A stretch of DNA of 64,000 nt. It comes from Candidatus Bathyarchaeota archaeon (GTDB lineage: Archaea > Thermoproteota > CALKCG01 > B24). The stretch lies in NCBI GenBank assembly GCA_018396755.1, contig JAGTQM010000009.1:6775-70774 (forward strand). Direction: 5' to 3'. The notes under the pieces are model-generated. The model did not search any database, was not told the DNA's origin, and saw only the letters and a program-made list of their open reading frames with translations. A program made the position numbers and the translations under genes. Below, one piece after another: positions 1 to 64,000 of the stretch (position 1 is its first letter; each line of letters starts with the position of its first letter).

Positions 1-2
1 TG

Positions 3-464
3 ATAAGTAAAGTCGACTTAGAGAAGGCTGAGTGGAACGATATGCCGTGGCGTTTTGAGCCTGGTACGCCTAACGTCGCTGGAGCCGCGGGTCTCGCAGC
101 AGCCGTTGAATACCTGGAGAAGATTGGGATGGATAATGTACGGAGGCATGAAATTCAATTAACGGATTTAGCCCTTAAAAGGCTCAGCGATTTAGAATCC
201 GTAGTAGTTTATGGGCCTAAGAGAGCTGAGAATAGATGTGGACTCGTAGCCTTTAACGTTAAAGGTGTTAACAGCCATGATGTTGCACTTCTCTTAGACG
301 AGCTTGAAAACATAGCCGTCAGATCAGGTCTCCATTGCGCTGAACCCCTGCATAGAAGACTTAAAGCACAGAGCTCAGTTAGAGCTTCTTTCTATATCTA
401 CAACATACTGGAGGAAGTAGAGATACTTTGCAATACAGTAGAGAAGATAGCTGGACTATTGTAG
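3..464 (+). CDS. sufS: cysteine desulfurase, SufS-type (C-terminal part; gene starts before the window)
   Basis: FEPGTPN and RSGLHCAEP (class II catalytic Cys) motifs, RASFYIYN; frame is open back to the window edge. Confidence 0.9.
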   Translation: MSKVDLEKAEWNDMPWRFEPGTPNVAGAAGLAAAVEYLEKIGMDNVRRHEIQLTDLALKRLSDLESVVVYGPKRAENRCGLVAFNVKGVNSHDVALLLDELENIAVRSGLHCAEPLHRRLKAQSSVRASFYIYNILEEVEILCNTVEKIAGLL

Positions 465-1250
465 CTAGTCTTTCCTTTGGATATTGTTCTTTACGAGCTC
501 GGCTACACGTTTGCCTGAAAGCAACATGCCGCCAAATATAGGCCCCATCCTCGGTATTCTATGAAGGGTTGCAACAGCCATTCCAGCAACGTAAAGTCCT
601 GGGCAAACTTCACCAGTTTTCTCTACGACAAGTCTTTCACCCTCTGCTGTCCACATGGACGCTTCCCCAGGTAGAGTTATATTCACCCCTGGAACTTTCC
701 TAGCGACTACTGAAAGAACCTCAGCCTCATGTCCAGTGCAGTCTATAACAGCTCTAGCTTTAAATGAAATCGGGTCTACGTGAAGAGCAGCTATTATGGT
801 TGAACTCCATTGAACAACAACTCCGACAATTTTAGGGGTATCATTTTCAAGTCTGAAAACTACATCATCTACCGATACTCCCAATAGTATTTCTGCACCA
901 GCGTCTATAGCTGCGGCAGCAAGCTTAACAATCATTTCAGCTGGATCGACTATGTAAATACTATCATTAAACGGTTTAAGCCTACAGTTAAACTCTCTAA
1001 GTATGCTATCGGCGGGTTTTTGTACGAGTACAGCTGGAAGCTGCATCCCTCCACCACCCATCCCACCTCCGAAAGACAATTTTCTTTCTATGATAAGCGT
1101 GCTTAAACCGCTTTTGGCTAAGTAGGTCGCTGCCGTGAGACCTGCGGGTCCAGCACCTACAACTATGACATCCACCTCAGCCAATCTGGAAAACTTGTCA
1201 GCTGCCGCTTTAACTATAGCTTTAGTTATAATAGATTCATCTATGGTCAT
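465..1250 (-). CDS. thi4: sulfide-dependent ADP-thiazole synthase (Thi4)
   Basis: GAGPAG, GGGMGGGG, HVDP (His where suicide Thi4s have Cys), DCTGH, PRMGPIFGGM. Confidence 0.95.
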   Translation of the reverse strand: MTIDESIITKAIVKAAADKFSRLAEVDVIVVGAGPAGLTAATYLAKSGLSTLIIERKLSFGGGMGGGGMQLPAVLVQKPADSILREFNCRLKPFNDSIYIVDPAEMIVKLAAAAIDAGAEILLGVSVDDVVFRLENDTPKIVGVVVQWSSTIIAALHVDPISFKARAVIDCTGHEAEVLSVVARKVPGVNITLPGEASMWTAEGERLVVEKTGEVCPGLYVAGMAVATLHRIPRMGPIFGGMLLSGKRVAELVKNNIQRKD

Positions 1251-1260
1251 GCTGGTTAAT

Positions 1261-1273
1261 ATTACAGCGTTAA
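1261..1273. promoter_or_regulatory. ATAAC-RNY-GTTAT operator copy (ATTACAGCGTTAA) upstream of thi4
   Basis: lies between a minus-strand TATA-like element (~1277-1286) and the thi4 start at 1250. Confidence 0.7.
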
Positions 1274-1332
1274 GCTTATATTTATACTTAACTTTATACC
1301 TGACCAGTTTAAGAGCATTTTAAAATAAGCCA

Positions 1333-1530
1333 TTGGAGGGGGTGCATTTGCGTTGTATGGTTTGCGGTCGTCTGGTTAAAGATGAGCTGTACACGTATAA
1401 GACGTGTTGCGTAAATAAGCTTTATGTGTTCTGTTCCGAAGCCTGTCGTAAGAAATGGGCCAGCTCATGGTTAACTACGCAAATCAACCTTCAGTCATCC
1501 CCCAAAATCTTTAAACAAGTCAAGTATTAA
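1333..1530 (+). CDS. small TRASH/YHS-like metal-binding protein
   Basis: CMVCG...CC...YVFCSEAC pattern; start uncertain. Confidence 0.6.
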   Translation: MEGVHLRCMVCGRLVKDELYTYKTCCVNKLYVFCSEACRKKWASSWLTTQINLQSSPKIFKQVKY

Positions 1531-1859
1531 AGTGTCAAACAGCTTACCAATAATCAGCTAGAGAAAAAACAATTTTAGAGTTAGTATGAATACCGTCAAA
1601 TTTGAATTCCTCGAAAAGTCCTTCCCTTTGCTGACAGTCGAAATGTTTAACTGGTTATTAAATGCATAAATAGACATAATGCCCATAATTGCGTCGATGA
1701 TATAGCCATATCTTTTTGAAATAGTTGGATTACAGGGTAGTGGCATATCTCTTGTTTTGAGGGAGAAACGATGAAGTTCATCGGTGGGCTACTGATAGGC
1801 TTCTGACCTATGTGGCGCCGCTGACAGTGAAAGGCATGTAAGCTTTGGCTGTGTGGGTG

Positions 1860-2153
1860 TTAAACAAATATGTCTTCAAGAATACGGAGAGCTTCTTCTT
1901 TACTTGAAGCCTCGACTATAAGCTTGCCATTTTTTACGAAAAATGTAATCGTACCATCATTTTTGGAACACTTAAACATAACCTCTCCTATGATCTGTAA
2001 GTCACTACATCTTTCTTTAAGTCTACTGGCTACTGCTTCAAATAGACCCCACTTAACCCTAACAATGTAGCTGGGTTTTGTAGAACAACTTTCCTGAATC
2101 TTGCCTTCAAGATAAGGTTTAAGTTTCTCAGTTATGGGTATGTAATGATTCAA
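1860..2153 (-). CDS. hypothetical protein resembling the C-terminal (TBP-like) extension of the MoeB at 8590
   Basis: C...TITFFVKNGKLIVEASSKEEA resembles C...ATIFRNGRMLIRNVKDEQTA. Confidence 0.5.
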   Translation of the reverse strand: MNHYIPITEKLKPYLEGKIQESCSTKPSYIVRVKWGLFEAVASRLKERCSDLQIIGEVMFKCSKNDGTITFFVKNGKLIVEASSKEEALRILEDIFV

Positions 2154-2252
2154 GTTCAGGTTTAGAGGATGCTAAGCTACGATTTAAAGTTAACTACTGA
2201 AAAATTACTGTTAGATATTTTTCTTTGAAAAAGTTTATATTTTACGTCATAA

Positions 2253-2265
2253 ATAACAATGTTAT
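2253..2265. promoter_or_regulatory. operator copy ATAACAATGTTAT abutting the thrC ATG
   Basis: perfect consensus; BRE/TATA GAAAAAG-TTTATAT at 2227-2240; ATG at 2266. Confidence 0.85.
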
Positions 2266-3498
2266 ATGTATGCCTTAGCCCTTAAGTGTCGGAACTGTGG
2301 AGCTGAGTACGAGCTTGCACCCTTCTATGTATGTAGAAAATGTCTAGGACCACTTGAAGTTAAATACTCCTATGAGGAGCTGAAACTTGATAAGAAGGAA
2401 CTCACCAATAGGGTTAAAAGTATTTGGCGCTACAGAGAACTACTTCCAATAAATGAGCCTCTTAAATTCCTTCACATGGATGCTGGTTTCACGCCGCTTA
2501 GAAGAGCTATGCGATTGGCTGAAATCCTTGGTTTGAAGAAGCTCTATATTAAAGATGACACGGTAAATCCTACTGGATCCTTCAAAGATAGGCCAGCTTC
2601 GATAGCAGTATGCAAATCTATCGAGTTTGAGTTTAAAGCCGTGGGATGCGCTTCAACCGGTAATCTAGCGGCTGCAACAGCCTCCTATGCTGCTAAAGCC
2701 GGTATTCCATGTTATGTGTTTATCCCATCGGATTTAGAAATGGGGAAGATCCTTCAGATAGCTTCCTACAACCCTGTAGTTATTGCAGTTAAAGACACAT
2801 ACGACATTGTCAATAGATTAGCTACACAGATTTCAGAGCTACATAACATAGCGGTGGTTAACGTAAACTTAAGACCGTATTACGTAGAGGGTTCTAAAAC
2901 ACCGGCTTTTGAAGTCTGTGAGCAACTTGAGTGGACTACGCCGGACTATTTCATAATACCTATGGGTAGCGGTGCCCTTTTATGTGCAATAAACAGAGGA
3001 TTAAAAGAAATGGAAGTGTTAGACTTAATGAGGAATGACGTAAAGCTAGTTGGTGTTCAACCTGAAGGGTGTTCGCCCATAGTATCTGCCTTTAAAAAAG
3101 GAATGGATGACATAGTACCTATTGAAAAACCGAACACCATCGTTAAAAGTTTAGCTATAGGTGATCCTGCAGATGGAGCATATGCATTGAAAGCTTTAAG
3201 GGAAAGCGGAGGGTTCGCCGAAGCCGTTAACGATGAAGAGACTTTAGATGGTATGAGACTTTTAGCAAAAACTGAGGGTATTTTAACAGAGCCAGCAGGT
3301 GGGGTAGCAATAGCTTCTCTTAAAAAGCTTGTAGAGGATGGAAGTATACTTCCTAGTGAAACGGTCGTATGTTATATTACAGGTAGTGGTTTGAAAACAT
3401 TGGAAGTTTTAGAAAGAGGAATCAAACCTATAATTGTAGAGCCCGACTTAAATAGTATACTCGAATTATTGGGAGGGGGGAAGTATGGTGGTGGTTAA
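2266..3498 (+). CDS. thrC: threonine synthase-like PLP enzyme
   Basis: N-terminal CxxC..CxxC, NPTGSFKDR, ASTGN, PMGSG, EPAGG, ITGSGLK. Confidence 0.85.
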   Translation: MYALALKCRNCGAEYELAPFYVCRKCLGPLEVKYSYEELKLDKKELTNRVKSIWRYRELLPINEPLKFLHMDAGFTPLRRAMRLAEILGLKKLYIKDDTVNPTGSFKDRPASIAVCKSIEFEFKAVGCASTGNLAAATASYAAKAGIPCYVFIPSDLEMGKILQIASYNPVVIAVKDTYDIVNRLATQISELHNIAVVNVNLRPYYVEGSKTPAFEVCEQLEWTTPDYFIIPMGSGALLCAINRGLKEMEVLDLMRNDVKLVGVQPEGCSPIVSAFKKGMDDIVPIEKPNTIVKSLAIGDPADGAYALKALRESGGFAEAVNDEETLDGMRLLAKTEGILTEPAGGVAIASLKKLVEDGSILPSETVVCYITGSGLKTLEVLERGIKPIIVEPDLNSILELLGGGKYGGG

Positions 3499-3760
3499 AG
3501 TTTTCATATCATCTACTTTACTGGAAGATGCTTCTAGTAAAAAGTTAAGTTTAGATGTTGAAACAGTTAATGATGTTCTGACGAGGCTTCTGGAAATAGT
3601 TGGAGATAAGTTCAGGGGTAAAATATATGAGGGGGAAGACCTAAGCCCTCGTATTGTTATATTGGTGAATAACAGAAATGTTAGATTTATGAATGGACTT
3701 AATACAAAGGTTAACGACGGTGACGTCATTGCACTTCTCCCAGCTATCGCAGGCGGCTAA
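3485..3760 (+). CDS. MoaD/ThiS-family ubiquitin-like sulfur carrier (SAMP)
   Basis: ILVNNRNV...LPAIAGG with C-terminal diglycine; overlaps the thrC stop. Confidence 0.9.
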   Translation: MVVVKVFISSTLLEDASSKKLSLDVETVNDVLTRLLEIVGDKFRGKIYEGEDLSPRIVILVNNRNVRFMNGLNTKVNDGDVIALLPAIAGG

Positions 3761-4001
3761 CAACAGAGTAATTTAGAACTAAGGAAGTGTAAATATAGCT
3801 GATTTAATACATGGTTATGTAGTAGGTGTCTAAACTATATTTTTGTTTGAACTCATTGTATAGGGCTTTCGATTTTCATAGGCGAAGAGACATCACTACT
3901 CAGAGCGTATCGTATACGTTCATTGATCATTAAACTGAAGTTTGAACAATTGCTCAATGTCTACATCGTGTTTAAACGTTACTGCTCTGATGACTTCCAT
4001 G

Positions 4002-4247
4002 CTATCTCCTTCTCTTGTTTTTAACTAACATCATTACTATTGCCATAACTGCTATGCTACTAGGTAGTATTAGCGGTGTAATAAAATGTGCTCGCTCTTC
4101 TTTACCACTCGAGGAGGGTTTTAGAACTGGTCTTGTATCAGTCCCATTTCGAATTGTACATACATCGCATCCATTTACATAGTGTATGAGAATCGGAGTG
4201 GCGATAAGTATTGTTGCCACAACTGTTACAATCTCTCTAAATTTCAC
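4002..4247 (-). CDS. small membrane-anchored CxxC protein
   Basis: N-terminal hydrophobic segment, CDVC, C-terminal TM helix with basic tail; own TATA and operator upstream. Confidence 0.65.
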   Translation of the reverse strand: MKFREIVTVVATILIATPILIHYVNGCDVCTIRNGTDTRPVLKPSSSGKEERAHFITPLILPSSIAVMAIVMMLVKNKRRR

Positions 4248-4271
4248 ACCAGCTTACCACTTTAAACTTAT

Positions 4272-4284
4272 ATGACATTGTTAT
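4272..4284. promoter_or_regulatory. operator copy ATGACATTGTTAT upstream of the small CxxC gene
   Basis: 1 mismatch; overlaps minus-strand TATA at ~4282-4289. Confidence 0.75.
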
Positions 4285-4500
4285 ATAAACTTAATCACCA
4301 ATACTAGAAGATCTCACCTCATCGAATGAAAGATATGTTCTATGCTACTTTGTTGTTTAATTCCTAACCTTGTAGTATAGTAGAGGAGGTTTCATATTTC
4401 TTTGTAAACTTCTTGACATGAAGTCTACACAACCCTTAACGTAGCCATCCATATGTTAAATAATAACATTTTTAAATTCTTCCGCAAAACCCTTTGATGG

Positions 4501-5727
4501 ATGAAGTTGCTAAAGCTACGTCTTCCTAACTTTGAAGTACATTCTGAACAGAAGTTGATGAGCTTGTGGAATGGGATTCTAGTGGAGTATGATGGAGGAG
4601 CCTTCACCACAAACTATATTTCGAAACTAATTTCCAACATTAAATCTGGACTTAAAGAAGCTAATGTAGAGGCAAAGATAGTTCAAAGCGATTCTAAGTT
4701 ATTTATCGAAACGACTCAAATAAAAGAAGCGTTAAGTATTACTCAACGGGTTTTTGGTGTAACTCGCACGATGCCTTACATACGTACAGAGCTGAGAAGA
4801 GTACACGATACTCTACCGTCAGTATCGGAGAGGTTTTTAAAGCAAGGGTTTTTTCCTATGGTTAAAGTTAGATCTATAGATTCCAAGAGTATATCCATGC
4901 AAGAGATGGCTCAAGCTTTCGATTTGGGAAAGACCCCTAATCTAAAAGATGAATCTATGAAAACCATCGATGTAAGTGTAGAAGTGGTGGGAGATGTATG
5001 CCATTTATATGCAGATCATTTAGCTGTAGTTGGACCAGGGGGCTTACCCATAGGAGCCGGGGATAGAGTGATCTGTTTAGTTTCAGGGGGAATAGATTCA
5101 CCTGTGGCAACTTGGATGATGATGAGGAGGGGATGCCCTGTTGCCATTTTATTCGCATACTTCCCCATGGGAGGAGATGAATCCGACCTTAAACGCTTCA
5201 TAAGTGTCGTTAGAGAACTGCGCAAATGGCATATTGGGGAGGAAATGCAAGTCTACGTATACAAACACGATCAAAACCTCGTTGTTTTTAGGAAGACGGC
5301 ATTAAGGTTTACATGTATCCTATGCAGACGGATGATGTATAGAGTTGCAAATGAATTCGCCAACATTGTAAAAGCAAAAGCAATAGTCACAGGTGAAAAC
5401 CTCGCTCAAGTGGCTTCGCAGACGTTACAGAATTTAAGCGTCATAAATCAAGCGTCTAAACTACCAGTTTTAAGACCTTTAATAGGCCTTGATAAGGAGG
5501 AAATCGTTAAAATAGCTAAGCATATAGGTACTTATGAAGCCAGCTGTATAAGGGTTTCTTCAGGTTGCACACCCATCAAGGGCTGTTGGGCTAGACCCCC
5601 AAAGCCAGTTACATATGCCTCACTCGACACAATCATTAAGATAGAATCTAGTCTAAATATTAGAGAACTGCTTGAACGTAGCGTAGATAGTTTAAGAAAG
5701 TTTCCAGATGAATGGTTTACTTCTTAA
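4501..5727 (+). CDS. thiI: ThiI/TtuI-family sulfurtransferase, divergent paralog 1
   Basis: GPGGLP, SGGIDSPVA PP-loop, CILCRR, GENLAQVASQT, RPLIGLDK; start uncertain. Confidence 0.85.
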   Translation: MKLLKLRLPNFEVHSEQKLMSLWNGILVEYDGGAFTTNYISKLISNIKSGLKEANVEAKIVQSDSKLFIETTQIKEALSITQRVFGVTRTMPYIRTELRRVHDTLPSVSERFLKQGFFPMVKVRSIDSKSISMQEMAQAFDLGKTPNLKDESMKTIDVSVEVVGDVCHLYADHLAVVGPGGLPIGAGDRVICLVSGGIDSPVATWMMMRRGCPVAILFAYFPMGGDESDLKRFISVVRELRKWHIGEEMQVYVYKHDQNLVVFRKTALRFTCILCRRMMYRVANEFANIVKAKAIVTGENLAQVASQTLQNLSVINQASKLPVLRPLIGLDKEEIVKIAKHIGTYEASCIRVSSGCTPIKGCWARPPKPVTYASLDTIIKIESSLNIRELLERSVDSLRKFPDEWFTS

Positions 5728-5744
5728 GTACACGAAATTGATAC

Positions 5745-6293
5745 TTACGGTTTCACCCTTATTTCCAATGATGAAAGATCTATCTCTATGAGATCTTCCA
5801 TCAAAGAAGATGGTAGTTCTGGTGGTGGATAATTCGTGCATGCACCGCTTATCCCCTTTAATGATTCGACATCCCATCTAGTATGGCAAGCATCGCAGTC
5901 TAAATATTTTTCTTGGATAATGTGAAAACTGAATGAGCCGCAGGGTTCACAAACTCTTATGCCTGATATGATTTTTCGCGATTGTGTTAGAATGATTACT
6001 AAAGGCAGATATTCTCCATCCTTATACAAGCTGAGTGGTATTGTACGACCTTTATATGTTATTTCATTTAACCGGTTTTCAATCTTTAGATCAAGAAAGA
6101 CAAGTCGTTGTTCTTTAACAAAACTGAGGGGGACGTACACTTTAGTTCCGTCTGGCGATATGGTTGGGCTTAAGTAAAAGCTACCTGCTCTTATCGACGA
6201 CTGAAAGTAAAGTAACGCAATTGCCACTAGGAACATTGCTGCCAGTAGTATAATATAGGAAGCTCTAAATCTCAAACATCCTTCCTCCCTCAT
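5745..6293 (-). CDS. membrane-anchored Fe-S-type protein (DUF2318-like)
   Basis: N-terminal TM, CEPC, CDAC, GACxxYPP; last gene of an ABC operon. Confidence 0.7.
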   Translation of the reverse strand: MREEGCLRFRASYIILLAAMFLVAIALLYFQSSIRAGSFYLSPTISPDGTKVYVPLSFVKEQRLVFLDLKIENRLNEITYKGRTIPLSLYKDGEYLPLVIILTQSRKIISGIRVCEPCGSFSFHIIQEKYLDCDACHTRWDVESLKGISGACTNYPPPELPSSLMEDLIEIDLSSLEIRVKP

Positions 6294-6969
6294 TTAAGTA
6301 TCTATCTAAAATTACACGTCCATCAATTATCTCCACAATTCTATCGGTGAGTTTAGCTAGCCTCAAATTATGTGTTACGATTATTATAGTAAGTCTATCT
6401 ATTTCATGTAGTTCACGTAGAATTTGCATAATTTCACTACCAGTTTTCTGATCCAAACTTCCAGTCGGCTCATCCGCTAAGAGAATTGCTGGGTTATTCA
6501 CTATGCCTCTTGCAACAGCAACTCTCTGCTGCTCACCTACACTCAACTCAATTGCTTTGTGAAAAGCCTTTTTCGCCAATCCAACTTTATCAAGAACGTC
6601 TCTTGCCCTCCTCTGCTGTTCATCGGAAGATACACCAGCTAAGAATAGTGGAAGCATAACGTTTTCTAATGCTGTTAGATATGGTATTAGTTCAAAGGTT
6701 TGGAAAATAAAACCTACGTTTTCACGTCTAAATTTAGCTCGCTCCTTTGAAGTCAATCTGTAAATTGAAACCCCATTTATTACTACATCGCCTTTCGTTG
6801 GAGTTAATAGCCCCCCGATAGTGTAGAGTAGCGTCGATTTTCCACTCCCACTTGGCCCTACTATAGCTAAGAAGCCCCCCGTCTCAACTTCTAAGTTTAC
6901 GTCGTTTAAAGCGAAAACTCGGTTATCTCCTATTTCGTAAACTTTTGTAACTTCTTTCAACAGAATCAT
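6265..6969 (-). CDS. ABC transporter ATP-binding protein (LolD/MacB-like)
   Basis: GPSGSGKST, LSVGEQQRVAVAR, LADEPTG, VTH. Confidence 0.95.
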   Translation of the reverse strand: MILLKEVTKVYEIGDNRVFALNDVNLEVETGGFLAIVGPSGSGKSTLLYTIGGLLTPTKGDVVINGVSIYRLTSKERAKFRRENVGFIFQTFELIPYLTALENVMLPLFLAGVSSDEQQRRARDVLDKVGLAKKAFHKAIELSVGEQQRVAVARGIVNNPAILLADEPTGSLDQKTGSEIMQILRELHEIDRLTIIIVTHNLRLAKLTDRIVEIIDGRVILDRYLNEGGRMFEI

Positions 6970-6974
6970 CGTGC

Positions 6975-8120
6975 TTACACCGTCTTTAAAGCTTTAACTG
7001 GATCTATTTTGGATGCCCTCCATGCAGGGTAAAAACTTGCAATTAGACAAGATGAAATTGATAAAGTGATAGTTAACGGGACAATATAAATAGGTACGTC
7101 TTCTAGATTTATTGTAGCTCCCATTATAAGAGGCCCCAATGACATGGATGATATTAAACCTGTTACGATGCCAACAAATCCACTGATTAAACCCAAAATT
7201 ACGGATTCTAAGAAAAATATTTTATACAGATGACTACTATCAGCCCCCAGTGAAATAAGCACTCCGATCTCTCTTATTCGCTCATGGATGGAGGCTAACA
7301 TTGTATTCATGATTCCGATGCAACCAGTTATGAGAATAGTAAAAGCTAGTAAAAGTGAAAAGTTAACCGTCTGTTTAACGATTTTCGCCCTTAATTCAAC
7401 CGCTTGCTTAATAGGTGTCGCTTTAACATTAGGCATAACCTCCATTATCTGCTGCGCAATAACTTCAACTGGACAGTCTTTGCAAAGAGCCCCGACTTCA
7501 ATTACGTGGACTTTATTGGTGAGGTTAAGCAGCATCTGAGCCGTGTGTAGTGGCAAGAATACGGAATAGTCATCAATAGACCCTGTTTCACTCAAAAAGC
7601 CAACTACGGTGAGGGATATGTTATTGATTTGAGCAATTGAGCCTAGAGTTAAACCAAGTGTTGACTTTATGGTTGAACCTAGAATTATTTCAAATTCACC
7701 TCGAGGTAATGAGCCGGTTATATTCCACCATCTTTTAAGTTGGATTTCACTCTCTGGAATTATTCCAACGAGGAGAAGATTGTTACCTCTATATTGTACT
7801 TGACCGTAAACCTTCGGAGATATCACCCTAATATTTTGCCTGTTTGGAATTGTATAGATCTTCTCTACGTAATTTTCTGGAATTACAACATCTCCTACAA
7901 CAATGCCTCCATATGGTATGTTTATTAACTGTGCTTTAGGAGTTATCACTATATTTGGCCCATACTTTTCCACTTCATCGCCGATCTGTATTTCCATAGA
8001 ATGGGAAACGACAAACGTTGAAGTGATTATGGTGATGGCAAGGATCAATCCTATAGAGTTAAGAATCGAACGCCCTTTTCTTCTCGAAAGACTCTTGAAA
8101 ACTAGAGTTGCTGTCCGCAC
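6975..8120 (-). CDS. ABC permease, MacB/FtsX-like
   Basis: N-terminal TM, large extracellular domain with CKDC, ERIREIG..LGA, PAWRASKIDP. Confidence 0.9.
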   Translation of the reverse strand: MRTATLVFKSLSRRKGRSILNSIGLILAITIITSTFVVSHSMEIQIGDEVEKYGPNIVITPKAQLINIPYGGIVVGDVVIPENYVEKIYTIPNRQNIRVISPKVYGQVQYRGNNLLLVGIIPESEIQLKRWWNITGSLPRGEFEIILGSTIKSTLGLTLGSIAQINNISLTVVGFLSETGSIDDYSVFLPLHTAQMLLNLTNKVHVIEVGALCKDCPVEVIAQQIMEVMPNVKATPIKQAVELRAKIVKQTVNFSLLLAFTILITGCIGIMNTMLASIHERIREIGVLISLGADSSHLYKIFFLESVILGLISGFVGIVTGLISSMSLGPLIMGATINLEDVPIYIVPLTITLSISSCLIASFYPAWRASKIDPVKALKTV

Positions 8121-8153
8121 GCGAAACCACCGTTGGGGAAGGCGTTTACGAAT

Positions 8154-8166
8154 ATAACAATGTAAT
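8154..8166. promoter_or_regulatory. operator copy ATAACAATGTAAT upstream of the ABC operon
   Basis: 1 mismatch; downstream of minus-strand TATA at 8174-8181. Confidence 0.8.
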
Positions 8167-8190
8167 ATTCTGATTTATAAGTTTAACTTA

Positions 8191-8208
8191 ACTTCAGGTT
8201 CCTGAAGT
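8191..8208. repeat. perfect inverted repeat ACTTCAGG-TT-CCTGAAGT
   Basis: 8-bp arms, just upstream of the ABC-operon BRE/TATA. Confidence 0.6.
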
Positions 8209-8576
8209 CCTCCTCAATAAGCCAAGTACCTCAATTTAAAATAAACTCTTAAAGTAAAACTAAGTCATATATGATCAAAAGCTAGCTCTTAATGTTCTAA
8301 GAGGTGTAGAGAGAGTTAAGTTAACAATGGCACATTCTTAAATCTAAACTGTCGCCTGGTGGGAATTTGATCAAAGCGAAGTCTAGAGCCTCATAGACGT
8401 TAAAATTTATTGCTTTATGGCTTAATTTTGACTTTCCATACACCATGCTTCTATCTTCGTCTCAAATATGTGGAGTTTATCTTCGAAAAGCCTCGCTTTA
8501 AAATGCTACGATAAGATGAAAAAGCGAAGCTAGCAATTAAACTACAAAGCTAAATTTATATAACCCCGTCATAGTT

Positions 8577-8589
8577 GTAACAGTGTAAT
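8577..8589. promoter_or_regulatory. operator copy GTAACAGTGTAAT abutting the moeB ATG
   Basis: 2 mismatches; TATA TTTATATA at 8555-8562; ATG at 8590. Confidence 0.75.
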
Positions 8590-9645
8590 ATGTCTATGAG
8601 TATTCTCTTTAAACCTGAGGAGTATTATCGTCGGCAGATAGCTTTGCCGGAAATGGGCTTTAAAGGGCAGAAGAACTTAAGAAGTTCCAGTGTCGCCATC
8701 GTTGGTGTAGGAGGCCTTGGGTCGGTTTCAGCTTTATACTTGGCATTAGCTGGTGTTGGAAGAATCAAGCTTATAGACCAAGATGTCGTAGAATTTAGCA
8801 ATCTCCATAGGCAGATACTATACACTATTTACGACTGCAGACTACCGAAGGCTGAGGTTGCCGCTAAGAGGATCAGAGATGTAAATCCTGAGGTTGAGGT
8901 TGAACCGATTCCAGAAAATCTAAATGAGTTGAACGCTGAACGTCTTCTCAGAAACGTAGACTGCGTTGTGGACGGTTTAGATAACATGAAGACTAGATAT
9001 TTGATAAACAGAGTATGCGTTAAACACAGAATACCATATGTTTTCGGAGGTGCTATAGGACTTGAGGGGAATGTCTCCGTATTTAAACCTCCTGAGACTC
9101 CATGCCTCGAATGCATTCTACCGGGGCTGAATGATGCTCATCTACCAACTTGTGAGACGAGGGGCGTTATAGGAGCGACTCCGGGTATAGTAGGAGCCAT
9201 ACAGACTATGGAAACCATAAAATTACTCATCGGTGTAGGAGGGGGGCTTTTAGGAAAACTTTTAGTCTGCGACTTCAAAACGATGAGCTTCGACATCTTA
9301 AAACTTGGCAAGAACCCTGGATGTATGGTCTGCGGAGAAGGCATTCAAAAGCCCGTCAAATACGAAGAAAAATTGATTTGGCTTTGTGGAAGCGATACTG
9401 TAAATGTAAATCCATCCAAACCAATGAACATAGACTTGGTTAAAGCACACGATATTTTAAGCAACAATTTTAAGATACTAGCTAAATCGTCACTCGCTCT
9501 TACGATATCCCTCCCAAAAGGAGTTGAGGCAACAATCTTCAGAAACGGTAGAATGCTCATAAGGAATGTTAAAGATGAGCAAACAGCCGTTAAAACCTAT
9601 GAAATTGTCATTCAGTATATAACTCAGTCCAGTTCTCCCGTATAA
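8590..9645 (+). CDS. moeB: MoeB/ThiF E1-like enzyme (UbaA-like) with C-terminal TBP-like extension
   Basis: YYRRQI, GVGGLG, SNLHRQ, DGLDN, PCLEC, TCETRGV, CMVC. Confidence 0.9.
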   Translation: MSMSILFKPEEYYRRQIALPEMGFKGQKNLRSSSVAIVGVGGLGSVSALYLALAGVGRIKLIDQDVVEFSNLHRQILYTIYDCRLPKAEVAAKRIRDVNPEVEVEPIPENLNELNAERLLRNVDCVVDGLDNMKTRYLINRVCVKHRIPYVFGGAIGLEGNVSVFKPPETPCLECILPGLNDAHLPTCETRGVIGATPGIVGAIQTMETIKLLIGVGGGLLGKLLVCDFKTMSFDILKLGKNPGCMVCGEGIQKPVKYEEKLIWLCGSDTVNVNPSKPMNIDLVKAHDILSNNFKILAKSSLALTISLPKGVEATIFRNGRMLIRNVKDEQTAVKTYEIVIQYITQSSSPV

Positions 9646-10546
9646 AAGACAAAATCTCTCCAGCTATGGTAATAGCTATCTTCCTCTGAGCCTCTAAAGT
9701 GCTTCCTCCAATATGAGGAGTTAATATGACGTTGTCAAGCTTCAGCAAAGGGCTGTTTGATGGAGGCTCCTCCGTAAAAACATCTAGTGCTGCACCCCCC
9801 AGCCATCTCGAAGATAAAGCTATGTAAAGGGCTTTTTCGTCTACAACAGCTCCTCTACTAGTGTTTACCAAGTATGCACCCCTCTTCATCAAAGAAAGTT
9901 CTTCGGACTTTATCATATTCCTCGTTTCATCTGTCAGCGGCACATGAATAGATACGAAATCGCTCATCTTCAGAAGCTTACTTAAATCATCTACAAGCTC
10001 TACTCCTATCTGTTCGGCCTTAGTTTTAGGAATGTATGGATCGTAAGCAATTATCTGCATACCAAACGTCTTGGCCATTACGGCGACCCTGACCCCTATC
10101 CGCCCAAGCCCAATAATGCCTAAAACTTTCCCTTTCAACTCTACACCCGTAGTCCAAGTCCCCCTCCACCCGCCGGATTTCACGTGACGATCCAATGAAG
10201 GTATTTTCCTTGCCAAGCTTATGATCAACCCTATAGTAAGCTCTGCGACTGAATCTACTGGGGCATCTGGAGCATTTATCACTTTTATGCCTTTTTGCTC
10301 AGCATGAACAATATCGATGTTATCTAAGCCACTTCCAGCTCTCGCTATGAACCTTAATCTCGGCGCCTGATCAATGATTTCTCGCGTAACTTTAACATCG
10401 CCTCGGACTACTAGTATGTCTGCATTTTTAATTTCCTCGGTTAACTTCTCAGACAATATTTCTTTAAGCTCTGCATAAGGTTTTAAAATTTCGTAAAATT
10501 CTTCATCCACACCGCCAACTATGAGGACGATAGGTTTTTCCATCAC
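9608..10546 (-). CDS. serA: D-3-phosphoglycerate dehydrogenase-like 2-hydroxyacid dehydrogenase
   Basis: RAGSGLDNID, GLGRIG, NTSRG, LDVFTEEP, TPHIGGST. Confidence 0.75.
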   Translation of the reverse strand: MMEKPIVLIVGGVDEEFYEILKPYAELKEILSEKLTEEIKNADILVVRGDVKVTREIIDQAPRLRFIARAGSGLDNIDIVHAEQKGIKVINAPDAPVDSVAELTIGLIISLARKIPSLDRHVKSGGWRGTWTTGVELKGKVLGIIGLGRIGVRVAVMAKTFGMQIIAYDPYIPKTKAEQIGVELVDDLSKLLKMSDFVSIHVPLTDETRNMIKSEELSLMKRGAYLVNTSRGAVVDEKALYIALSSRWLGGAALDVFTEEPPSNSPLLKLDNVILTPHIGGSTLEAQRKIAITIAGEILSFIRENWTELYTE

Positions 10547-10550
10547 TATT

Positions 10551-10563
10551 ATAACGACGTTAT
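10551..10563. promoter_or_regulatory. operator copy ATAACGACGTTAT upstream of the serA-like gene
   Basis: perfect consensus, extended palindrome TTATAAC-GAC-GTTATAA; TATA at 10567-10574. Confidence 0.85.
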
Positions 10564-10609
10564 AACTTTATAAATTTTTTCGAAAAGTTTTTAAGGTAGC
10601 GCTGTTGAT

Positions 10610-10622
10610 ATAACACTGTTAT
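10610..10622. promoter_or_regulatory. operator copy ATAACACTGTTAT overlapping the cysteine synthase ATG
   Basis: perfect consensus; last two bases are the AT of ATG 10621. Confidence 0.85.
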
Positions 10623-11940
10623 GACAAACATTCAGACTACATACGTAGGTGTGAACGAAGTAAAACAGCCAGTGAACGTCGATTTAAGAGAAGCAATTCC
10701 TGTATATAGGCGGATTCTTAATGAGAAAAGCGTAAGAGAACTTATTGTAGTTGAAAAGACGACTATGGTTGTTTTAAGAGGACATGGGGTTTTAGAAGCT
10801 CTGAGATTGCTTTCAGCTGATAAAGTTCCAGTGTTTCAAGTTGATTCGTCTAAAGTTAAAGTGAAAAGTCTGCAACCAGGTTTAAGACCTATAACGTTAG
10901 AGGCTGTCATTAAAGCTGGAGTTGAAGGCCCAAGGCTTCCGTATAAGAGCTTCGACGTTCAGATTGAAGAGGAGATTCCCAGCATAGAAGTAGATTTAAA
11001 TGAGTTGAATGTTTGGAAGAGGGTAGGAGGAAGACGACTTAGAGTATATGATAGTACTATGGAGTTACTCTATGAAGACTGGCCGACGCCTCTAGTTAAA
11101 CTACGGTTCTTCTCCTCAGAGGATAGGAGCGTTTGGGCTAAGCTTGAAGGAGCTAATCCATACAGTAACAGCGTTAAAGATAGAATAGGGTGGTCTATGA
11201 TTATGAGTGCTCTTGAAGAGGGGAAACTGGGCGATATATTGTATGAAGCTACTTCAACTAATACTGGAATAGCCATAACAGCTATAGCAAACCTCCTAGG
11301 GAGGAAGACAAGACTGTTTATACCAAAAACCATTCAGAAGGCTAGCGACGTTTTTCTTAAGGTTCTGGGAGCAGATGTTGTAAGAGTACCTGTAGGTTTG
11401 ACCGTGGAAGCTATAGAAGAAGTTGATGCCAAGTCTAAATCCGAGGGGGCTACTCACTTAAATCAGTTTGAGAATGATGCGAATTTCAAAGTACATCTGA
11501 AGTATACAGCTAAGGAGATAGATGAGCAACTTGAAAGCCGTGGGCTTAAACCAGACTGCATCGTAGGAGGCTTAGGAACCTCAGGACATATGAGCGCTAT
11601 ATCCATTTACTTCAAAAGTAAATACGGAGGTTCTGTGAAAATAGTAGGCGTTCAACCTGCTCCCAATGAGGTGATTCCTGGAATACGTAGAATTGAAACA
11701 GGTATGAAATGGATTCACTGGGTAGATTTTGACCAAGTTATAGACGTTAAAAGGAATGAGGCTATAGAAGGTGCTTTAACCGTCGCTAGAAAAGAGGGGC
11801 TCTTAATAGGCTTAAGTGCTGGAGCAGTTTTCCACGCATTCACTAAGATCGCTGAAGACGGGGGGGTTTATGTCTTGGTATTTCCAGACACTGGCTACAA
11901 ATATGTAGAACAATTTGAAGAATACTTTCATAGTGTGTAA
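10621..11940 (+). CDS. cysteine synthase/O-phosphoserine sulfhydrylase with N-terminal ParB/SerK-like domain
   Basis: C-terminal PTPLV, SVKDR, ATSTNTG, GLGTSGH, GLSAGA; N-terminal ~130 aa ParB/Srx-like (VVLRGHG, VPV). Confidence 0.85.
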   Translation: MTNIQTTYVGVNEVKQPVNVDLREAIPVYRRILNEKSVRELIVVEKTTMVVLRGHGVLEALRLLSADKVPVFQVDSSKVKVKSLQPGLRPITLEAVIKAGVEGPRLPYKSFDVQIEEEIPSIEVDLNELNVWKRVGGRRLRVYDSTMELLYEDWPTPLVKLRFFSSEDRSVWAKLEGANPYSNSVKDRIGWSMIMSALEEGKLGDILYEATSTNTGIAITAIANLLGRKTRLFIPKTIQKASDVFLKVLGADVVRVPVGLTVEAIEEVDAKSKSEGATHLNQFENDANFKVHLKYTAKEIDEQLESRGLKPDCIVGGLGTSGHMSAISIYFKSKYGGSVKIVGVQPAPNEVIPGIRRIETGMKWIHWVDFDQVIDVKRNEAIEGALTVARKEGLLIGLSAGAVFHAFTKIAEDGGVYVLVFPDTGYKYVEQFEEYFHSV

Positions 11941-11949
11941 CAATGTTAA
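11937..11949. promoter_or_regulatory. operator-like copy GTAACAATGTTAA at the cysteine synthase/JAMM junction
   Basis: intact TAAC-AAT-GTTA core spanning the TAA ending at 11940 and ATG 11943. Confidence 0.5.
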
Positions 11950-12383
11950 AGATCGCTAAAGCCGTTTTTAAACAGTTGGTAGAAGCGTGTAAAGAGGAGT
12001 TCCCCAGAGAAGCTTGTGGGCTTATAGCTGGAGTCAAAGGGAATGAGGATTCATTCGCTATAAAGATCTATCCTTTAAGAAACATAGCTAAATCGTCATT
12101 CACCTATGAGACAGATGCGGAAGAAGTGTATAATGCTTTCATCAACATAGAAGAAACTGGATTAAGTATCCTAGGTGTATATCATAGCCATCCATTTAGC
12201 CAAGCTGAGCCATCTGAATTGGATAGGAGAAACGCTTTCTACCCAGGCATGATACACGTGATCGTTTCACTCATAGGAGATGTTGCTGACGTTAAAGCCT
12301 ACTTATGGAGCGGGGAGGAGTTCACCGAATACCCCATCTCTATAGAGGAAGAACAGGCGAAGCTAGTACAAAGTTTTATATAA
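11943..12383 (+). CDS. JAMM/MPN+ metalloprotease (Mec/desampylase-like)
   Basis: EACG, YHSHP....PSELD. Confidence 0.9.
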   Translation: MLKIAKAVFKQLVEACKEEFPREACGLIAGVKGNEDSFAIKIYPLRNIAKSSFTYETDAEEVYNAFINIEETGLSILGVYHSHPFSQAEPSELDRRNAFYPGMIHVIVSLIGDVADVKAYLWSGEEFTEYPISIEEEQAKLVQSFI

Positions 12384-12392
12384 CTGAGTAAT
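12380..12392. promoter_or_regulatory. operator copy ATAACTGAGTAAT upstream of the HTH regulator (possible autoregulation)
   Basis: directly follows TATA TTTTATATA (12374-12382); spacer deviates from RNY. Confidence 0.6.
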
Positions 12393-12412
12393 ATTAATAT
12401 TTTTGAAGTCTT

Positions 12413-12748
12413 ATGCATTTAAAACCTCCATGTGAATTATCCGTTAAATTTATCCTACCAGCCATAAGACTTCTCATAGCTAAAAAACTCATAGAAAAAT
12501 ACAACTTCACTCAAACTTCAGCTGCTAAAGCTCTAGGTACTACACAGGCTGCTATAAGCCATTATATGCACTCGAAACGCGGATGGAGGCTTGCTGAGAG
12601 GTTGATGAAGATGGAGGATGTTAGAGAGTTTATAGAAAAATCTGCAGAGAAAATCGCTACGTCTGAAATACATAACGTAGATGTTTTAGACGTATGTCAA
12701 CTTTGCAAAATAACTCAGAAGTATGTAAGTGAATTTGAAAAATCATAA
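12413..12748 (+). CDS. HTH transcriptional regulator, COG2522-like (ThiR DNA-binding-domain family), with Cys motifs
   Basis: PPCE..LPAIR..TQ..AAKALGTTQAAISHY..KRG; C-terminal CQLC. Confidence 0.8.
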   Translation: MHLKPPCELSVKFILPAIRLLIAKKLIEKYNFTQTSAAKALGTTQAAISHYMHSKRGWRLAERLMKMEDVREFIEKSAEKIATSEIHNVDVLDVCQLCKITQKYVSEFEKS

Positions 12749-12763
12749 TTTCCAAAGCTGAAT

Positions 12764-13162
12764 TTAAAAAACTACGAGTGATATAGCTCTCATTGGACAT
12801 GCATCTACGCATAAACCGCAAGCTACACATTTATCTTCATCAAAGATTATAGAGTAATCACCGGACATTTTAATCACATCAACTGGACAAAGAGACAGAC
12901 ATTCACCACAATGTATGCATCTATCTAAATCAACAGATATTGTCCTTTTAATTACGATTTCAACCCCTTTACTTTTAAAAGCTTCAATTACATTCTCTGC
13001 AAAAACATCTGGTATTTCTACGAGCATTTCCCCACCTTTCTCGTGAATAGAAGCCTTTAAAATGTTTAATTTAACCCCTTTCTCAAGTATTACAGTTGAA
13101 GTTATGGGTTCATTCATAAGTCCGCCGTGGAACCTTAATAATACTTTAACCATATCTATCAC
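12764..13162 (-). CDS. NIL-domain ferredoxin (partner of the DUF39 homocysteine enzyme)
   Basis: LNILKA NIL motif plus two CxxCxxCxxxCP clusters. Confidence 0.85.
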   Translation of the reverse strand: MIDMVKVLLRFHGGLMNEPITSTVILEKGVKLNILKASIHEKGGEMLVEIPDVFAENVIEAFKSKGVEIVIKRTISVDLDRCIHCGECLSLCPVDVIKMSGDYSIIFDEDKCVACGLCVDACPMRAISLVVF

Positions 13163-13164
13163 CT

Positions 13165-14346
13165 TTAAACAATCCTTTTCATAATAGCTTTTTCTTTCAT
13201 AGGTTTAAATACCGAGCCTCTAGGCAAGTTTTCAACAGGCTTAGATAAGTAGAAGAACCCCTCTTCAATCCATTTCTTCAAGGTTTCAGCTACTTCTATA
13301 GCTCCTTTAAGACTTGATAATGAGCTGACTTTCACAGTTTTCCCCAGTATTTCTACTTTCCCAGATTTAAGTTCTCTATAAGAGACTTCTCTTAGAATTG
13401 GTCTAGTCCTTCTTGGAATACCATAATCTAATATTTTAACGGTTATCTGCTCATCTGTTACTGCAGCGCTTTTAGCGATTTTTAAGTTCAGTATAGGCAT
13501 TGGTATACCTAGACCGACATAAATAGATGTCCCATAACGGGTAATGGCAGCCCCTCTAACAAATTTGGGATCCATATCCATACAGTTTCCTTTGACCATT
13601 AAAGTTCCCATTTGATTCCCCGGATCATGTTGAGTACCTTCACCTATGACATAGCCTTTTGCTCCCCCTAGAAATATCCTAGTTCCAATACCTATCGTTT
13701 CGTAGTCAGGGTCGTTCATTAATGGGTTTAATTCACCAGCTCCTGAGAAAGTAGCATTACCGTAATGCGGTAATAGTTTACCCATGTAAGTATATATTGT
13801 GACATCCCTGCTATTAGTTGCGCAAACGTACTTCTGGTAAGCATTTCTAAAATTCAACATGTAAAATTGATTTAAATCATACTTAGTCAATGTAGTTTCA
13901 AGCCTAGTCCTAGGGTAACAGTCTGTTCCATAAGCCGTAGCCTTCAACTCAACTTCTTTTCCGCTTATCAAGTCTTCTATAACGTGGCCTCCCCCGTATT
14001 CGAATGGTTTGACTTCAGACATCTGAGTAGCACCTATGTATAGGTCCACTGCTGCTCCCGGGTGGCAAACAGAGACGTCATTAATCCATGCTTTATCTAT
14101 CTTAATAGGTGGGTCTGAATGACCTAAATTTATCACAGCACCAGAAGAGCACATAGCCCCAAAGGTTCCCGTTGTTACAACGTCAACTTCTTTGGCAACT
14201 GCTTCAACACCTTTATCTTTGACTAGGCGTTTAAATTCATCAGCCCTTAGAACTACGACATCTCCCTTTCTAATCTTCTCATTTATTTCTTCGTATGTCC
14301 TTATGGGTTTCTCCAACTCATAATTACTTGTCAAGGTTTTCACCAA
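13165..14346 (-). CDS. L-aspartate semialdehyde sulfurtransferase/homocysteine biosynthesis protein (DUF39, no CBS domains)
   Basis: VDVVTTGTFGAMCSSG, YGGGHVIEDL, YGTDCYPR, NDPDYETIGIGTRIFLGG; adjacent NIL-ferredoxin. Confidence 0.9.
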   Translation of the reverse strand: MVKTLTSNYELEKPIRTYEEINEKIRKGDVVVLRADEFKRLVKDKGVEAVAKEVDVVTTGTFGAMCSSGAVINLGHSDPPIKIDKAWINDVSVCHPGAAVDLYIGATQMSEVKPFEYGGGHVIEDLISGKEVELKATAYGTDCYPRTRLETTLTKYDLNQFYMLNFRNAYQKYVCATNSRDVTIYTYMGKLLPHYGNATFSGAGELNPLMNDPDYETIGIGTRIFLGGAKGYVIGEGTQHDPGNQMGTLMVKGNCMDMDPKFVRGAAITRYGTSIYVGLGIPMPILNLKIAKSAAVTDEQITVKILDYGIPRRTRPILREVSYRELKSGKVEILGKTVKVSSLSSLKGAIEVAETLKKWIEEGFFYLSKPVENLPRGSVFKPMKEKAIMKRIV

Positions 14347-14357
14347 AACAGTGTTAT
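14345..14357. promoter_or_regulatory. operator copy AAAACAGTGTTAT at the DUF39 start
   Basis: 1 mismatch; abuts the start codon, TATA-like TTTAAATA about 20 bp upstream. Confidence 0.8.
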
Positions 14358-14421
14358 ATCATTAATTTAAATGTATTTAAATATTTTTCTCAGAAATATG
14401 ATTCATAGTGATATTTCACAT

Positions 14422-15207
14422 TTAAGTTAATGTTAGCCTCTCAGGATGAGTGTATATGTTGCATCTAGACCCCCTCATAAACCCTATAAGTGTTACTCCC
14501 AATTGTGTAGCTAACGATACTCCAAGAGATGTTGGAGCAGATATCGAGGCAAGTATCGGTATGCCTACTCTAGCGACTTTTAAAACGATCTCAGATGAAA
14601 GCCTCCCGCTACATACCAAGAGCGTATGGTTAAAGTACGGGGATTCCCTTAGAGCATAGGCTCCAACAGCCTTATCCACGGCATTATGCCGTCCTACGTC
14701 TTCACATAAAATTTTCATCCCCATAGTATCAGCGATAAGTGCCGCATGAACTCCTCCAGTCCTCCTATATAAGGATGCATCTAAGTTGAGTTTCCCTACG
14801 AGTTTAAAAATTTCGTTAAGAGGCCATTGAATGTTTGATTGCACTCTCTTAGCTGGAAGATTTTCAACGAGTTCTTCTGAAGAATGCCCACACATGGTTT
14901 TAACTGTATCGATTACCTTAGCGTTATGTAACTTTATTCTTTCCTCAACCGTTGTCGAAGCCTCTATATGAGCTTCGCTATCCTTCACATCTATCCTGAT
15001 TACTTCTTCTAGATTTTTTATAAATCCCTCAGTTATAAGATGACCTATGGCTAATTCCACAAGTTCTTGAGGGGTTACGTAAAGTACTCTTAATCGTTTT
15101 CCATTAATGTAAATGGCTATTGGTGTCTCTACGGCTACTTCATCCTTAACTTCATCTATACGTCCATGTATGAACCTTGAAATAGCGTATTTGACTGATA
15201 CCTTCAT
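14422..15207 (-). CDS. fdhD: FdhD-family sulfurtransferase
   Basis: VAVETP, TMCG, TGGVHAA, EDVGRHNAVDK, SGRLSSE, SAPT. Confidence 0.9.
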   Translation of the reverse strand: MKVSVKYAISRFIHGRIDEVKDEVAVETPIAIYINGKRLRVLYVTPQELVELAIGHLITEGFIKNLEEVIRIDVKDSEAHIEASTTVEERIKLHNAKVIDTVKTMCGHSSEELVENLPAKRVQSNIQWPLNEIFKLVGKLNLDASLYRRTGGVHAALIADTMGMKILCEDVGRHNAVDKAVGAYALRESPYFNHTLLVCSGRLSSEIVLKVARVGIPILASISAPTSLGVSLATQLGVTLIGFMRGSRCNIYTHPERLTLT

Positions 15208-15222
15208 AATCTCTCCGACTTA

Positions 15223-16095
15223 TCATGGTTTATCTTTTCTAAAAACAGTTTCGTTAAGGCTTCCGGATTTATATCCGTAAAGATCTAAAGTCACGTATAT
15301 ATATCCTAGACTTCTAAGTTTACTCCAAATACTATTCATGACATTCTCATCGAAAAAGACTTTTCTCTCATCTCTACCGACTTCGATTCTAGCGATATAG
15401 CCATGGTCTCTAACTCGAACTTGTCTAACTCCAGTAAGTTGTCTTATATAAGTTTCTGCTTCCGAAATTCTTCTAAGTCTTTCGTAGGTTACTTCTACAC
15501 CATATGGAATTCTTGAAGCTAAACAAGCCATAGAAGGCTTATCTGCCGTAGGAAGCCCTACGATTTTCGAAATCAACCGTACATCACTTTTAGTGAGACC
15601 TACTTCAGCTAGCGGACTTCTCACTCCAAATTCCTTTAAAGCTTTGAGACCAGGTCTAAAATCTCGATGGTCGTCAGCATTAGAGCCGTCAACTATCACT
15701 TTTAAACCCTCTTCTTCGGCTATTTTACTCAACACCTTTAACAGAGACCTTTTGCAGTAGTAGCATCTATCTGGAGGATTCTTAACAAACTCGCCATCGC
15801 TTAATTCATCGACTTTAACTATTCTATGTTTAATCCCTATGAAACGTGCAATTTTAATAGCGTCTTCAAGTTCACCCGGTGGAAGAGTTAGCGAATCCGC
15901 TGTAACGGCTAAACTCTTATCATCTAAAGCTTTGTAAGTAACATATGCCACAAGAGTGCTATCAACTCCACCAGAGAAAGCGACCAACACGCTATTCTTA
16001 TCATTGAACCAATTTATGAGCTTCTCCAATAGAGCTTGAGCCTTTAAGACGGATTCATTTTTACATTCTAAGTGTTTAGGCTTTCCAGTCATCAC
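15223..16095 (-). CDS. larE: LarE-family ATP-dependent sulfur insertase
   Basis: AFSGGVDS, RCYYCK, DFRPG, ACLASRIPYG, VRVRDH, YVTLDL. Confidence 0.9.
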   Translation of the reverse strand: MMTGKPKHLECKNESVLKAQALLEKLINWFNDKNSVLVAFSGGVDSTLVAYVTYKALDDKSLAVTADSLTLPPGELEDAIKIARFIGIKHRIVKVDELSDGEFVKNPPDRCYYCKRSLLKVLSKIAEEEGLKVIVDGSNADDHRDFRPGLKALKEFGVRSPLAEVGLTKSDVRLISKIVGLPTADKPSMACLASRIPYGVEVTYERLRRISEAETYIRQLTGVRQVRVRDHGYIARIEVGRDERKVFFDENVMNSIWSKLRSLGYIYVTLDLYGYKSGSLNETVFRKDKP

Positions 16096-16105
16096 ATATC
16101 AAATT

Positions 16106-16118
16106 ATAACGCTGTTTT
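16106..16118. promoter_or_regulatory. operator copy ATAACGCTGTTTT upstream of larE-fdhD
   Basis: 1 mismatch; overlaps TATA TTTATAAA at ~16116-16123. Confidence 0.75.
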
Positions 16119-16183
16119 ATAAAGTTACTCAATCTATGTAAAGAAAATATTAACATAACGTTTAAAAGACTTTCTAAGCAATA

Positions 16184-17308
16184 ATGGTTTCAGTATTCAT
16201 GAAGCCTAAATTGGTCCTTATTGGAGGCTTTCTAGGAAGTGGAAAGACAACACTACTACTCAGACTAGGCGAGGCGCTGACGAATGAGCATGGAAAACGA
16301 GTGGTCATGATAACGAATGACCAGGGAGAAGTTTTAGTGGATAGTGTTATAGCTAAAGACTACGGTTTTGAAACAGCGGAGATCATCAGAGGATGCTTCT
16401 GTTGCAACTTTCAAATTTTCATTAAACACGCTCAGAAGATTTTAGAGGAGCTAAGGCCAGATGTTATTCTCGCAGAACCAGTTGGAAGCTGTAGCGGTCT
16501 GATGCCAACACTCTACAGGCCTATACAGGAATTCTACTCTGGTGAATTCAAACTCGCTCCGTTAATAATCATGGTAGATGCATCTAGACTTCTTAAACTT
16601 CACCAGGAGATAAACCTTTTAGATGCTGGAGACCCTATAGCCTATCTCATAGCGTCGCAGATAAAAGAGGGGGAGATAATGTGTATAAATAAAGTAGACT
16701 TGGTGGACGATTCAACCATTATGGACACCCTTAGTCTTTTGAGAAGAATGAGACCTGAAGCTGAGTTTGTACTGACGTCAGCTAAATTCAACGTTGGAGT
16801 TGATAAAGTAGTAGACGTGATTCTTAAAGGTGTTTCTAGAAGACTACCATACCCTGATGTAGATATGATCAAGTATACAGAGGCTGAGCTTGAACTCGCA
16901 TGGTTCGATGGACTTTACGAAGTTAAATCGGAGGGAAGTTTTAACCCGATGGATTTCATTAAAGAAGTTTTAGAAGACGTTGTTGGGCAAATAGCAAGTC
17001 ATAATGGATTTATCGCCCATGTAAAAGCATATCTGAGAACACCCAATAGGGCATTTAAAGCCAGCGTCACCTCAACAGATTCCAACGTTGATATAGGTGG
17101 GCCTGAAAGCGTTGAACACACCAACTCTGGGGTATTGTTGGTAAACGCTAGAGTCAAACTCAGCCCTGAGAAACTGAGCGAAATAGTAAACATCGCATTA
17201 GAAAAAAAGGCTTTAAAGTACAATGTTACTCTTCCCAAGATTAGAGCTGAGGCTTACAGACCTAAACCTCCTAAGCCTCAGTTCTATATCCCATATTCTA
17301 GAGGCTAG
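16184..17308 (+). CDS. CobW/G3E-family metallochaperone GTPase
   Basis: GGFLGSGKTT, GCFCC, AEPVGSC, NKVD, HVKA. Confidence 0.85.
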   Translation: MVSVFMKPKLVLIGGFLGSGKTTLLLRLGEALTNEHGKRVVMITNDQGEVLVDSVIAKDYGFETAEIIRGCFCCNFQIFIKHAQKILEELRPDVILAEPVGSCSGLMPTLYRPIQEFYSGEFKLAPLIIMVDASRLLKLHQEINLLDAGDPIAYLIASQIKEGEIMCINKVDLVDDSTIMDTLSLLRRMRPEAEFVLTSAKFNVGVDKVVDVILKGVSRRLPYPDVDMIKYTEAELELAWFDGLYEVKSEGSFNPMDFIKEVLEDVVGQIASHNGFIAHVKAYLRTPNRAFKASVTSTDSNVDIGGPESVEHTNSGVLLVNARVKLSPEKLSEIVNIALEKKALKYNVTLPKIRAEAYRPKPPKPQFYIPYSRG

Positions 17309-17341
17309 GTCGTAGACATTCGGGATGGAATAAAGACTTAA

Positions 17342-17354
17342 ATAACAGTGTTAA
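17342..17354. promoter_or_regulatory. operator copy ATAACAGTGTTAA upstream of the second SAMP
   Basis: 1 mismatch; overlaps TATA CTTAAATA at 17337-17344. Confidence 0.8.
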
Positions 17355-17369
17355 GTTTTTATATGGATA

Positions 17370-17639
17370 GTGATGAGAGTTCTATTTAAGTTCTACGGAA
17401 ACCTCGTGAACTACTTTGGAGAGAGAGCAAGCATAGAACTCAACGAGGGAGTTACGGTTCAAGAGGCACTTATGAAGCTTAAACTCATAGATGGAACTCC
17501 AGCATATGCAAGTATTTTCATAAACACTCACCTACAAATGCTTGTAGTGTTCGTATCAGGCAAACATGCGAACTTAAACACTAAGTTGAGCGGGGAAAGC
17601 GTAGAAGTTACGGTTCTTCCACCAATAATGGGTGGTTAA
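17370..17639 (+). CDS. second MoaD/ThiS-family sulfur carrier
   Basis: beta-grasp-like pattern ending LPPIMGG. Confidence 0.8.
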   Translation: MMRVLFKFYGNLVNYFGERASIELNEGVTVQEALMKLKLIDGTPAYASIFINTHLQMLVVFVSGKHANLNTKLSGESVEVTVLPPIMGG

Positions 17640-17689
17640 GCAACGTTTTCCAAGGAGAAAAACTTATAAGCTATTTATAGAGGTGAAAT

Positions 17690-17702
17690 ATAACGACGTT
17701 AT
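17690..17702. promoter_or_regulatory. operator copy ATAACGACGTTAT upstream of nadA
   Basis: perfect consensus, between TATA and RBS. Confidence 0.85.
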
Positions 17703-17719
17703 ATCAGAGGGGGAGGCTT

Positions 17720-18646
17720 ATGGAAGTCTCTCGGCTTCAGAGAAAGGTCATTCAGTTAAAGGAGAAAGAAAAAGCATTAATTTTAGCTCATAACTATCAG
17801 CGTCCGGAAATACAGGAAATAGCTGATTTTGTAGGTGACTCGCTACAACTGTGTTTCGCAGCAATTAGAGCTGAGGATGCTAAATACATAGTTTTTTGTG
17901 GTGTCGATTTCATGGCGGAAACGGCGTCTATCTTAAACCCAGATAAGCCAGTTGTAATCCCGGATGTTGAAGCCAAATGTCCCATGGTTGCTCAGCTACC
18001 AGCAAAAAAGGTAGTAGAGGCAAAAAAGAAGTATCCAGATGCTGAAGTCATGCTGTATATAAATACGTTGGCTGAAGCTAAAGCAGAGGCGGATGTAATA
18101 TGCACTTCTTCAAATGCTTTTAGAATCGCTAGCAAGCTTGATTCTACTAAGGTTCTCTTTGGCCCAGATCGGAACTTAGCATGGTATACCGCTAAACGTT
18201 GCTCCAATAAGGAAATCATTCCAATCCCAGAAAATGGCTATTGCATCGTACATAAACTGTTTCAAGTAGAAGATATTCTTCTTCTTAAGAAGAGCCATCC
18301 GGACGCAGAAGTATTGGTGCATCCCGAGTGCGACCCCGAAGTTCAGCAAATAGCAGACTTCATCGGAAGCACAGAGCAAATGCGTAGAAGATGTTTCGAA
18401 TCCCATTCAAAGAAATTCATTATAACGACTGAAATAGGTCTCATTGATCGCTTGAAAAGAGAACTTCCTGGAAAAGAGTATATTCCAGCGTTTGAAGGAG
18501 CTATATGTTATAATATGAAACGTCATACGCTTGAAAAAGTCTACCATGCTCTTGAGTCGAAGAAAACAGTTGTTAAAGTTCCGGAGGACATTGCTAAGAA
18601 AGCTAGATTGGCAATAGAAAGGATGATGGGGCTTTCTAAGCAGTAG
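17720..18646 (+). CDS. nadA: quinolinate synthase A
   Basis: LAHNYQ, GDSL, FCGVDFMAE, CPM, YCIVH, HPEC, CYNMK. Confidence 0.95.
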   Translation: MEVSRLQRKVIQLKEKEKALILAHNYQRPEIQEIADFVGDSLQLCFAAIRAEDAKYIVFCGVDFMAETASILNPDKPVVIPDVEAKCPMVAQLPAKKVVEAKKKYPDAEVMLYINTLAEAKAEADVICTSSNAFRIASKLDSTKVLFGPDRNLAWYTAKRCSNKEIIPIPENGYCIVHKLFQVEDILLLKKSHPDAEVLVHPECDPEVQQIADFIGSTEQMRRRCFESHSKKFIITTEIGLIDRLKRELPGKEYIPAFEGAICYNMKRHTLEKVYHALESKKTVVKVPEDIAKKARLAIERMMGLSKQ

Positions 18647-18701
18647 GATTTTAACGTGCTTTCACGCTTTGACATTCTCTCAGATTTTAAAAAACCTTTA
18701 A

Positions 18702-18714
18702 ATAACAATGTTAT
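18702..18714. promoter_or_regulatory. operator copy ATAACAATGTTAT upstream of iscS-iscU-copA
   Basis: perfect consensus; overlaps TATA TTTAAATA at 18697-18704. Confidence 0.85.
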
Positions 18715-18738
18715 ACTTAATTTATCTGATGCTTTACA

Positions 18739-19968
18739 ATGGGTAGTGATTTAAATAGAGATGTGGAAGGACTTCTAAAGGCTCACGGTGTTTCTGAGAG
18801 AGAGGTTTACTTAGACTCTGAAAACTCGGGATTAATTTTCCCTGAGGCGTTGAAAGCTATGGTTGATTCATACGAGGAGGCTGCTAGGGGCCATCCAGCT
18901 ATAACGCATAAGCTTGGATGGGAGTCCTATGAGAAGCTCTATGAATCGACGTTGAAAATCGCTCAAGCTTTAAACTGCAACTCTGAAGAAATTACATATA
19001 CGCATAATGGAACTGAGGCGAACAATCTCGCAATCTTAGGTTTAGCCGAAGCCAGTAAAAGTAGAAGAAAGATCCTCGTCTCAAGCATAGAACATTTAAG
19101 TGTAATTTTTGCGGCTGAACATCTCCAGAAGTTTGGTTTTAAAGTGGTGAAGGTTCCAGTCGACGGAGAAGGTTTTGTTGATCTAGATTTCATATCTAGA
19201 AACGTGGATAAAGACACACTTTTAGTAAGCGTCGCGTTGGTCAATCATGAAATAGGGACCATTCAAGATGTTAAAGCTATAATCGATGTTGTGAAGGGGC
19301 ATGATGAGAAAATTGTAGTACACACAGATGCTTGTGATGCTTTGGGAAGAGTAAAACTGGATTTGAAGAGGCTTAATTTAGATTTAGCGTCGTTTAGTAG
19401 TCACAAGATTTACGGTCCGAAGGGTGTAGGAGCACTTTACATTAAAGAAGGTGTTAACGTTAGTCCTATAATCTACGGGCAGTTAAGCACTCAACATTTA
19501 TGGCCGAGTTTAGAGAACATACCAGCTATAGTGGGCTTCTCTAAAGCCGTTGAATTGATGCATTTAAACTTTGAATCTTACAATAGCCGTATTACGAGGT
19601 TGAGGGATAAACTTATCGACGGTTTGCTAGACATAGAATACACGGTTCTCAATGGTCCTAAAGGCTATAAACGGTCACCCGACAATGTTAATATAAGTTT
19701 CCTGTTTTGCGAGGGGGAGGCTTTAACCGTGGAGTTAAGTTTAAAAGGCATATATGTCTCTAGCGGAAGCGCTTGTACCAGCCGTATTTTAGAACCTAGC
19801 CACGTTCTTCAAGCAATAGGTAGACGGCATGAGGAAGCCCATGGAAGTATTCTGATGAAGATAACGCCATTCCACTCGGATGAGGATGTGGATTACGTGA
19901 TTGGAAGCTTTCCAGATGCTATTAGAAGAATTAGGTCTATGAGCCCTATGAAGCCTGGGGGTGGTTAA
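18739..19968 (+). CDS. iscS: cysteine desulfurase, IscS/NifS-type
   Basis: GTEANN, IEH, SSHKIYGPKG, SSGSACTS, PSHVL. Confidence 0.9.
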   Translation: MGSDLNRDVEGLLKAHGVSEREVYLDSENSGLIFPEALKAMVDSYEEAARGHPAITHKLGWESYEKLYESTLKIAQALNCNSEEITYTHNGTEANNLAILGLAEASKSRRKILVSSIEHLSVIFAAEHLQKFGFKVVKVPVDGEGFVDLDFISRNVDKDTLLVSVALVNHEIGTIQDVKAIIDVVKGHDEKIVVHTDACDALGRVKLDLKRLNLDLASFSSHKIYGPKGVGALYIKEGVNVSPIIYGQLSTQHLWPSLENIPAIVGFSKAVELMHLNFESYNSRITRLRDKLIDGLLDIEYTVLNGPKGYKRSPDNVNISFLFCEGEALTVELSLKGIYVSSGSACTSRILEPSHVLQAIGRRHEEAHGSILMKITPFHSDEDVDYVIGSFPDAIRRIRSMSPMKPGGG

Positions 19969-20455
19969 ACTGTCCAGCCGTATACCGTTACCTTATAGTT
20001 TTAAAGTCATAGAGCTTTTCAGAAACCCGAAAAATTTGGGCAAGATGGATGACGCTACCGTATGGGCTTTAGCTGGAAGTATAGCTTGCGGAGATATGAT
20101 AGCTATGTACCTTAAGATAGATGAAGAAACGCAGAGTATTCTGAAAGCCTCATTTGAGAGTTACGGATGTGCTGCCAACATAGCAGCAGCCAGCATACTA
20201 ACGGAAATGGTTAGAGGGAAAACGCTTGAAGAAGCTTGGCGCATCTCGTGGAGAGACGTATCAGATGCATTGGGTGGACTACCTAAGGTTAAATACCACT
20301 GCGGTATTTTAGCTGTCGGCTCTCTAAGACGTGCTATAAGAGCGTATTTTCAAGACAAACTTAAGCCTAAATGGCTTCCTGAGAATCTTACAGCAGAAGA
20401 GAGGCATGCGTTAGAGGAAGAAGAGCTTGCTGAGAGGTTCTCTAGGAAGTCTTAA
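19961..20455 (+). CDS. iscU: Fe-S scaffold IscU/NifU-N
   Basis: FRNPKNLG, ACGD, GCAA, LGGLP..KYHC. Confidence 0.9.
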   Translation: MVKLSSRIPLPYSFKVIELFRNPKNLGKMDDATVWALAGSIACGDMIAMYLKIDEETQSILKASFESYGCAANIAAASILTEMVRGKTLEEAWRISWRDVSDALGGLPKVKYHCGILAVGSLRRAIRAYFQDKLKPKWLPENLTAEERHALEEEELAERFSRKS

Positions 20456-20478
20456 TGTTTTTCAGCTGTGGATTTGAT

Positions 20479-22587
20479 ATGGTTGAAAGAGTTAAATTCT
20501 CTATAAAAGGAATGCACTGTGAGAATTGCGCTAAAACCATTGAAAAAGCTCTTATAAAGGAAAGAGGGGTAGTCTCAGCTCATGTTAGTTTCCCTTTAGA
20601 AGAGGCAATTATTGAATATGATTCAATGCATGTTAGTATTGAAGAGATTAAGAGGATAATTAAAGAAGCTGGTTACGAAGCTTTAGAAGAAAAAGAGAAG
20701 AGTGACGATATTAGAAGTGGCTGGTGGAGGTTTTGGCTCGGAGTCGCCTTAACAATTCCTACTTGGATTATTGCAAACTTCTTCTATGAGTCTAAGTGGA
20801 ATCTCCTGCTTTTCAGCTTATCTACACCAGTCCAAATAGTCCTTGGCTTACCTTTCTATAGAGGAGCTTATTTTAGCCTAAAGCAGAAAACAGCTGATCT
20901 AAACGTTTTAGTTTCTCTAAGCACTTTGACCGCTTATTTTTACTCTGTTGCTACTACTTTATTCATCTCAGGCCCCGTGTTTTACGATGCTTCAACAACC
21001 GTTTTAACGACTATTACCTTAGGCATGCTACTGGAAAAGATCTCTCAAGGGAAAGTAGGTGAAGCTATTAAGAAATTGATGAAGCTTAAGGCTAAAACTG
21101 CTAAGGTTTTGAGGAATGGTGAAGAAGTAGAAGTATCGCCTGAGCATATTCAGAAGGGAGATATCGTAGTCGTTAGACCGGGTGAGATGATTTCAACAGA
21201 TGGAGTTATCATAGAGGGGGAGGCAACGATTGATGAATCGATGATTACTGGAGAATCTATGCCTGTGGATAAGAAAGAGGGGGATTATGTTTTCGGAGGA
21301 ACTATAAATAGATACGGCTTCTTCAAGTTTAAAGCAACTAAAGTAGGGGAAGAAACAGTGCTAGCTCAAATAATTAGGCTTGTTGAAGAAGCTCAAACTT
21401 CTAAGGCACAGATTCAAAGAGTAGCTGATAGAGTTTTAAGCTTGTTTATACCTTCAGTTGTCACCATCGCTATTTTAACATTCACCGTCTGGTATTTTCT
21501 CTTGAGAAGTAGCTTTCTATTTGCTTTAACAGCTTTTGTCTCAGTTTTAGTCATTGCATGCCCATGTGCTCTAGGAATTGCTACTCCAACTGCTATAATG
21601 GTTGGAATTGGCAAAGGGGCTGAAATGGGTATTCTGGTTAAAGGAGGACAGTATTTGGAGAAGGCTCGAGAATTGGATACTATCGTTTTTGATAAAACCG
21701 GAACTTTGACTAAAGGTGAACCGGAGGTGACGGATGTGATTGGAAACGTTTTACAGTTGGCGGCCAGTTTAGCGAAGAATACAACACATCCGTTAGACAT
21801 AGCGATCGTTAAAGAGGCGGAGAAAAGAGGGATAAAGCTGTTGGATGTTCAAGACTTTAAAATAATTCCCGGAGGAGGGATTATGGGAAGGATAGGGGGG
21901 AGGAGCGTTCTACTGGGAAGCCGGAGAGTGGTTAAAAGCGACTTAGGTATTGAATTAGAGGAGGATGGAAAAACTGTGATGTTGATTTCAGTAGATGGGG
22001 AGATAAAGGGGGCTATTGCCGTAGCTGATACTTTAAGGAAATACTCGAAAGATGTTGTTAACGTTTTAAAGAAGAAGGGAATGGACGTTTATATGATTAC
22101 AGGGGACAGCCGAAGAACTGCTGGAGCTATCGCTAGAAAACTTGGAATTGAAAACGTTCTAGCTGAGGTTTTACCTCAAGATAAGGAGAAAACTATTAGG
22201 GCACTTCAGAAGAGTGGTAGAGTGGTAGGGGCAGTAGGTGATGGAATCAATGATGCGCCAATGCTTGCTACTGCAGACATTGGCATCGCTATGGGGGCTG
22301 GGACAGATATAGCGAAGGAGACTGGTGGAATAGTTCTAGTTAAAGATGATTTAAGAGACGTAGTAAGAGCAATTGAACTTTCAAGAGCAACGTTTTCTAA
22401 GATAAGACAGAACCTATTTCTAGCATTCATCTACAACGTTTTAGCAATTCCTGTAGCTTCTGGCCTCTTCTATCAATGGCTTGGGTTTTTACTTAAACCT
22501 GAGATTTGTGCTTTAGCTATGATAATTTCCGATGTCTCAGTCATAGGCAATTCTCTTCTACTTAAGAGATGGAAATGTAACATTTGA
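20479..22587 (+). CDS. copA: P1B-type copper-translocating ATPase
   Basis: GMHCENC HMA domain, TGES, CPC, DKTGT, GDGINDAP; ORF track starts at 20455. Confidence 0.9.
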   Translation: MVERVKFSIKGMHCENCAKTIEKALIKERGVVSAHVSFPLEEAIIEYDSMHVSIEEIKRIIKEAGYEALEEKEKSDDIRSGWWRFWLGVALTIPTWIIANFFYESKWNLLLFSLSTPVQIVLGLPFYRGAYFSLKQKTADLNVLVSLSTLTAYFYSVATTLFISGPVFYDASTTVLTTITLGMLLEKISQGKVGEAIKKLMKLKAKTAKVLRNGEEVEVSPEHIQKGDIVVVRPGEMISTDGVIIEGEATIDESMITGESMPVDKKEGDYVFGGTINRYGFFKFKATKVGEETVLAQIIRLVEEAQTSKAQIQRVADRVLSLFIPSVVTIAILTFTVWYFLLRSSFLFALTAFVSVLVIACPCALGIATPTAIMVGIGKGAEMGILVKGGQYLEKARELDTIVFDKTGTLTKGEPEVTDVIGNVLQLAASLAKNTTHPLDIAIVKEAEKRGIKLLDVQDFKIIPGGGIMGRIGGRSVLLGSRRVVKSDLGIELEEDGKTVMLISVDGEIKGAIAVADTLRKYSKDVVNVLKKKGMDVYMITGDSRRTAGAIARKLGIENVLAEVLPQDKEKTIRALQKSGRVVGAVGDGINDAPMLATADIGIAMGAGTDIAKETGGIVLVKDDLRDVVRAIELSRATFSKIRQNLFLAFIYNVLAIPVASGLFYQWLGFLLKPEICALAMIISDVSVIGNSLLLKRWKCNI

Positions 22588-22789
22588 ACAATTCTATTTA
22601 GAGATTAAAAAGTTTCGGTCTATTGCCTTCAACACTTTTCTAGTTACGCTCCCTCTTCCAGACTGATATTTCATGTTTCATCTTATCAACTAGTTCGATT
22701 GATGCTTTATACGCCACCCCCAGCCTGAATGTAACCAAGACGTACATTACGTCTTTTCCAACTGAAGTCCTTCCAACCTATGTTCAGTT

Positions 22790-22880
22790 GCCACAGAAAT
22801 TTACGTCACAATTGAAAAGACGATGCTCGGCGGCTATGTCGATGAGTTAACGGTGAAGGTCGCGAGCAGGCCTGAAGAAG
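22790..22880 (+). pseudogene. tyrosine integrase C-terminal relic
   Basis: translates TEIYVTIEKTMLGGYVDELTVKVASRPEE, like the tail after the catalytic Tyr of Bathyarchaeia-type integrases (recognised from memory). Confidence 0.45.
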
Positions 22881-22957
22881 GTCAAAATCGTGTGGAGTTT
22901 CTTCGTTTCAGAATTTATATGTGGTAAGGTTTTTATGAATGCTCGATTTAAGTATTT

Positions 22958-23194
22958 TTGGTGATGCTTTTAGGTACTATTACTATTAAGGTTGATGAGT
23001 ATTTAAAAAAGAGAATGAGCAAGGTTAAGATTAACTGGTCTGAGTACATTAGGGAGGCTATTAAACGCAGAGTTGAGCTTGAAGAGAGAAAGGGGGCTGC
23101 TGAAAAGCTTTTAGAGAGTTTAAAGACGAGGAGACATGTTGTACCTTCTGGGTTTATAAATGAAACTATTCGGGAGATGAGGGAAGCTCGTTGA
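22958..23194 (+). CDS. RHH-type antitoxin (VapB-like)
   Basis: TITIKVD..LK...INWSEYIREAI; overlaps a PIN gene. Confidence 0.75.
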   Translation: MVMLLGTITIKVDEYLKKRMSKVKINWSEYIREAIKRRVELEERKGAAEKLLESLKTRRHVVPSGFINETIREMREAR

Positions 23195-23618
23195 AGGTTT
23201 ACGTGTTAGATGCTTCTGTTGCTGCCAGATTTTTATTAGTTGAAGATTTGTCAGAAAAAGCCGAGCTGGTTTTGGAGGACTTTTTTAAGGGGGAAGCTGG
23301 ATTTGCTGTCGCCAGAACTGCTCGTTTATGAAGTTGGAAACACTTTATGGAAAAGCGTTAAAAAGGAGTTTATAGGTTTAGACGAAGCTTTAGAGAAGTT
23401 CTCATATTTCCTGGAATTGGAAAATTCCTTCGATAACCCTCAGAGTTGAGGATTATAAAGAAGCCTTAGAGTGGAGCGTTAAGAGTAATGCAACCTACTA
23501 TGATGGTGTTTATGTACGGTGTTGTTTAAAAGCTGGTGGGACTCTCTTAACGGCTGACGACTTTTTATATAAAAAGTCTAGAGAAACTGTTCCAACTGTA
23601 CACTTAAGGGACTACTAA
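23191..23618 (+). pseudogene. vapC: VapC PIN toxin with two +1 frameshifts
   Basis: VYVLDASV / PELLVYEVGNTLWK / ATYYDG..LLTAD lie in three different frames; shifts near 23281-23293 and ~23420. Confidence 0.75.
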
Positions 23619-23699
23619 ACTGAAACAATTTGCCTCCTTAAAAGTATTAACATAACTTCTCTTACATGGCCTTCTAAACTATGAAGATAGGGGATGGGA

Positions 23700-23860
23700 G
23701 AGCGAAGTTGAAGAACAAGATGGATCAGTATATAAACGTGGGGAGAACCATAGAAGACCACGTGAACAGACACGGCTGATCATTCTGAAGACTTTAGCTA
23801 AGCGTGGTACGGATCTGCTTAATCCTGAAAGCGTTAAAGAGGCTATTGCCAGCAGGTTAG
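23700..23860 (+). pseudogene. tyrosine integrase N-terminal relic
   Basis: ILKTLAKRGTDLLNPESVKEAIA resembles the N-domain of Bathyarchaeia-type integrases (from memory); next to a tRNA. Confidence 0.5.
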
Positions 23861-24070
23861 CTTTAATCTTTCCTGAAGTCTCCATCTGAACGCTCTTCCT
23901 CTCTCTAAAACACTTACTTTTGATCATTTATCTTGATAAACTTAGCTTTAAAATAGCTAGGTTTTAGCAACATAGAGGAAGTACCATTATCGAGCTTCAT
24001 AAGCCCTTGAAAATATTAAGCTAACATTTTTTAGTAGGCGCAAGTAGAAGTTACCTGAACAGGCCAAAAT

Positions 24071-24195
24071 GCCGGGGTAGCCTAGCTAGGAAAGGCGCCG
24101 GACTCGAGATAGTTAAAATGTTTCAAAAAGGGCTTAGAGAACGTGAAATCCGGTTCCCCATCTGGGGAGCGGGGGTTCAAATCCCTCCCCCGGCG
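24071..24195 (+). tRNA. tRNA-Ser(CGA) with a 39-nt intron at position 37/38 (24109-24147)
   Basis: acceptor GCCGGGG/CCCCGGC + G73, anticodon stem CCGGA/TCCGG with CGA at 24105-24107, long variable arm, GGTTCAAATCC. Confidence 0.9.
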
Positions 24196-24315
24196 CTACA
24201 GATGAACTTCGACATTTACGTTCTCTTTTCCGAAGAATTTGAGCTCTTCATGTTCGCAGCTGTGCTACGTCAGAGTATTTAAAGTATTCATGAGTTTTGA
24301 CACGAGCTCTTAGTC

Positions 24316-24855
24316 CTAATTACTTTTAAGCGCTTTCACAAATTTTTCCGGCGTCAAAATATTGGATGTATCTCTTCCATTCATTTCAAGGGTTTGTATA
24401 AATTTTCTATCAATCGTTAATAGCGGGATCTTATATTCATTTGATACGGCATATAAAAGATTATCTATTAAATCTCTATGAAACCTGCGATATAAAACAT
24501 ATGATTCTAGGAGGGCGGATGCTCCCGGCGTTAACAGCGTGTAAGTGCTTCTTATTGCTTCAATACCCATTCTTACAATATTCATTTCGCTTTCAGGCAC
24601 AATCTTAACAACTTTCCACATAATCTCTAGTATACTAGCTTCGATATAACATACCACTACCTTATGAAAACACTTTATGGCGTCATAAACTTCTTCCTCG
24701 ACATCAAGCCCCACGGCTGGAAGAAGGAAGCTTGTATCAACAAGTATCCTAGCTAAGGTTGATGTACTTCTCTTGCTGCTCAATGCTCTCACGTTCCAGT
24801 TCCTCAAGAGTGATCTTAGTGAGCTTTTTTCCATAAAGCGACAGCCAGACGGCAT
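24316..24855 (-). CDS. vapC: VapC PIN-domain toxin (true start probably nearer 24750-24790)
   Basis: ILVDTSFLLP, SILE, RDLIDNLL, LLTID. Confidence 0.75.
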   Translation of the reverse strand: MPSGCRFMEKSSLRSLLRNWNVRALSSKRSTSTLARILVDTSFLLPAVGLDVEEEVYDAIKCFHKVVVCYIEASILEIMWKVVKIVPESEMNIVRMGIEAIRSTYTLLTPGASALLESYVLYRRFHRDLIDNLLYAVSNEYKIPLLTIDRKFIQTLEMNGRDTSNILTPEKFVKALKSN

Positions 24856-25000
24856 CGCACATAGGCTCCACTATAATCCTCCCTTCCTCGACGGTAATCT
24901 TCACCCTACATTCTTCATTCAGCCCGATTTTTTCAGCTATAGCCTTCGGTATTACAAGCGTACGCTTCTTACCTACCTTTGACATGACTGTCAGAGACAT
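24749..25000 (-). CDS. AbrB/MazE-family antitoxin
   Basis: SKVGKKRTLVIPKAIAEKIGL...RIIVEP. Confidence 0.85.
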   Translation of the reverse strand: MSLTVMSKVGKKRTLVIPKAIAEKIGLNEECRVKITVEEGRIIVEPMCDAVWLSLYGKKLTKITLEELERESIEQQEKYINLS

Positions 25001-25256
25001 CAGTTTTGCCAGATAAAATGATGTATTCAGAATTAATAAACTTTCTGATAACTATCACCAGCAAATCGGTTAAGCAATAGAAATAATTTGGGGAAGGGGG
25101 ATGTGAAAGGGCTTAAATTTTCGGTTAGAGGGAGAGCCACTGCTTATACTTGGAAAATTTTATGAGAATGGAAATTTACAGTTTTCTCGGTTAAATTTCA
25201 AAATTAAATGAAATAAATATTTTCTGGCGAAATATTAACCCATCAGTTGAAGTCTT

Positions 25257-25467
25257 CTAAGTAAATGTTACATTTTTCAAGTTTAAGACTTCTGCTACAG
25301 TTTTAAGTTTGTTTTCATTTCCAGGTGCTATATCTTCAGTTATACCTATTAGGATTCCTCTTTTAAGGGATATTTCATCTAAGAGTTTTAACGTATACTG
25401 CTTGACGGTTTCTTCGTCGTTGAGAAGTATGGATTCTGGGAAGTTTATCCATATTCTGATACCTTCA
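25257..25467 (-). pseudogene. 3' fragment of the URO-D/methylcobamide-family gene split by IS607
   Basis: EGIRIWINFPES...ILIGITEDI continues the 27309-28153 frame once the IS is removed. Confidence 0.85.
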
Positions 25468-26643
25468 CCGTTCTGAGCCAGCGTTAACTTCCGTAACCGC
25501 TGGCTCTTCCCCCTTCGTGTCATGGGGAGGCTTTCGCCCTGAACGGTTGAAGAGGGCACATCTATCTGCCTTCTGGAGGAGGTTTATTACTGCTATCTTG
25601 TCTCTGTCCTCCTCCAGCCCGCATCTTGGGCACCTCATCATCCTATGCCCGCTTGGGCTTAGCTTGACCCTGCATTTTGGGCATAGGCTCGACGTGCCCT
25701 TAGCACTAACGGGCTTAACGGTTAGACCTGCCAGCTCAGCCTTATACTCGATTATGGCTTGAAGTCTTCTGAAGCCCCACCTATTTAATCTACCGTTAAG
25801 CTCCTTCGACCTCTTCCTACGCCTAATGTTCTTCAGGTTTTCCAGGATTATCGTCGAGCAGCCCTGCCTCTTAGCCTCTTCGATGACCTCTTTCGCCAGC
25901 TCATGGTATACTGCTTCAACCCTTCTACGCTCCCTGCCCCGGTACTTCGCCATCAGCGGCTTCTCGTTCAGCCTCAGCTTGGACTGGAGCCTCCTACGCT
26001 TAAGGAAGTACGCTGTCCTGATCGCCCTCTCCCCCGTCTCTCTTTTAACCATCTTTTCCTTGGAGCCGAAGGTGACGTTGTCCTCGTTGATGTCCACCGC
26101 TATGGCTTTCCCGTTCGGCTCAGCAACCTCAACAACCCTGCTGAAGACAACCTTTAAGTAGTAGTTGCAACCTCTTTTCACAAGCCATGCCTGACCAACC
26201 CTCATAACCTTGAACTTCTCATGGTATGTTCCATGGCATAGTGAGACACCGATCCTCCCACTATCCGTGGCTATTGAAGACCTCCAGCTTTCAAGGTCTA
26301 CGCTGAATAGGTGGTCGTCGAGCATAACAACGTTCCCCTTGAAGATGGGCTTATCAGCCTTAGCCAAGCCCCTCCTCCTCAGCTTTCTGAAGCTCTTATA
26401 GATTGAGCAGGCCATTTGGCAGGCCGTGTAGATGTAGTGGGACGGTAAGCTTGAGTATCGACTTCTCATGTCGTTGTATTTCTCGGATTTGAGGCGTTTG
26501 AAGCTTGTTATTCCAGTTTTACACGTATAGTCGAGCAACTCGTTCAAAATTTCCTTGTAGGTTGAGAATAACGGCTCCAGATCTAAACGTTCAGCAACCT
26601 TAAAGCCTGCTGTGAGCTTAACAGTCTCTAATCGCCTGCTCAA
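25465..26643 (-). CDS. tnpB: RNA-guided nuclease TnpB
   Basis: AVDIN, ILENL, CPKC..CPRC, DRD RuvC motifs; likely TTG start at 26643 after GGTGG (track start 26712); stop codon lies in host DNA. Confidence 0.9.
   Translation of the reverse strand: MSRRLETVKLTAGFKVAERLDLEPLFSTYKEILNELLDYTCKTGITSFKRLKSEKYNDMRSRYSSLPSHYIYTACQMACSIYKSFRKLRRRGLAKADKPIFKGNVVMLDDHLFSVDLESWRSSIATDSGRIGVSLCHGTYHEKFKVMRVGQAWLVKRGCNYYLKVVFSRVVEVAEPNGKAIAVDINEDNVTFGSKEKMVKRETGERAIRTAYFLKRRRLQSKLRLNEKPLMAKYRGRERRRVEAVYHELAKEVIEEAKRQGCSTIILENLKNIRRRKRSKELNGRLNRWGFRRLQAIIEYKAELAGLTVKPVSAKGTSSLCPKCRVKLSPSGHRMMRCPRCGLEEDRDKIAVINLLQKADRCALFNRSGRKPPHDTKGEEPAVTEVNAGSER
25468..25560 (-). ncRNA. putative omega-RNA scaffold 3' region at the IS right end
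   Basis: stacked hairpins including 9-bp GAGCCAGCG/CGCTGGCTC (25475-25506) next to the element end; 5' boundary unknown. Confidence 0.55.
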
Positions 26644-27241
26644 CCGCTTCCACCACCCTCCTCCTCTTATGGCTTCTTGCTCCGTAGATTCTTCCTGTAA
26701 AGCTTGTGACAACGGCTATCAAGTCTTCCACAAGCTCTTTTTGAGGCTCTTTAGCCTCCTCAGCATCCAAAGACTCTATCCTGCATTCCTGAGAGTTGAA
26801 GAAGGCCTCCAAATACTTGAAGCCAAACCTCGTAAGCCTATCCTTGTAAGTTATGAATACTACTTCAACCTCTCTCTGCGGGATCATCTCGAAGAGTTTA
26901 GCTAACCCTTTCCTGTTCTCGTTCAACCCTGAAGCTATGTCCTCGATTACTAATATGTCTGTATATCCTCTGCTTCTGGCGTAGTCTAAAAGCCTCTGTT
27001 TTTGCCTCTCCAAGTCCTCTTTCTGGTCTGCAGAGCTGACACGAGCATAAACAACCGCTTTCCCTTTAGGCATAGCCTCTCCAAGCAACTTCTTGACCTC
27101 GCTCTCAGGATACCTATACTTTCCACCAGGTGTTTTGATAAACTTGATCTTCCCCGAGTAAGCCCACTTCTTCACAGCAGTATAGGAAACACCGAAGACC
27201 CTGGCAACCTCGCCAGTGGTGTAGAGCCTCTCAACCATCAA
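26618..27241 (-). CDS. tnpA: IS607 TnpA serine recombinase
   Basis: N-terminal MerR-like HTH, YARVSS, EDIASG, DRLTRFG, RIYG. Confidence 0.95.
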   Translation of the reverse strand: MMVERLYTTGEVARVFGVSYTAVKKWAYSGKIKFIKTPGGKYRYPESEVKKLLGEAMPKGKAVVYARVSSADQKEDLERQKQRLLDYARSRGYTDILVIEDIASGLNENRKGLAKLFEMIPQREVEVVFITYKDRLTRFGFKYLEAFFNSQECRIESLDAEEAKEPQKELVEDLIAVVTSFTGRIYGARSHKRRRVVEAVEQAIRDC

Positions 27242-27308
27242 GGGCCTCCAGTAATTATTAAAGTTATTCTAGTTTATAAACTTACGCTAAGTGGAAGCAG
27301 TTTCAAAA

Positions 27309-28153
27309 CCCCATAGATTTCTGGCCTCTCTGACGGAGAGGTCGCCCATAGGCGGAGGTGTAAAGGCTTCTACGACGTTTATGCCTGAGCTTGGTATTAG
27401 ATGTTTCAAACAGTTGAGTTTCCCATCCATATGGACTATTAATATTTTACCGTTCTTCTCGAATAACTTAGACATACGCTTGTAAACGGGGAGGTGGTAC
27501 TTTTCGAAGACTTTAGACCCTAAAACTATGCCGTTCACGTTATCTCCGCACCATGCGAGTTCTACAGAAGAATCTGAGGCAATTTCACAAATTGATTCAG
27601 CCCTATTAGCGAGTATTTCGTAAAGCTCGTCTAAAAGCTCTCGGTTTCTATAGAGGTCTATTGAAAGCCTCCTATAACCCATAAGCTCTATAAGCATCTT
27701 CTGCATCGGCGTTCTATCCACCCAAGCCCAGAATATACGGTCATCTTTAAACCGTTCAATCTGCTTGAATACGTCTTCCTCTCGGACTGGCGTAATAACT
27801 GCGTTTTTAAAAATGTAGTTTACCACTCTATAGTCTTCAGGCTTTTTAATCGGATATTCAACTGTCCAAGAATCTCCCGTCCCAGGCTTAAGGTTGACCT
27901 TATGCTTCGCGTATACGGATCCAACTGGCGTATCGTAGAATATGTATACGTAGTCTCCTTCAACAACCCGTCTAATCCTCACATTCAACCATTTCTCATG
28001 AAAAACTGAAATACTAGTTATAGGGGTTAAACCCATCCTCCTAAGGTCGTTCCAAAGCTCACCTCTAGGTATAAGGATATCATAGACTGTGAACGGTATC
28101 CTATCTACAGACTCTCCTTTTAAAGCAGCTAAGACCCTGCTTCTAGAATTCAT
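27309..28153 (-). pseudogene. 5' part of the URO-D/MtaA-family gene interrupted by IS607
   Basis: DRIPF, CGDN, HMDG, EAFTPPPMGD; frame runs into the IS end. Confidence 0.8.
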
Positions 28154-28300
28154 ACAGTTCAGATGGAAGAAAAGCGGCGACTAGAATATAACTGTTTTTA
28201 TGTTTAAAAACCTCAAGCGTGGGAATCCCAGTTGGTATCTGAATTGTTCACAACTCCCAAAGTAAGGTTAAATAGTTGTTTTAACGAACTTTAGAAGGTT

Positions 28301-29074
28301 ATGCAGGAAGTGATTTTATTCATTTTAAGCTTTATAATTTCAACAGTTGCGTCGATCGTCGGTTTAGGTGGTGGAGTATTTTACGTACCTCTACTTGTTC
28401 TCGGTTTTGGTATGGAAACTCAAAAAGCCGTTTCTACAAGCCTACTGGCGATGAGTTTTACAACTGTCTCTGCAACTCTAGCCTATGCTAAGCAGAGGAG
28501 GATCAACTATAAAGTGGGCGTATTGTTGGATTTACTCGACGTGCCCGGTAGCATGGTTGGAGTATACTTAACAACTATAGTAGACTCGAAGACTTTAGCC
28601 TGCTTATTTGGCGCCTTCCTCTTAATAATCTCCTTCCAGTTGTTTAGAAAAGTGGGAAAACTGGGAGAAGTCTTAGAGATGGAAACTAAGACAGGTAAAT
28701 TAACTGTTAAAATAGTCTATCTAGCTTTATTTGCAAGCTTTACAAGTGGGGTTGTAGCTGGAATGCTTGGAGCTGGTGGAGGAACAGTAGATGAAACAAT
28801 AATGGTTCTCGGCATGGGTATGCCTGTTAAAGTAGCAGCTGCCACATCAGTCTTTGGAATGGCTTTAACAAACACGGCCGCGGTGATTCTACACTTTCAA
28901 GTTGGCAATATAGTGCCATTAAATTACGCAATACCAATAGTCGCTGGAGGCTTATGCGGTTCTCAATTGGGGCCGAGAATCTCAAGAAAACTGGAGGAGG
29001 AAATTCTGAGGAAAATACTTGCAACAGTATTCGTATTAATTGCTTTAAGAATGATAGCGGTTCCTTTTATTTAA
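28301..29074 (+). CDS. TauE/SafE-family sulfite exporter
   Basis: two repeats GLGGG..VP..AVSTSL and GAGGG..AAATS; multiple TM helices. Confidence 0.85.
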   Translation: MQEVILFILSFIISTVASIVGLGGGVFYVPLLVLGFGMETQKAVSTSLLAMSFTTVSATLAYAKQRRINYKVGVLLDLLDVPGSMVGVYLTTIVDSKTLACLFGAFLLIISFQLFRKVGKLGEVLEMETKTGKLTVKIVYLALFASFTSGVVAGMLGAGGGTVDETIMVLGMGMPVKVAAATSVFGMALTNTAAVILHFQVGNIVPLNYAIPIVAGGLCGSQLGPRISRKLEEEILRKILATVFVLIALRMIAVPFI

Positions 29075-29166
29075 ATCTACTAGTGAAGAGGAATTACGTG
29101 GATTTGAACCGAGGGCAAACGTTGGCATTAGCGTTTGTCAAACTATACCCGTTTAGTGTCAAAAGT

Positions 29167-30438
29167 TCATGTTTTCCTGACTTTAACGTTTAAGCTATGG
29201 ACTGAGCAACTTATGCAAGGGTCATAGGCTCTAATGAGCATTGAGCATCTGTGGGCTATTTCCTCTTTTGATAACTCGGCTATTGTCGGCACATATGCTC
29301 TTAAGTCGTCTTCGATTCTTCTGGCATTTTGACAAGTTGGAGGCGATATGTCGGCTGCTTTAACAACCCCATTATTGTCTATGCTGTACCAGTGGTAGTT
29401 TATCCCTCTAGGAGCTTCTGTTATTGCAGCGGCATTTCCTCCTCTTACTTTAAATGAGACTCTAACCTCTCCCTCGTTGTACAAGTCTATAAGTTCAATT
29501 GCTTCATCTATTAGACTTATCATTTCGATGACTCTAGCTACATTCGCTACGAATGGGTTGCAGGATGGGAATTTAAAGCCACTAGTCTCAGCGGCATTCT
29601 GAGCATCCTCGTTAAGCTGGTGGAAGTTTAAGTTAACTCTTGACAATGGGCCGACCATATAGGATAGTCTACCTTTAACCTTTGAGTGTTTAGCCGTAGA
29701 ATGTGGCACCTGCTCTTCCTCAATAAACTTCCTAAATTCATCTTCAGATATGTCCAACCCTTTATTAGACTTGACTCTCCCCTCGTTTATAGCATATTCA
29801 TCAGAATTCGATAGAGCTATCTTCTCAGAGTCTGCTTCAAAACTCGGAAGGCTTTCTGATGAGAAAAACTGTATAGATTCCATCGCCGTCTTTTTCGCAT
29901 CTTTAAGGTCGTCTACTAAAGCATTAAGCTTCTCTTTTGGAGGAGCGTACGTAAAACCACCGACAACTATGGTTACTGGATGCACTGCTCGACCTCCAAC
30001 GATTTCTACAATCTTATCCCCTAGACCTTTAAGCTTTAAAGCCTTCACTAGAAGCTTAGGGTCTATCGAGAAGGAGTTCGGCAGTTTTAAAACGTCTGGA
30101 AGCGCCAATAGATATACGTGCAATGCGTGGCTACTTATAATCCCACCAATGGCTATGAGCCTTCTTAAAAGCTTTATACGGTCGTTAACTTCTACACCTA
30201 GAATCTTTTCAATAGCCCTCACCGGGGTTATTTGATGGGTTACGTAGCATATACCGCAGATTCTAGAGGCTATTTCAGCAATCTCATCAAATCTCCTACC
30301 GACCATAAACGCCTCGAAAAACCTCGGCTCCTCATATATCCTTAATTTTAAGTCTCTGACCTCGCCGTCTTTAATAGTTAAATCCAGCCCACCCTTACCC
30401 TCGACTCTAGTCAAATAGTCGATATTAACGTTTTTCAA
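29167..30438 (-). CDS. hydA: group 3b NiFe hydrogenase large subunit
   Basis: TRVEG, RICGICY, EAPRG, DPCISCSVH with C-terminal extension. Confidence 0.92.
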   Translation of the reverse strand: MKNVNIDYLTRVEGKGGLDLTIKDGEVRDLKLRIYEEPRFFEAFMVGRRFDEIAEIASRICGICYVTHQITPVRAIEKILGVEVNDRIKLLRRLIAIGGIISSHALHVYLLALPDVLKLPNSFSIDPKLLVKALKLKGLGDKIVEIVGGRAVHPVTIVVGGFTYAPPKEKLNALVDDLKDAKKTAMESIQFFSSESLPSFEADSEKIALSNSDEYAINEGRVKSNKGLDISEDEFRKFIEEEQVPHSTAKHSKVKGRLSYMVGPLSRVNLNFHQLNEDAQNAAETSGFKFPSCNPFVANVARVIEMISLIDEAIELIDLYNEGEVRVSFKVRGGNAAAITEAPRGINYHWYSIDNNGVVKAADISPPTCQNARRIEDDLRAYVPTIAELSKEEIAHRCSMLIRAYDPCISCSVHSLNVKVRKT

Positions 30439-31199
30439 AGTCTAGCCACCTCCCTATAGTATTCGGATGTACCAGCATACTTCCTAAACTTCCTCATAAT
30501 GTCTTCGTCTGTTAACCCGATTTCACGAAGTCTTTCAACCATAGATTTAACATTAGGATTGCTCATCGGTCCATAGCAGCCTTCACAAGTTCTTCCCACA
30601 TTTGGACAGATGGCCCCACAGCCAGCCGCTGTAACAGGACCCATACAGGCCTGCTTGTAAGTCGTTAAAAGGCACTCGTTTTCGTAAAACTTACATTCAA
30701 TGCAGACTGGATGTTGCCTTAACCTGGGTCTGATGTTTAGAATAGCGGCTTTGAGAGCTTCAAGCATATCGTCGAGATGCGGTGGACAACCCTTGAGATA
30801 TACATCCACTTTAACGTACTCGTCTATACTGGATACCTTCATAGACTTTAAATGCTCGGGCTTTGGGTAGACTAAGTCCTCAGCCTCACGCTGCTTCATC
30901 CAGTTTCTTATTGATGGGATTCCTCCAAAAACAGCACAATCACCAATGGCTATGAGAAGTTTAGAATTTCTCCGGATTGTTTTAATTTCCTCTATGCCCT
31001 CAGGCGTAGATATCCCACCTTCTACAATGGCTATATCATATGGGCCTTGTTGTACGTTAGAACTGGCCATAGTCCAGTTTTGAAAATCCATGAGATTGAG
31101 CAGCCCTGGAAGGTTTTCGTTAATTCTTAAGAGCTCTATTTGACAGCCTGAGCAACTTGTAAATTTAAATACGCCTATTTTAAGCTTCAAAGCCATCAC
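30435..31199 (-). CDS. hydD: group 3b hydrogenase small (delta) subunit
   Basis: CSGC, GDCA, GCPP, CIEC, CEGCYG. Confidence 0.9.
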   Translation of the reverse strand: MMALKLKIGVFKFTSCSGCQIELLRINENLPGLLNLMDFQNWTMASSNVQQGPYDIAIVEGGISTPEGIEEIKTIRRNSKLLIAIGDCAVFGGIPSIRNWMKQREAEDLVYPKPEHLKSMKVSSIDEYVKVDVYLKGCPPHLDDMLEALKAAILNIRPRLRQHPVCIECKFYENECLLTTYKQACMGPVTAAGCGAICPNVGRTCEGCYGPMSNPNVKSMVERLREIGLTDEDIMRKFRKYAGTSEYYREVARL

Positions 31200-31202
31200 C
31201 TA

Positions 31203-32036
31203 TTAAAGTATTTTATCAGGCTCATGAATTAAATCAGAATGCGTGAAAACTGGTCCGTCTTTACAGACGTACTTACTGCCTATTTGGCAATGCCCACACT
31301 TTCCTATGCCGCACTTCATTCTCCTCTCCATGGATAGATATATCTGGTCGCTTTTAAAGCCCATGGATAATAAACCTCTAACAGCAAAATGCATCATAAT
31401 CTCCGGTCCACATATTAAGGCTAAACTGTTTTCAGGTTTAATGAGTGTTTTCCCGAAAAGCGTTGTCACTACTCCGAGATTATACTTCCATTCAACACTA
31501 GTTGGAATACTATCTACTGTTAATAGTAGGCAACCATCTGGTACACGAGCCCATATATCATGTTCATATTTAAACATCAGATCCTGAGGGGTTCTAGCTC
31601 CATAGAGTATTTCAACTCTACCATAACAGTCTCTATGTCTCAACACATCTAAAATCAACGGTCTTAAAGCTCCCTGACCGCAGCCTCCACCTACAATTAA
31701 AAGGTTTTTACCTGAGGCTTCATCCATAGGCCATCCATTGCCGAACGGCCCTCTAATGCCAATAGTAGAACCCGGTTTGAGCTTGAAGATGCTCCCTGTA
31801 ACATTGCCTACCTTCCTAATAGAAAGCTCCACGAATTTATCTGCATCTTCAGGGTGCGAAGATATGCTTATAGCAGACTCTCCAACTCCAAGCATTGAAA
31901 CCATGACGAACTGACCAGGATTGAAATTGAAGCTACCGTCTTTAAATTTAATCCTGAACGTTTTTATATCCGGTGTTTCATCTCGAATAGATTCTATTAT
32001 CGCTTTCCTAGGTATATATGGATTCGACACAATCAA
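31203..32036 (-). CDS. hydG: group 3b hydrogenase gamma (FAD/NAD(P)) subunit
   Basis: PGQF, RGPFGNG, CGPEIM, ERRMKCGIGKCGHC, CKDGPVF. Confidence 0.9.
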   Translation of the reverse strand: MIVSNPYIPRKAIIESIRDETPDIKTFRIKFKDGSFNFNPGQFVMVSMLGVGESAISISSHPEDADKFVELSIRKVGNVTGSIFKLKPGSTIGIRGPFGNGWPMDEASGKNLLIVGGGCGQGALRPLILDVLRHRDCYGRVEILYGARTPQDLMFKYEHDIWARVPDGCLLLTVDSIPTSVEWKYNLGVVTTLFGKTLIKPENSLALICGPEIMMHFAVRGLLSMGFKSDQIYLSMERRMKCGIGKCGHCQIGSKYVCKDGPVFTHSDLIHEPDKIL

Positions 32037-33061
32037 CCCCCCTTTAACACATGGGCAATCTCTGTTAAGTCTATATTAGCCGGACAGTAAACTATGCATC
32101 TTCCACATCCTATACAGCTGGTGTACGTAGAGCCGCCAGCCGCTCCAAACTTACACAGTAGCCAGTGACGTAATCGTTGGCTCCTCTCTTTTCTAAAGTT
32201 ACCGCCGAGTGCCACTTCCGCATATTCTAAAAGTTGACATGAATCAAGCTCCATAATTCTAACACCTTCTTTAAGTGTTAAATCAAGAGAATCATACAGG
32301 TCAAAACAATAACATACTGGACAGACCATGCTGCAATTCCCACACGATAGACATCTTTCAGCTGTTTCTACCCAAATTTTGTGATCCAGCTTATCTTTAG
32401 CTAGCGTTGCCAATCCTTCAAAGTCTGCCGTCTTAGTAAAGCTACTTTTAAGATGCTCTATATGTTTTCTTTTAGCTTCAAAATGTTCAGGTTTAGCCTC
32501 CGCTAAATCTAACGTTTTTAGAATATCTAACCCCTTCGAGCTACCTACTTCAACTAGGAAAAATCCATCACTAATTTGAGTAATCAATATGTCAAAACCT
32601 GTAGAGGCTTCAGGTCCAGTACCAAGTGAATTGCAAAAGCATTTTTCATCAACGGCATTGCACGTCAGACCAACTATCAATGTCCTCTTTCTCCTAGCTT
32701 CATAGCATACATCCTCAGGATGTTGACTGAAGAATTCATCTAGCTTTTCAATCGCTCTTAAATCACAGGGATGAATACCAAATATAACGATGTTCTTAAC
32801 ATTGCAAGATTCAAAAACTTCAAAACCATCATTAAGTTTAAAATCGAAGATACGGTTTTTAACCGGGTGAAGCAGCTTTTTAGGCGGTAGAATTGTTCGA
32901 GTATAGTTTAAGTCTAATTCTCGAATTGAGCTGACTTTTGAGAAGACCCAGCTTTTCCCTTTCACAATAGGTCCGTAAACTGTATAACCGTGTTTTGTGA
33001 ATTCGTCAAGCAACCTTTGTAAATCATTAAGCTCTGCTACGAATGCACCAGCTTCGCCCAT
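32033..33061 (-). CDS. hydB: group 3b hydrogenase beta (Fe-S) subunit
   Basis: PPKK, HPCD, CLSCGNCSMVCPVCYC, CIGCGRCIVYCP. Confidence 0.9.
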   Translation of the reverse strand: MGEAGAFVAELNDLQRLLDEFTKHGYTVYGPIVKGKSWVFSKVSSIRELDLNYTRTILPPKKLLHPVKNRIFDFKLNDGFEVFESCNVKNIVIFGIHPCDLRAIEKLDEFFSQHPEDVCYEARRKRTLIVGLTCNAVDEKCFCNSLGTGPEASTGFDILITQISDGFFLVEVGSSKGLDILKTLDLAEAKPEHFEAKRKHIEHLKSSFTKTADFEGLATLAKDKLDHKIWVETAERCLSCGNCSMVCPVCYCFDLYDSLDLTLKEGVRIMELDSCQLLEYAEVALGGNFRKERSQRLRHWLLCKFGAAGGSTYTSCIGCGRCIVYCPANIDLTEIAHVLKGG

Positions 33062-33184
33062 GAAGCTACACCTAAAACTCCATATTTAGAAGAGAACACC
33101 CCTATATATTTTTCGACTTGAATATGTGCCACTTACATATGAAAAAGCTTATTATACTCCCCTCCCTAGTATAAACGGAAACCT

Positions 33185-33358
33185 ATGAGTAAGAAGCGTA
33201 AGAGAGAGACACCTATGCCAGCCACTACGGCTGGATTATTGAGGTTTTTCGATGAGGAAGGGGAAGGGTTAAAGCTCAGACCGGAGATAGTAGTGATAAT
33301 CGCTACGGCTTTAATAGTATCCGTTATAATTGCACATGTAGGTTTTAGAATAATGTGA
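33185..33358 (+). CDS. secG: preprotein translocase subunit Sec61beta (57 aa; not in the ORF track)
   Basis: MSKKRK..AGLLRFFDEE..LKLRPEIVV followed by a TM helix. Confidence 0.85.
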   Translation: MSKKRKRETPMPATTAGLLRFFDEEGEGLKLRPEIVVIIATALIVSVIIAHVGFRIM

Positions 33359-33439
33359 GCTAAGGCGAAGCTGTATACTTTACAGTTTCAATTCTATATA
33401 TGGAAGTCGTTGATAGCAATCTTTTAGAAATATGGCGCC

Positions 33440-33468
33440 GAAGCCTCTCACTTTAGCCGGGGAGAGGG
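33440..33468 (+). other. hairpin between convergent genes; resembles an IS200/605 right-end relic
   Basis: GAAGCCTCTC-ACTTTAGCCGGG-GAGAGG with CCTCTC/GAGAGG stem. Confidence 0.35.
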
Positions 33469-35205
33469 TTAAAAGATAACTATAAGCATAGAGATTATAA
33501 GGAGGGGTATCATAATATTGAAAGCAAGACGTTTTGCTTTTTTAGTAGATTCCTCTAGTGACTTAGTGAGTTTAGACAATCCATCTCCAAGCACTTTTAA
33601 ATCACGCACCGTTGTTTCTCCGTAATATGCAGATGCCCATTCAAGTCTGCTATACGCTTCTTTAAACGCATCTAAAACTGCTTGTATGATAGATTTTTCA
33701 TCTATGGCTTCGCCGATTGGATGATACCCTCTATCAAGGACGACGGCATTAACCATATGTGTATCCGTCGTAAAAACCTCAGCCTCCGAAACACCCATCT
33801 CTTTCAAGTTTTGAATTATTTTCTCTCTAAGCCCTGAAACCATGTTGTTACCGTCAACTGTCACATATGCGTAGAGAGAATTCTCTACCATGAATAAGTG
33901 TAAAACTATTCCACCTGGTCCAATACCATCTTTAACATCATATCCATGCATGTGTTTCTTGGAGAAGCCTATTTTAAACCTATTAAACTCCGCCTTAGAA
34001 GCCATGCATAGAGCCGTTTTACCAGCTTCAATTAAAGCCTGCAAAGTTTCATCGCTCATAGAGTGTATATCCCATGAGAAGCTATTGTGGGCATCTACTA
34101 CCATGACCGATTCAAAGCCTAGAAACCTACCGTAATCTTTAAGTATTGTTTTGACTTTCGGTGGAATATCTTCCATAGGATTCGGAGCAAGCGTTAATAC
34201 CAGGAAAGCCGTTCTGTCAAACGATTGACAGATTGCCTGTGCATCTCCATGGTAAACTCTAATGGGTTTAGACGCTTCAGATATGTTAAATTCAAGCTTT
34301 AGAGAACTTAGCGCATCTAAAATTTTGGAAATGTATTTTTTCGAAGTCAGGTTGTAAATATGTGTCGATATACCGTGGGGGACAGCCACAGCCTCACATT
34401 TAAACTCCTTTTCAGTGAAGACCTGAATACTCCATGGTAGGAGGCTACTGCCGACGTTTTTAAAGGGTCCCGGGTGAATATATGGGACTATTACTGCCGT
34501 TCTACGGTTTGAAGTTTTAAAGATGAGAAGATCTATTGAATGTTCACTTTCAACCCCCAATTCTTCCAAGACATTTTCAATCGGACCGTCTAAGTTTTCC
34601 ATCCAATTCGCCAAGAAAGCTCTGAAAAGCATTAGACCGCTGAAACCAATTATAGGCCTAACTTCTCTATCGACTAGGCTAAGATACATGTGAGTTGTTA
34701 GAAGCACTACTAATAACGCTGTTAGAATATTCGAGTATAAAGTTAAATCGTAGACATACGTCAACATCAATACACACGATAAAGGTTGAATTATGAAAAG
34801 AGGTAGAGAGGTTTTTTTAAATGCTAGAACTCTAAAAACCATAAATCTTAAAGCTACTGATAATGGGAAACCCATCAGCAGAATCCTATCCATAGGGACT
34901 CCTAGATATTTCAATGGAGTGAAGATTAGACTTACTAAGACAACTGTTACATTTGAAAACAGAGTTAAACCGGACAGTCTCCTAAAGTTTAGGAGCGGTT
35001 CAGATCTGCATATGAGACGCGTTATCAAGTCTGAAAGCAGCGGTATTACTGTAAATATTAGAATACCATTTAAAATCGATTCAAGAGTTAAACCTCTCAT
35101 ATATAAGCTGAATATTAAGCTTAAAATCGCGTGTTCAATTAAAATCATAGTTAGGCTTGGAATTTTAAAGAGACGCCTATAGTACTTTACAACGTCTAGT
35201 CCCAT
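33469..35205 (-). CDS. DUF2070-family membrane protein
   Basis: N-terminal TMs, HPGPF, PHG..TH, DAHN, DGNNM, TTDTH. Confidence 0.85.
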   Translation of the reverse strand: MGLDVVKYYRRLFKIPSLTMILIEHAILSLIFSLYMRGLTLESILNGILIFTVIPLLSDLITRLICRSEPLLNFRRLSGLTLFSNVTVVLVSLIFTPLKYLGVPMDRILLMGFPLSVALRFMVFRVLAFKKTSLPLFIIQPLSCVLMLTYVYDLTLYSNILTALLVVLLTTHMYLSLVDREVRPIIGFSGLMLFRAFLANWMENLDGPIENVLEELGVESEHSIDLLIFKTSNRRTAVIVPYIHPGPFKNVGSSLLPWSIQVFTEKEFKCEAVAVPHGISTHIYNLTSKKYISKILDALSSLKLEFNISEASKPIRVYHGDAQAICQSFDRTAFLVLTLAPNPMEDIPPKVKTILKDYGRFLGFESVMVVDAHNSFSWDIHSMSDETLQALIEAGKTALCMASKAEFNRFKIGFSKKHMHGYDVKDGIGPGGIVLHLFMVENSLYAYVTVDGNNMVSGLREKIIQNLKEMGVSEAEVFTTDTHMVNAVVLDRGYHPIGEAIDEKSIIQAVLDAFKEAYSRLEWASAYYGETTVRDLKVLGDGLSKLTKSLEESTKKAKRLAFNIMIPLLIISMLIVIF

Positions 35206-35457
35206 AATATCCTCTTTGCAAGAAGATAATGTGGATATAATTTATAAAATTTCCCCGGATAAACTTTAACGATTAATTGTTAATGCAGTAACGGTTGTAT
35301 TAGTCACCAATACGAAAAGCCAGCATCATGTCTAAGCATCACAGTAAGCTTTGAATATTAACGTCTTCAAAGCGAGTACCCTAGTTTTCAATCACAGATT
35401 AAGTAGGTGGGTATATAAGTATGCATATATACAAGCATTTCACCTTTTCTCGATCAT

Positions 35458-35607
35458 ATGTCAAAGACAAAAGTAACAAGCAAATTCCAAGCCGCTATCC
35501 CTAAAGAAGTTCGTGAAAAAAATGGGATTAAGCCTGGGAAATCGTTATTGTTAGATTGGCGCCGTCAACTTACAATCGTATTTTGTAGGGTTCATCATAT
35601 TCGGTAG
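35458..35607 (+). pseudogene. AbrB/MazE antitoxin remnant
   Basis: MSKTKVTSKFQAAIPKEVREKNGIKPG, then similarity is lost. Confidence 0.55.
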
Positions 35608-35721
35608 TTATGAAGAAGACTAATATTAAATTAATTAATGAAATTATTTCCACGGATAGAGAGTTTGATAAAATAACTTGGATAAGAAGATTAGACCCGA
35701 AAATCTCTTGATTACCGCAGT

Positions 35722-37287
35722 ATGGATTACAGTAGAGCTAACTTGACACTGCTATCGTACAAATTCAGTTATAAAAGGTTAATAGATACCACTCCAATCT
35801 CTGATTTAGAAAGCTTGGGTGAGATAGAGGAAATAATAAGGCATATAGCAGCTTCTAAACCGGGCTTAAGTGTTGAAAAGGTTAAAGCTATGATAGAGGA
35901 GAAGAGGAAGAGCTACCATGGCTTACTGACGGATGAAGGCGCCGCCTATTTGGTAGCTCAGGATTTAGGTGTTGCAATTGATTATACTGGTGGGAGAAGC
36001 ATTAAGCTTGAAGATTTAGTATCTGGACTCAAAGATGTGTCTTTGGAAGCATCCATAGTGTATATAGGGGAGGTTAAGAAGTTTAAACGTAAACAGGGTG
36101 AGGGGAGGGTTTTAAGGCTTGTACTAGATGATGGGTCGAAGCAGATGAACTGCGTTCTCTGGGATGATAAGGTTGATGAGCTTCTATCCGCGAATCCTTC
36201 AATAGGTTGGAGAATTAAAATCCTTCATGGGTATACGAAGAGCGGGGTTGAAGGCGTTGAGCTACACGTTGGATCTAGAGGGGCGATTAAACTTGAGCCG
36301 GCTCTTAATGTTGAAGTACCTGTTAAGAAGATATCTAGCTTAACGGTAGATGACAGGATCTTTACCCTTGAAGTTTTCATTGTTTCTAAAGGAGAGTTGA
36401 AAACTTTCAAAGTGAATAAACGTGAAGGGAAAGTGCTGAGGGTTAATGTTAGAGATGATAGTGGTTTTCTCACTTTAGTACTGTGGAACGATGCCGCTAA
36501 TAAAATTGCCAACGTTGAAGATGGAAGTATGCTAAGGATTTTAGGGGGGAAGGTCAGGCTTAGAGCTACAGGCGGTTTAGAAATACATGTAAACAATCCA
36601 AGTATGATCGATATTCTACCGTTTAAGGCACGTTTAGAGGAAATGGTTTCCAAGATCGCAAGCCTAAAACCAGATGCTAAAGGGCTTACTTTACTTCTGA
36701 GAGCCTACTCGCAACCGTTTACAAGGATATTTAAAACGCCTAGTGGGGTTGAGGGGAGAGTTACATCTCTACTTGCCGGGGATGACACTGGCCTAATTTT
36801 AATAAATTTTTGGGGTAAAGCGTCATACTATGCTGAGGAAATAAAGGATAGGGATGTTTTTACAGTTAAAAATGCATATACACGCATGGGTTTAAGAGGG
36901 ATGGAGGTTCACATAGGTTCAGATGGTACTCTAGAGAAGAAAGCCGACCTTTCAGATTTTAAAGTTTTAGATCTTAAACGTAAAGTTAAAGATCTAAGTG
37001 ATGGGGATAGGTACGTAACTCTTGAGGGGATAATTCTAACATCTCCTGAGGCTAGAAACGTGAATACTGCCAAGGGAGAAGTTAAAGTAGCATCCTTCAC
37101 TCTTGGAGACGACACAGGTTCTATAAGGATCACCGTCTGGAGGGAACTTGCAGAAAAGTGTGAAAAACTTGAGGCTGGAGCTGTTGTTAGACTCACCCAT
37201 TTATACGTTAGACGCTGGTTTTCCGAAGAACTTGTAGCATCTACTACGAGATTTTCAGAACTGATTGTTATCGAAAATGCGGATTAA
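35722..37287 (+). CDS. rpa: replication protein A (multi-OB-fold)
   Basis: GLLTDEGAA..VA N-domain plus four DD(S/T)G/S...W OB repeats; true start may be near 35815. Confidence 0.8.
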   Translation: MDYSRANLTLLSYKFSYKRLIDTTPISDLESLGEIEEIIRHIAASKPGLSVEKVKAMIEEKRKSYHGLLTDEGAAYLVAQDLGVAIDYTGGRSIKLEDLVSGLKDVSLEASIVYIGEVKKFKRKQGEGRVLRLVLDDGSKQMNCVLWDDKVDELLSANPSIGWRIKILHGYTKSGVEGVELHVGSRGAIKLEPALNVEVPVKKISSLTVDDRIFTLEVFIVSKGELKTFKVNKREGKVLRVNVRDDSGFLTLVLWNDAANKIANVEDGSMLRILGGKVRLRATGGLEIHVNNPSMIDILPFKARLEEMVSKIASLKPDAKGLTLLLRAYSQPFTRIFKTPSGVEGRVTSLLAGDDTGLILINFWGKASYYAEEIKDRDVFTVKNAYTRMGLRGMEVHIGSDGTLEKKADLSDFKVLDLKRKVKDLSDGDRYVTLEGIILTSPEARNVNTAKGEVKVASFTLGDDTGSIRITVWRELAEKCEKLEAGAVVRLTHLYVRRWFSEELVASTTRFSELIVIENAD

Positions 37288-38603
37288 CTTGCATTAAAGC
37301 TTGACCTAATTCTATTCAACGCTTCTCTAAGTGTTAACGTTTCTTGAAGACCAGTAAACATATTTTTCAACGTTACTAAACCAGCTTCAGCCTCCTTCAA
37401 ACCCAACATCAACGCATACGGGTAATTCTTCCTACTCGCCGTTGAAAGGCCCTTGGAAAGACTTCTATCCATAACTTCTATTTCGACTGGAATTCCGTTA
37501 GCTCTAAGTTCAGTTGAAATTTTAAACCCGTAGGATAGAGGGACACCGTCAAGTATGTAGAGGTAAACCCGCCTATTAGGCGGCGGAGGTGGAGTTGCAT
37601 TGTTGACTCTCATTGCAAGAACCAGCCTATCAATACCCGCGGCGCAACCAGTGGCGGGCGTAGGTTCACCACCGTAGAGTTCGACTAGTTTATCGTATCT
37701 GCCTCCCCCTATTAAGGCTATATCGAGGTTTTCTACAAAGACTTCAAATATCATACCTGTGTAGTATTCCAATCCTCTTGCAAATCCGAGGTCGAGGATG
37801 TACTCTGGCTCGGGGTATATCTCTCTCATATAATCGAGAATTACTTCCAAGTTCTCTAGAGACCTTATAGAATGCTCACATGAGCCTACTATACTTTTAG
37901 CTTCAGCTAAAATACTCTTATAGTTTAAACCTTTAAGTTTAAATATTCCAGCGATTTTTGAAATTGAAGCTTCATCTAAGTTTGTAGCTTCAAGCTCTTT
38001 GATAGCTTCTACGTAGTTTTTCTTATCCGCTAGACTTAACACTCTATTCTGCACGTTCTCATCAACCCCCCAACTACTCATAAGACCGCGGAGCACGCCT
38101 ACGTCGCTAAGCTTGACTTGAAATTTTTCAAGTTTTAGCTTCTTCATAAGCTCTATTGAAATCGATAGTATTTCCATGTCAGCTTCAGGTTTAGATGAAC
38201 CGAGAAGTTCAAACCCACCCTGATAGAACCGTCTGTAACGTCCTCTTTGAGGCTCGTCGTACCTGTAGAAGTCCCAGATATATCCTAGTCTGAGTGGTTT
38301 TGGAGCGGTCTTAAGTTTTGATGTTACAAGCCTCACTATGGGTGCAGTACCTTCGGGTCTTAAAGCTAGGGTTCTACCGGCTAGATCTTTGAAAACATAC
38401 ATAGTTCTTCTAGTTTCTTCGCCTACTTTAGCAGCTAAAAGTTCGTAGTATTCAACAGTAGGAGTTTCAACCTCCTCATAACAGTAAAGCTTAAAGAGTT
38501 CTCGAATAGCTTCTTCAACAACTCTACGTTCATAGAGGTCTTTAGGCAGGTAATCTCGCATACCTCTGTATGGTTTAAGGAAGCTCTTGAGGTTCATTTC
38601 CAA
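37284..38603 (-). CDS. hisS: histidine--tRNA ligase
   Basis: RGMRD, LRPEGT, RYDEPQRGRYR, RGLEYYTG, GGGRYD. Confidence 0.95.
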   Translation of the reverse strand: MEMNLKSFLKPYRGMRDYLPKDLYERRVVEEAIRELFKLYCYEEVETPTVEYYELLAAKVGEETRRTMYVFKDLAGRTLALRPEGTAPIVRLVTSKLKTAPKPLRLGYIWDFYRYDEPQRGRYRRFYQGGFELLGSSKPEADMEILSISIELMKKLKLEKFQVKLSDVGVLRGLMSSWGVDENVQNRVLSLADKKNYVEAIKELEATNLDEASISKIAGIFKLKGLNYKSILAEAKSIVGSCEHSIRSLENLEVILDYMREIYPEPEYILDLGFARGLEYYTGMIFEVFVENLDIALIGGGRYDKLVELYGGEPTPATGCAAGIDRLVLAMRVNNATPPPPPNRRVYLYILDGVPLSYGFKISTELRANGIPVEIEVMDRSLSKGLSTASRKNYPYALMLGLKEAEAGLVTLKNMFTGLQETLTLREALNRIRSSFNAS

Positions 38604-38729
38604 ATATGAAGGAGATAAAATAAATATAAGGATTTAGCGTTTTCAGAGGGTTTTCCACGGCTACGTTCATCTAGTATGTGAAAACGTAAACGGTAAATCT
38701 CAGTAATTCCAACATATATTGGGGTCTAT

Positions 38730-39839
38730 GTGAATCTTAAAGTAGGCTCTTACACGGTGACAGTAAATGAAGAGTCTCTGAAGAGGTATTTGAAGTCTAA
38801 GTTTGGTGAAGGAGTTGAAATATTAGATGCTATAAAGCTAGGTGAGGGATTTCACAATGCTGGTTTCCTATTGAAGTTCAAACAAGATTCTAAGCTGAAA
38901 GCTCTAGTTATGAGGATTGTTAGAGGAGATACAGGTTGGGGACATGATTACTTGAGCGATAGGGCTTCTGTCCTACTCCTTCAACATATGCTTTATAATA
39001 CTGCTCCTAAGCAGACATGTATACCTTCAATTGACGTGGTTGCCGTTCTGAAAAACGGTTCACTAGCCTCTATAGGAGATGCTGTAGAGTTTATCCAGTT
39101 ATTAGAGCCTTTAACAGAAGAACATGGTAGACCGTATATAGAGTACCTGCTTGAGCTTAGCAGAAGGAAGGCCCTAACACGCGAAGATGAAGACATGTGC
39201 ATCAAATGCGTAGCATACCTGTCGACACTGCACTCGGAGAAGGCGGACAATAGGAACCTATATGTCAGACACATCAGAGACCTCATAGGTCATGGGGAAA
39301 TGCTCATGGGAGTTATAGACACGTATCAAGGTGATTTAGACTTTATATCCGACGAGGAAATATGTCGTATAGAAGTGGAAGCTGTTAAGTGGAGGAATCG
39401 TTTAAAGCGAAAGACCTATAGACTCTCTAGAATTCATGGGGATTTCCATCCGTTTGGAAATATAAGGTTTAAACCAGATGGATCAATTATAGCAGTAGAC
39501 CTATCGAGGGAAATGTATGGTGAACCTGCAGATGATGTAACTGCTCTAACGATAAACTACGTGTTTATAAGCATATGGCAACATGGTTTACTAGAAGACA
39601 GCTTCAGAAGGCTATTTAAACTATTCTATGAGGAGTACCTCAATAGGACTGGCGATGAAGATATTCTACGCGTTGTACAGCCATTTTACGCGTTCAGAGG
39701 CATGGTTGTAGTACATCCAATCTATTATCCAGAGATGGGGAAAGAGCAGAGGCGTATGCTTGTAAACTTCGTATTGAACGTTTTAGAGGATGATGAATTC
39801 AACCCTAACGATGTTGATAGGTATCTTAAACCTACCTGA
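38730..39839 (+). CDS. aminoglycoside phosphotransferase-like kinase
   Basis: LGEGFH, HGDFHPFGNI, DLSR, GEPADD. Confidence 0.7.
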   Translation: MNLKVGSYTVTVNEESLKRYLKSKFGEGVEILDAIKLGEGFHNAGFLLKFKQDSKLKALVMRIVRGDTGWGHDYLSDRASVLLLQHMLYNTAPKQTCIPSIDVVAVLKNGSLASIGDAVEFIQLLEPLTEEHGRPYIEYLLELSRRKALTREDEDMCIKCVAYLSTLHSEKADNRNLYVRHIRDLIGHGEMLMGVIDTYQGDLDFISDEEICRIEVEAVKWRNRLKRKTYRLSRIHGDFHPFGNIRFKPDGSIIAVDLSREMYGEPADDVTALTINYVFISIWQHGLLEDSFRRLFKLFYEEYLNRTGDEDILRVVQPFYAFRGMVVVHPIYYPEMGKEQRRMLVNFVLNVLEDDEFNPNDVDRYLKPT

Positions 39840-41115
39840 AGTTTGCCTTTAATGGATCCTGTTTAAGAATCTCCCTGAGTAGAATAGTGGCGTACCCACC
39901 TTGAGGAAGCATGAAGGAGAGGAAGGGCTTAGAAGATTGTTGAACGGTTAAATCGAGGTATCTAAACTTCATGAAAACCTCTCTAGGGGATGCTTTGCAA
40001 ACTACGTTAAGCTTATCTATTTTAAAATCTTCGGGTTTGACATCCTCCTCCACCATGACGTGTTTAATGATACGACCGGAATCACCCTTCAATTTTTCAA
40101 AGAGCCTGCCAACTCCTGGAGTTACCATGTACAGTATGGAGGAGCCTTCCCTGACCATGCCTTCATCTCTCACACCTCTTACAATATCGCCTTCAAGTAT
40201 TCTCGTCGGGTTTAGATCTGTCTCCACTAATCGTCGACTTAAAGCTAGATTGAAAAGATACGACTGGTAACCTGAAACATATAAAAGGCGTAAATTTGAT
40301 GGAAGTCTTCTAAGTATTTTTAGAGGAGCCCATCCCTCTAGAAGCCTCTTAATGATAAGCCTCTCGTAGAACAGAGCCTTTGGGAATTTTTCAAGAGCCT
40401 CTTGAAGACTACCTTCTTCGAATAAGACCCTAGCTTCATAGGACCGTGGAGACTCCCAAGGATATGGATGCCCTACTATCTCCCTCAACGCCTCATCCCA
40501 CAATCGTTTAACTATGAATCTGCCAACAACGTGGGTATTCGGCCTTCTAACTCCAAACCTCTGGTAACCATAAAAGCCAGGTATACCGGATAGTTCAGAT
40601 AATTCTCTTAAGGCATTTACGACTTTGTCGAGTTCTTCTCCACCTTTAAGAGAGACAGCTACTTTAAACTTGTTACCTACTAGACAGCCGGGTTTAAGCT
40701 TCTTATTTGAGAAGCCTATAAAACTTAGACTTAGCTTCTTATCTTTAACGTTTTCAATCAAAGTCTTCAGTTCCTCAACCGGGACTGTGATGTACTGGCG
40801 GGTGACGGCTACTGTATCTTTTAAACCGGCATAGCCTACAGCGTTTACAGGTACGTCTAATAGTTTCGCTGTTTTAGCGACAGCTGAAAAAGTATCCATG
40901 CATCGCTTCTCCATGAGGTATACGGCATATCCCTTATCAAGCCTGCTGTTAACGATTTTCAAGTCTATGACTTCTTCAACGTGGAAATCTTCAAAGCTCT
41001 CTTTAATTCTACCAATTACAGGCGGACTTTTAGTCACGTATACGAGCATGCCAAGCCTCTTATCCAGTTCAGGAGGCTCAATGAAGCCTGTTTTCAAATC
41101 CATTACTAACACCAA
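39832..41115 (-). CDS. truD: tRNA pseudouridine(13) synthase
   Basis: EDFHVEE, AGLKD, GNKF, GYQRFG, GGYAT. Confidence 0.9.
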   Translation of the reverse strand: MVLVMDLKTGFIEPPELDKRLGMLVYVTKSPPVIGRIKESFEDFHVEEVIDLKIVNSRLDKGYAVYLMEKRCMDTFSAVAKTAKLLDVPVNAVGYAGLKDTVAVTRQYITVPVEELKTLIENVKDKKLSLSFIGFSNKKLKPGCLVGNKFKVAVSLKGGEELDKVVNALRELSELSGIPGFYGYQRFGVRRPNTHVVGRFIVKRLWDEALREIVGHPYPWESPRSYEARVLFEEGSLQEALEKFPKALFYERLIIKRLLEGWAPLKILRRLPSNLRLLYVSGYQSYLFNLALSRRLVETDLNPTRILEGDIVRGVRDEGMVREGSSILYMVTPGVGRLFEKLKGDSGRIIKHVMVEEDVKPEDFKIDKLNVVCKASPREVFMKFRYLDLTVQQSSKPFLSFMLPQGGYATILLREILKQDPLKANFR

Positions 41116-42033
41116 TCACTTAAAGAATGGTTCACGAAGCTTTACAGCCTTTATGAAGAGTCTTGTAAGCTCTTCATCTGATGCATTGCGGCGCATAGGC
41201 GTCAATATGTCTATGTGATTGTCAGCCCTCAAGAGGCAGGGTTTAATAAAGCCGTCAGACGTTATCCGTATACGTGTACAGTTTGCACAAAACATGGAAT
41301 TGTGCATAGGCTTAACCACTTCAACTTCAACCCCGTTAGACATTACGTACCTTCGACGATTATGCAATCCTCTAACGTAGGTCCGTACGGCTTTACATTT
41401 AAGAGCCTCTTCTAAGTAAGATAGATCTACGTGGAAGTTTGCGTAAAAATGCTCATCCATATTTATAGGTTCAAGCTCTATTATTTGTAATATAGCTCCA
41501 ATTCTACCGGAGAATTCCATCATATCCCAAACTTCAACTTCATTAATGTTCTTCAGAAGAACCATGTTGAGTTTAACAGGGGTTAAACCGACGTCTAGAG
41601 CGGCTTCAACGCCATTAAGCACTTTCTCTAAGTAGTTGAAGCCTGTTACGTATTTAAAAACCTCGGGCTTGAGCGAGGGAAGGCTTACGTTAACCCTCAC
41701 TAAGCCGGCTTTTTTAAGCTGATCTGCAAGCTCGCTTAGGAAGAAGCCGTTTGTCGTAATGGCTAGGTCTTCTAAAGATCCAACGTGATTTATAGATGAA
41801 ACTACTTTGACTATATCTCTTCTAAGTAGGGGTTCTCCCCCTGTCAACTTAACTTTCCGTATACCTAAACTGTAGGCTATTCTAACGGTTCTAAATATCT
41901 CATCTACGTTCATCTCTCTTTCATATGGGTTAACTTCACCTTCTCCATGGCAGAAAAAGCAGTTGAAATTACACTTCTGAGTTAACGATATTCTAACACT
42001 GTCTATAATACGCCCGTAATTGTCTACAAGCAA
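41116..42033 (-). CDS. moaA: GTP 3',8-cyclase
   Basis: RISLTQKCNFNCFFCH, TGGEP, FCANCTRIRIT, KPCL. Confidence 0.92.
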   Translation of the reverse strand: MLVDNYGRIIDSVRISLTQKCNFNCFFCHGEGEVNPYEREMNVDEIFRTVRIAYSLGIRKVKLTGGEPLLRRDIVKVVSSINHVGSLEDLAITTNGFFLSELADQLKKAGLVRVNVSLPSLKPEVFKYVTGFNYLEKVLNGVEAALDVGLTPVKLNMVLLKNINEVEVWDMMEFSGRIGAILQIIELEPINMDEHFYANFHVDLSYLEEALKCKAVRTYVRGLHNRRRYVMSNGVEVEVVKPMHNSMFCANCTRIRITSDGFIKPCLLRADNHIDILTPMRRNASDEELTRLFIKAVKLREPFFK

Positions 42034-42182
42034 AGCAATGCCCCTTTTTTCCAGGTAGGAGAAGGAAAGCCCAATCTTAATAATGTTTCGCTACACATTA
42101 GAAATAATGATTTTCACTCATATACTATGGAATGGACGATGGATTACGTTTAAATATTGTGTTTGCAAGTTTCTAAAGCTTA

Positions 42183-42400
42183 ATACTCGACCCCAACAAT
42201 CCAAGGCCAAAATTTTATGGAAAGAAGCTAAGGAATGTTAGAGGACACTACTTCTAGCTTAGAAAGACTTTAGCATTGAAGGAAACATACAAAGCTATAA
42301 AGAAGATTGGAAGCAAGGGAAGGAGAATCACCAATGATATCCTTCATAAGATAGGCAGAGCAATAGTTGATGGAGCTTCAAAGACTGCGGTGGAACAGAT
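42183..42400 (+). pseudogene. TnpB fragment (IS200/605 relic)
   Basis: RPKFYGKKLRNVRGHY / AIKKIGSKGRRITNDILHKIGRAIV, with an internal stop and a frameshift. Confidence 0.6.
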
Positions 42401-42472
42401 AGTTATAAAATGTTAACTGTCCGACGACGGAAATGCTTAATCTAAGCCTTGTGAAACTCTAAGTAGAGAATC

Positions 42473-43645
42473 ATGGGTTTACAATGGAGCGGCGTGCTAG
42501 CCGCTTATGGGGAACTCGCCCTCAAGTCTAAACCCGTTAGAAGACGTTGGATTAGGATACTTGTTTCAAACATATCGCGTGGCTTGACTGAGGCGGGTAT
42601 TAAAGTACAAATTTGCCATAAGTGGTCTAGGATAGTTGTTAAAACGTCGGATGTGGAATCTAGTGTTAAAGTATTAAGCCAGGTTTTCGGTCTCACACAC
42701 ATAGCACCCTTCATATACGTAAGCCTTAACGACCTTGAAAACTACGTTGCTAGAGAAGCTGTAAACCTACTTGAAAATGCCGAGAGCTTCGCTGTGAGAG
42801 TTAAAAGGACTGGTGAACACGGTTTTACAAGTTTAGATCTCGAGAGGAGGCTTGGCGCTATTCTCAAAGAGAAGACTGGAGTTAAAGTTTCATTGGAGAA
42901 CCCAGGTAGAACGGTCTACGTAGAAGTTCACAATGATGAATGCTATATTTACACCCGCAGAATTGAGTGTTGCGGAGGGCTACCGCTTAGTAGCTCTGGA
43001 AGAGTTGTAGCGTTAATATCTACTGGCATAGATAGCCCGGTAGCGTCTTGGCTTATGATGAAGAGGGGGTGTTCGATAATCGTACTTCATGGACAGGTAA
43101 ACTTCGACAATCCGAATGCTTGCATTCATAAGCTTTTGGATATAGTTGAAGTATTGAAAGACTGGCATATAGGCTTGAAGATACCTGTGTACGTTTATAA
43201 GCATTGGGAGGCTTTAGCTGAGATAAGTAAACACGCTTCAAACTACACCTGTGTATTGTGTAAGAGGCTTATGCTTAGAGTGGCTGAGAGGCTTTCCCGT
43301 GAAATAGGAGCTAAAGTTGTAGTTACTGGGGAAAGCCTCGGACAGGTTGCTTCTCAAACACTCGACAACTTAAACGCTATAGATAATGCGGTTAACATCC
43401 CAGTGCTTAGACCTTTAATAGGTTTCAATAAAGAGGAGATTATAAACCTAGCTAGGAGAATAGGGACATATGAAATCAGCATCAGATTATACCCGGAGTA
43501 TTCACCAGAAACCGTATGCTGGGCTAAACCATCTAAACCAGCGACGAAGACGGATCTAGAGAAGGTTTTAAAGCTTGAAAGAGAGCTTCAAATAGACAAG
43601 CTCATAGATAGAGCGTATGAAACGATTATGGAGATACGACAGTAG
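42473..43645 (+). CDS. thiI: tRNA 4-thiouridine synthase (canonical-looking paralog 2)
   Basis: YGELALKS, THUMP FAVRVKR, STGIDSPVA, CVLCKR, GESLGQVASQT. Confidence 0.88.
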   Translation: MGLQWSGVLAAYGELALKSKPVRRRWIRILVSNISRGLTEAGIKVQICHKWSRIVVKTSDVESSVKVLSQVFGLTHIAPFIYVSLNDLENYVAREAVNLLENAESFAVRVKRTGEHGFTSLDLERRLGAILKEKTGVKVSLENPGRTVYVEVHNDECYIYTRRIECCGGLPLSSSGRVVALISTGIDSPVASWLMMKRGCSIIVLHGQVNFDNPNACIHKLLDIVEVLKDWHIGLKIPVYVYKHWEALAEISKHASNYTCVLCKRLMLRVAERLSREIGAKVVVTGESLGQVASQTLDNLNAIDNAVNIPVLRPLIGFNKEEIINLARRIGTYEISIRLYPEYSPETVCWAKPSKPATKTDLEKVLKLERELQIDKLIDRAYETIMEIRQ

Positions 43646-43756
43646 TTTTATACGTCTAAGAGTTCAATACTCTTCATTTGCGTGTGGCACGTAGACGAAG
43701 TTAAATATAAGAATTACAAGGTTGTTAATTACATAATATTCCGTAGACGGTGAATT

Positions 43757-44923
43757 TTGTTGAAGTATAGAAAGTTCGGTAGGCTGGATTGGAGGGTTTC
43801 CGCACTCGGTTTTGGCACTATGAGACTGCCCATACTTGACGCTAACGATCCTAGTAGGGTGGATGAATCTGAAGCCATAAGAATGATAAGATATGCTATA
43901 GATCATTGTGTGAATTATATTGATACCGCCTACGGCTACCATCGTGGAAACAGTGAGGTTATCGTTGGAAAAGCACTAAAGGAGGGTTACCGTGACAATG
44001 TTAGGGTTGCAACGAAAATGCCGATTTTCATGGTCAACAAGCGTGAGGAGTTGGATGAAATATTCAATGAGCAGTTAAGAAGGCTGCAACTTGAATGCAT
44101 CGATTTCTATCTTCTACATAATCTTAATAGAGATAGCTGGCAGAAAACCCTAGATTTGAACGTTCTCGACTGGGCTGAGCGGCAGATGGCTGAAGGTAAA
44201 ATCAAGTATCTCGGGTTTAGCTTCCACGATGAATTTGAAGTCTTTAAAGAGATAATTGATAACTATAGTGGATGGACATTCTGCTAAATCCAATATAACT
44301 ACATGGATACTGAGAGCAGTAGGCAAACACCTGGAACGACGGGGCTTAAGTACGCTGCTTCAAGAGGACTTGCGGTTGTAGTAATGGAACCGATAAAGGG
44401 CGGCTTACTTGCGGTTACGCCTCCAAAAGAAGTCCAAGCAATATGGGATGAGGCTGAAGTCAAAAGATCCCCGGCTGAGTGGGCGCTCCTCTGGGTTTGG
44501 AACCACCCAGAAGTTCCCGTTGTACTAAGCGGCATGAGAGCAATGGAGCAAGTTATAGAAAATGTCCAGATCGCAGACCGCTCAGAGCCGAATATACTTA
44601 CACCTAAGGATCTTGAAATAGTTGCAAGGGTTAGGGAGAAATATCTCCAACATGGCTTCATAGGGTGTACAGGATGCCAATACTGTATGCCATGCCCTCA
44701 GGGTGTTAGAATACCCGGTATCTTATCATTCTTTAATGAGGTGCTTAGAGCTAGTGATCCCCAGAGACGTAATGAGATCATAGAGAGGTATAATGCAACG
44801 ATTCCACAGGAGAATAGAGCTGAGGCATGCATTAGATGTGGTACATGTGAGGAAAAGTGCCCCCAAAATCTACCGATCCGAAGGCTTCTCTCAAACGCTC
44901 GATGGGCCTTAAGACCACCTTAG
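43757..44923 (+). pseudogene. aldo/keto reductase with C-terminal ferredoxin; in-frame TAA at 44285-44287
   Basis: FC*IQYNYMD where Q is expected; both ORF halves share one frame. Confidence 0.85.
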
Positions 44924-45029
44924 TAAACCTAGAGAGGATGAGCCATTTATCTAAGAAATGCAAATGTTTGAGGGGGGGAGTTAAATTTAAATGTGCTCTA
45001 GCTTCAAAGTTAAGCTTTAGGTGTGAAAA

Positions 45030-47026
45030 ATGTCAAGAGAGATTTTCGAGGAAAAATTTCCATGGTTGCTTGTAATAGTGACGGCGATCGTATTTACATT
45101 TGTAGGTAACATCTGGCTGGCTCTGCTACCGCATTTTAACCTTGTGGTCAACTACAACCTGGGCTATGTGGGTTGTGCTTTAAGTCTTTCTCCGCTTGGA
45201 TTTTTACCTTTTCTAATATTACTTCCTTTAAAGGTTAAATAAAGGTTAAACTCAACTCTAAGACGGTTACAGTTCTCTATACAATTGGCTTAACCACCGG
45301 ATTCTTCATGAACCTGTACTTTCCCTGGTATCAGCCTGGAGCAGAGTTTACAAGCCGATACATAAATCCAGAGAATAGCGTCAGATATATTCCAAGTTTC
45401 GTAGCGCCCCCAAGAGAAGTAGCTGAACATCTCTTATACGGGAACCCATACATCCCATGGGGTAATTGGCTAACCCCAATAGTGTTTTGGTGGATTTATC
45501 AAGTAGTCTTCAGCTTCTTTATGTTATCGACTGTCTCCATCTTTAGACAATTTTGGATAGATGTTGAGAAGATGCCGTTTCCACAGACTGCTATGGCTTA
45601 CGAGATTATACGTATGACCGTTGAAAGAGATAAGTACAAAAGGTTGAGTAGACCGTTCATCCTAGGTCTTATTCTTGGTTTGGTAATTCAAGTCCCAATA
45701 TTTATGGCTTTAACATTTCCATGGTTTCCAGACATATATGCTTGGCGTACTAATACCTGCGGGTTCGGATCGACCTGGGTAACGCCAGATTCACCATTAG
45801 CTACAGTAGTGGGATTTCAGCTTTTCAATAAGTGGCCTCCATTTGCAGCCGTATTCTACTTAGCACCTTTATCGGTATTGACCAGTTTTATGCTATGGTT
45901 TCTAGTATACCTAATAGTCTCTCAAGTAGCTTACTACATGGGCTACTATACAGGTATTCTCGATCTACCGGGGTGTGGGAGAAACTGGTGTGGAGTAAAT
46001 ATTCCAACAGCTGGCGACCCGTTTAAATGGGCGGCATTATCTAACATAGGTGGTCTCATAGGGTTGACACTCTTCTACATAATTTTAAACAGAAGATACA
46101 TATTCTCCACTATTAAAACGGCCTTCACTAAGGTTAAAGAAGTCGACGAATCTAAGGAGCCTATAAGCTATAGAGCAGCCTATCTGCTTTTTGCAACATC
46201 CTTCATCGCAATCACAGCGTTATATGTGACGCTAGGTATGAGTATAACAGTAGCGCTTCTCATGCCAATAATAGCTTTCATAGCTTGGATCGCAAGCCTC
46301 AGGATTTTCGGCTTGATAGGGTTTAATGCTGTTACGTATGGAGGCTACGGTACTGGCTTCATCTGGCTTATGTGGCCTGTTAGACCTGAACCTCCGACTT
46401 CAGAGTGGTTTTGGGCTATGCTTATGAATAGAACGTTTCTCACGGACGGTTTCGGCTATGGGTGGCCAGGTGTTATGACAGCTGCTTTTTCAGGATTTAA
46501 ATTGAGCAATCTTACTGGGACGAGCAATAAACTCATCTTTAAAACTCTAGTAGTATCATCTATTATTGCACCATTGATTGCAATCATAGCCATGATATGG
46601 CTTTGCTACAGCTTCGGAGGAATGAAGTTTGCAACCTTTATCACAGATGTAAATACGGACATAGTTGCGAGGTTTATAAACCCTGGAGCTCATGAAAATT
46701 GGCCTGCTGCCCAACCTTGGATAGTACACGCTATAGCAGGTATACTGATAGTAGGCGTATTAAGCTATCTGCATACAAGGTTTCTTTGGTTTCCAATGGG
46801 TCCAATAGGCTTCTTAATGGCTACAACAGGTCATACACTATTGGAGGGTGTATGGACTATGGGACTGGTAGCTTGGATAGCTAAAATCTTAACTTTGAGA
46901 ATAGGTGGGAGTAAAGCCTACGAAGAGTATGGGGTTCCACTTATGAGTGGAGTCATAGCTGGAACGATTGTAGCGATATTTATGGGAGGGCTGATAGGCG
47001 TTATAAGATTCTTCATACCGTTCTAA
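45030..47026 (+). pseudogene. large membrane transporter-like protein (OPT/DUF6785-like) frameshifted by an 11-bp duplication
   Basis: TAAAGGTTAAA twice at 45229-45250; removing one copy fuses the two ORFs; W..VEKMPFP motif. Confidence 0.75.
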
Positions 47027-47174
47027 AAATCCATCCTCTTTTTTCCTTGAAATGCCTCGCAGGAGAAGTGCTGCTTTTAGATTTATATGACTTAAAAATA
47101 GGTACATCGACGAATATTGGCTGATGATAAGGTTTTTATCTGACAATTTGTACATTCTACGTGTTAGAGATATT

Positions 47175-47414
47175 ATGTCTGATGAATCGGTTATAGGCAG
47201 AAGATATACGTTAGTAATACCCAAGGCTATTAGGGAAGAGTTGGCACTTAAGCAAGGGCAAAGGGTTTTGATTCGTGTTGAGGGCAAAAGAATAATCATT
47301 GAACCCTTACCGCTGGATCCCTATAAGGTAATGGAGGAGGTTGTGGGGGAACCTTACGAGGAGGAGGAAGAGGTTAAAGCTGAGGAGTGGCTGAAGAGTC
47401 GTGCCGATCGCTGA
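47175..47414 (+). CDS. AbrB/MazE-family antitoxin
   Basis: MSDESVIGRRYTLVIPKAIREEL..RIIIEP; ORF track starts at 47124. Confidence 0.85.
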   Translation: MSDESVIGRRYTLVIPKAIREELALKQGQRVLIRVEGKRIIIEPLPLDPYKVMEEVVGEPYEEEEEVKAEEWLKSRADR

Positions 47415-47808
47415 TACAGAGTTTCTTTTCGCTTTAAACCCTAAAGATCGTAGGCACGACTATGCGATAAGATTACTTAAAGAGCTTAATGGCCTAATGG
47501 TGCCTGACACTGCCGTACTTGAGTTTCAAGCAGTTCTTAGAGCTCGTGGTAGAAGCCCATCTCAAGTGAGAATGGCACTATTAGCCCTGCATGACATTCT
47601 AATGCAGAACGGTGTGAAAGAAGTAAAGACTTTGAGCTTAAGCTTACTGGCGTTTCAGAGCGAACTTGAGGACAGGTATGGATTAAGCTACTTCGACAGC
47701 CTCATAGCTGCTTCAGCACTAACATTAGATCGACAAGTAGTTTCAGACGACGAAGCCTTTGACAGAGTCTCAAACCTTAAGAGAATACCGTTATCCTCGA
47801 CTAAGTGA
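47401..47808 (+). CDS. vapC: VapC PIN toxin
   Basis: IADTEFL, AVLE, SYFDSLIAA, VSDD. Confidence 0.85.
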   Translation: MPIADTEFLFALNPKDRRHDYAIRLLKELNGLMVPDTAVLEFQAVLRARGRSPSQVRMALLALHDILMQNGVKEVKTLSLSLLAFQSELEDRYGLSYFDSLIAASALTLDRQVVSDDEAFDRVSNLKRIPLSSTK

Positions 47809-48213
47809 AACCAGATTTTGTCAAGAAGCCTTAACTATGCTAAGTACCCAATCCTTTTTAACGCCGATCGACTTTGTTAGATCTAGCAGATGAAATAAAT
47901 ACTAAAAGTTCTAGAAAAAAAGTATTACTAGAAAACATGTTAAGAAGAATTACAGTTAGCCTATAATAGCGGTTAAGATTGAGGTTATATGTGAAGAAAC
48001 ATTGGCGACTTATTTCGAGTATATTGTCGATGCTTGTAGAATATGGTTTTTTACATCGACAGAAGAACAGGTAAAAGCTTCATCTACCTAATTTAGAAGC
48101 GTTTAAACTTTCTCCAATGAGAAGAATAGCAGCTTTTTGGGAAGAAGAATCTGTAGAATGTTGGTAGGCTTTTAGACTTATATTGTTGAATTCAGTATTA
48201 ACCTTCGATAGTT

Positions 48214-49266
48214 ATGCCTAGGGAATTGGTGTTAACTGCTCCTAGAACTCTCGAGTTTAGAGAGTATGAAGAGCCATCGCTTGAAGCTAAGCAGATTAGA
48301 GTTAAAAGCATTCTCACCGCTGAAAAGCATGGTACGAGTTTAGCGATTTACAGAGGTGAATCACCGTTTCATGTAAAACGTTACGATGACCGTTTAAAAC
48401 TCTTCATGCCGTTGGAGGAAGAAGAGAAGAGACGTGTGGTTTATCCATGTCATGTGGGGAATATGACTGTAGGTGTTGTCGTGGCGGCTGGCGAAGAAAC
48501 CTCGAAGTTTAAAGTTAGTGATAGAATCTACGGATATCTACCTGTTAGAGAGACACATACCGTTAATGAGAACTTTCCGTTTATCTGGAAGGCCCCGCCT
48601 GAGCTGAAAGACGAAGAACTCGTATGCGTAGATCCGGCGACCGTAGCGCTCATGGCTGTGAGAGAAGGATGTGTTCGAGTGGGAGATAATGTTGCCGTGT
48701 TTGGACTTGGAGCAATAGGTCTTATGGCTGTTCAAATGGTCAAGATAGCCGGGGCTACAAAAGTCATAGCGGTTGAACCTATAGAGTTGAGGATGAAAAT
48801 GGCTGAGAAATACGGTACAGATTGCGTTTTAAACCCGAGCAAATGCGACGTCGGATTGGAGATTAAAAAGCTTACGAATGATGTGGGAGTCGACGTCTCT
48901 ATAGAGACGAGCGGCTCCTATAGAGCATTACATCAAGCTATAAGATCAACTGCCTACGGTGGAAATATAGTTCCAGTTTCATGGTACCATGGTGACGCCG
49001 TAGGCTTAGACTTGGGTGAAGAGTGGCATTTCAACAGACAGATTATGGTTTCAGGTGCTAGGGTGGAGAGCGAACCTTATCGCGACCATCCCAGATGGAC
49101 GAGAAGCAGAGTCTATGCGACTGTTATCGAACTTTTTAAACGTAGAATGCTTACAGTTGAAGGTATGCTTAAACCCATCGTTCCATTCGACGATGCTATT
49201 GAAGCATATAGACTTATTGACGAAAAGCCAGAGGAAACAGTTAAGTTAGCTATAAGCTACGTGTGA
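48214..49266 (+). CDS. MDR-family (zinc-binding-like) dehydrogenase
   Basis: FGLGAIG Rossmann motif; GroES-like N-domain. Confidence 0.8.
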   Translation: MPRELVLTAPRTLEFREYEEPSLEAKQIRVKSILTAEKHGTSLAIYRGESPFHVKRYDDRLKLFMPLEEEEKRRVVYPCHVGNMTVGVVVAAGEETSKFKVSDRIYGYLPVRETHTVNENFPFIWKAPPELKDEELVCVDPATVALMAVREGCVRVGDNVAVFGLGAIGLMAVQMVKIAGATKVIAVEPIELRMKMAEKYGTDCVLNPSKCDVGLEIKKLTNDVGVDVSIETSGSYRALHQAIRSTAYGGNIVPVSWYHGDAVGLDLGEEWHFNRQIMVSGARVESEPYRDHPRWTRSRVYATVIELFKRRMLTVEGMLKPIVPFDDAIEAYRLIDEKPEETVKLAISYV

Positions 49267-49286
49267 TTTTGTCATAGAGGGAGATC

Positions 49287-49988
49287 GTGAAGGTTAAAGC
49301 GGCGTTTTTCGACGCTGGAGATACGCTTTTTTACTCTAAGGGAGGTCTTCCAGTTAGAGCTAGAGCGCTCACGGCTAAATTTAAAGAGCTGGGATATTCT
49401 CTAGATGAGGCAGATGTTTTAAACGCCATCAGAAAGGTGGCTGAGCATCTCGAAAAGTCGGATGTTGAATTCCACCGCAAGTATTGGATAAGCTTAACTC
49501 TTCTAAACCTTGGCATTAAGAGGAGGCACCACGATCTCATAGAGGCTCTTTACGAAGTCTATAGACAGACGTCCCTAGCGGATACGTTTATCTACGAAAA
49601 TGCTACGCAAGTTTTAGAAAAGCTTAAACGGCGTGGTTTCCTACTAGGTTTAATATCAAATACCACGGACTATGAAGGTCTTAAAGATGTTTTGAAGAAG
49701 TTTCAACTGTTTGATTTATTCGATTCAATAGCGGCATCCGCATTGACGACGTGGCGTAAACCCAGGAGTGAAATTTTCCACTACGCTTTAAATCAATTAG
49801 ATGTTAAACCATATGAAGCGGTACACATTGGAGATTCTTTGCGAAGAGACGTAGGAGGAGCTAAGGCAGTTGGCATGTATGCGATATGGAAGTTTAAAGA
49901 CGGAGAGAAATTAGAAGATTCAAACGTTAAACCAGACTTCATCATAAAAAATCTGAGTGAGGTTTTAGATTTACTAGAGCCGATTTAA
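49287..49988 (+). CDS. HAD-family hydrolase
   Basis: FDAGDTL, ISN, KP, HIGDS..RDV. Confidence 0.85.
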   Translation: MKVKAAFFDAGDTLFYSKGGLPVRARALTAKFKELGYSLDEADVLNAIRKVAEHLEKSDVEFHRKYWISLTLLNLGIKRRHHDLIEALYEVYRQTSLADTFIYENATQVLEKLKRRGFLLGLISNTTDYEGLKDVLKKFQLFDLFDSIAASALTTWRKPRSEIFHYALNQLDVKPYEAVHIGDSLRRDVGGAKAVGMYAIWKFKDGEKLEDSNVKPDFIIKNLSEVLDLLEPI

Positions 49989-50176
49989 GTAGCACTATAC
50001 AGTCTCATTACCTCAGTCAAACAAGAGTCTAACCGCTTCTCTAGTTTTTCTTCGATGCTAGGAGGAGGCTTTCCATAATATTAAATCTAAATACCCTTGC
50101 TGATCGTGTTGAATAATGCTCAACTTTACAAGTACAATACTCCTAAAAAGAGTTTTAAATTTGCAGTTGAAAATAT

Positions 50177-51922
50177 TTGAAATGTATGGTTGAGTTTAAG
50201 GAGCTGATCGAAGCCGCATTAGGCAAGAGGAAGCTTAGCGTTCTCTTCAAAAATGTAAATCTAGTGAACGTATATACTTGTGAAGTCTATAGGTCTAACG
50301 TAGGTGTTTTAGATGATAGAGTATGCTACGTGGGGGAGGATAACAGTTTCAAAGCCTTTGAAGTGGTTGATGGAAAAGACATGTTTCTAGCACCCGGCTT
50401 AATAGACTCCCACCTTCACATCGAGAGCAGTATGGTAACCCCATGGAGGTTTGCTGAAGCCGTATTACCTCGCGGCGTTACTACTGCTATCGCAGACCCC
50501 CATGAAATAGCTAATGTATTGGGTGTTGAAGGAGTTAAAGCTATGGTTGAAAATGCTAGTGGATTAAACTTTAAACTCTATTTTTGGTCTCCGACATGTG
50601 TCCCTTCACTACCCGGTTTTGAACATTCGGGTGCTGAGATAAGTTCTGGAGATGTTGCTGAAATGCTTAAAATGAATGGTGTTCTTGGGCTTGGCGAAGT
50701 CATGGATTACAGTGGAGTAGCGAATCTTTCCGAAAGAATGATGAATATTGTAGGTGTCGGTTTATCCTTTAAAGTCCCCATCGATGGACATGCACCCATG
50801 CTCAGAGGAAAAGTTTTGAATGCTTATCTAGCGTCCGGGGTTGAAGCAGATCATGAGAATTTCACGGTTGACGAGGTTGTTGAGAAAGCTAGGCTTGGAC
50901 TGTGGGTTAAGATTCGTAGACATCTTGCAGAATCCGAGGGTTTCATAATGGCCGTTAAGAACAGTGGGATAGTAGCTAGACTTATACTAGTTACAGATGA
51001 TACGTCGCCGGATTTATTAGTTGAAAGAGGACACTTGGACGGTGTTGTAAGAAGCGCTATTGAGAATGGATTAGATCCCGTAGAAGCGATTCAGGCGGCG
51101 ACAATTAGACCCGCTCAACATTTAAGACTCTACGATATAGGGGGTATAGCTCCAGGTAAACTTGCAGACTTAATTCTACTGAAAAACCTTGAAAAATTCG
51201 AAGTCCTAGACGTTTACTCAAATGGTAAATTGACGGCCAGAGATGGAAAACTCGCAGTTCAAACGGCTCCGAGGCTGTTTCCAGAATGGGCTAAGAAGAC
51301 GGTTAAGACGCCCAATTTAAAAGTTGAAGACTTTATGGTTAAAGCCCCTATACAGCATGGCTCAGCTTACGTGAATATAATAGAGGCTAGGGGGTTTGAA
51401 ACGCGGCTTAAAGAGGATATGCTTCCAATTGAAAATGGTTTTATCCAGCTTCTAAACTATGCGTTAGCAGTCGTCATCGAACGGCATGGAAAAACCGGTG
51501 GCACAGCCAAAGCATTGATAGATGGGTTGAACATTAGAAGAGGGGCCGTAGCGTCAACCGTTGCACACGACTCCCATAATATGGTTGTCTTAGGTAAATC
51601 GCCGTTCGACATGTTGAAGGCGTGGGAGGTTCTCAGAGATACGCAGGGAGGCTATATTGCTGTTTCAAATGGAGAAATACTGTCTATTTTAAAGCTACCG
51701 GTCGCCGGATTGATGAGTGAAGAACCTATTGAAAAAGTCGCAGAACAATTTAAAAAGTTTAGGGAGGCTGAGAAGCGGTTGGGTTTGGAGGAGGAGGCAC
51801 CGATACCATTGATAAGTTTACTAACACTACCGGTTATACCTCACGTTAGAATTACAGATAGAGGATTGTTCGACGTAGACAGGGGTGAGCTTATTCCTCT
51901 AATTAAAGAAGTTACCGTTTGA
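50177..51922 (+). CDS. ade: adenine deaminase
   Basis: DSHLHIESS, DPHEIANV, GEVMD, DGHAP, TDD, AHDSHN. Confidence 0.85.
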   Translation: MKCMVEFKELIEAALGKRKLSVLFKNVNLVNVYTCEVYRSNVGVLDDRVCYVGEDNSFKAFEVVDGKDMFLAPGLIDSHLHIESSMVTPWRFAEAVLPRGVTTAIADPHEIANVLGVEGVKAMVENASGLNFKLYFWSPTCVPSLPGFEHSGAEISSGDVAEMLKMNGVLGLGEVMDYSGVANLSERMMNIVGVGLSFKVPIDGHAPMLRGKVLNAYLASGVEADHENFTVDEVVEKARLGLWVKIRRHLAESEGFIMAVKNSGIVARLILVTDDTSPDLLVERGHLDGVVRSAIENGLDPVEAIQAATIRPAQHLRLYDIGGIAPGKLADLILLKNLEKFEVLDVYSNGKLTARDGKLAVQTAPRLFPEWAKKTVKTPNLKVEDFMVKAPIQHGSAYVNIIEARGFETRLKEDMLPIENGFIQLLNYALAVVIERHGKTGGTAKALIDGLNIRRGAVASTVAHDSHNMVVLGKSPFDMLKAWEVLRDTQGGYIAVSNGEILSILKLPVAGLMSEEPIEKVAEQFKKFREAEKRLGLEEEAPIPLISLLTLPVIPHVRITDRGLFDVDRGELIPLIKEVTV

Positions 51923-52991
51923 AAGTGCCGTATTTTAAAGCCACCTCATATAGTGCTATTATATTGTCTACGGGAGTGTCTGGCTGTATTGCATGTGTTG
52001 GCCCTAGGATTAAACCCGTAGGTCCTAGTTCTTCTATTCTCTGTTTAACTTCTCTAGCTACGTCCTCCCGCGTTCCGAATGGTAGTGTGCTTTGAACGCC
52101 TATTGTTCCTTCGAAGCAGAGCCTATCTCCGTATAGTCTTTTAAGCTTAACGGGGTCCATGCATTCGGGTTGAACTGGATTAAGTATGTCTACGCCTATC
52201 TCGATCAGGTCTGGGATTATCGGCTCTATCCATCCGTCGCTGTGGAAGTGGAAGAATACGCCGTATCTGTGACATAGGTCGATAAGCTCCTTATACCTAG
52301 GCTTTAAGAGGCGCCTCCACATTTCAGGAGACATCATCATACCCTTCTGCATACCGACATCATCACCATCATATATTACGTCCACATCGGCCTCGCATAG
52401 AAGCTTAGCCTGCTGCATTCGAATCTTATGAAGACCATCCAGTACGGCGTTAACGTAGCTCGGCTTAGTGAACATGAATTTCATAATCTCCTTAAAGCCT
52501 ACAAGCTGCCAAGCAATCTCCCACATGTGTTCAACACCTCCGCAGAGACAGTAGTCTTCGTATATTCTACGGGCTTTAACCACAGCATTAAAATCTTCCA
52601 CCGATACTTCAGGCCACTTGTACTCTTCAAGTGGAATATACTGTAATGGATGCTTGTGATACGTGTATGTGTATGTTCTATTTGGTGCCCAAATGCTCTC
52701 TACACCCCATAGATCCCTCCTAATCTCAAACCCCGTGTATTCACCGATCATATAGGCAGGTCCATAAGGTCCCTCTTTAACCTCAACATTCTTAGGAAGA
52801 TAGCCGCCTTTAATACCTATACCAGCTCCTCTAATGTCTATGTTTAGAACCCTGTAGAGGTCTTCTGCATTTGAAAGTTTAAACCTCTCCATAAGTGCTT
52901 TAAAGGGTTCAGGCCTACTTCTGAATACTAGGGGGATCCTATCAAGTTCTTCATGGCGTATACTTCTAATGCAGCGTTCTCTAGAGTTCAA
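51912..52991 (-). CDS. uroporphyrinogen decarboxylase/MtaA-family protein
   Basis: GDDVG.Q, HSDG, LNPVQPECMD, GPTHAIQ. Confidence 0.8.
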   Translation of the reverse strand: MNSRERCIRSIRHEELDRIPLVFRSRPEPFKALMERFKLSNAEDLYRVLNIDIRGAGIGIKGGYLPKNVEVKEGPYGPAYMIGEYTGFEIRRDLWGVESIWAPNRTYTYTYHKHPLQYIPLEEYKWPEVSVEDFNAVVKARRIYEDYCLCGGVEHMWEIAWQLVGFKEIMKFMFTKPSYVNAVLDGLHKIRMQQAKLLCEADVDVIYDGDDVGMQKGMMMSPEMWRRLLKPRYKELIDLCHRYGVFFHFHSDGWIEPIIPDLIEIGVDILNPVQPECMDPVKLKRLYGDRLCFEGTIGVQSTLPFGTREDVAREVKQRIEELGPTGLILGPTHAIQPDTPVDNIIALYEVALKYGTFKR

Positions 52992-53110
52992 ACCTGCAAC
53001 CTCCTAAAGCAAGATAATGTTTCCAGGGGATAATAAATGAAACGTAGGTAGTGTCGAAGGTGAAAACTCTTATAGATCCGCTATAGAAAATAATTCGGGT
53101 GTTTTAGACC

Positions 53111-54061
53111 ATGTTTAGTGTAAATCAAGGAGCTTTAAGACTACTCGAGGAAATGATTTCAAACCCTGAATATTACGGTGTTAAAGTGGAAAAGATTGAA
53201 AACGGTGGAGTGATCGTAGACGCTGGTGTTAAAGCTAGAGGAGGATATGAAGCTGGTTTGAAGATAATCGAGGTCTGCATGGGTGGGTTGGGTAAAGCGT
53301 GTTTAACCGTCCAACAGTACGGCGATCTCGTACTACCAGCTGTAGTGGTTTATACGGATGAACCGTGTATAGCTACACTAGGTTCACAGTTTGCAGGATG
53401 GAGGATTAAAGTTGGAGACTTTTTTGCATTAGGTTCAGGTCCGGCAAGAGCCATATCTCAAGAGCCTGAAGAACTCTACCGTAAAATCCAGTATAAAGAT
53501 GAAGTTGACGTAGCAGTTATAATATTTGAAACAGATAAATATCCCTCAGCAGATGTCTTCAAATACATAGCCGATAAATGCCACGTAGATCCCAGCAAGG
53601 TTTACTCGGTGATAACACCAACATATAGTATAGCTGGATGTACGCAGATATCTGGACGTATAGTTGAAACAGGTATTCATAAGCTTACTGAACTTGGATT
53701 CGATCCTAGGAAGATAATTTATGGTGCTGGAGTTGCTCCAATAGCACCCATACATCCCAAGTTTGCAAGAGCCATGGGTAGGACAAACGACGTTATAATA
53801 GCTTCAGGTCAAGTCTTCCTAACGGTAGACTACGACGGAACGGACCTAGAGGATTATGTTGAGAAGACGCCTTCCTCAGCTTCAAAAATCTACGGTAAAC
53901 CCTTCTTTGAAATATTCAAGGAAGCTGGTTACGACTTCTACAAGATAGACCCAGCCATATTCAGCCCAGCCCATTTAACAGTCAGCAACATTAGAGATGG
54001 GAAAGTATACACTGCGGGTAAAATCGATGTGGGACTCTTAAAGAAGTCTCTAGGAGTTTAA
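53111..54061 (+). CDS. mch: methenyltetrahydromethanopterin cyclohydrolase
   Basis: DAGV..GG, CMGGL, GSQFAGW, GSGPARA, GRTND, FYKIDP. Confidence 0.92.
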   Translation: MFSVNQGALRLLEEMISNPEYYGVKVEKIENGGVIVDAGVKARGGYEAGLKIIEVCMGGLGKACLTVQQYGDLVLPAVVVYTDEPCIATLGSQFAGWRIKVGDFFALGSGPARAISQEPEELYRKIQYKDEVDVAVIIFETDKYPSADVFKYIADKCHVDPSKVYSVITPTYSIAGCTQISGRIVETGIHKLTELGFDPRKIIYGAGVAPIAPIHPKFARAMGRTNDVIIASGQVFLTVDYDGTDLEDYVEKTPSSASKIYGKPFFEIFKEAGYDFYKIDPAIFSPAHLTVSNIRDGKVYTAGKIDVGLLKKSLGV

Positions 54062-54252
54062 CATGGCAAACGGGAAAACGACATCTAAGGGAGGCTGGAG
54101 GTTTACATATCTTTTCTAAATCTTTCTTCAGCAAAATTTAGAACATTAATACGTATCATATCCATCTCTGAGAACTCTACAATAGGCATACCTAGTTCGC
54201 TTTAAGTTAAACCGTAGTTACCAAATGCTACGCTTTAAATGATCAACGGTAG

Positions 54253-55236
54253 TTAGTAACATAGTAGTACGCCGAGTATCTCCTCTTTCCGCTCCATTAT
54301 AAGCCTATACGCTTCAGGGGCTTTTTCAACTGGCAATTTTAAGCTTATAAGCTCTTTAACCTTAAGCCTGCCTTTAGTTATAAGTTTCAAGGTAAGCTTC
54401 ATATCGTCTTTGTCGGTCCAGAAGTGCGGTAGAGATTCGTACTTAGGTCTTACGCTGTTATGAGCACCTATTATTACTAGACCTTTTCTATGAACTGGCA
54501 TGTAGAAGTTAACAGTTGATAATCCCCTCGGACTGCCCAAGATCACAACTCTACCGAGCTTACCAGCCATGTTTAAAGCTGTAGGTATGGCGTTTGGATT
54601 TCCAGTAGCCTCTATGACGACGTCCGCTCCACGTCCATCTGTTAAACGCATAATTTCCTCGACAGCATCTGCTTCGGTTGGATTCAGAGCATAGTCTGCT
54701 CCGAGTCTAGTCGATAACTTAAGACGACTGTCGATCACGTCTACAGCTATAAGTGGGAAAGCGCCGCTTAACGCTGCAAACTGAGTAGCCAATAACCCTA
54801 TGAGACCTTGACCTACGACTACTACTGAGCTACCGAGCTCTATGAAGCCTTTCCTAACTCCTTGTAAAGCTATTGCTGCTATGTTGAAGAAAGAGGCTTC
54901 CTCAGCTGATAGCCCCTCTGGAGTTTTCAAAGCCTCGCTTTCATGAACAAGTACGTGACTACTGTGTCTAGATGGCGAAGCCACAACATCACCAGGCTTA
55001 AAATCTTTAACGTTTTCACCAACTTCCTCTACAATACCTATGTTCGAGTAGCCTGGATATTGTGGGAAAATGCCAGTTGTATTCGGTAAAGCCATGAGAA
55101 ATGCTGTTTCAGTACCAGGACTTATAAGGCTACAGATTGTTTTGACGAGTAGATAGCCTGACTGTGGCTTACCAATTTTAAGCTCTTCAACATCAACAAC
55201 CCCTCTACTTTTAAAGACGACGCATTTAGCTTTCAT
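54253..55236 (-). CDS. MDR-family dehydrogenase
   Basis: ISPGTE, YPGYS, GQGLIG, IEATG. Confidence 0.8.
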   Translation of the reverse strand: MKAKCVVFKSRGVVDVEELKIGKPQSGYLLVKTICSLISPGTETAFLMALPNTTGIFPQYPGYSNIGIVEEVGENVKDFKPGDVVASPSRHSSHVLVHESEALKTPEGLSAEEASFFNIAAIALQGVRKGFIELGSSVVVVGQGLIGLLATQFAALSGAFPLIAVDVIDSRLKLSTRLGADYALNPTEADAVEEIMRLTDGRGADVVIEATGNPNAIPTALNMAGKLGRVVILGSPRGLSTVNFYMPVHRKGLVIIGAHNSVRPKYESLPHFWTDKDDMKLTLKLITKGRLKVKELISLKLPVEKAPEAYRLIMERKEEILGVLLCY

Positions 55237-55579
55237 AGCGACATTTAAGAATTAGATGTGGAAGCGCTTAAAAATAATACTCATTTAAAGCTGAGCGATC
55301 ATTGGAATCTTCTTTAAACTCTTCTAATAAGCTTCTCAATACTCCGTTAACTGAGGGGTTTGCAAGTCTCACCGTTTCAATAGAAAATGGCTATTTTACA
55401 AAGTCCAAACGGCTCCCTGCTTAATCTGAAAGAGGCATAAGAATAATAGTTTCTAGTCGAAGTAGAGTACCCCTAGAAATCTCCTCTTTCTCTATATGGA
55501 AGCTTATGGGTCTCAGTTATGGGGAATTTTAAACTCATCTGCATGAACATCGGATATCGGCTCTTACATTGTAGTCCAC

Positions 55580-56245
55580 CTAAGATTTCTTAGACTTTGA
55601 GGGAGTTCTAATTTTAGCCAAGAATATCAACGCTACACCGGTGCAACTAATTCCCATACCTGCAATTGGGTCCGACTTATTTTCAACGACCATAACTTTT
55701 CTATCTGTATCGAATGCTGCGATCGCGTCTCCCACCCACTGATACCACCAAAGCTCTAGCTCATGCTCACCAGCTTTAACTTCTACTGTTACACGTCCAG
55801 AATTAGCCCCTTGCCACTCTTCGATAACACTCCATTTATCTATTATGAGTTTACCGTCTATATACAGTCTAACGCCATCACCACTGACGACTTCAAACCA
55901 TACATATCCATCTATCGGCGTGTAGAGCTTAGCCTTAGCTATAAACCCTATATTCGTCTGGAAACCGCCCCATTGAGCCCCTGGAAGTTCTAAAATAATT
56001 GGTTCCCTACCCCAATTATGGAAAAAAGTGGGTTCAAACGTTGAATTTCTTAAAAATGACCCCGTAAACCCTTCTTCAGTAGGCTCTAAAGGGATATAGT
56101 ACCATGATACGGCCCAATTGGATATCTCAATCATATAGTTAGACGCTACAATTTCCTCCTTAAAAGGGATAACGGCTATAGCAACACCGGACACTAAAAC
56201 GGCAAAACCAATCCAGAAAACCGTTTTTAAAAAATCCAAATACAC
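55580..56245 (-). CDS. membrane-anchored PA14-like domain protein
   Basis: SGDGVRLYIDGKLIIDKW, GEHELEL.WYQ..G; TM helix at each end. Confidence 0.65.
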   Translation of the reverse strand: MYLDFLKTVFWIGFAVLVSGVAIAVIPFKEEIVASNYMIEISNWAVSWYYIPLEPTEEGFTGSFLRNSTFEPTFFHNWGREPIILELPGAQWGGFQTNIGFIAKAKLYTPIDGYVWFEVVSGDGVRLYIDGKLIIDKWSVIEEWQGANSGRVTVEVKAGEHELELWWYQWVGDAIAAFDTDRKVMVVENKSDPIAGMGISCTGVALIFLAKIRTPSKSKKS

Positions 56246-56452
56246 CCATTTTAATGAAGGCTTACCGAGTTATATAAACTTTCAACCACAGCCGGAGAAA
56301 ATCTAGCAAATTCACTACTTTTCTAAGCTTCATTATATACTCCACTTGGAAACGAATACCATCATCGATGCTTCTATGGAAGATAGGAGTCGGAGCACTT
56401 AGCACAGCTACTTTAAATCATATCAGTCTTTTCATAGAAATATTCTTCCTCT

Positions 56453-56596
56453 ATGTTAGACATCCAACTTGCAGAAATAGTATTCAAAAAAAAGACCATA
56501 GACAGGTTTACGATTAGGGAAGCTAGCAGCTCTAAGGTGGGCTTTGAATACGTTTACGAGAGAAATGGACTGCTCTACTTCAGAAAACGTAAATAA
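56453..56596 (+). pseudogene. tyrosine integrase C-terminal relic
   Basis: IQLAEIVF..DRFTIREA..VGFEYVYERNGLLYFRKRK*, tail typical of Bathyarchaeia-type integrases (from memory). Confidence 0.55.
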
Positions 56597-56629
56597 GCAC
56601 CGGAGACTTAACCCAAACGGTGAAAAGCA

Positions 56630-57397
56630 GTGAAAATAATGGTTTGTGGTAAAGGGGGAACAGGTAAAACAGCGTTAACAGTTCTCATGGCGAAGGTTTT
56701 AACCGGGAAATATAGGGTTTACATAGTGGATTCAGATGAATCTAATATTCTCCTACCTAAGCTTCTAGGTGTGAATCCACCTACTCCTTTGATCGAGTAT
56801 ATTGGCGGTAAGATGGATGAAGAGGAACTGGAGAGGAGAGAAATCGATATAACTAAAATCCTCGCTAAAACCGGTTCAGGTGTGAGGCTAAGCTCATTGC
56901 CTAATGAGTACATATCATACTCTAAGGAAAATATTGGACTTATTACAATAGGTAAGGTGAGAGAGTATGGTGAAGGATGCGCATGCCCATTCAATATTCT
57001 GACGAGAATCGTTTTGAAAAACTTGGTTTTAGAGGATGACGAGGTTGTTCTAGTGGATACGGATGCTGGTATAGAGCACGTAGGTAGAAGAGTGGAGGAG
57101 ACCGTAGACTGTCTGGTGATAATTGTAGACCCTACGGCTGAATCTCTTCATTCGGCCGTGCTTCTCAGAGACATAGCTTCCAACCTAGGTAAACGCTACT
57201 GGATTATAGCCAATAAGGTTACTCCTAGAGTTTGGGCTATTATTAAAAGAGAGGCTGAGAAGCTTAAAGTCAAAATAGATGGAGCTGTAAGGTTTGACGA
57301 CGACTTATACGAATCTGTTTTACTGGGGGAGGCGATTAAGTCCACGATAGCATTGGAAGACGTTGAGAAGATTCTGAAGAATATTATGCTTATTTAA
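56630..57397 (+). CDS. cooC: CooC-like Ni-insertion ATPase
   Basis: GKGGTGKT, GCACP, DTDAGIEH. Confidence 0.85.
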   Translation: MKIMVCGKGGTGKTALTVLMAKVLTGKYRVYIVDSDESNILLPKLLGVNPPTPLIEYIGGKMDEEELERREIDITKILAKTGSGVRLSSLPNEYISYSKENIGLITIGKVREYGEGCACPFNILTRIVLKNLVLEDDEVVLVDTDAGIEHVGRRVEETVDCLVIIVDPTAESLHSAVLLRDIASNLGKRYWIIANKVTPRVWAIIKREAEKLKVKIDGAVRFDDDLYESVLLGEAIKSTIALEDVEKILKNIMLI

Positions 57398-57440
57398 GAG
57401 ATGATAAAGTTTAAGGAGAATGCTGCGATCATCATAATCG

Positions 57441-58220
57441 TTGACTTCTCCGAGGACACGTTTATTTGAATTCACACGTGAAGTGCTTAGTAGAACCGGT
57501 AGAATCGTCGTGATAGGTGATATACACGGCGATTACAGCGTAATAAATCCCATCATGAAGATGGCTGAAGATGAAGAGAATTTTCTCGTCTTCCTCGGAG
57601 ACTACGCCGATAGGGGGAGACATGGGGTAGAAGTTGTAGAAACCGTGGCTACGCTTTTGAGAAAGTATCCTGAGAGGGTTTTAGCGTTAAAAGGTAATCA
57701 TGAAGATTATACTGAAGATGGAGCACCAAGGTTTTATCCATGCGATCTAATAAGAGAGGCGAGGAAGAAGGGGAGGGATTGGATTACCTATTTTCGCGGC
57801 GAGTTTAAACCGTTTGTTGAGCAGTTATATTTAGCCGCGGCAATACCTAACGAGGTTCTTCTAGTTCATGGAGGGGTTTCGAGTAAAATCGTAAGTCTGG
57901 AAGACCTTAGAAGACCGGTGAAAGTTGTTGAAGCGGATGTCCTTTGGTCCGACCCATTTGAAGGATATGGAGAATATCCGAATAGGAGGGGGGTTGGAGT
58001 CGAATTTGGAGTTGATGTAACTGAACGGGTATGTCGAAGTTTAGGGGTTAAGAGGATTGTTAGAAGCCATGAGCCTATGAAAGCCTTAAACGGGTATTAC
58101 TCTGAGCATGGTGGAAGAGTCATTACGATAAGTTCAACTAGCGTCTACCATGGTAGGCCGTTCGTCCTCACGATCAATCCGAAAAACCCTTCGGAAGTAT
58201 CTCAGGTCTTTCTAAGATAA
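57441..58220 (+). CDS. PPP-family Ser/Thr protein phosphatase
   Basis: GDIHG, GDYADRG, GNHE, LWSDP, RSHE. Confidence 0.85.
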   Translation: MTSPRTRLFEFTREVLSRTGRIVVIGDIHGDYSVINPIMKMAEDEENFLVFLGDYADRGRHGVEVVETVATLLRKYPERVLALKGNHEDYTEDGAPRFYPCDLIREARKKGRDWITYFRGEFKPFVEQLYLAAAIPNEVLLVHGGVSSKIVSLEDLRRPVKVVEADVLWSDPFEGYGEYPNRRGVGVEFGVDVTERVCRSLGVKRIVRSHEPMKALNGYYSEHGGRVITISSTSVYHGRPFVLTINPKNPSEVSQVFLR

Positions 58221-58251
58221 CTTCAGTTTAAACCAGAAGAGATACCCCCGT

Positions 58252-59109
58252 TTAAAGGACTTCAAGAGGATTAAGTATTTTAAGTCCATTAGCTGGTATA
58301 GCTAGGGGGAGCTTCTTCAGCTTTATAAGCATAGCGATTAAATCCAATCCGGCTGAAACATCTTCGGGTTTATGTGCATCTGTAGCCATTGTTACAGGCA
58401 CTTGAAGGAAAGCCAACATATCTACTATTTTGCTTGAGGGATATAGTTCTTGAGCTGGATGTCGTAGTCCCGCCGAGCTTATTTCAACAGCCATATCTAA
58501 GGTTTTAACGGATTCTAAGATCGATTCCACTAGTTTTAACGGTTCTTCGGAAGGTTTAAACCCGAACTTCTTCACAATATCTAGATGGGCGACCACTGTG
58601 AAAATTCCTGTTTCAACGCCTTCTAAAACGAGTTCGTAGTATCTCCTGTAGAGTTTGTCGATCTCATTCTGACTTAAACTCCTCCACGTTGACACCGACT
58701 CTGGAGTGTCGAAGTGGAAGCCGTCGATTATGTGAACACCCATTAACGTATAGTCTAAACAGTCCTTGTAAGAGTTTAGAATTTCTTCAACGTATTTAAC
58801 GCCTCCAGGCGTATAATCCACTTCTAAACCACATTTAACGATCACTTTTTCAGAGGATTTTCTAACATCCTCTATCGTTTCAATATAGGAATCTATTTCA
58901 TTCACGTCTAGAGAACCTAAGCCTACACTAGCATCATCAAGTATTACAAGGTGATCTGTAAAACCTATCTCCGTAAGACCTGCTTCAACAGCTTTTTCAA
59001 CATAATCAACAGGTTCTGAAAAGCCATCACTCATAGAAGTATGGATGTGGTAGTTTGCTCTAAATTTCTTAGTAGCATTAATCGATTTATCGATTATCAG
59101 AGTGTACAT
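58252..59109 (-). CDS. PHP-family histidinol-phosphatase (HisJ-like)
   Basis: HIHT, FTDH, GLEVDY, AHLD, TDAH. Confidence 0.8.
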   Translation of the reverse strand: MYTLIIDKSINATKKFRANYHIHTSMSDGFSEPVDYVEKAVEAGLTEIGFTDHLVILDDASVGLGSLDVNEIDSYIETIEDVRKSSEKVIVKCGLEVDYTPGGVKYVEEILNSYKDCLDYTLMGVHIIDGFHFDTPESVSTWRSLSQNEIDKLYRRYYELVLEGVETGIFTVVAHLDIVKKFGFKPSEEPLKLVESILESVKTLDMAVEISSAGLRHPAQELYPSSKIVDMLAFLQVPVTMATDAHKPEDVSAGLDLIAMLIKLKKLPLAIPANGLKILNPLEVL

Positions 59110-59241
59110 AGCCTCCTCTCCTTCTACAAGATGTTGAATATTAAATCTTCTATAAGTTGTCTATAGAAAAGAGGGTGGTCCATCTATGGCGATTGGGCGT
59201 CAAGTCTTAAAGAACACATAGATGTGATGTAATGTTTTTAA

Positions 59242-59856
59242 TTGATAGGATGGTACTTTTATTGTAGAATTATGATCGAAGACGGCTACGAGCAGCTTAA
59301 ACTCGAGATTGAAAACTGTAGGAAGTGTGATTTATGGAGGGGGACTAAACACCGGGTTATAGGTGAGGGCCCGCTGGATAGTAGAATAATGCTGGTTGGA
59401 TTGGGTCCAGGTTATTATGAGAATATTGAGGGGAGGCCGTTTGTAGGTGCTGCTGGAAAATTCCTTAACAATCTTCTAACTTTAGCCGGTCTTGAAAGGG
59501 GGAAGCTTTACATAACCAACGTTATTAAATGCTATCTTCCAGACAATAAGGCTACCGATGAACAGGTGAAAACATGTAGCCACTATTTAGATAGACAGAT
59601 AGATATGTTAAAGCCTGCTGTATTGGTGGCTTTAGGTTCCGTGGCGGCGATGTACCTTCTAGGGAAATATGGATTAACTTATAGCTCTATGAGCAGGCTT
59701 CACGGTAAAATCTTCAAAGTTGAAAAGCCAGGACGCAGTATGTTGATAGCGGTTATGTATCATCCGGCTTCAGCCTTATACAATCCATCTATGAAGCTGC
59801 TTTTAGAAAAAGACTGGAGAAAGCTTGGAGAAATACTATCTAAGATTCCAGTGTAG
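59242..59856 (+). CDS. udg: family 4 uracil-DNA glycosylase
   Basis: CRKC, GRPFVGAAG, NVIKC, YHPAS; likely start near 59272. Confidence 0.85.
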   Translation: MIGWYFYCRIMIEDGYEQLKLEIENCRKCDLWRGTKHRVIGEGPLDSRIMLVGLGPGYYENIEGRPFVGAAGKFLNNLLTLAGLERGKLYITNVIKCYLPDNKATDEQVKTCSHYLDRQIDMLKPAVLVALGSVAAMYLLGKYGLTYSSMSRLHGKIFKVEKPGRSMLIAVMYHPASALYNPSMKLLLEKDWRKLGEILSKIPV

Positions 59857-59927
59857 ACTTATCACAGTTTTTATTAGGAATACGATCTACATTAGACTTA
59901 AATACGATCTGACGTATAGAGAAATCT

Positions 59928-61268
59928 GTGACAAATTTGAAGCTTGTTGTAATAGGAGCGGGTAGTTTAGCATTTACCCCAGGGCTCTTAGCTGAGATGG
60001 CGACCTCTGACATATTCAGAGACATAGAAATAGGGCTTGTAGATATAGATGAGGAGAAGCTTAAAATAATGGAGAAAGTTGCTTCGAGAATCATTGAAGA
60101 AACTAAAGCTGAGCTTAAAGTTGAAACAAGTACCGATAGGAGAGAGCTTCTCAAGAACGCGGACTTCGTTATAATAACGATAGCAGTAGGTGGTATAAAA
60201 GGCATAGAAATAGACGTTAAAGTAGCAGAGAAATACGGCATATACCACACGGTTGCCGACACTGTCGGACCAGCTGGTTTCTCAAGAGCCTTAAGACATA
60301 TAATTCCAATGGTGGAGATCTGCCGCGACGTGGAAAAGCTCTGCCCAAACGCTATAGTTTTCAACGAGGCGAACCCACTAACCATCATGTGTAGAGCAGC
60401 TAGGAAGACGACTAAGGCAAATGTCATAGGTTTATGCACCGGTGTTAAAGCACCTAGATACTTTATTTCTAGAGTTGTAGGCTGTAAACCTGAAGACGTT
60501 GTATTTACAGCGGCAGGCGTTAACCATTTGACATGGGTTTTAGAAGCTTATGCAAACGGTAGAGAGGTATACTCTGAGTTTAAACGTAAAATCGTAGCTA
60601 TGAGGGATGAAGCCGTTAAAACGGGCAAGCCATTCCATGCGTATGTTTCCGTAGAGCTTATGGAAGTATTTGGACTATATCCTGTTCAAGGAGACTCTCA
60701 TGTAGCTGAATTCTTCCCATTCTTCCTATGTCAAGAGGCAAACTATGGTGCTAAATACGGGCTTAAACTATTCCCGGGCGATACGATATACCGTGAAGAG
60801 TGGAGAGAACGAGTCTGGGAGATGGTCACGGGTTGGGCTGATGGAAGAAGACCTATCAAAGAGCTTGTTGAACAGCGTAAAGGTATAGCAGAGCACTCAT
60901 TCGCATATGAGCTTATGGAGAGGATCGTTAAAAGCCAAGTTAGACTATTTGAAGGAGCAAACATACCTAACAACGGATGTATAGAAGGTCTTCCAGACGA
61001 TGCGATCGTAGAAATACCTGTCGTAGTAAGCCCGCTTGGATTTAAAGGCGTAAACGTTGGTAAGCTACCTAAAGGTGTGGAGGCAATCATACAACAGAGA
61101 ATCGCTCAGCAGGAGTTGACGGTTGAAGCCGCGTTAACAGGAGATAAACATCTTGCGATTCAAGCCCTTGCTTTAGACCCCCTGGTTCCAACGCTTAAAA
61201 TAGCTAGAAAGCTTTTCAACGATTATCTTGAGGCACATAAGCAATATTTAACGCAGTTTGAAAAATAG
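59928..61268 (+). CDS. GH4 NAD-dependent glycoside hydrolase (alpha-galactosidase/glucosidase-like)
   Basis: GAGS, DTVGPAG, NP, GLC, GVNH, HVAEF. Confidence 0.85.
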   Translation: MTNLKLVVIGAGSLAFTPGLLAEMATSDIFRDIEIGLVDIDEEKLKIMEKVASRIIEETKAELKVETSTDRRELLKNADFVIITIAVGGIKGIEIDVKVAEKYGIYHTVADTVGPAGFSRALRHIIPMVEICRDVEKLCPNAIVFNEANPLTIMCRAARKTTKANVIGLCTGVKAPRYFISRVVGCKPEDVVFTAAGVNHLTWVLEAYANGREVYSEFKRKIVAMRDEAVKTGKPFHAYVSVELMEVFGLYPVQGDSHVAEFFPFFLCQEANYGAKYGLKLFPGDTIYREEWRERVWEMVTGWADGRRPIKELVEQRKGIAEHSFAYELMERIVKSQVRLFEGANIPNNGCIEGLPDDAIVEIPVVVSPLGFKGVNVGKLPKGVEAIIQQRIAQQELTVEAALTGDKHLAIQALALDPLVPTLKIARKLFNDYLEAHKQYLTQFEK

Positions 61269-61284
61269 CTGGAGACTAAATACG

Positions 61285-62046
61285 TTATAGTTTTGGTCTG
61301 TCAAAGCTAAAGCTGGGACCACTTTTATTTCTTTTTTCATCGGAAATTCTCCTAATTGTGCTCTCTATCCTTGCGTAAAGAATATCCCAAAGCCATTCAG
61401 CGAATTCACGTATATTCTTAGTTTGAATATACACATCTCCTGGTCCCTGGATCTCGGTTACTAAACCTTCCCCTCCTAATATTGTAGATTTTAACCCACC
61501 AAACTTCTTAACATCGTATCTACACGTGTCGTCGAAAGCTACTAGGTGGTAGTTGTCTACGATTAAGGATTCGCCAGTTTTAAGGCTATGACGGTCCATT
61601 GCACCAAAAGCATTTACGAATAACTGACCTTCCCCAGAGACCTTGAGCATAAAAAGACTCTGTCCAAAAAGTCCTTTTTTAAATCCTTGCCATTCTGTAT
61701 CTAACTGTATACCTTCTGTGGAAGCCAAATAAGCAGACTTCTGAAGAATAAATCCTCTTCCAGCTTCTACTTTGAGAGACTGTATGTCGCCTACGGGTGC
61801 TGGAGCAAAGCCAACCTTACCTGAGCATCTCTCTGCAATATATTCGTTTACGAAGAAGGATTCACCACCTAAAACTGTCGTCTTAATGCTTCTCCATAGG
61901 CTTTCACTCTCCTTCTTCCTCGTTCTAACGGCGATTTGAGGCGTCATGTATATCATAGCGCCAGCTTCTGCTACAACAATTTCATTGGGCTCTAAACTAA
62001 CCTCTAATAGCGAATAACTTGGACCATATTTAATTTCATACTTCAT
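61285..62046 (-). CDS. TIGR00266/AIM24-family protein
   Basis: AEAGAM, GGESFF, GGEGLV..GPG.VYIQT. Confidence 0.85.
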   Translation of the reverse strand: MKYEIKYGPSYSLLEVSLEPNEIVVAEAGAMIYMTPQIAVRTRKKESESLWRSIKTTVLGGESFFVNEYIAERCSGKVGFAPAPVGDIQSLKVEAGRGFILQKSAYLASTEGIQLDTEWQGFKKGLFGQSLFMLKVSGEGQLFVNAFGAMDRHSLKTGESLIVDNYHLVAFDDTCRYDVKKFGGLKSTILGGEGLVTEIQGPGDVYIQTKNIREFAEWLWDILYARIESTIRRISDEKRNKSGPSFSFDRPKL

Positions 62047-62145
62047 TATTCTCCTTCCAAATTATCACTTACGCGGCAAATAAAAATTGCGACTAGTTTA
62101 GAGAGGCTAAAACTGTTATAATGGATATTAAGTTTAATTTATTGA

Positions 62146-63999
62146 TTATATATTTTTTGGAGGGGACAATTTAACGGTAACTATTTCATGACCGTTTAAG
62201 TGGAAGTTTACGATGTTCTCTGAAATTTTAAATTCCCTTTTAGGGGCGTACATGCCCCATTCTATTAAGTCTGTTTCAACCGCTTTAAAAGGTTTAAATA
62301 GCGTTGTTAATGTCGCATCTGATTCCAATCCGCAGGCTTCATAAACCCTTAGCACAAGCTCATCAGAATCTTCAGCCTTCTTTAAAGCTGAGAGGATAAC
62401 GTTGTCTGGTTTAATCTCTATTACTGATAGAGTTTTTGGTAAAGATCCAATATTTTCCGGGGCTTTCCATGGTATCAAGGGATAGTTGAAATCGTGGCCT
62501 TTTCTAAACACCATAGACTTTGCCCAATCTCCCTTATGAGCATATAGGGAGTATCTGATGATGTGTATTCCTACGCGTGGATTGTCCGATTGATCAGCCC
62601 ACTGTTCAGGTGTGGACGGATAGCCACGCCTAGGACCTCTTAGAAGAGTCATTCTAATTGTGTTTTCAATTATGTCGAAGCCGTATTTACAATCATTTAG
62701 TAAAGCTACACCGTAATCTCCGTTTTCAGTGTCAACATTTATCCAGAATAGGGCTGGTACTTCAAATTTGGCTTTATCCGCTAGCTCCCACGGTCTTCGG
62801 GGAAGATTCATTTGCTTATCTGGAGGTTTAGCGTAAATGTATTGGTAGCGTTGTATTACGCCGAAAGGCATGTCGTAGGTAGCCCAATGGTTTTTAAACC
62901 TTAATGGGAATGCTACTTTTAAAGTTTTATACTTCTCACGCCAATCAGCCTTCAACGTAAAGTCCACCCTTGGAATCCCTCCATATATCGATACATATTG
63001 TTCAAAAGTCGAACTGCCGTATTTTCTAACGATTTTAATCGTAGCTCTAACAGGTCCCTTCTCAACTACACGTATTTCCTCGGCTTTATCTAGCTCTGTT
63101 AAAGCACCTAGATACATGTTCCAAGCTGGTTCTCCTCCTGGAGCATTAGGAGGTTTATCTTCATATATTTGTAACACATTGCCTTTTCCAGAGTCGGATA
63201 AAACGTCTCTCCCGTTTATCTTATCGTAGATTCTAATCACATGTCCAGTTCTACCGTCTATCTCCACACGTAGAAATTCGTTCTCTAGGAAGAATTCACC
63301 TACCTTAAGGTTTGAATTCGCTGATTCTTCAGATGATTGGGTTAAATAGTACAATTTATATCCGAACGATGGAACGTCTTCAGCTACGAAAATAGCCTTC
63401 TGTCCGCCTTCTATGGTCTGAACTGGGGTCTCTTTTCCAAAGCAGTCAAACGCCTTAAAGGTTTTCATAAATCTTAAGTCTCCCTCAAGGATAAGTTCCA
63501 CCACGTCGCTTCTACACCACGAAAGTGGGTTAAAGACAACTATGGGTAATCCTTCACATTTAGTGTTAACCTTGGACGTTATTACATTTAAAGCTTTTTC
63601 GAGTACTCTACGGGAAATCTTGTAAACTTCTTCGTAGTCTTTCTCAGCTTGAATATAGACCTCCTCTATAGACGTCCCGTCTAAGTTATCATGGACCTGA
63701 TTTAGAAGCAGCAACTTCCATGCTTTCTTTAAATCATCAAACGGATAATCCATACCTAGAAGCATTGCGATAGATGCAAACCTTTCAGCAGTTAATAGGA
63801 GGCACTCACATTTCCTATTGTGAAGTTTTACTTTAGCCTCCGTAGTATAAGTCCCCCTATGCGTCTTAACATATAGTTCATCTTTAACCACTGGAAGATA
63901 CAGATTTTCAGAAACTGCTCTAACCTCTTGAAACCAGCGTTCAGACGTCGATAGGATCACCTTAGGATACGCCTTGGGGTCTTGCAACTCCATAAGTCT
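62146..63999 (-). CDS. GH38 alpha-mannosidase-like (partial; continues beyond the window)
   Basis: HRGTYT, NQVHDNL.GT, FNPLSW, LNDCKYG, LKKAED. Confidence 0.85.
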   Translation of the reverse strand, partial: RLMELQDPKAYPKVILSTSERWFQEVRAVSENLYLPVVKDELYVKTHRGTYTTEAKVKLHNRKCECLLLTAERFASIAMLLGMDYPFDDLKKAWKLLLLNQVHDNLDGTSIEEVYIQAEKDYEEVYKISRRVLEKALNVITSKVNTKCEGLPIVVFNPLSWCRSDVVELILEGDLRFMKTFKAFDCFGKETPVQTIEGGQKAIFVAEDVPSFGYKLYYLTQSSEESANSNLKVGEFFLENEFLRVEIDGRTGHVIRIYDKINGRDVLSDSGKGNVLQIYEDKPPNAPGGEPAWNMYLGALTELDKAEEIRVVEKGPVRATIKIVRKYGSSTFEQYVSIYGGIPRVDFTLKADWREKYKTLKVAFPLRFKNHWATYDMPFGVIQRYQYIYAKPPDKQMNLPRRPWELADKAKFEVPALFWINVDTENGDYGVALLNDCKYGFDIIENTIRMTLLRGPRRGYPSTPEQWADQSDNPRVGIHIIRYSLYAHKGDWAKSMVFRKGHDFNYPLIPWKAPENIGSLPKTLSVIEIKPDNVILSALKKAEDSDELVLRVYEACGLESDATLTTLFKPFKAVETDLIEWGMYAPKREFKISENIVNFHLNGHEIVTVKLSPPKNI

Positions 64000-64000
64000 T

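Follow-up and report, generated by a model that had tools for sequence, protein, structure and literature searches.

The question raised by this locus is what the single HTH gene does within a block of about 20 kb devoted to sulfur handling and Fe-S assembly, and which signal its three cysteines might perceive. To our knowledge, the control of sulfur assimilation, cysteine/homocysteine synthesis and Fe-S assembly in archaea is largely unknown, and for uncultured lineages like the Bathyarchaeia our literature searches brought up no description of a comparable regulon. The window, that is, the whole stretch of DNA analysed here, comprises 64,000 nt of a Candidatus Bathyarchaeota archaeon, and a first-pass annotation had pointed within it to a 111-aa HTH protein as the cognate, autoregulated factor of a recurring palindrome. 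We conclude that this protein is very probably a self-controlled repressor of the 20-kb block, and we discuss below how far its cysteines may be regarded as a sensor.

The ORF at 12413-12748 on the plus strand starts with MHLKPPCE and ends with VCQLCKITQKYVSEFEKS, and its cysteines number exactly three, namely C7 in PPCE and C95 and C98 in CQLC, so the gene stands as it had been described. The gene and its own control elements are as follows (operators, here and below, are given without a strand):

12374-12383, plus strand: TATA-like T/A-rich box of the gene's own promoter, assigned by eye, overlapping the JAB stop codon
12380-12392: the regulator's own operator, ATAACTGAGTAAT, found by motif scan with 1 mismatch to ATAAC-N3-GTTAT
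12413-12748, plus strand: stand-alone PCE-HTH-CxxC regulator gene, supported by ORF, Pfam and homologue alignment

Pfam HTH_3 (PF01381) was matched over residues 24-53 with 24.4 bits, a marginal pass against the cut-off of 23 bits, and the Pfam match to Cro was weak. Helices were predicted at residues 6-28, 34-41, 45-53, 58-65, 68-83 and 94-109, with the HTH at about residues 34-53. The protein resembles the Cro/C1 type (XRE, HTH_3) in this marginal match and in its 13-bp palindrome, a size that such dimers use, but it differs in an extra long N-terminal helix and a helical C-terminal part that carries the Cys site. A profile search of PDB sequences gave weak HTH matches only (best E 0.025, Noc/ParB), and Foldseek with the AF2 model gave 0 matches at E<=1e-3. 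The wide VIA-align search placed unrelated Bcl-2-like helical bundles first (best Z 6.1) and the DeoR DNA-binding domain at Z 4.8, neither value being informative, and neither VIA nor Foldseek found a solved structure with the overall fold of the regulator. Prediction of a homodimer returned "no answer" (score 0.02, mark 0.42), which is evidence neither way.

The proposal that this is the sole HTH regulator of the island was borne out, since none of the 22 other ORFs scanned between 465 and 22587 matched an HTH family. Among the small gap ORFs no HTH was seen by eye, the Pfam scan covering those at 1333-1530, 4002-4247 and 17370-17639. ParB_N-like proteins of the island were also considered as operator-binding factors and were rejected, none of them having an HTH; one candidate gave a sub-threshold ParB_N match (20.2 vs 26.3 bits, Pfam), and no ParB_N match was found for the N-terminus of the CysM-like enzyme or for a small ORF of the related genome G013.

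Scanning the window for ATAAC-N3-GTTAT with at most 1 mismatch gave 20 matches against 3.12 expected (sd 1.35), a number reached by none of 100 shuffles. Twelve copies are intergenic, all of them within 2253-18714, and they sit on or just after TATA-like boxes (assigned from sequence reading only) of sulfur, Cys/Met, thio-cofactor and Fe-S genes. The exact motif occurs 10 times in the whole 1.98-Mb genome, 6 of these in the island; with 1 mismatch allowed, only 23 of the 1,730 upstream windows of the genome carry a site, and 14 of the 23 belong to the island, those outside it including the sites before a second NadA gene and a hemerythrin/DUF438 gene. The operator motif is therefore real and far above chance. 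The spacers of the five exact copies in the window (AAT, GAC, ACT, GAC and AAT) are all RNY, as are those of 80 of the 84 exact sites found in 80 related loci, so that RNY genuinely belongs to the motif. The operators and the genes next to them are:

2253-2265: exact operator, directly adjoining the ATG of a ThrC-like PLP enzyme (2266-3498); a ThiS-like carrier (3485-3760) comes next
4272-4284: 1-mismatch operator in the gap before ThiI (4501-5727), 24 nt from a minus-strand ORF (4002-4247), target uncertain
8154-8166: 1-mismatch operator, 33 nt upstream of a minus-strand FtsX/ABC/FtrD-like operon (start 8120)
8560-8572: 1-mismatch operator, 17 nt upstream of a ThiF/MoeB-type E1 gene (8590-9645)
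10551-10563: exact operator, 4 nt upstream of a minus-strand 2-hydroxyacid dehydrogenase (SerA-like) and just downstream of its TATA
10610-10622: exact operator, overlapping the ATG of a CysM-like PLP enzyme (10621-11940); the JAB gene (11943-12383) comes next
14345-14357: 1-mismatch operator at the start of minus-strand HcyBio (13165-14346), which is followed by NIL-ferredoxin (12764-13162)
16106-16118: 1-mismatch operator, 10 nt upstream of a minus-strand PP-loop ATPase (15223-16095, with FdhD downstream) and 65 nt from a CobW-like gene (16184-17308)
17342-17354: 1-mismatch operator, 15 nt upstream of an 89-aa ThiS-family ORF (17370-17639)
17690-17702: exact operator, 17 nt upstream of NadA (17720-18646)
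18702-18714: exact operator, overlapping a TATA, 24 nt upstream of a NifS-like gene (18739-19968), which is followed by NifU-like (19961-20455) and P-type ATPase (20455-22587) genes

The NIL-ferredoxin gene is the convergent next neighbour of the regulator. The island also holds the thiamine-related genes Thi4 and ThiI, and no site with at most 1 mismatch was found upstream of Thi4 (start 1250) in the window.

The regulator's own operator ends 20 nt before its ATG and overlaps the TATA-like stretch as well as the stop codon with which the preceding JAB gene ends. Its right half is degenerate (GTAAT), its spacer is TGA and thus non-RNY, and three of its positions are off consensus; both peculiarities, the degenerate copy on the gene's own TATA and the spacer that breaks RNY, had been noted in the first-pass annotation and are confirmed here. 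Given these deviations, the own operator might be weak or non-functional, and the same arrangement before the regulator is kept in orthologous loci. Since the operators lie on or just downstream of TATA boxes, their position fits repression, and on this positional evidence the protein is in all likelihood an autoregulated repressor. We propose that in this organism and its order the stand-alone protein would act as the local repressor of a sulfur-trafficking regulon. This regulon would comprise cysteine desulfurases with a NifU scaffold, a ThiF/ThiS/JAB/CysM-type thiocarboxylate route, a SerA-like dehydrogenase, HcyBio with NIL-ferredoxin, ThiI, FdhD, the PP-loop ATPase, NadA, and the metal-handling CobW and P-type ATPase. 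A presumed dimer would bind the 13-bp palindrome ATAAC-RNY-GTTAT on or just past the TATA and so block assembly of the pre-initiation complex, and binding to the weaker, degenerate copy on its own TATA would add negative autoregulation.

To examine the association of gene and palindrome, 79 related loci from public genomes were compared. In 71 of the 79, the 90 nt preceding the family gene contain a palindrome with at most 1 mismatch (the best match has 0 mismatches in 44 and 1 in 27), in most cases at 14-20 nt from the gene start, against the background of 23 in 1,730 given above. In a sample of 17 genomes of the same order, to which a class-level search added none, 13 of 16 orthologues have such a site in the 90 nt before the gene, the other 3 having one with 2 mismatches, and the pairing persists across these 16 despite differing neighbour genes. 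These locus counts overstate independence, because the loci are related and some are apparently the same contigs in the 79-locus and same-order sets (e.g. L068/G001 C1 and L072/G013 C4). Enrichment of the motif was seen only with close orthologues (95 vs 23 for the control within the order, 48 vs 63 outside it). Beyond the order, a genome of another family of the phylum (G019) has a perfect site directly before its homologue, and in G038 a ThiN fusion likewise has a perfect site before its gene. The one same-order genome lacking the gene, G012, has no regulator at its syntenic SufS locus, no site there and 0 exact motifs genome-wide, while its sister G009 has both gene and motif.

These data bear on the idea that the palindrome is bound by a different factor, the HTH gene being a mere target or encoding an unrelated small DNA-binding protein. 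Binding by the HTH protein is a prediction from sequence, its own site is degenerate, and HcyBio in genus g4 lacks the motif although G009 has the regulator, all of which would suit this idea; the HcyBio upstream regions are, however, uninformative for co-occurrence, as no motif was found there in either G009 or G012. Against it stand the 71 of 79 loci with very different neighbourhoods, the same pairing in G019 and G038, the joint loss of gene and motif in G012, and the lack of any other DNA-binding gene consistently present in the island. We therefore consider a different factor very improbable, and the locus association, G019 and the co-loss in G012 support the proposal that the palindrome has its cognate, autoregulated factor in the HTH protein.

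Further searches were performed to place the regulator in a family. Its close homologues number 57, and at E<=1e-3 the family extends over 1,786 clusters at 50% identity; among the best 150 of the 1,786, nearly all proteins are 71-162 aa long. The near-invariant residues C7, E8, P16, R19, Q34, G42, Q45, S49, Y51, R56, C95 and C98 are all present in the protein of the window, whose length falls in the family size of 100-135 aa. The stand-alone PCE-HTH-CxxC family is unnamed and carries the database label "transcriptional regulator". Literature searches found no work on stand-alone members or on the operator, the published lineage-specific ThiR motifs lying outside the comparison. A word-based search for longer forms gave one 217-aa protein with an unrelated N-terminal extension, and fusions to ThiN came solely from the genome profile search, in which the family profile aligned to residues 1-113 of 310-320-aa proteins (E 7e-31 to 1e-13) whose C-terminal halves are Pfam ThiN (PF10120, E 1e-32 to 2e-51). 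Judged by these profile matches, the family corresponds to the module that HTH+ThiN (ThiR-type) proteins have at their N-terminus, in agreement with the earlier assignment of the HTH to the ThiR type, and ThiR would have to be reframed as one branch of a much larger family. The regulator thus belongs to a large, unstudied archaeal family whose members have the operator before their own gene almost everywhere.

ThiR proteins are reportedly archaeal HTH+ThiN regulators of thiamine genes, and their DNA binding depends on thiamine phosphate. The regulator shares with them the whole length of the N-terminal module (P-C-E, HTH and CxxC, E down to 7e-31), and at least one ThiN fusion has the same palindrome before its gene. 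Unlike ThiR, it has no ThiN ligand domain, either in the protein, which ends at residue 111 with no ThiN match in Pfam, as had been stated, or in an adjoining gene, and its predicted regulon seems to concern general sulfur, Fe-S and Cys/Met functions more than thiamine biosynthesis and transport. The profile search found it to be the single family member of the genome, and searches with the family profile and with ThiN found no full-length ThiR elsewhere in it. The only ThiN of the genome lies within a 460-aa open reading frame whose N-terminal half is kinase-like by eye (called ThiDN). Beside it on contig C57 is ThiC, named by reading the residues of a fetched stretch that ends inside the gene, and no exact operator was found on this contig.

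The remaining question concerns the Cys site, to which the first-pass annotation had ascribed the sensing of sulfur or Fe-S status. Among 194 aligned members, C7 is conserved in 179, E8 in 177, C95 in 188 and C98 in 189. Members without C7 also lack the first CxxC, and C7 and CxxC therefore behave as one unit. A fourth invariant Cys or His was not found in the 194 members, position 50 being Q in 83, H in 60 and Y in 29. In the proposed mechanism, the C7/E8/C95/C98 site would hold an Fe-S cluster or a metal, and the degree to which it is filled would report whether sulfur or Fe-S is sufficient. The protein would bind DNA when loaded; once the cofactor is lost, the regulon would be derepressed, by a logic of the IscR type. 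A role of the regulator as an Fe-S or thiol sensor is plausible, although we give it less than an even chance, and we are equally guarded in inferring that these four residues hold a cluster or metal with that reporting function. The gene, its family, the operator, the regulon and the pairing of gene with operator were shown computationally. Taken as a whole, a repressor of the sulfur regulon with a predicted cofactor-sensing Cys site is the best explanation at present, and one that we hold with moderate confidence.

Known regulators offer parallels in outline. Like IscR, the protein is small, apparently autoregulated and a putative repressor, has an operator before cysteine desulfurase and scaffold genes (here at 18702, NifS-NifU-like), and presents three Cys and one non-Cys candidate ligand. 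Unlike IscR, it lacks Rrf2 winged-helix homology (no Pfam/NCBIfam match and no structural match), its Cys pattern is C7...C95-x2-C98 instead of a C-terminal three-Cys cluster-binding loop, and its cofactor is putative. Three Cys with an N-terminal acidic residue (here Glu8) also recall NsrR and other [4Fe-4S] regulators with three Cys and a carboxylate, but there is no homology and the parallel is one of residue pattern only.

The conservation data could also fit a site of another kind. Because the Cys triad is near-invariant family-wide and is kept in the ThiN fusions, it appears ancestral and inherited and could be structural, and for the same reason it is no specialisation for sulfur sensing. 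The same DNA-binding role could accordingly be played by a protein whose triad is a purely structural metal site, e.g. a Zn that links the N-terminus with the last helix. In that case the regulator would receive its signal by another route, such as a co-repressor (cysteine, sulfide, SAM or a thio-cofactor intermediate) lodged in its helical C-terminal half, a partner protein or the repressor concentration. It would suit such a site that the sensor of the ThiN fusions is presumably ThiN itself, that about half of the family has a second C-x2-H...CxxC site with a zinc-ribbon look (first tail Cys in 95/194), and that many members have no sulfur genes beside them. By contrast, 111 aa leave little room for a ligand pocket, the fourth invariant Cys/His of a classical Zn site is absent, and sulfur-transfer or Cys/Met genes adjoin the family gene in 29 of the 79 loci (hand tally), recurring in unrelated contexts, which fits a sulfur-related signal common to the family. 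On balance, a purely structural site seems somewhat unlikely.

A thiol switch has also been weighed, in which the CxxC, with C7, would change DNA affinity through a disulfide, persulfide or polysulfide while the DNA-binding role stays the same. SurR of the Thermococcales and the bacterial persulfide sensors CstR and SqrR are precedents. The CxxC is invariant, and homologues lie beside thioredoxin-fold genes in two other lineages (G029 and G036), beside a glutaredoxin-like gene in one case and beside AhpC in another (L101 and L143). SurR in particular, itself archaeal, controls sulfur-responsive genes and has a CxxC and a short palindrome with a 3-nt spacer, but its fold is the ArsR-type winged helix, its CxxC is N-terminal and its half-sites read GTT-N3-AAC, against the AAC-N3-GTT core found here, and no similarity in sequence or fold to the regulator was found. 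In known persulfide sensors, modification frees the repressor and detoxification is induced, whereas a biosynthetic regulon should be off when sulfur is plentiful, the opposite polarity; C7 and E8, moreover, co-vary with the CxxC as a unit, which suggests a set of ligands sooner than a redox pair. We thus regard a thiol switch as decidedly unlikely, and the cofactor-sensing repressor remains the preferred reading.

This reading could be extended to the whole PCE-HTH-CxxC family as an archaeal cofactor-sensing class, in which C7/E8 and the CxxC would hold an Fe-S cluster that sets binding to ATAAC-RNY-GTTAT. In Bathyarchaeia and other anaerobes among the archaea, the stand-alone members would then be functional counterparts of IscR/SufR, acting as master repressors of sulfur trafficking, Cys/Hcy synthesis and Fe-S assembly, and ThiR would be derived, with ThiN added to an Fe-S-sensitive domain. 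So broad an extension is, in our estimate, doubtful. If the Cys site is indeed a sensor, it would add a structurally new way of sensing Fe-S or sulfur.

The 111-aa protein, the 13-bp operator and the defined target list form a testable triplet, and the list joins poorly understood sulfur routes, including thiocarboxylate-dependent Cys/Hcy synthesis, HcyBio/NIL-ferredoxin, Thi4, ThiI, NadA and NifS/NifU. With the operator in hand, sulfur regulons can already be predicted in many metagenome-assembled genomes of archaea. The regulon is conserved in G013, G001 and G008, and in G013 a 1-mismatch site precedes a gene read as Thi4 from its first residues. In G019, sites precede ThiC- and MoaA-containing operons (names from first residues, ThiC being the second gene of its operon), so the content of the regulon varies between lineages. 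A PUA-domain gene flanks 23 of the 79 loci, 13 of them with a methyltransferase too, and L073, with ThiF beside it, is the one such locus with a sulfur link.

All features that the first-pass annotation had described at the regulator locus were recovered, namely the open reading frame, the three cysteines, the TATA-like box and an operator of the gene's own.

12374-12383, TATA-like T/A-rich stretch between the JAB/MPN gene and the regulator gene, overlapping the own operator
12380-12392, own operator ATAACTGAGTAAT, ending 20 nt before the regulator ATG
12413..12748 (+), regulator gene, open frame of 111 codons

The regulator gene begins 29 nt beyond the stop of the JAB/MPN gene and is convergent with the NIL-ferredoxin gene. 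Its own operator breaks the ATAAC-RNY-GTTAT consensus in the spacer (TGA, non-RNY) and in the right half (GTAAT). The three cysteines are C7 (within MHLKPPCE), C95 and C98 (both within VCQLCK). Pfam gave an HTH_3 match at residues 24-53, just above the cut-off (24.4 bits vs 23), and weaker matches to Cro and ParB-HTH; an NCBIfam scan gave no meaningful match. The AF2 model (134-row alignment; pLDDT 80.7, pTM 0.73) has six helices, with C7 opening helix 1 and C95/C98 opening helix 6, and a search of solved structures found none with the same fold.

A word-based search returned 57 homologues, the named ones being "transcriptional regulator" of Bathyarchaeia MAGs, and ESM Atlas neighbours were archaeal throughout, with no name beyond "transcriptional regulator". 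An exhaustive profile search extended the family to 1,786 clusters at E<=1e-3 (802 at <=1e-10), and nearly all of the best 150 of the 1,786 are 71-162 aa in size. In other genomes of the phylum, the full-length family profile matched the first 113 residues of proteins of 290-320 aa (E down to 7e-31), which carry Pfam ThiN in their C-terminal halves (E 1e-32 to 2e-51); HTH module plus ThiN is the architecture of ThiR, the subject of two 2017 J Bacteriol papers. Since the N-terminal module is common to these ThiN-bearing proteins, the regulator is a ThiR-type HTH minus the sensor domain, and its earlier description in these terms was correct. It thus has the DNA-binding module in common with ThiR and, unlike ThiR, lacks ThiN, the defining feature of that regulator. 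The source genome (89% complete) encodes one family member. A search for a full-length ThiR elsewhere in this genome found none; because its sole ThiN lies in a 460-aa ORF, ThiDN-like by eye, no full-length ThiR is present there to bind the palindrome.

Matches to ATAAC-N3-GTTAT with at most one mismatch number 20 in the window, where 3.12 would be expected (sd 1.35), and none of 100 shuffles reached 20. Twelve of them are intergenic, every one between 2253 and 18714, and the remaining eight lie within ORFs. The whole 1.98-Mb genome holds 10 exact copies, 6 of them on the window's contig inside about 20 kb. One of these six lies shortly ahead of where the window begins, with a ParB_N-like gene on one side and a SufS-like desulfurase gene on the other (the latter read from its first residues). 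Of the remaining four, one precedes a second NadA gene (by first residues), one a hemerythrin/DUF438 gene, and two are intragenic. Genome-wide, 23 of 1,730 ORF-upstream stretches of 90 nt contain a site with at most one mismatch, and 14 of these 23 belong to the island. All five exact copies in the window have an RNY spacer, as do 80 of the 84 exact copies at related loci, so that the motif proper is a 13-bp palindrome, ATAAC-RNY-GTTAT. Sites at 2253, 10551, 10610, 12380, 16106, 17690 and 18702 lie on a TATA-like box or between the box and the start codon. Archaeal repressors at TATA-to-start positions block recruitment of TBP/TFB or polymerase, and the operator positions would fit such blocking.

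The predicted targets in the island are as follows.

ThrC-like PLP enzyme with ThiS-like carrier
ThiI
ABC/FtsX/FtrD-like transporter
ThiF/MoeB E1
SerA-like dehydrogenase
CysM-like PLP enzyme with an additional N-terminal domain, then JAB protease
HcyBio with NIL-ferredoxin
PP-loop ATPase with FdhD
CobW-like GTPase
Second small ThiS-family ORF
NadA
NifS-like and NifU-like genes, then P-type ATPase

As predicted from sequence, this set is a coherent regulon of sulfur mobilisation, cysteine/homocysteine synthesis, thio-cofactors and Fe-S assembly. In outline the regulator resembles IscR, as a small, predicted autoregulated repressor with three cysteines and desulfurase/scaffold targets; unlike IscR, it is not an Rrf2 protein.

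Several genes at or near these operators deserve separate mention. The extra N-terminal domain of the CysM-like enzyme (10621-11070, about 150 residues), whose gene has an operator, has no Pfam match. The 89-aa ORF at 17370-17639 (+), which ends in GG and matches the ThiS family (E 5e-6), follows a one-mismatch operator at 17342 and is the island's second sulfur-carrier gene beside 3485-3760. Upstream of the window, a 173-aa protein (L061:2421-2942 (-) = G000:C28:5420-5941 of the source genome) has a sub-threshold ParB_N match (20.2 vs 26.3 bits); its gene bears an operator, as does a comparable small ORF in genome G013. Both NadA paralogues (window 17720-18646; G000:C4:53218-54141) have an exact operator just upstream, and the C4 copy, identified by its first residues, adjoins MoaD/MoaE-like and ThiF-like ORFs read by eye. 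The hemerythrin and DUF438 protein (L062:871-1650 = G000:C19:9870-10652), with an exact operator 6 nt before its start and a non-RNY spacer, TCT, may be a regulon member concerned with Fe-S repair or with O2/NO. Thi4 and the ThrC-like gene flank a 65-aa Cys-rich ORF (1333-1530 (+); CxxC ... CC ... CxxxC) without a Pfam match. Small overlapping ORFs at 22958-23449 (+), by eye a ribbon-helix-helix antitoxin and a PIN-like toxin, mark the island's end directly 3' of the P-type ATPase.

The regulator and the palindrome were then compared across genomes. In 16 genomes of the same order, the best match in the 90 nt preceding the orthologue had at most one mismatch in 13 and two in 3, and this footprint persists beside differing neighbours (PP-loop ATPase, SufS, Thi4). 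At 79 public loci, mostly from Bathyarchaeia and also from Hadarchaeota, Promethearchaeota, Njordarchaeota and Methylarchaceae, the best upstream match had 0 mismatches in 44, 1 in 27, 2 in 3 and at least 3 in 5; the public and same-order counts are not independent events, because the sequences are related and some loci are apparently the same contigs in both sets. The site usually lies 14-20 nt from the family gene start, and gene neighbourhoods differ widely among the 79; one further public locus yielded no HTH ORF. Two more lineages behave alike: in the more distant genome G019 a perfect site immediately precedes the family homologue, and in G038 one also precedes a ThiN fusion. Across the 17 genomes of the order the exact motif occurs 95 times and its reversed-pattern control 23 times, whereas 24 further genomes from the phylum have 48 exact motifs and 63 controls. 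The sole genome of the order without the regulator gene, G012 (80% complete), contains no exact motif, and its syntenic SufS locus has neither gene nor site; in its sister G009 the regulator gene is divergent from SufS and a perfect site is common to both. Gene and motif are thus lost together, contrary to the refuting case named in the first-pass annotation (motif kept where the gene is absent), as far as this one genome tells. The regulon is kept in G013, G001 and G008, where genes beside sites encode, by first residues, ThiF, SufS, Thi4, NadA, HcyBio, a CysM-like enzyme and a P-type ATPase. Pfam confirmed the DsrE-like gene of G013 and two genes of G008, one of the SepSecS family (SepCysS-like) and one for an Fe-S protein. 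The regulator gene lies inside the gene cluster each time, and no second DNA-binding gene recurs in these three clusters. The window protein is very probably the factor that pairs with the palindrome, and the proposal of a cognate autoregulated repressor is well supported by the comparative genomics of footprints, motif distribution and co-loss in G012. On these comparisons, the regulator represents a branch of the ThiR-type family that has no sensor domain, differs in its predicted, well-defined regulon and carries an operator found throughout the family. A literature search on the stand-alone family and the ATAAC-RNY-GTTAT operator, whose coverage excluded ThiR papers and supplements, found nothing.

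Among 194 family members, C7 is conserved in 179, E8 in 177, C95 in 188 and C98 in 189, and position 50 is variable (Q 83, H 60, Y 29; H50 in the regulator); about half carry a C-terminal tail, C-x2-H...CxxC (its first Cys in 95/194). Members without C7, which are the stand-alone forms of five genomes and two ThiN fusions, have also lost or degraded the first CxxC and retain the tail, and C7-bearing members always have the first CxxC, with the tail present or absent. This co-variation apart from the tail implies two separable sites and argues indirectly that the three cysteines may form a single unit. The window protein has the first site alone, with three Cys, a nearly invariant Glu8 and no fourth Cys/His. 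NsrR has a three-Cys-plus-carboxylate Fe-S site, and the likeness of the regulator to it is one of residue pattern; likeness to SurR is limited to an archaeal sulfur-linked regulator, a CxxC and a palindrome with 3-nt spacing. By such analogy an Fe-S cluster or persulfide sensor is a reasonable hypothesis, to which we give somewhat less than an even chance, and the regulon content would suit a sensor of the Fe-S type. The main rival is a structural metal site, with the signal entering otherwise; the Cys site goes back to the ancestor of the family and persists in ThiN fusions, which counts against an Fe-S sensor. It may also be a thiol switch.

The neighbourhoods bear on the signal in both directions. 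By a hand tally of 144 flanking ORFs, a sulfur gene is immediately adjacent to the family gene at 29 of 79 loci (CysK/M-like PALP, NIL-ferredoxin, JAB, FdhD, ThiF, ThiS, ThiI, Thi4, SepCysS-like, SufS-like, ATP sulfurylase, Cys_Met_Meta_PP, PP-loop, Trx/Grx), which favours a signal tied to sulfur throughout the family. Additional loci have a ThiI-like/NFACT-R_2 gene (5), a CDGSH Fe-S protein (3), FeoB (1) or AhpC (1), and NifS-NifU, YcaO-TfuA and thioredoxin-fold proteins are among the neighbours seen in the phylum's other families. A PUA-domain gene flanks 23 of the 79 loci, 13 of them also with a DOT1/CMAS-like methyltransferase, and these have no sulfur link except L073 (ThiF beside), which disfavours a family-wide sulfur signal.

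Variants of the arrangement were also seen. In G012 and G009 (L144, L145), a palindrome ATTAC-N5-GTAAT replaces ATAAC-RNY-GTTAT upstream of an HcyBio-NIL fusion gene. A family subclade of about 118 aa with the N-terminus MDPQCE, from public Bathyarchaeota MAG loci (L122, L124, L128, L132, L134, L139), has ATAAG/ATAAA-N3-GTTAT before the gene. Its genes adjoin an HTH_3-CBS protein, and in many cases a Cys_Met_Meta_PP enzyme or a CDGSH Fe-S protein is also present; the arrangement may be a two-regulator module. In G019 (L042-L049), exact palindromes precede the family homologue, a MoaA-like radical-SAM gene and a two-gene operon whose second gene reads as ThiC, and two in tandem lie upstream of a membrane protein (these three named by first residues); the family regulon there appears to lean toward cofactor synthesis.
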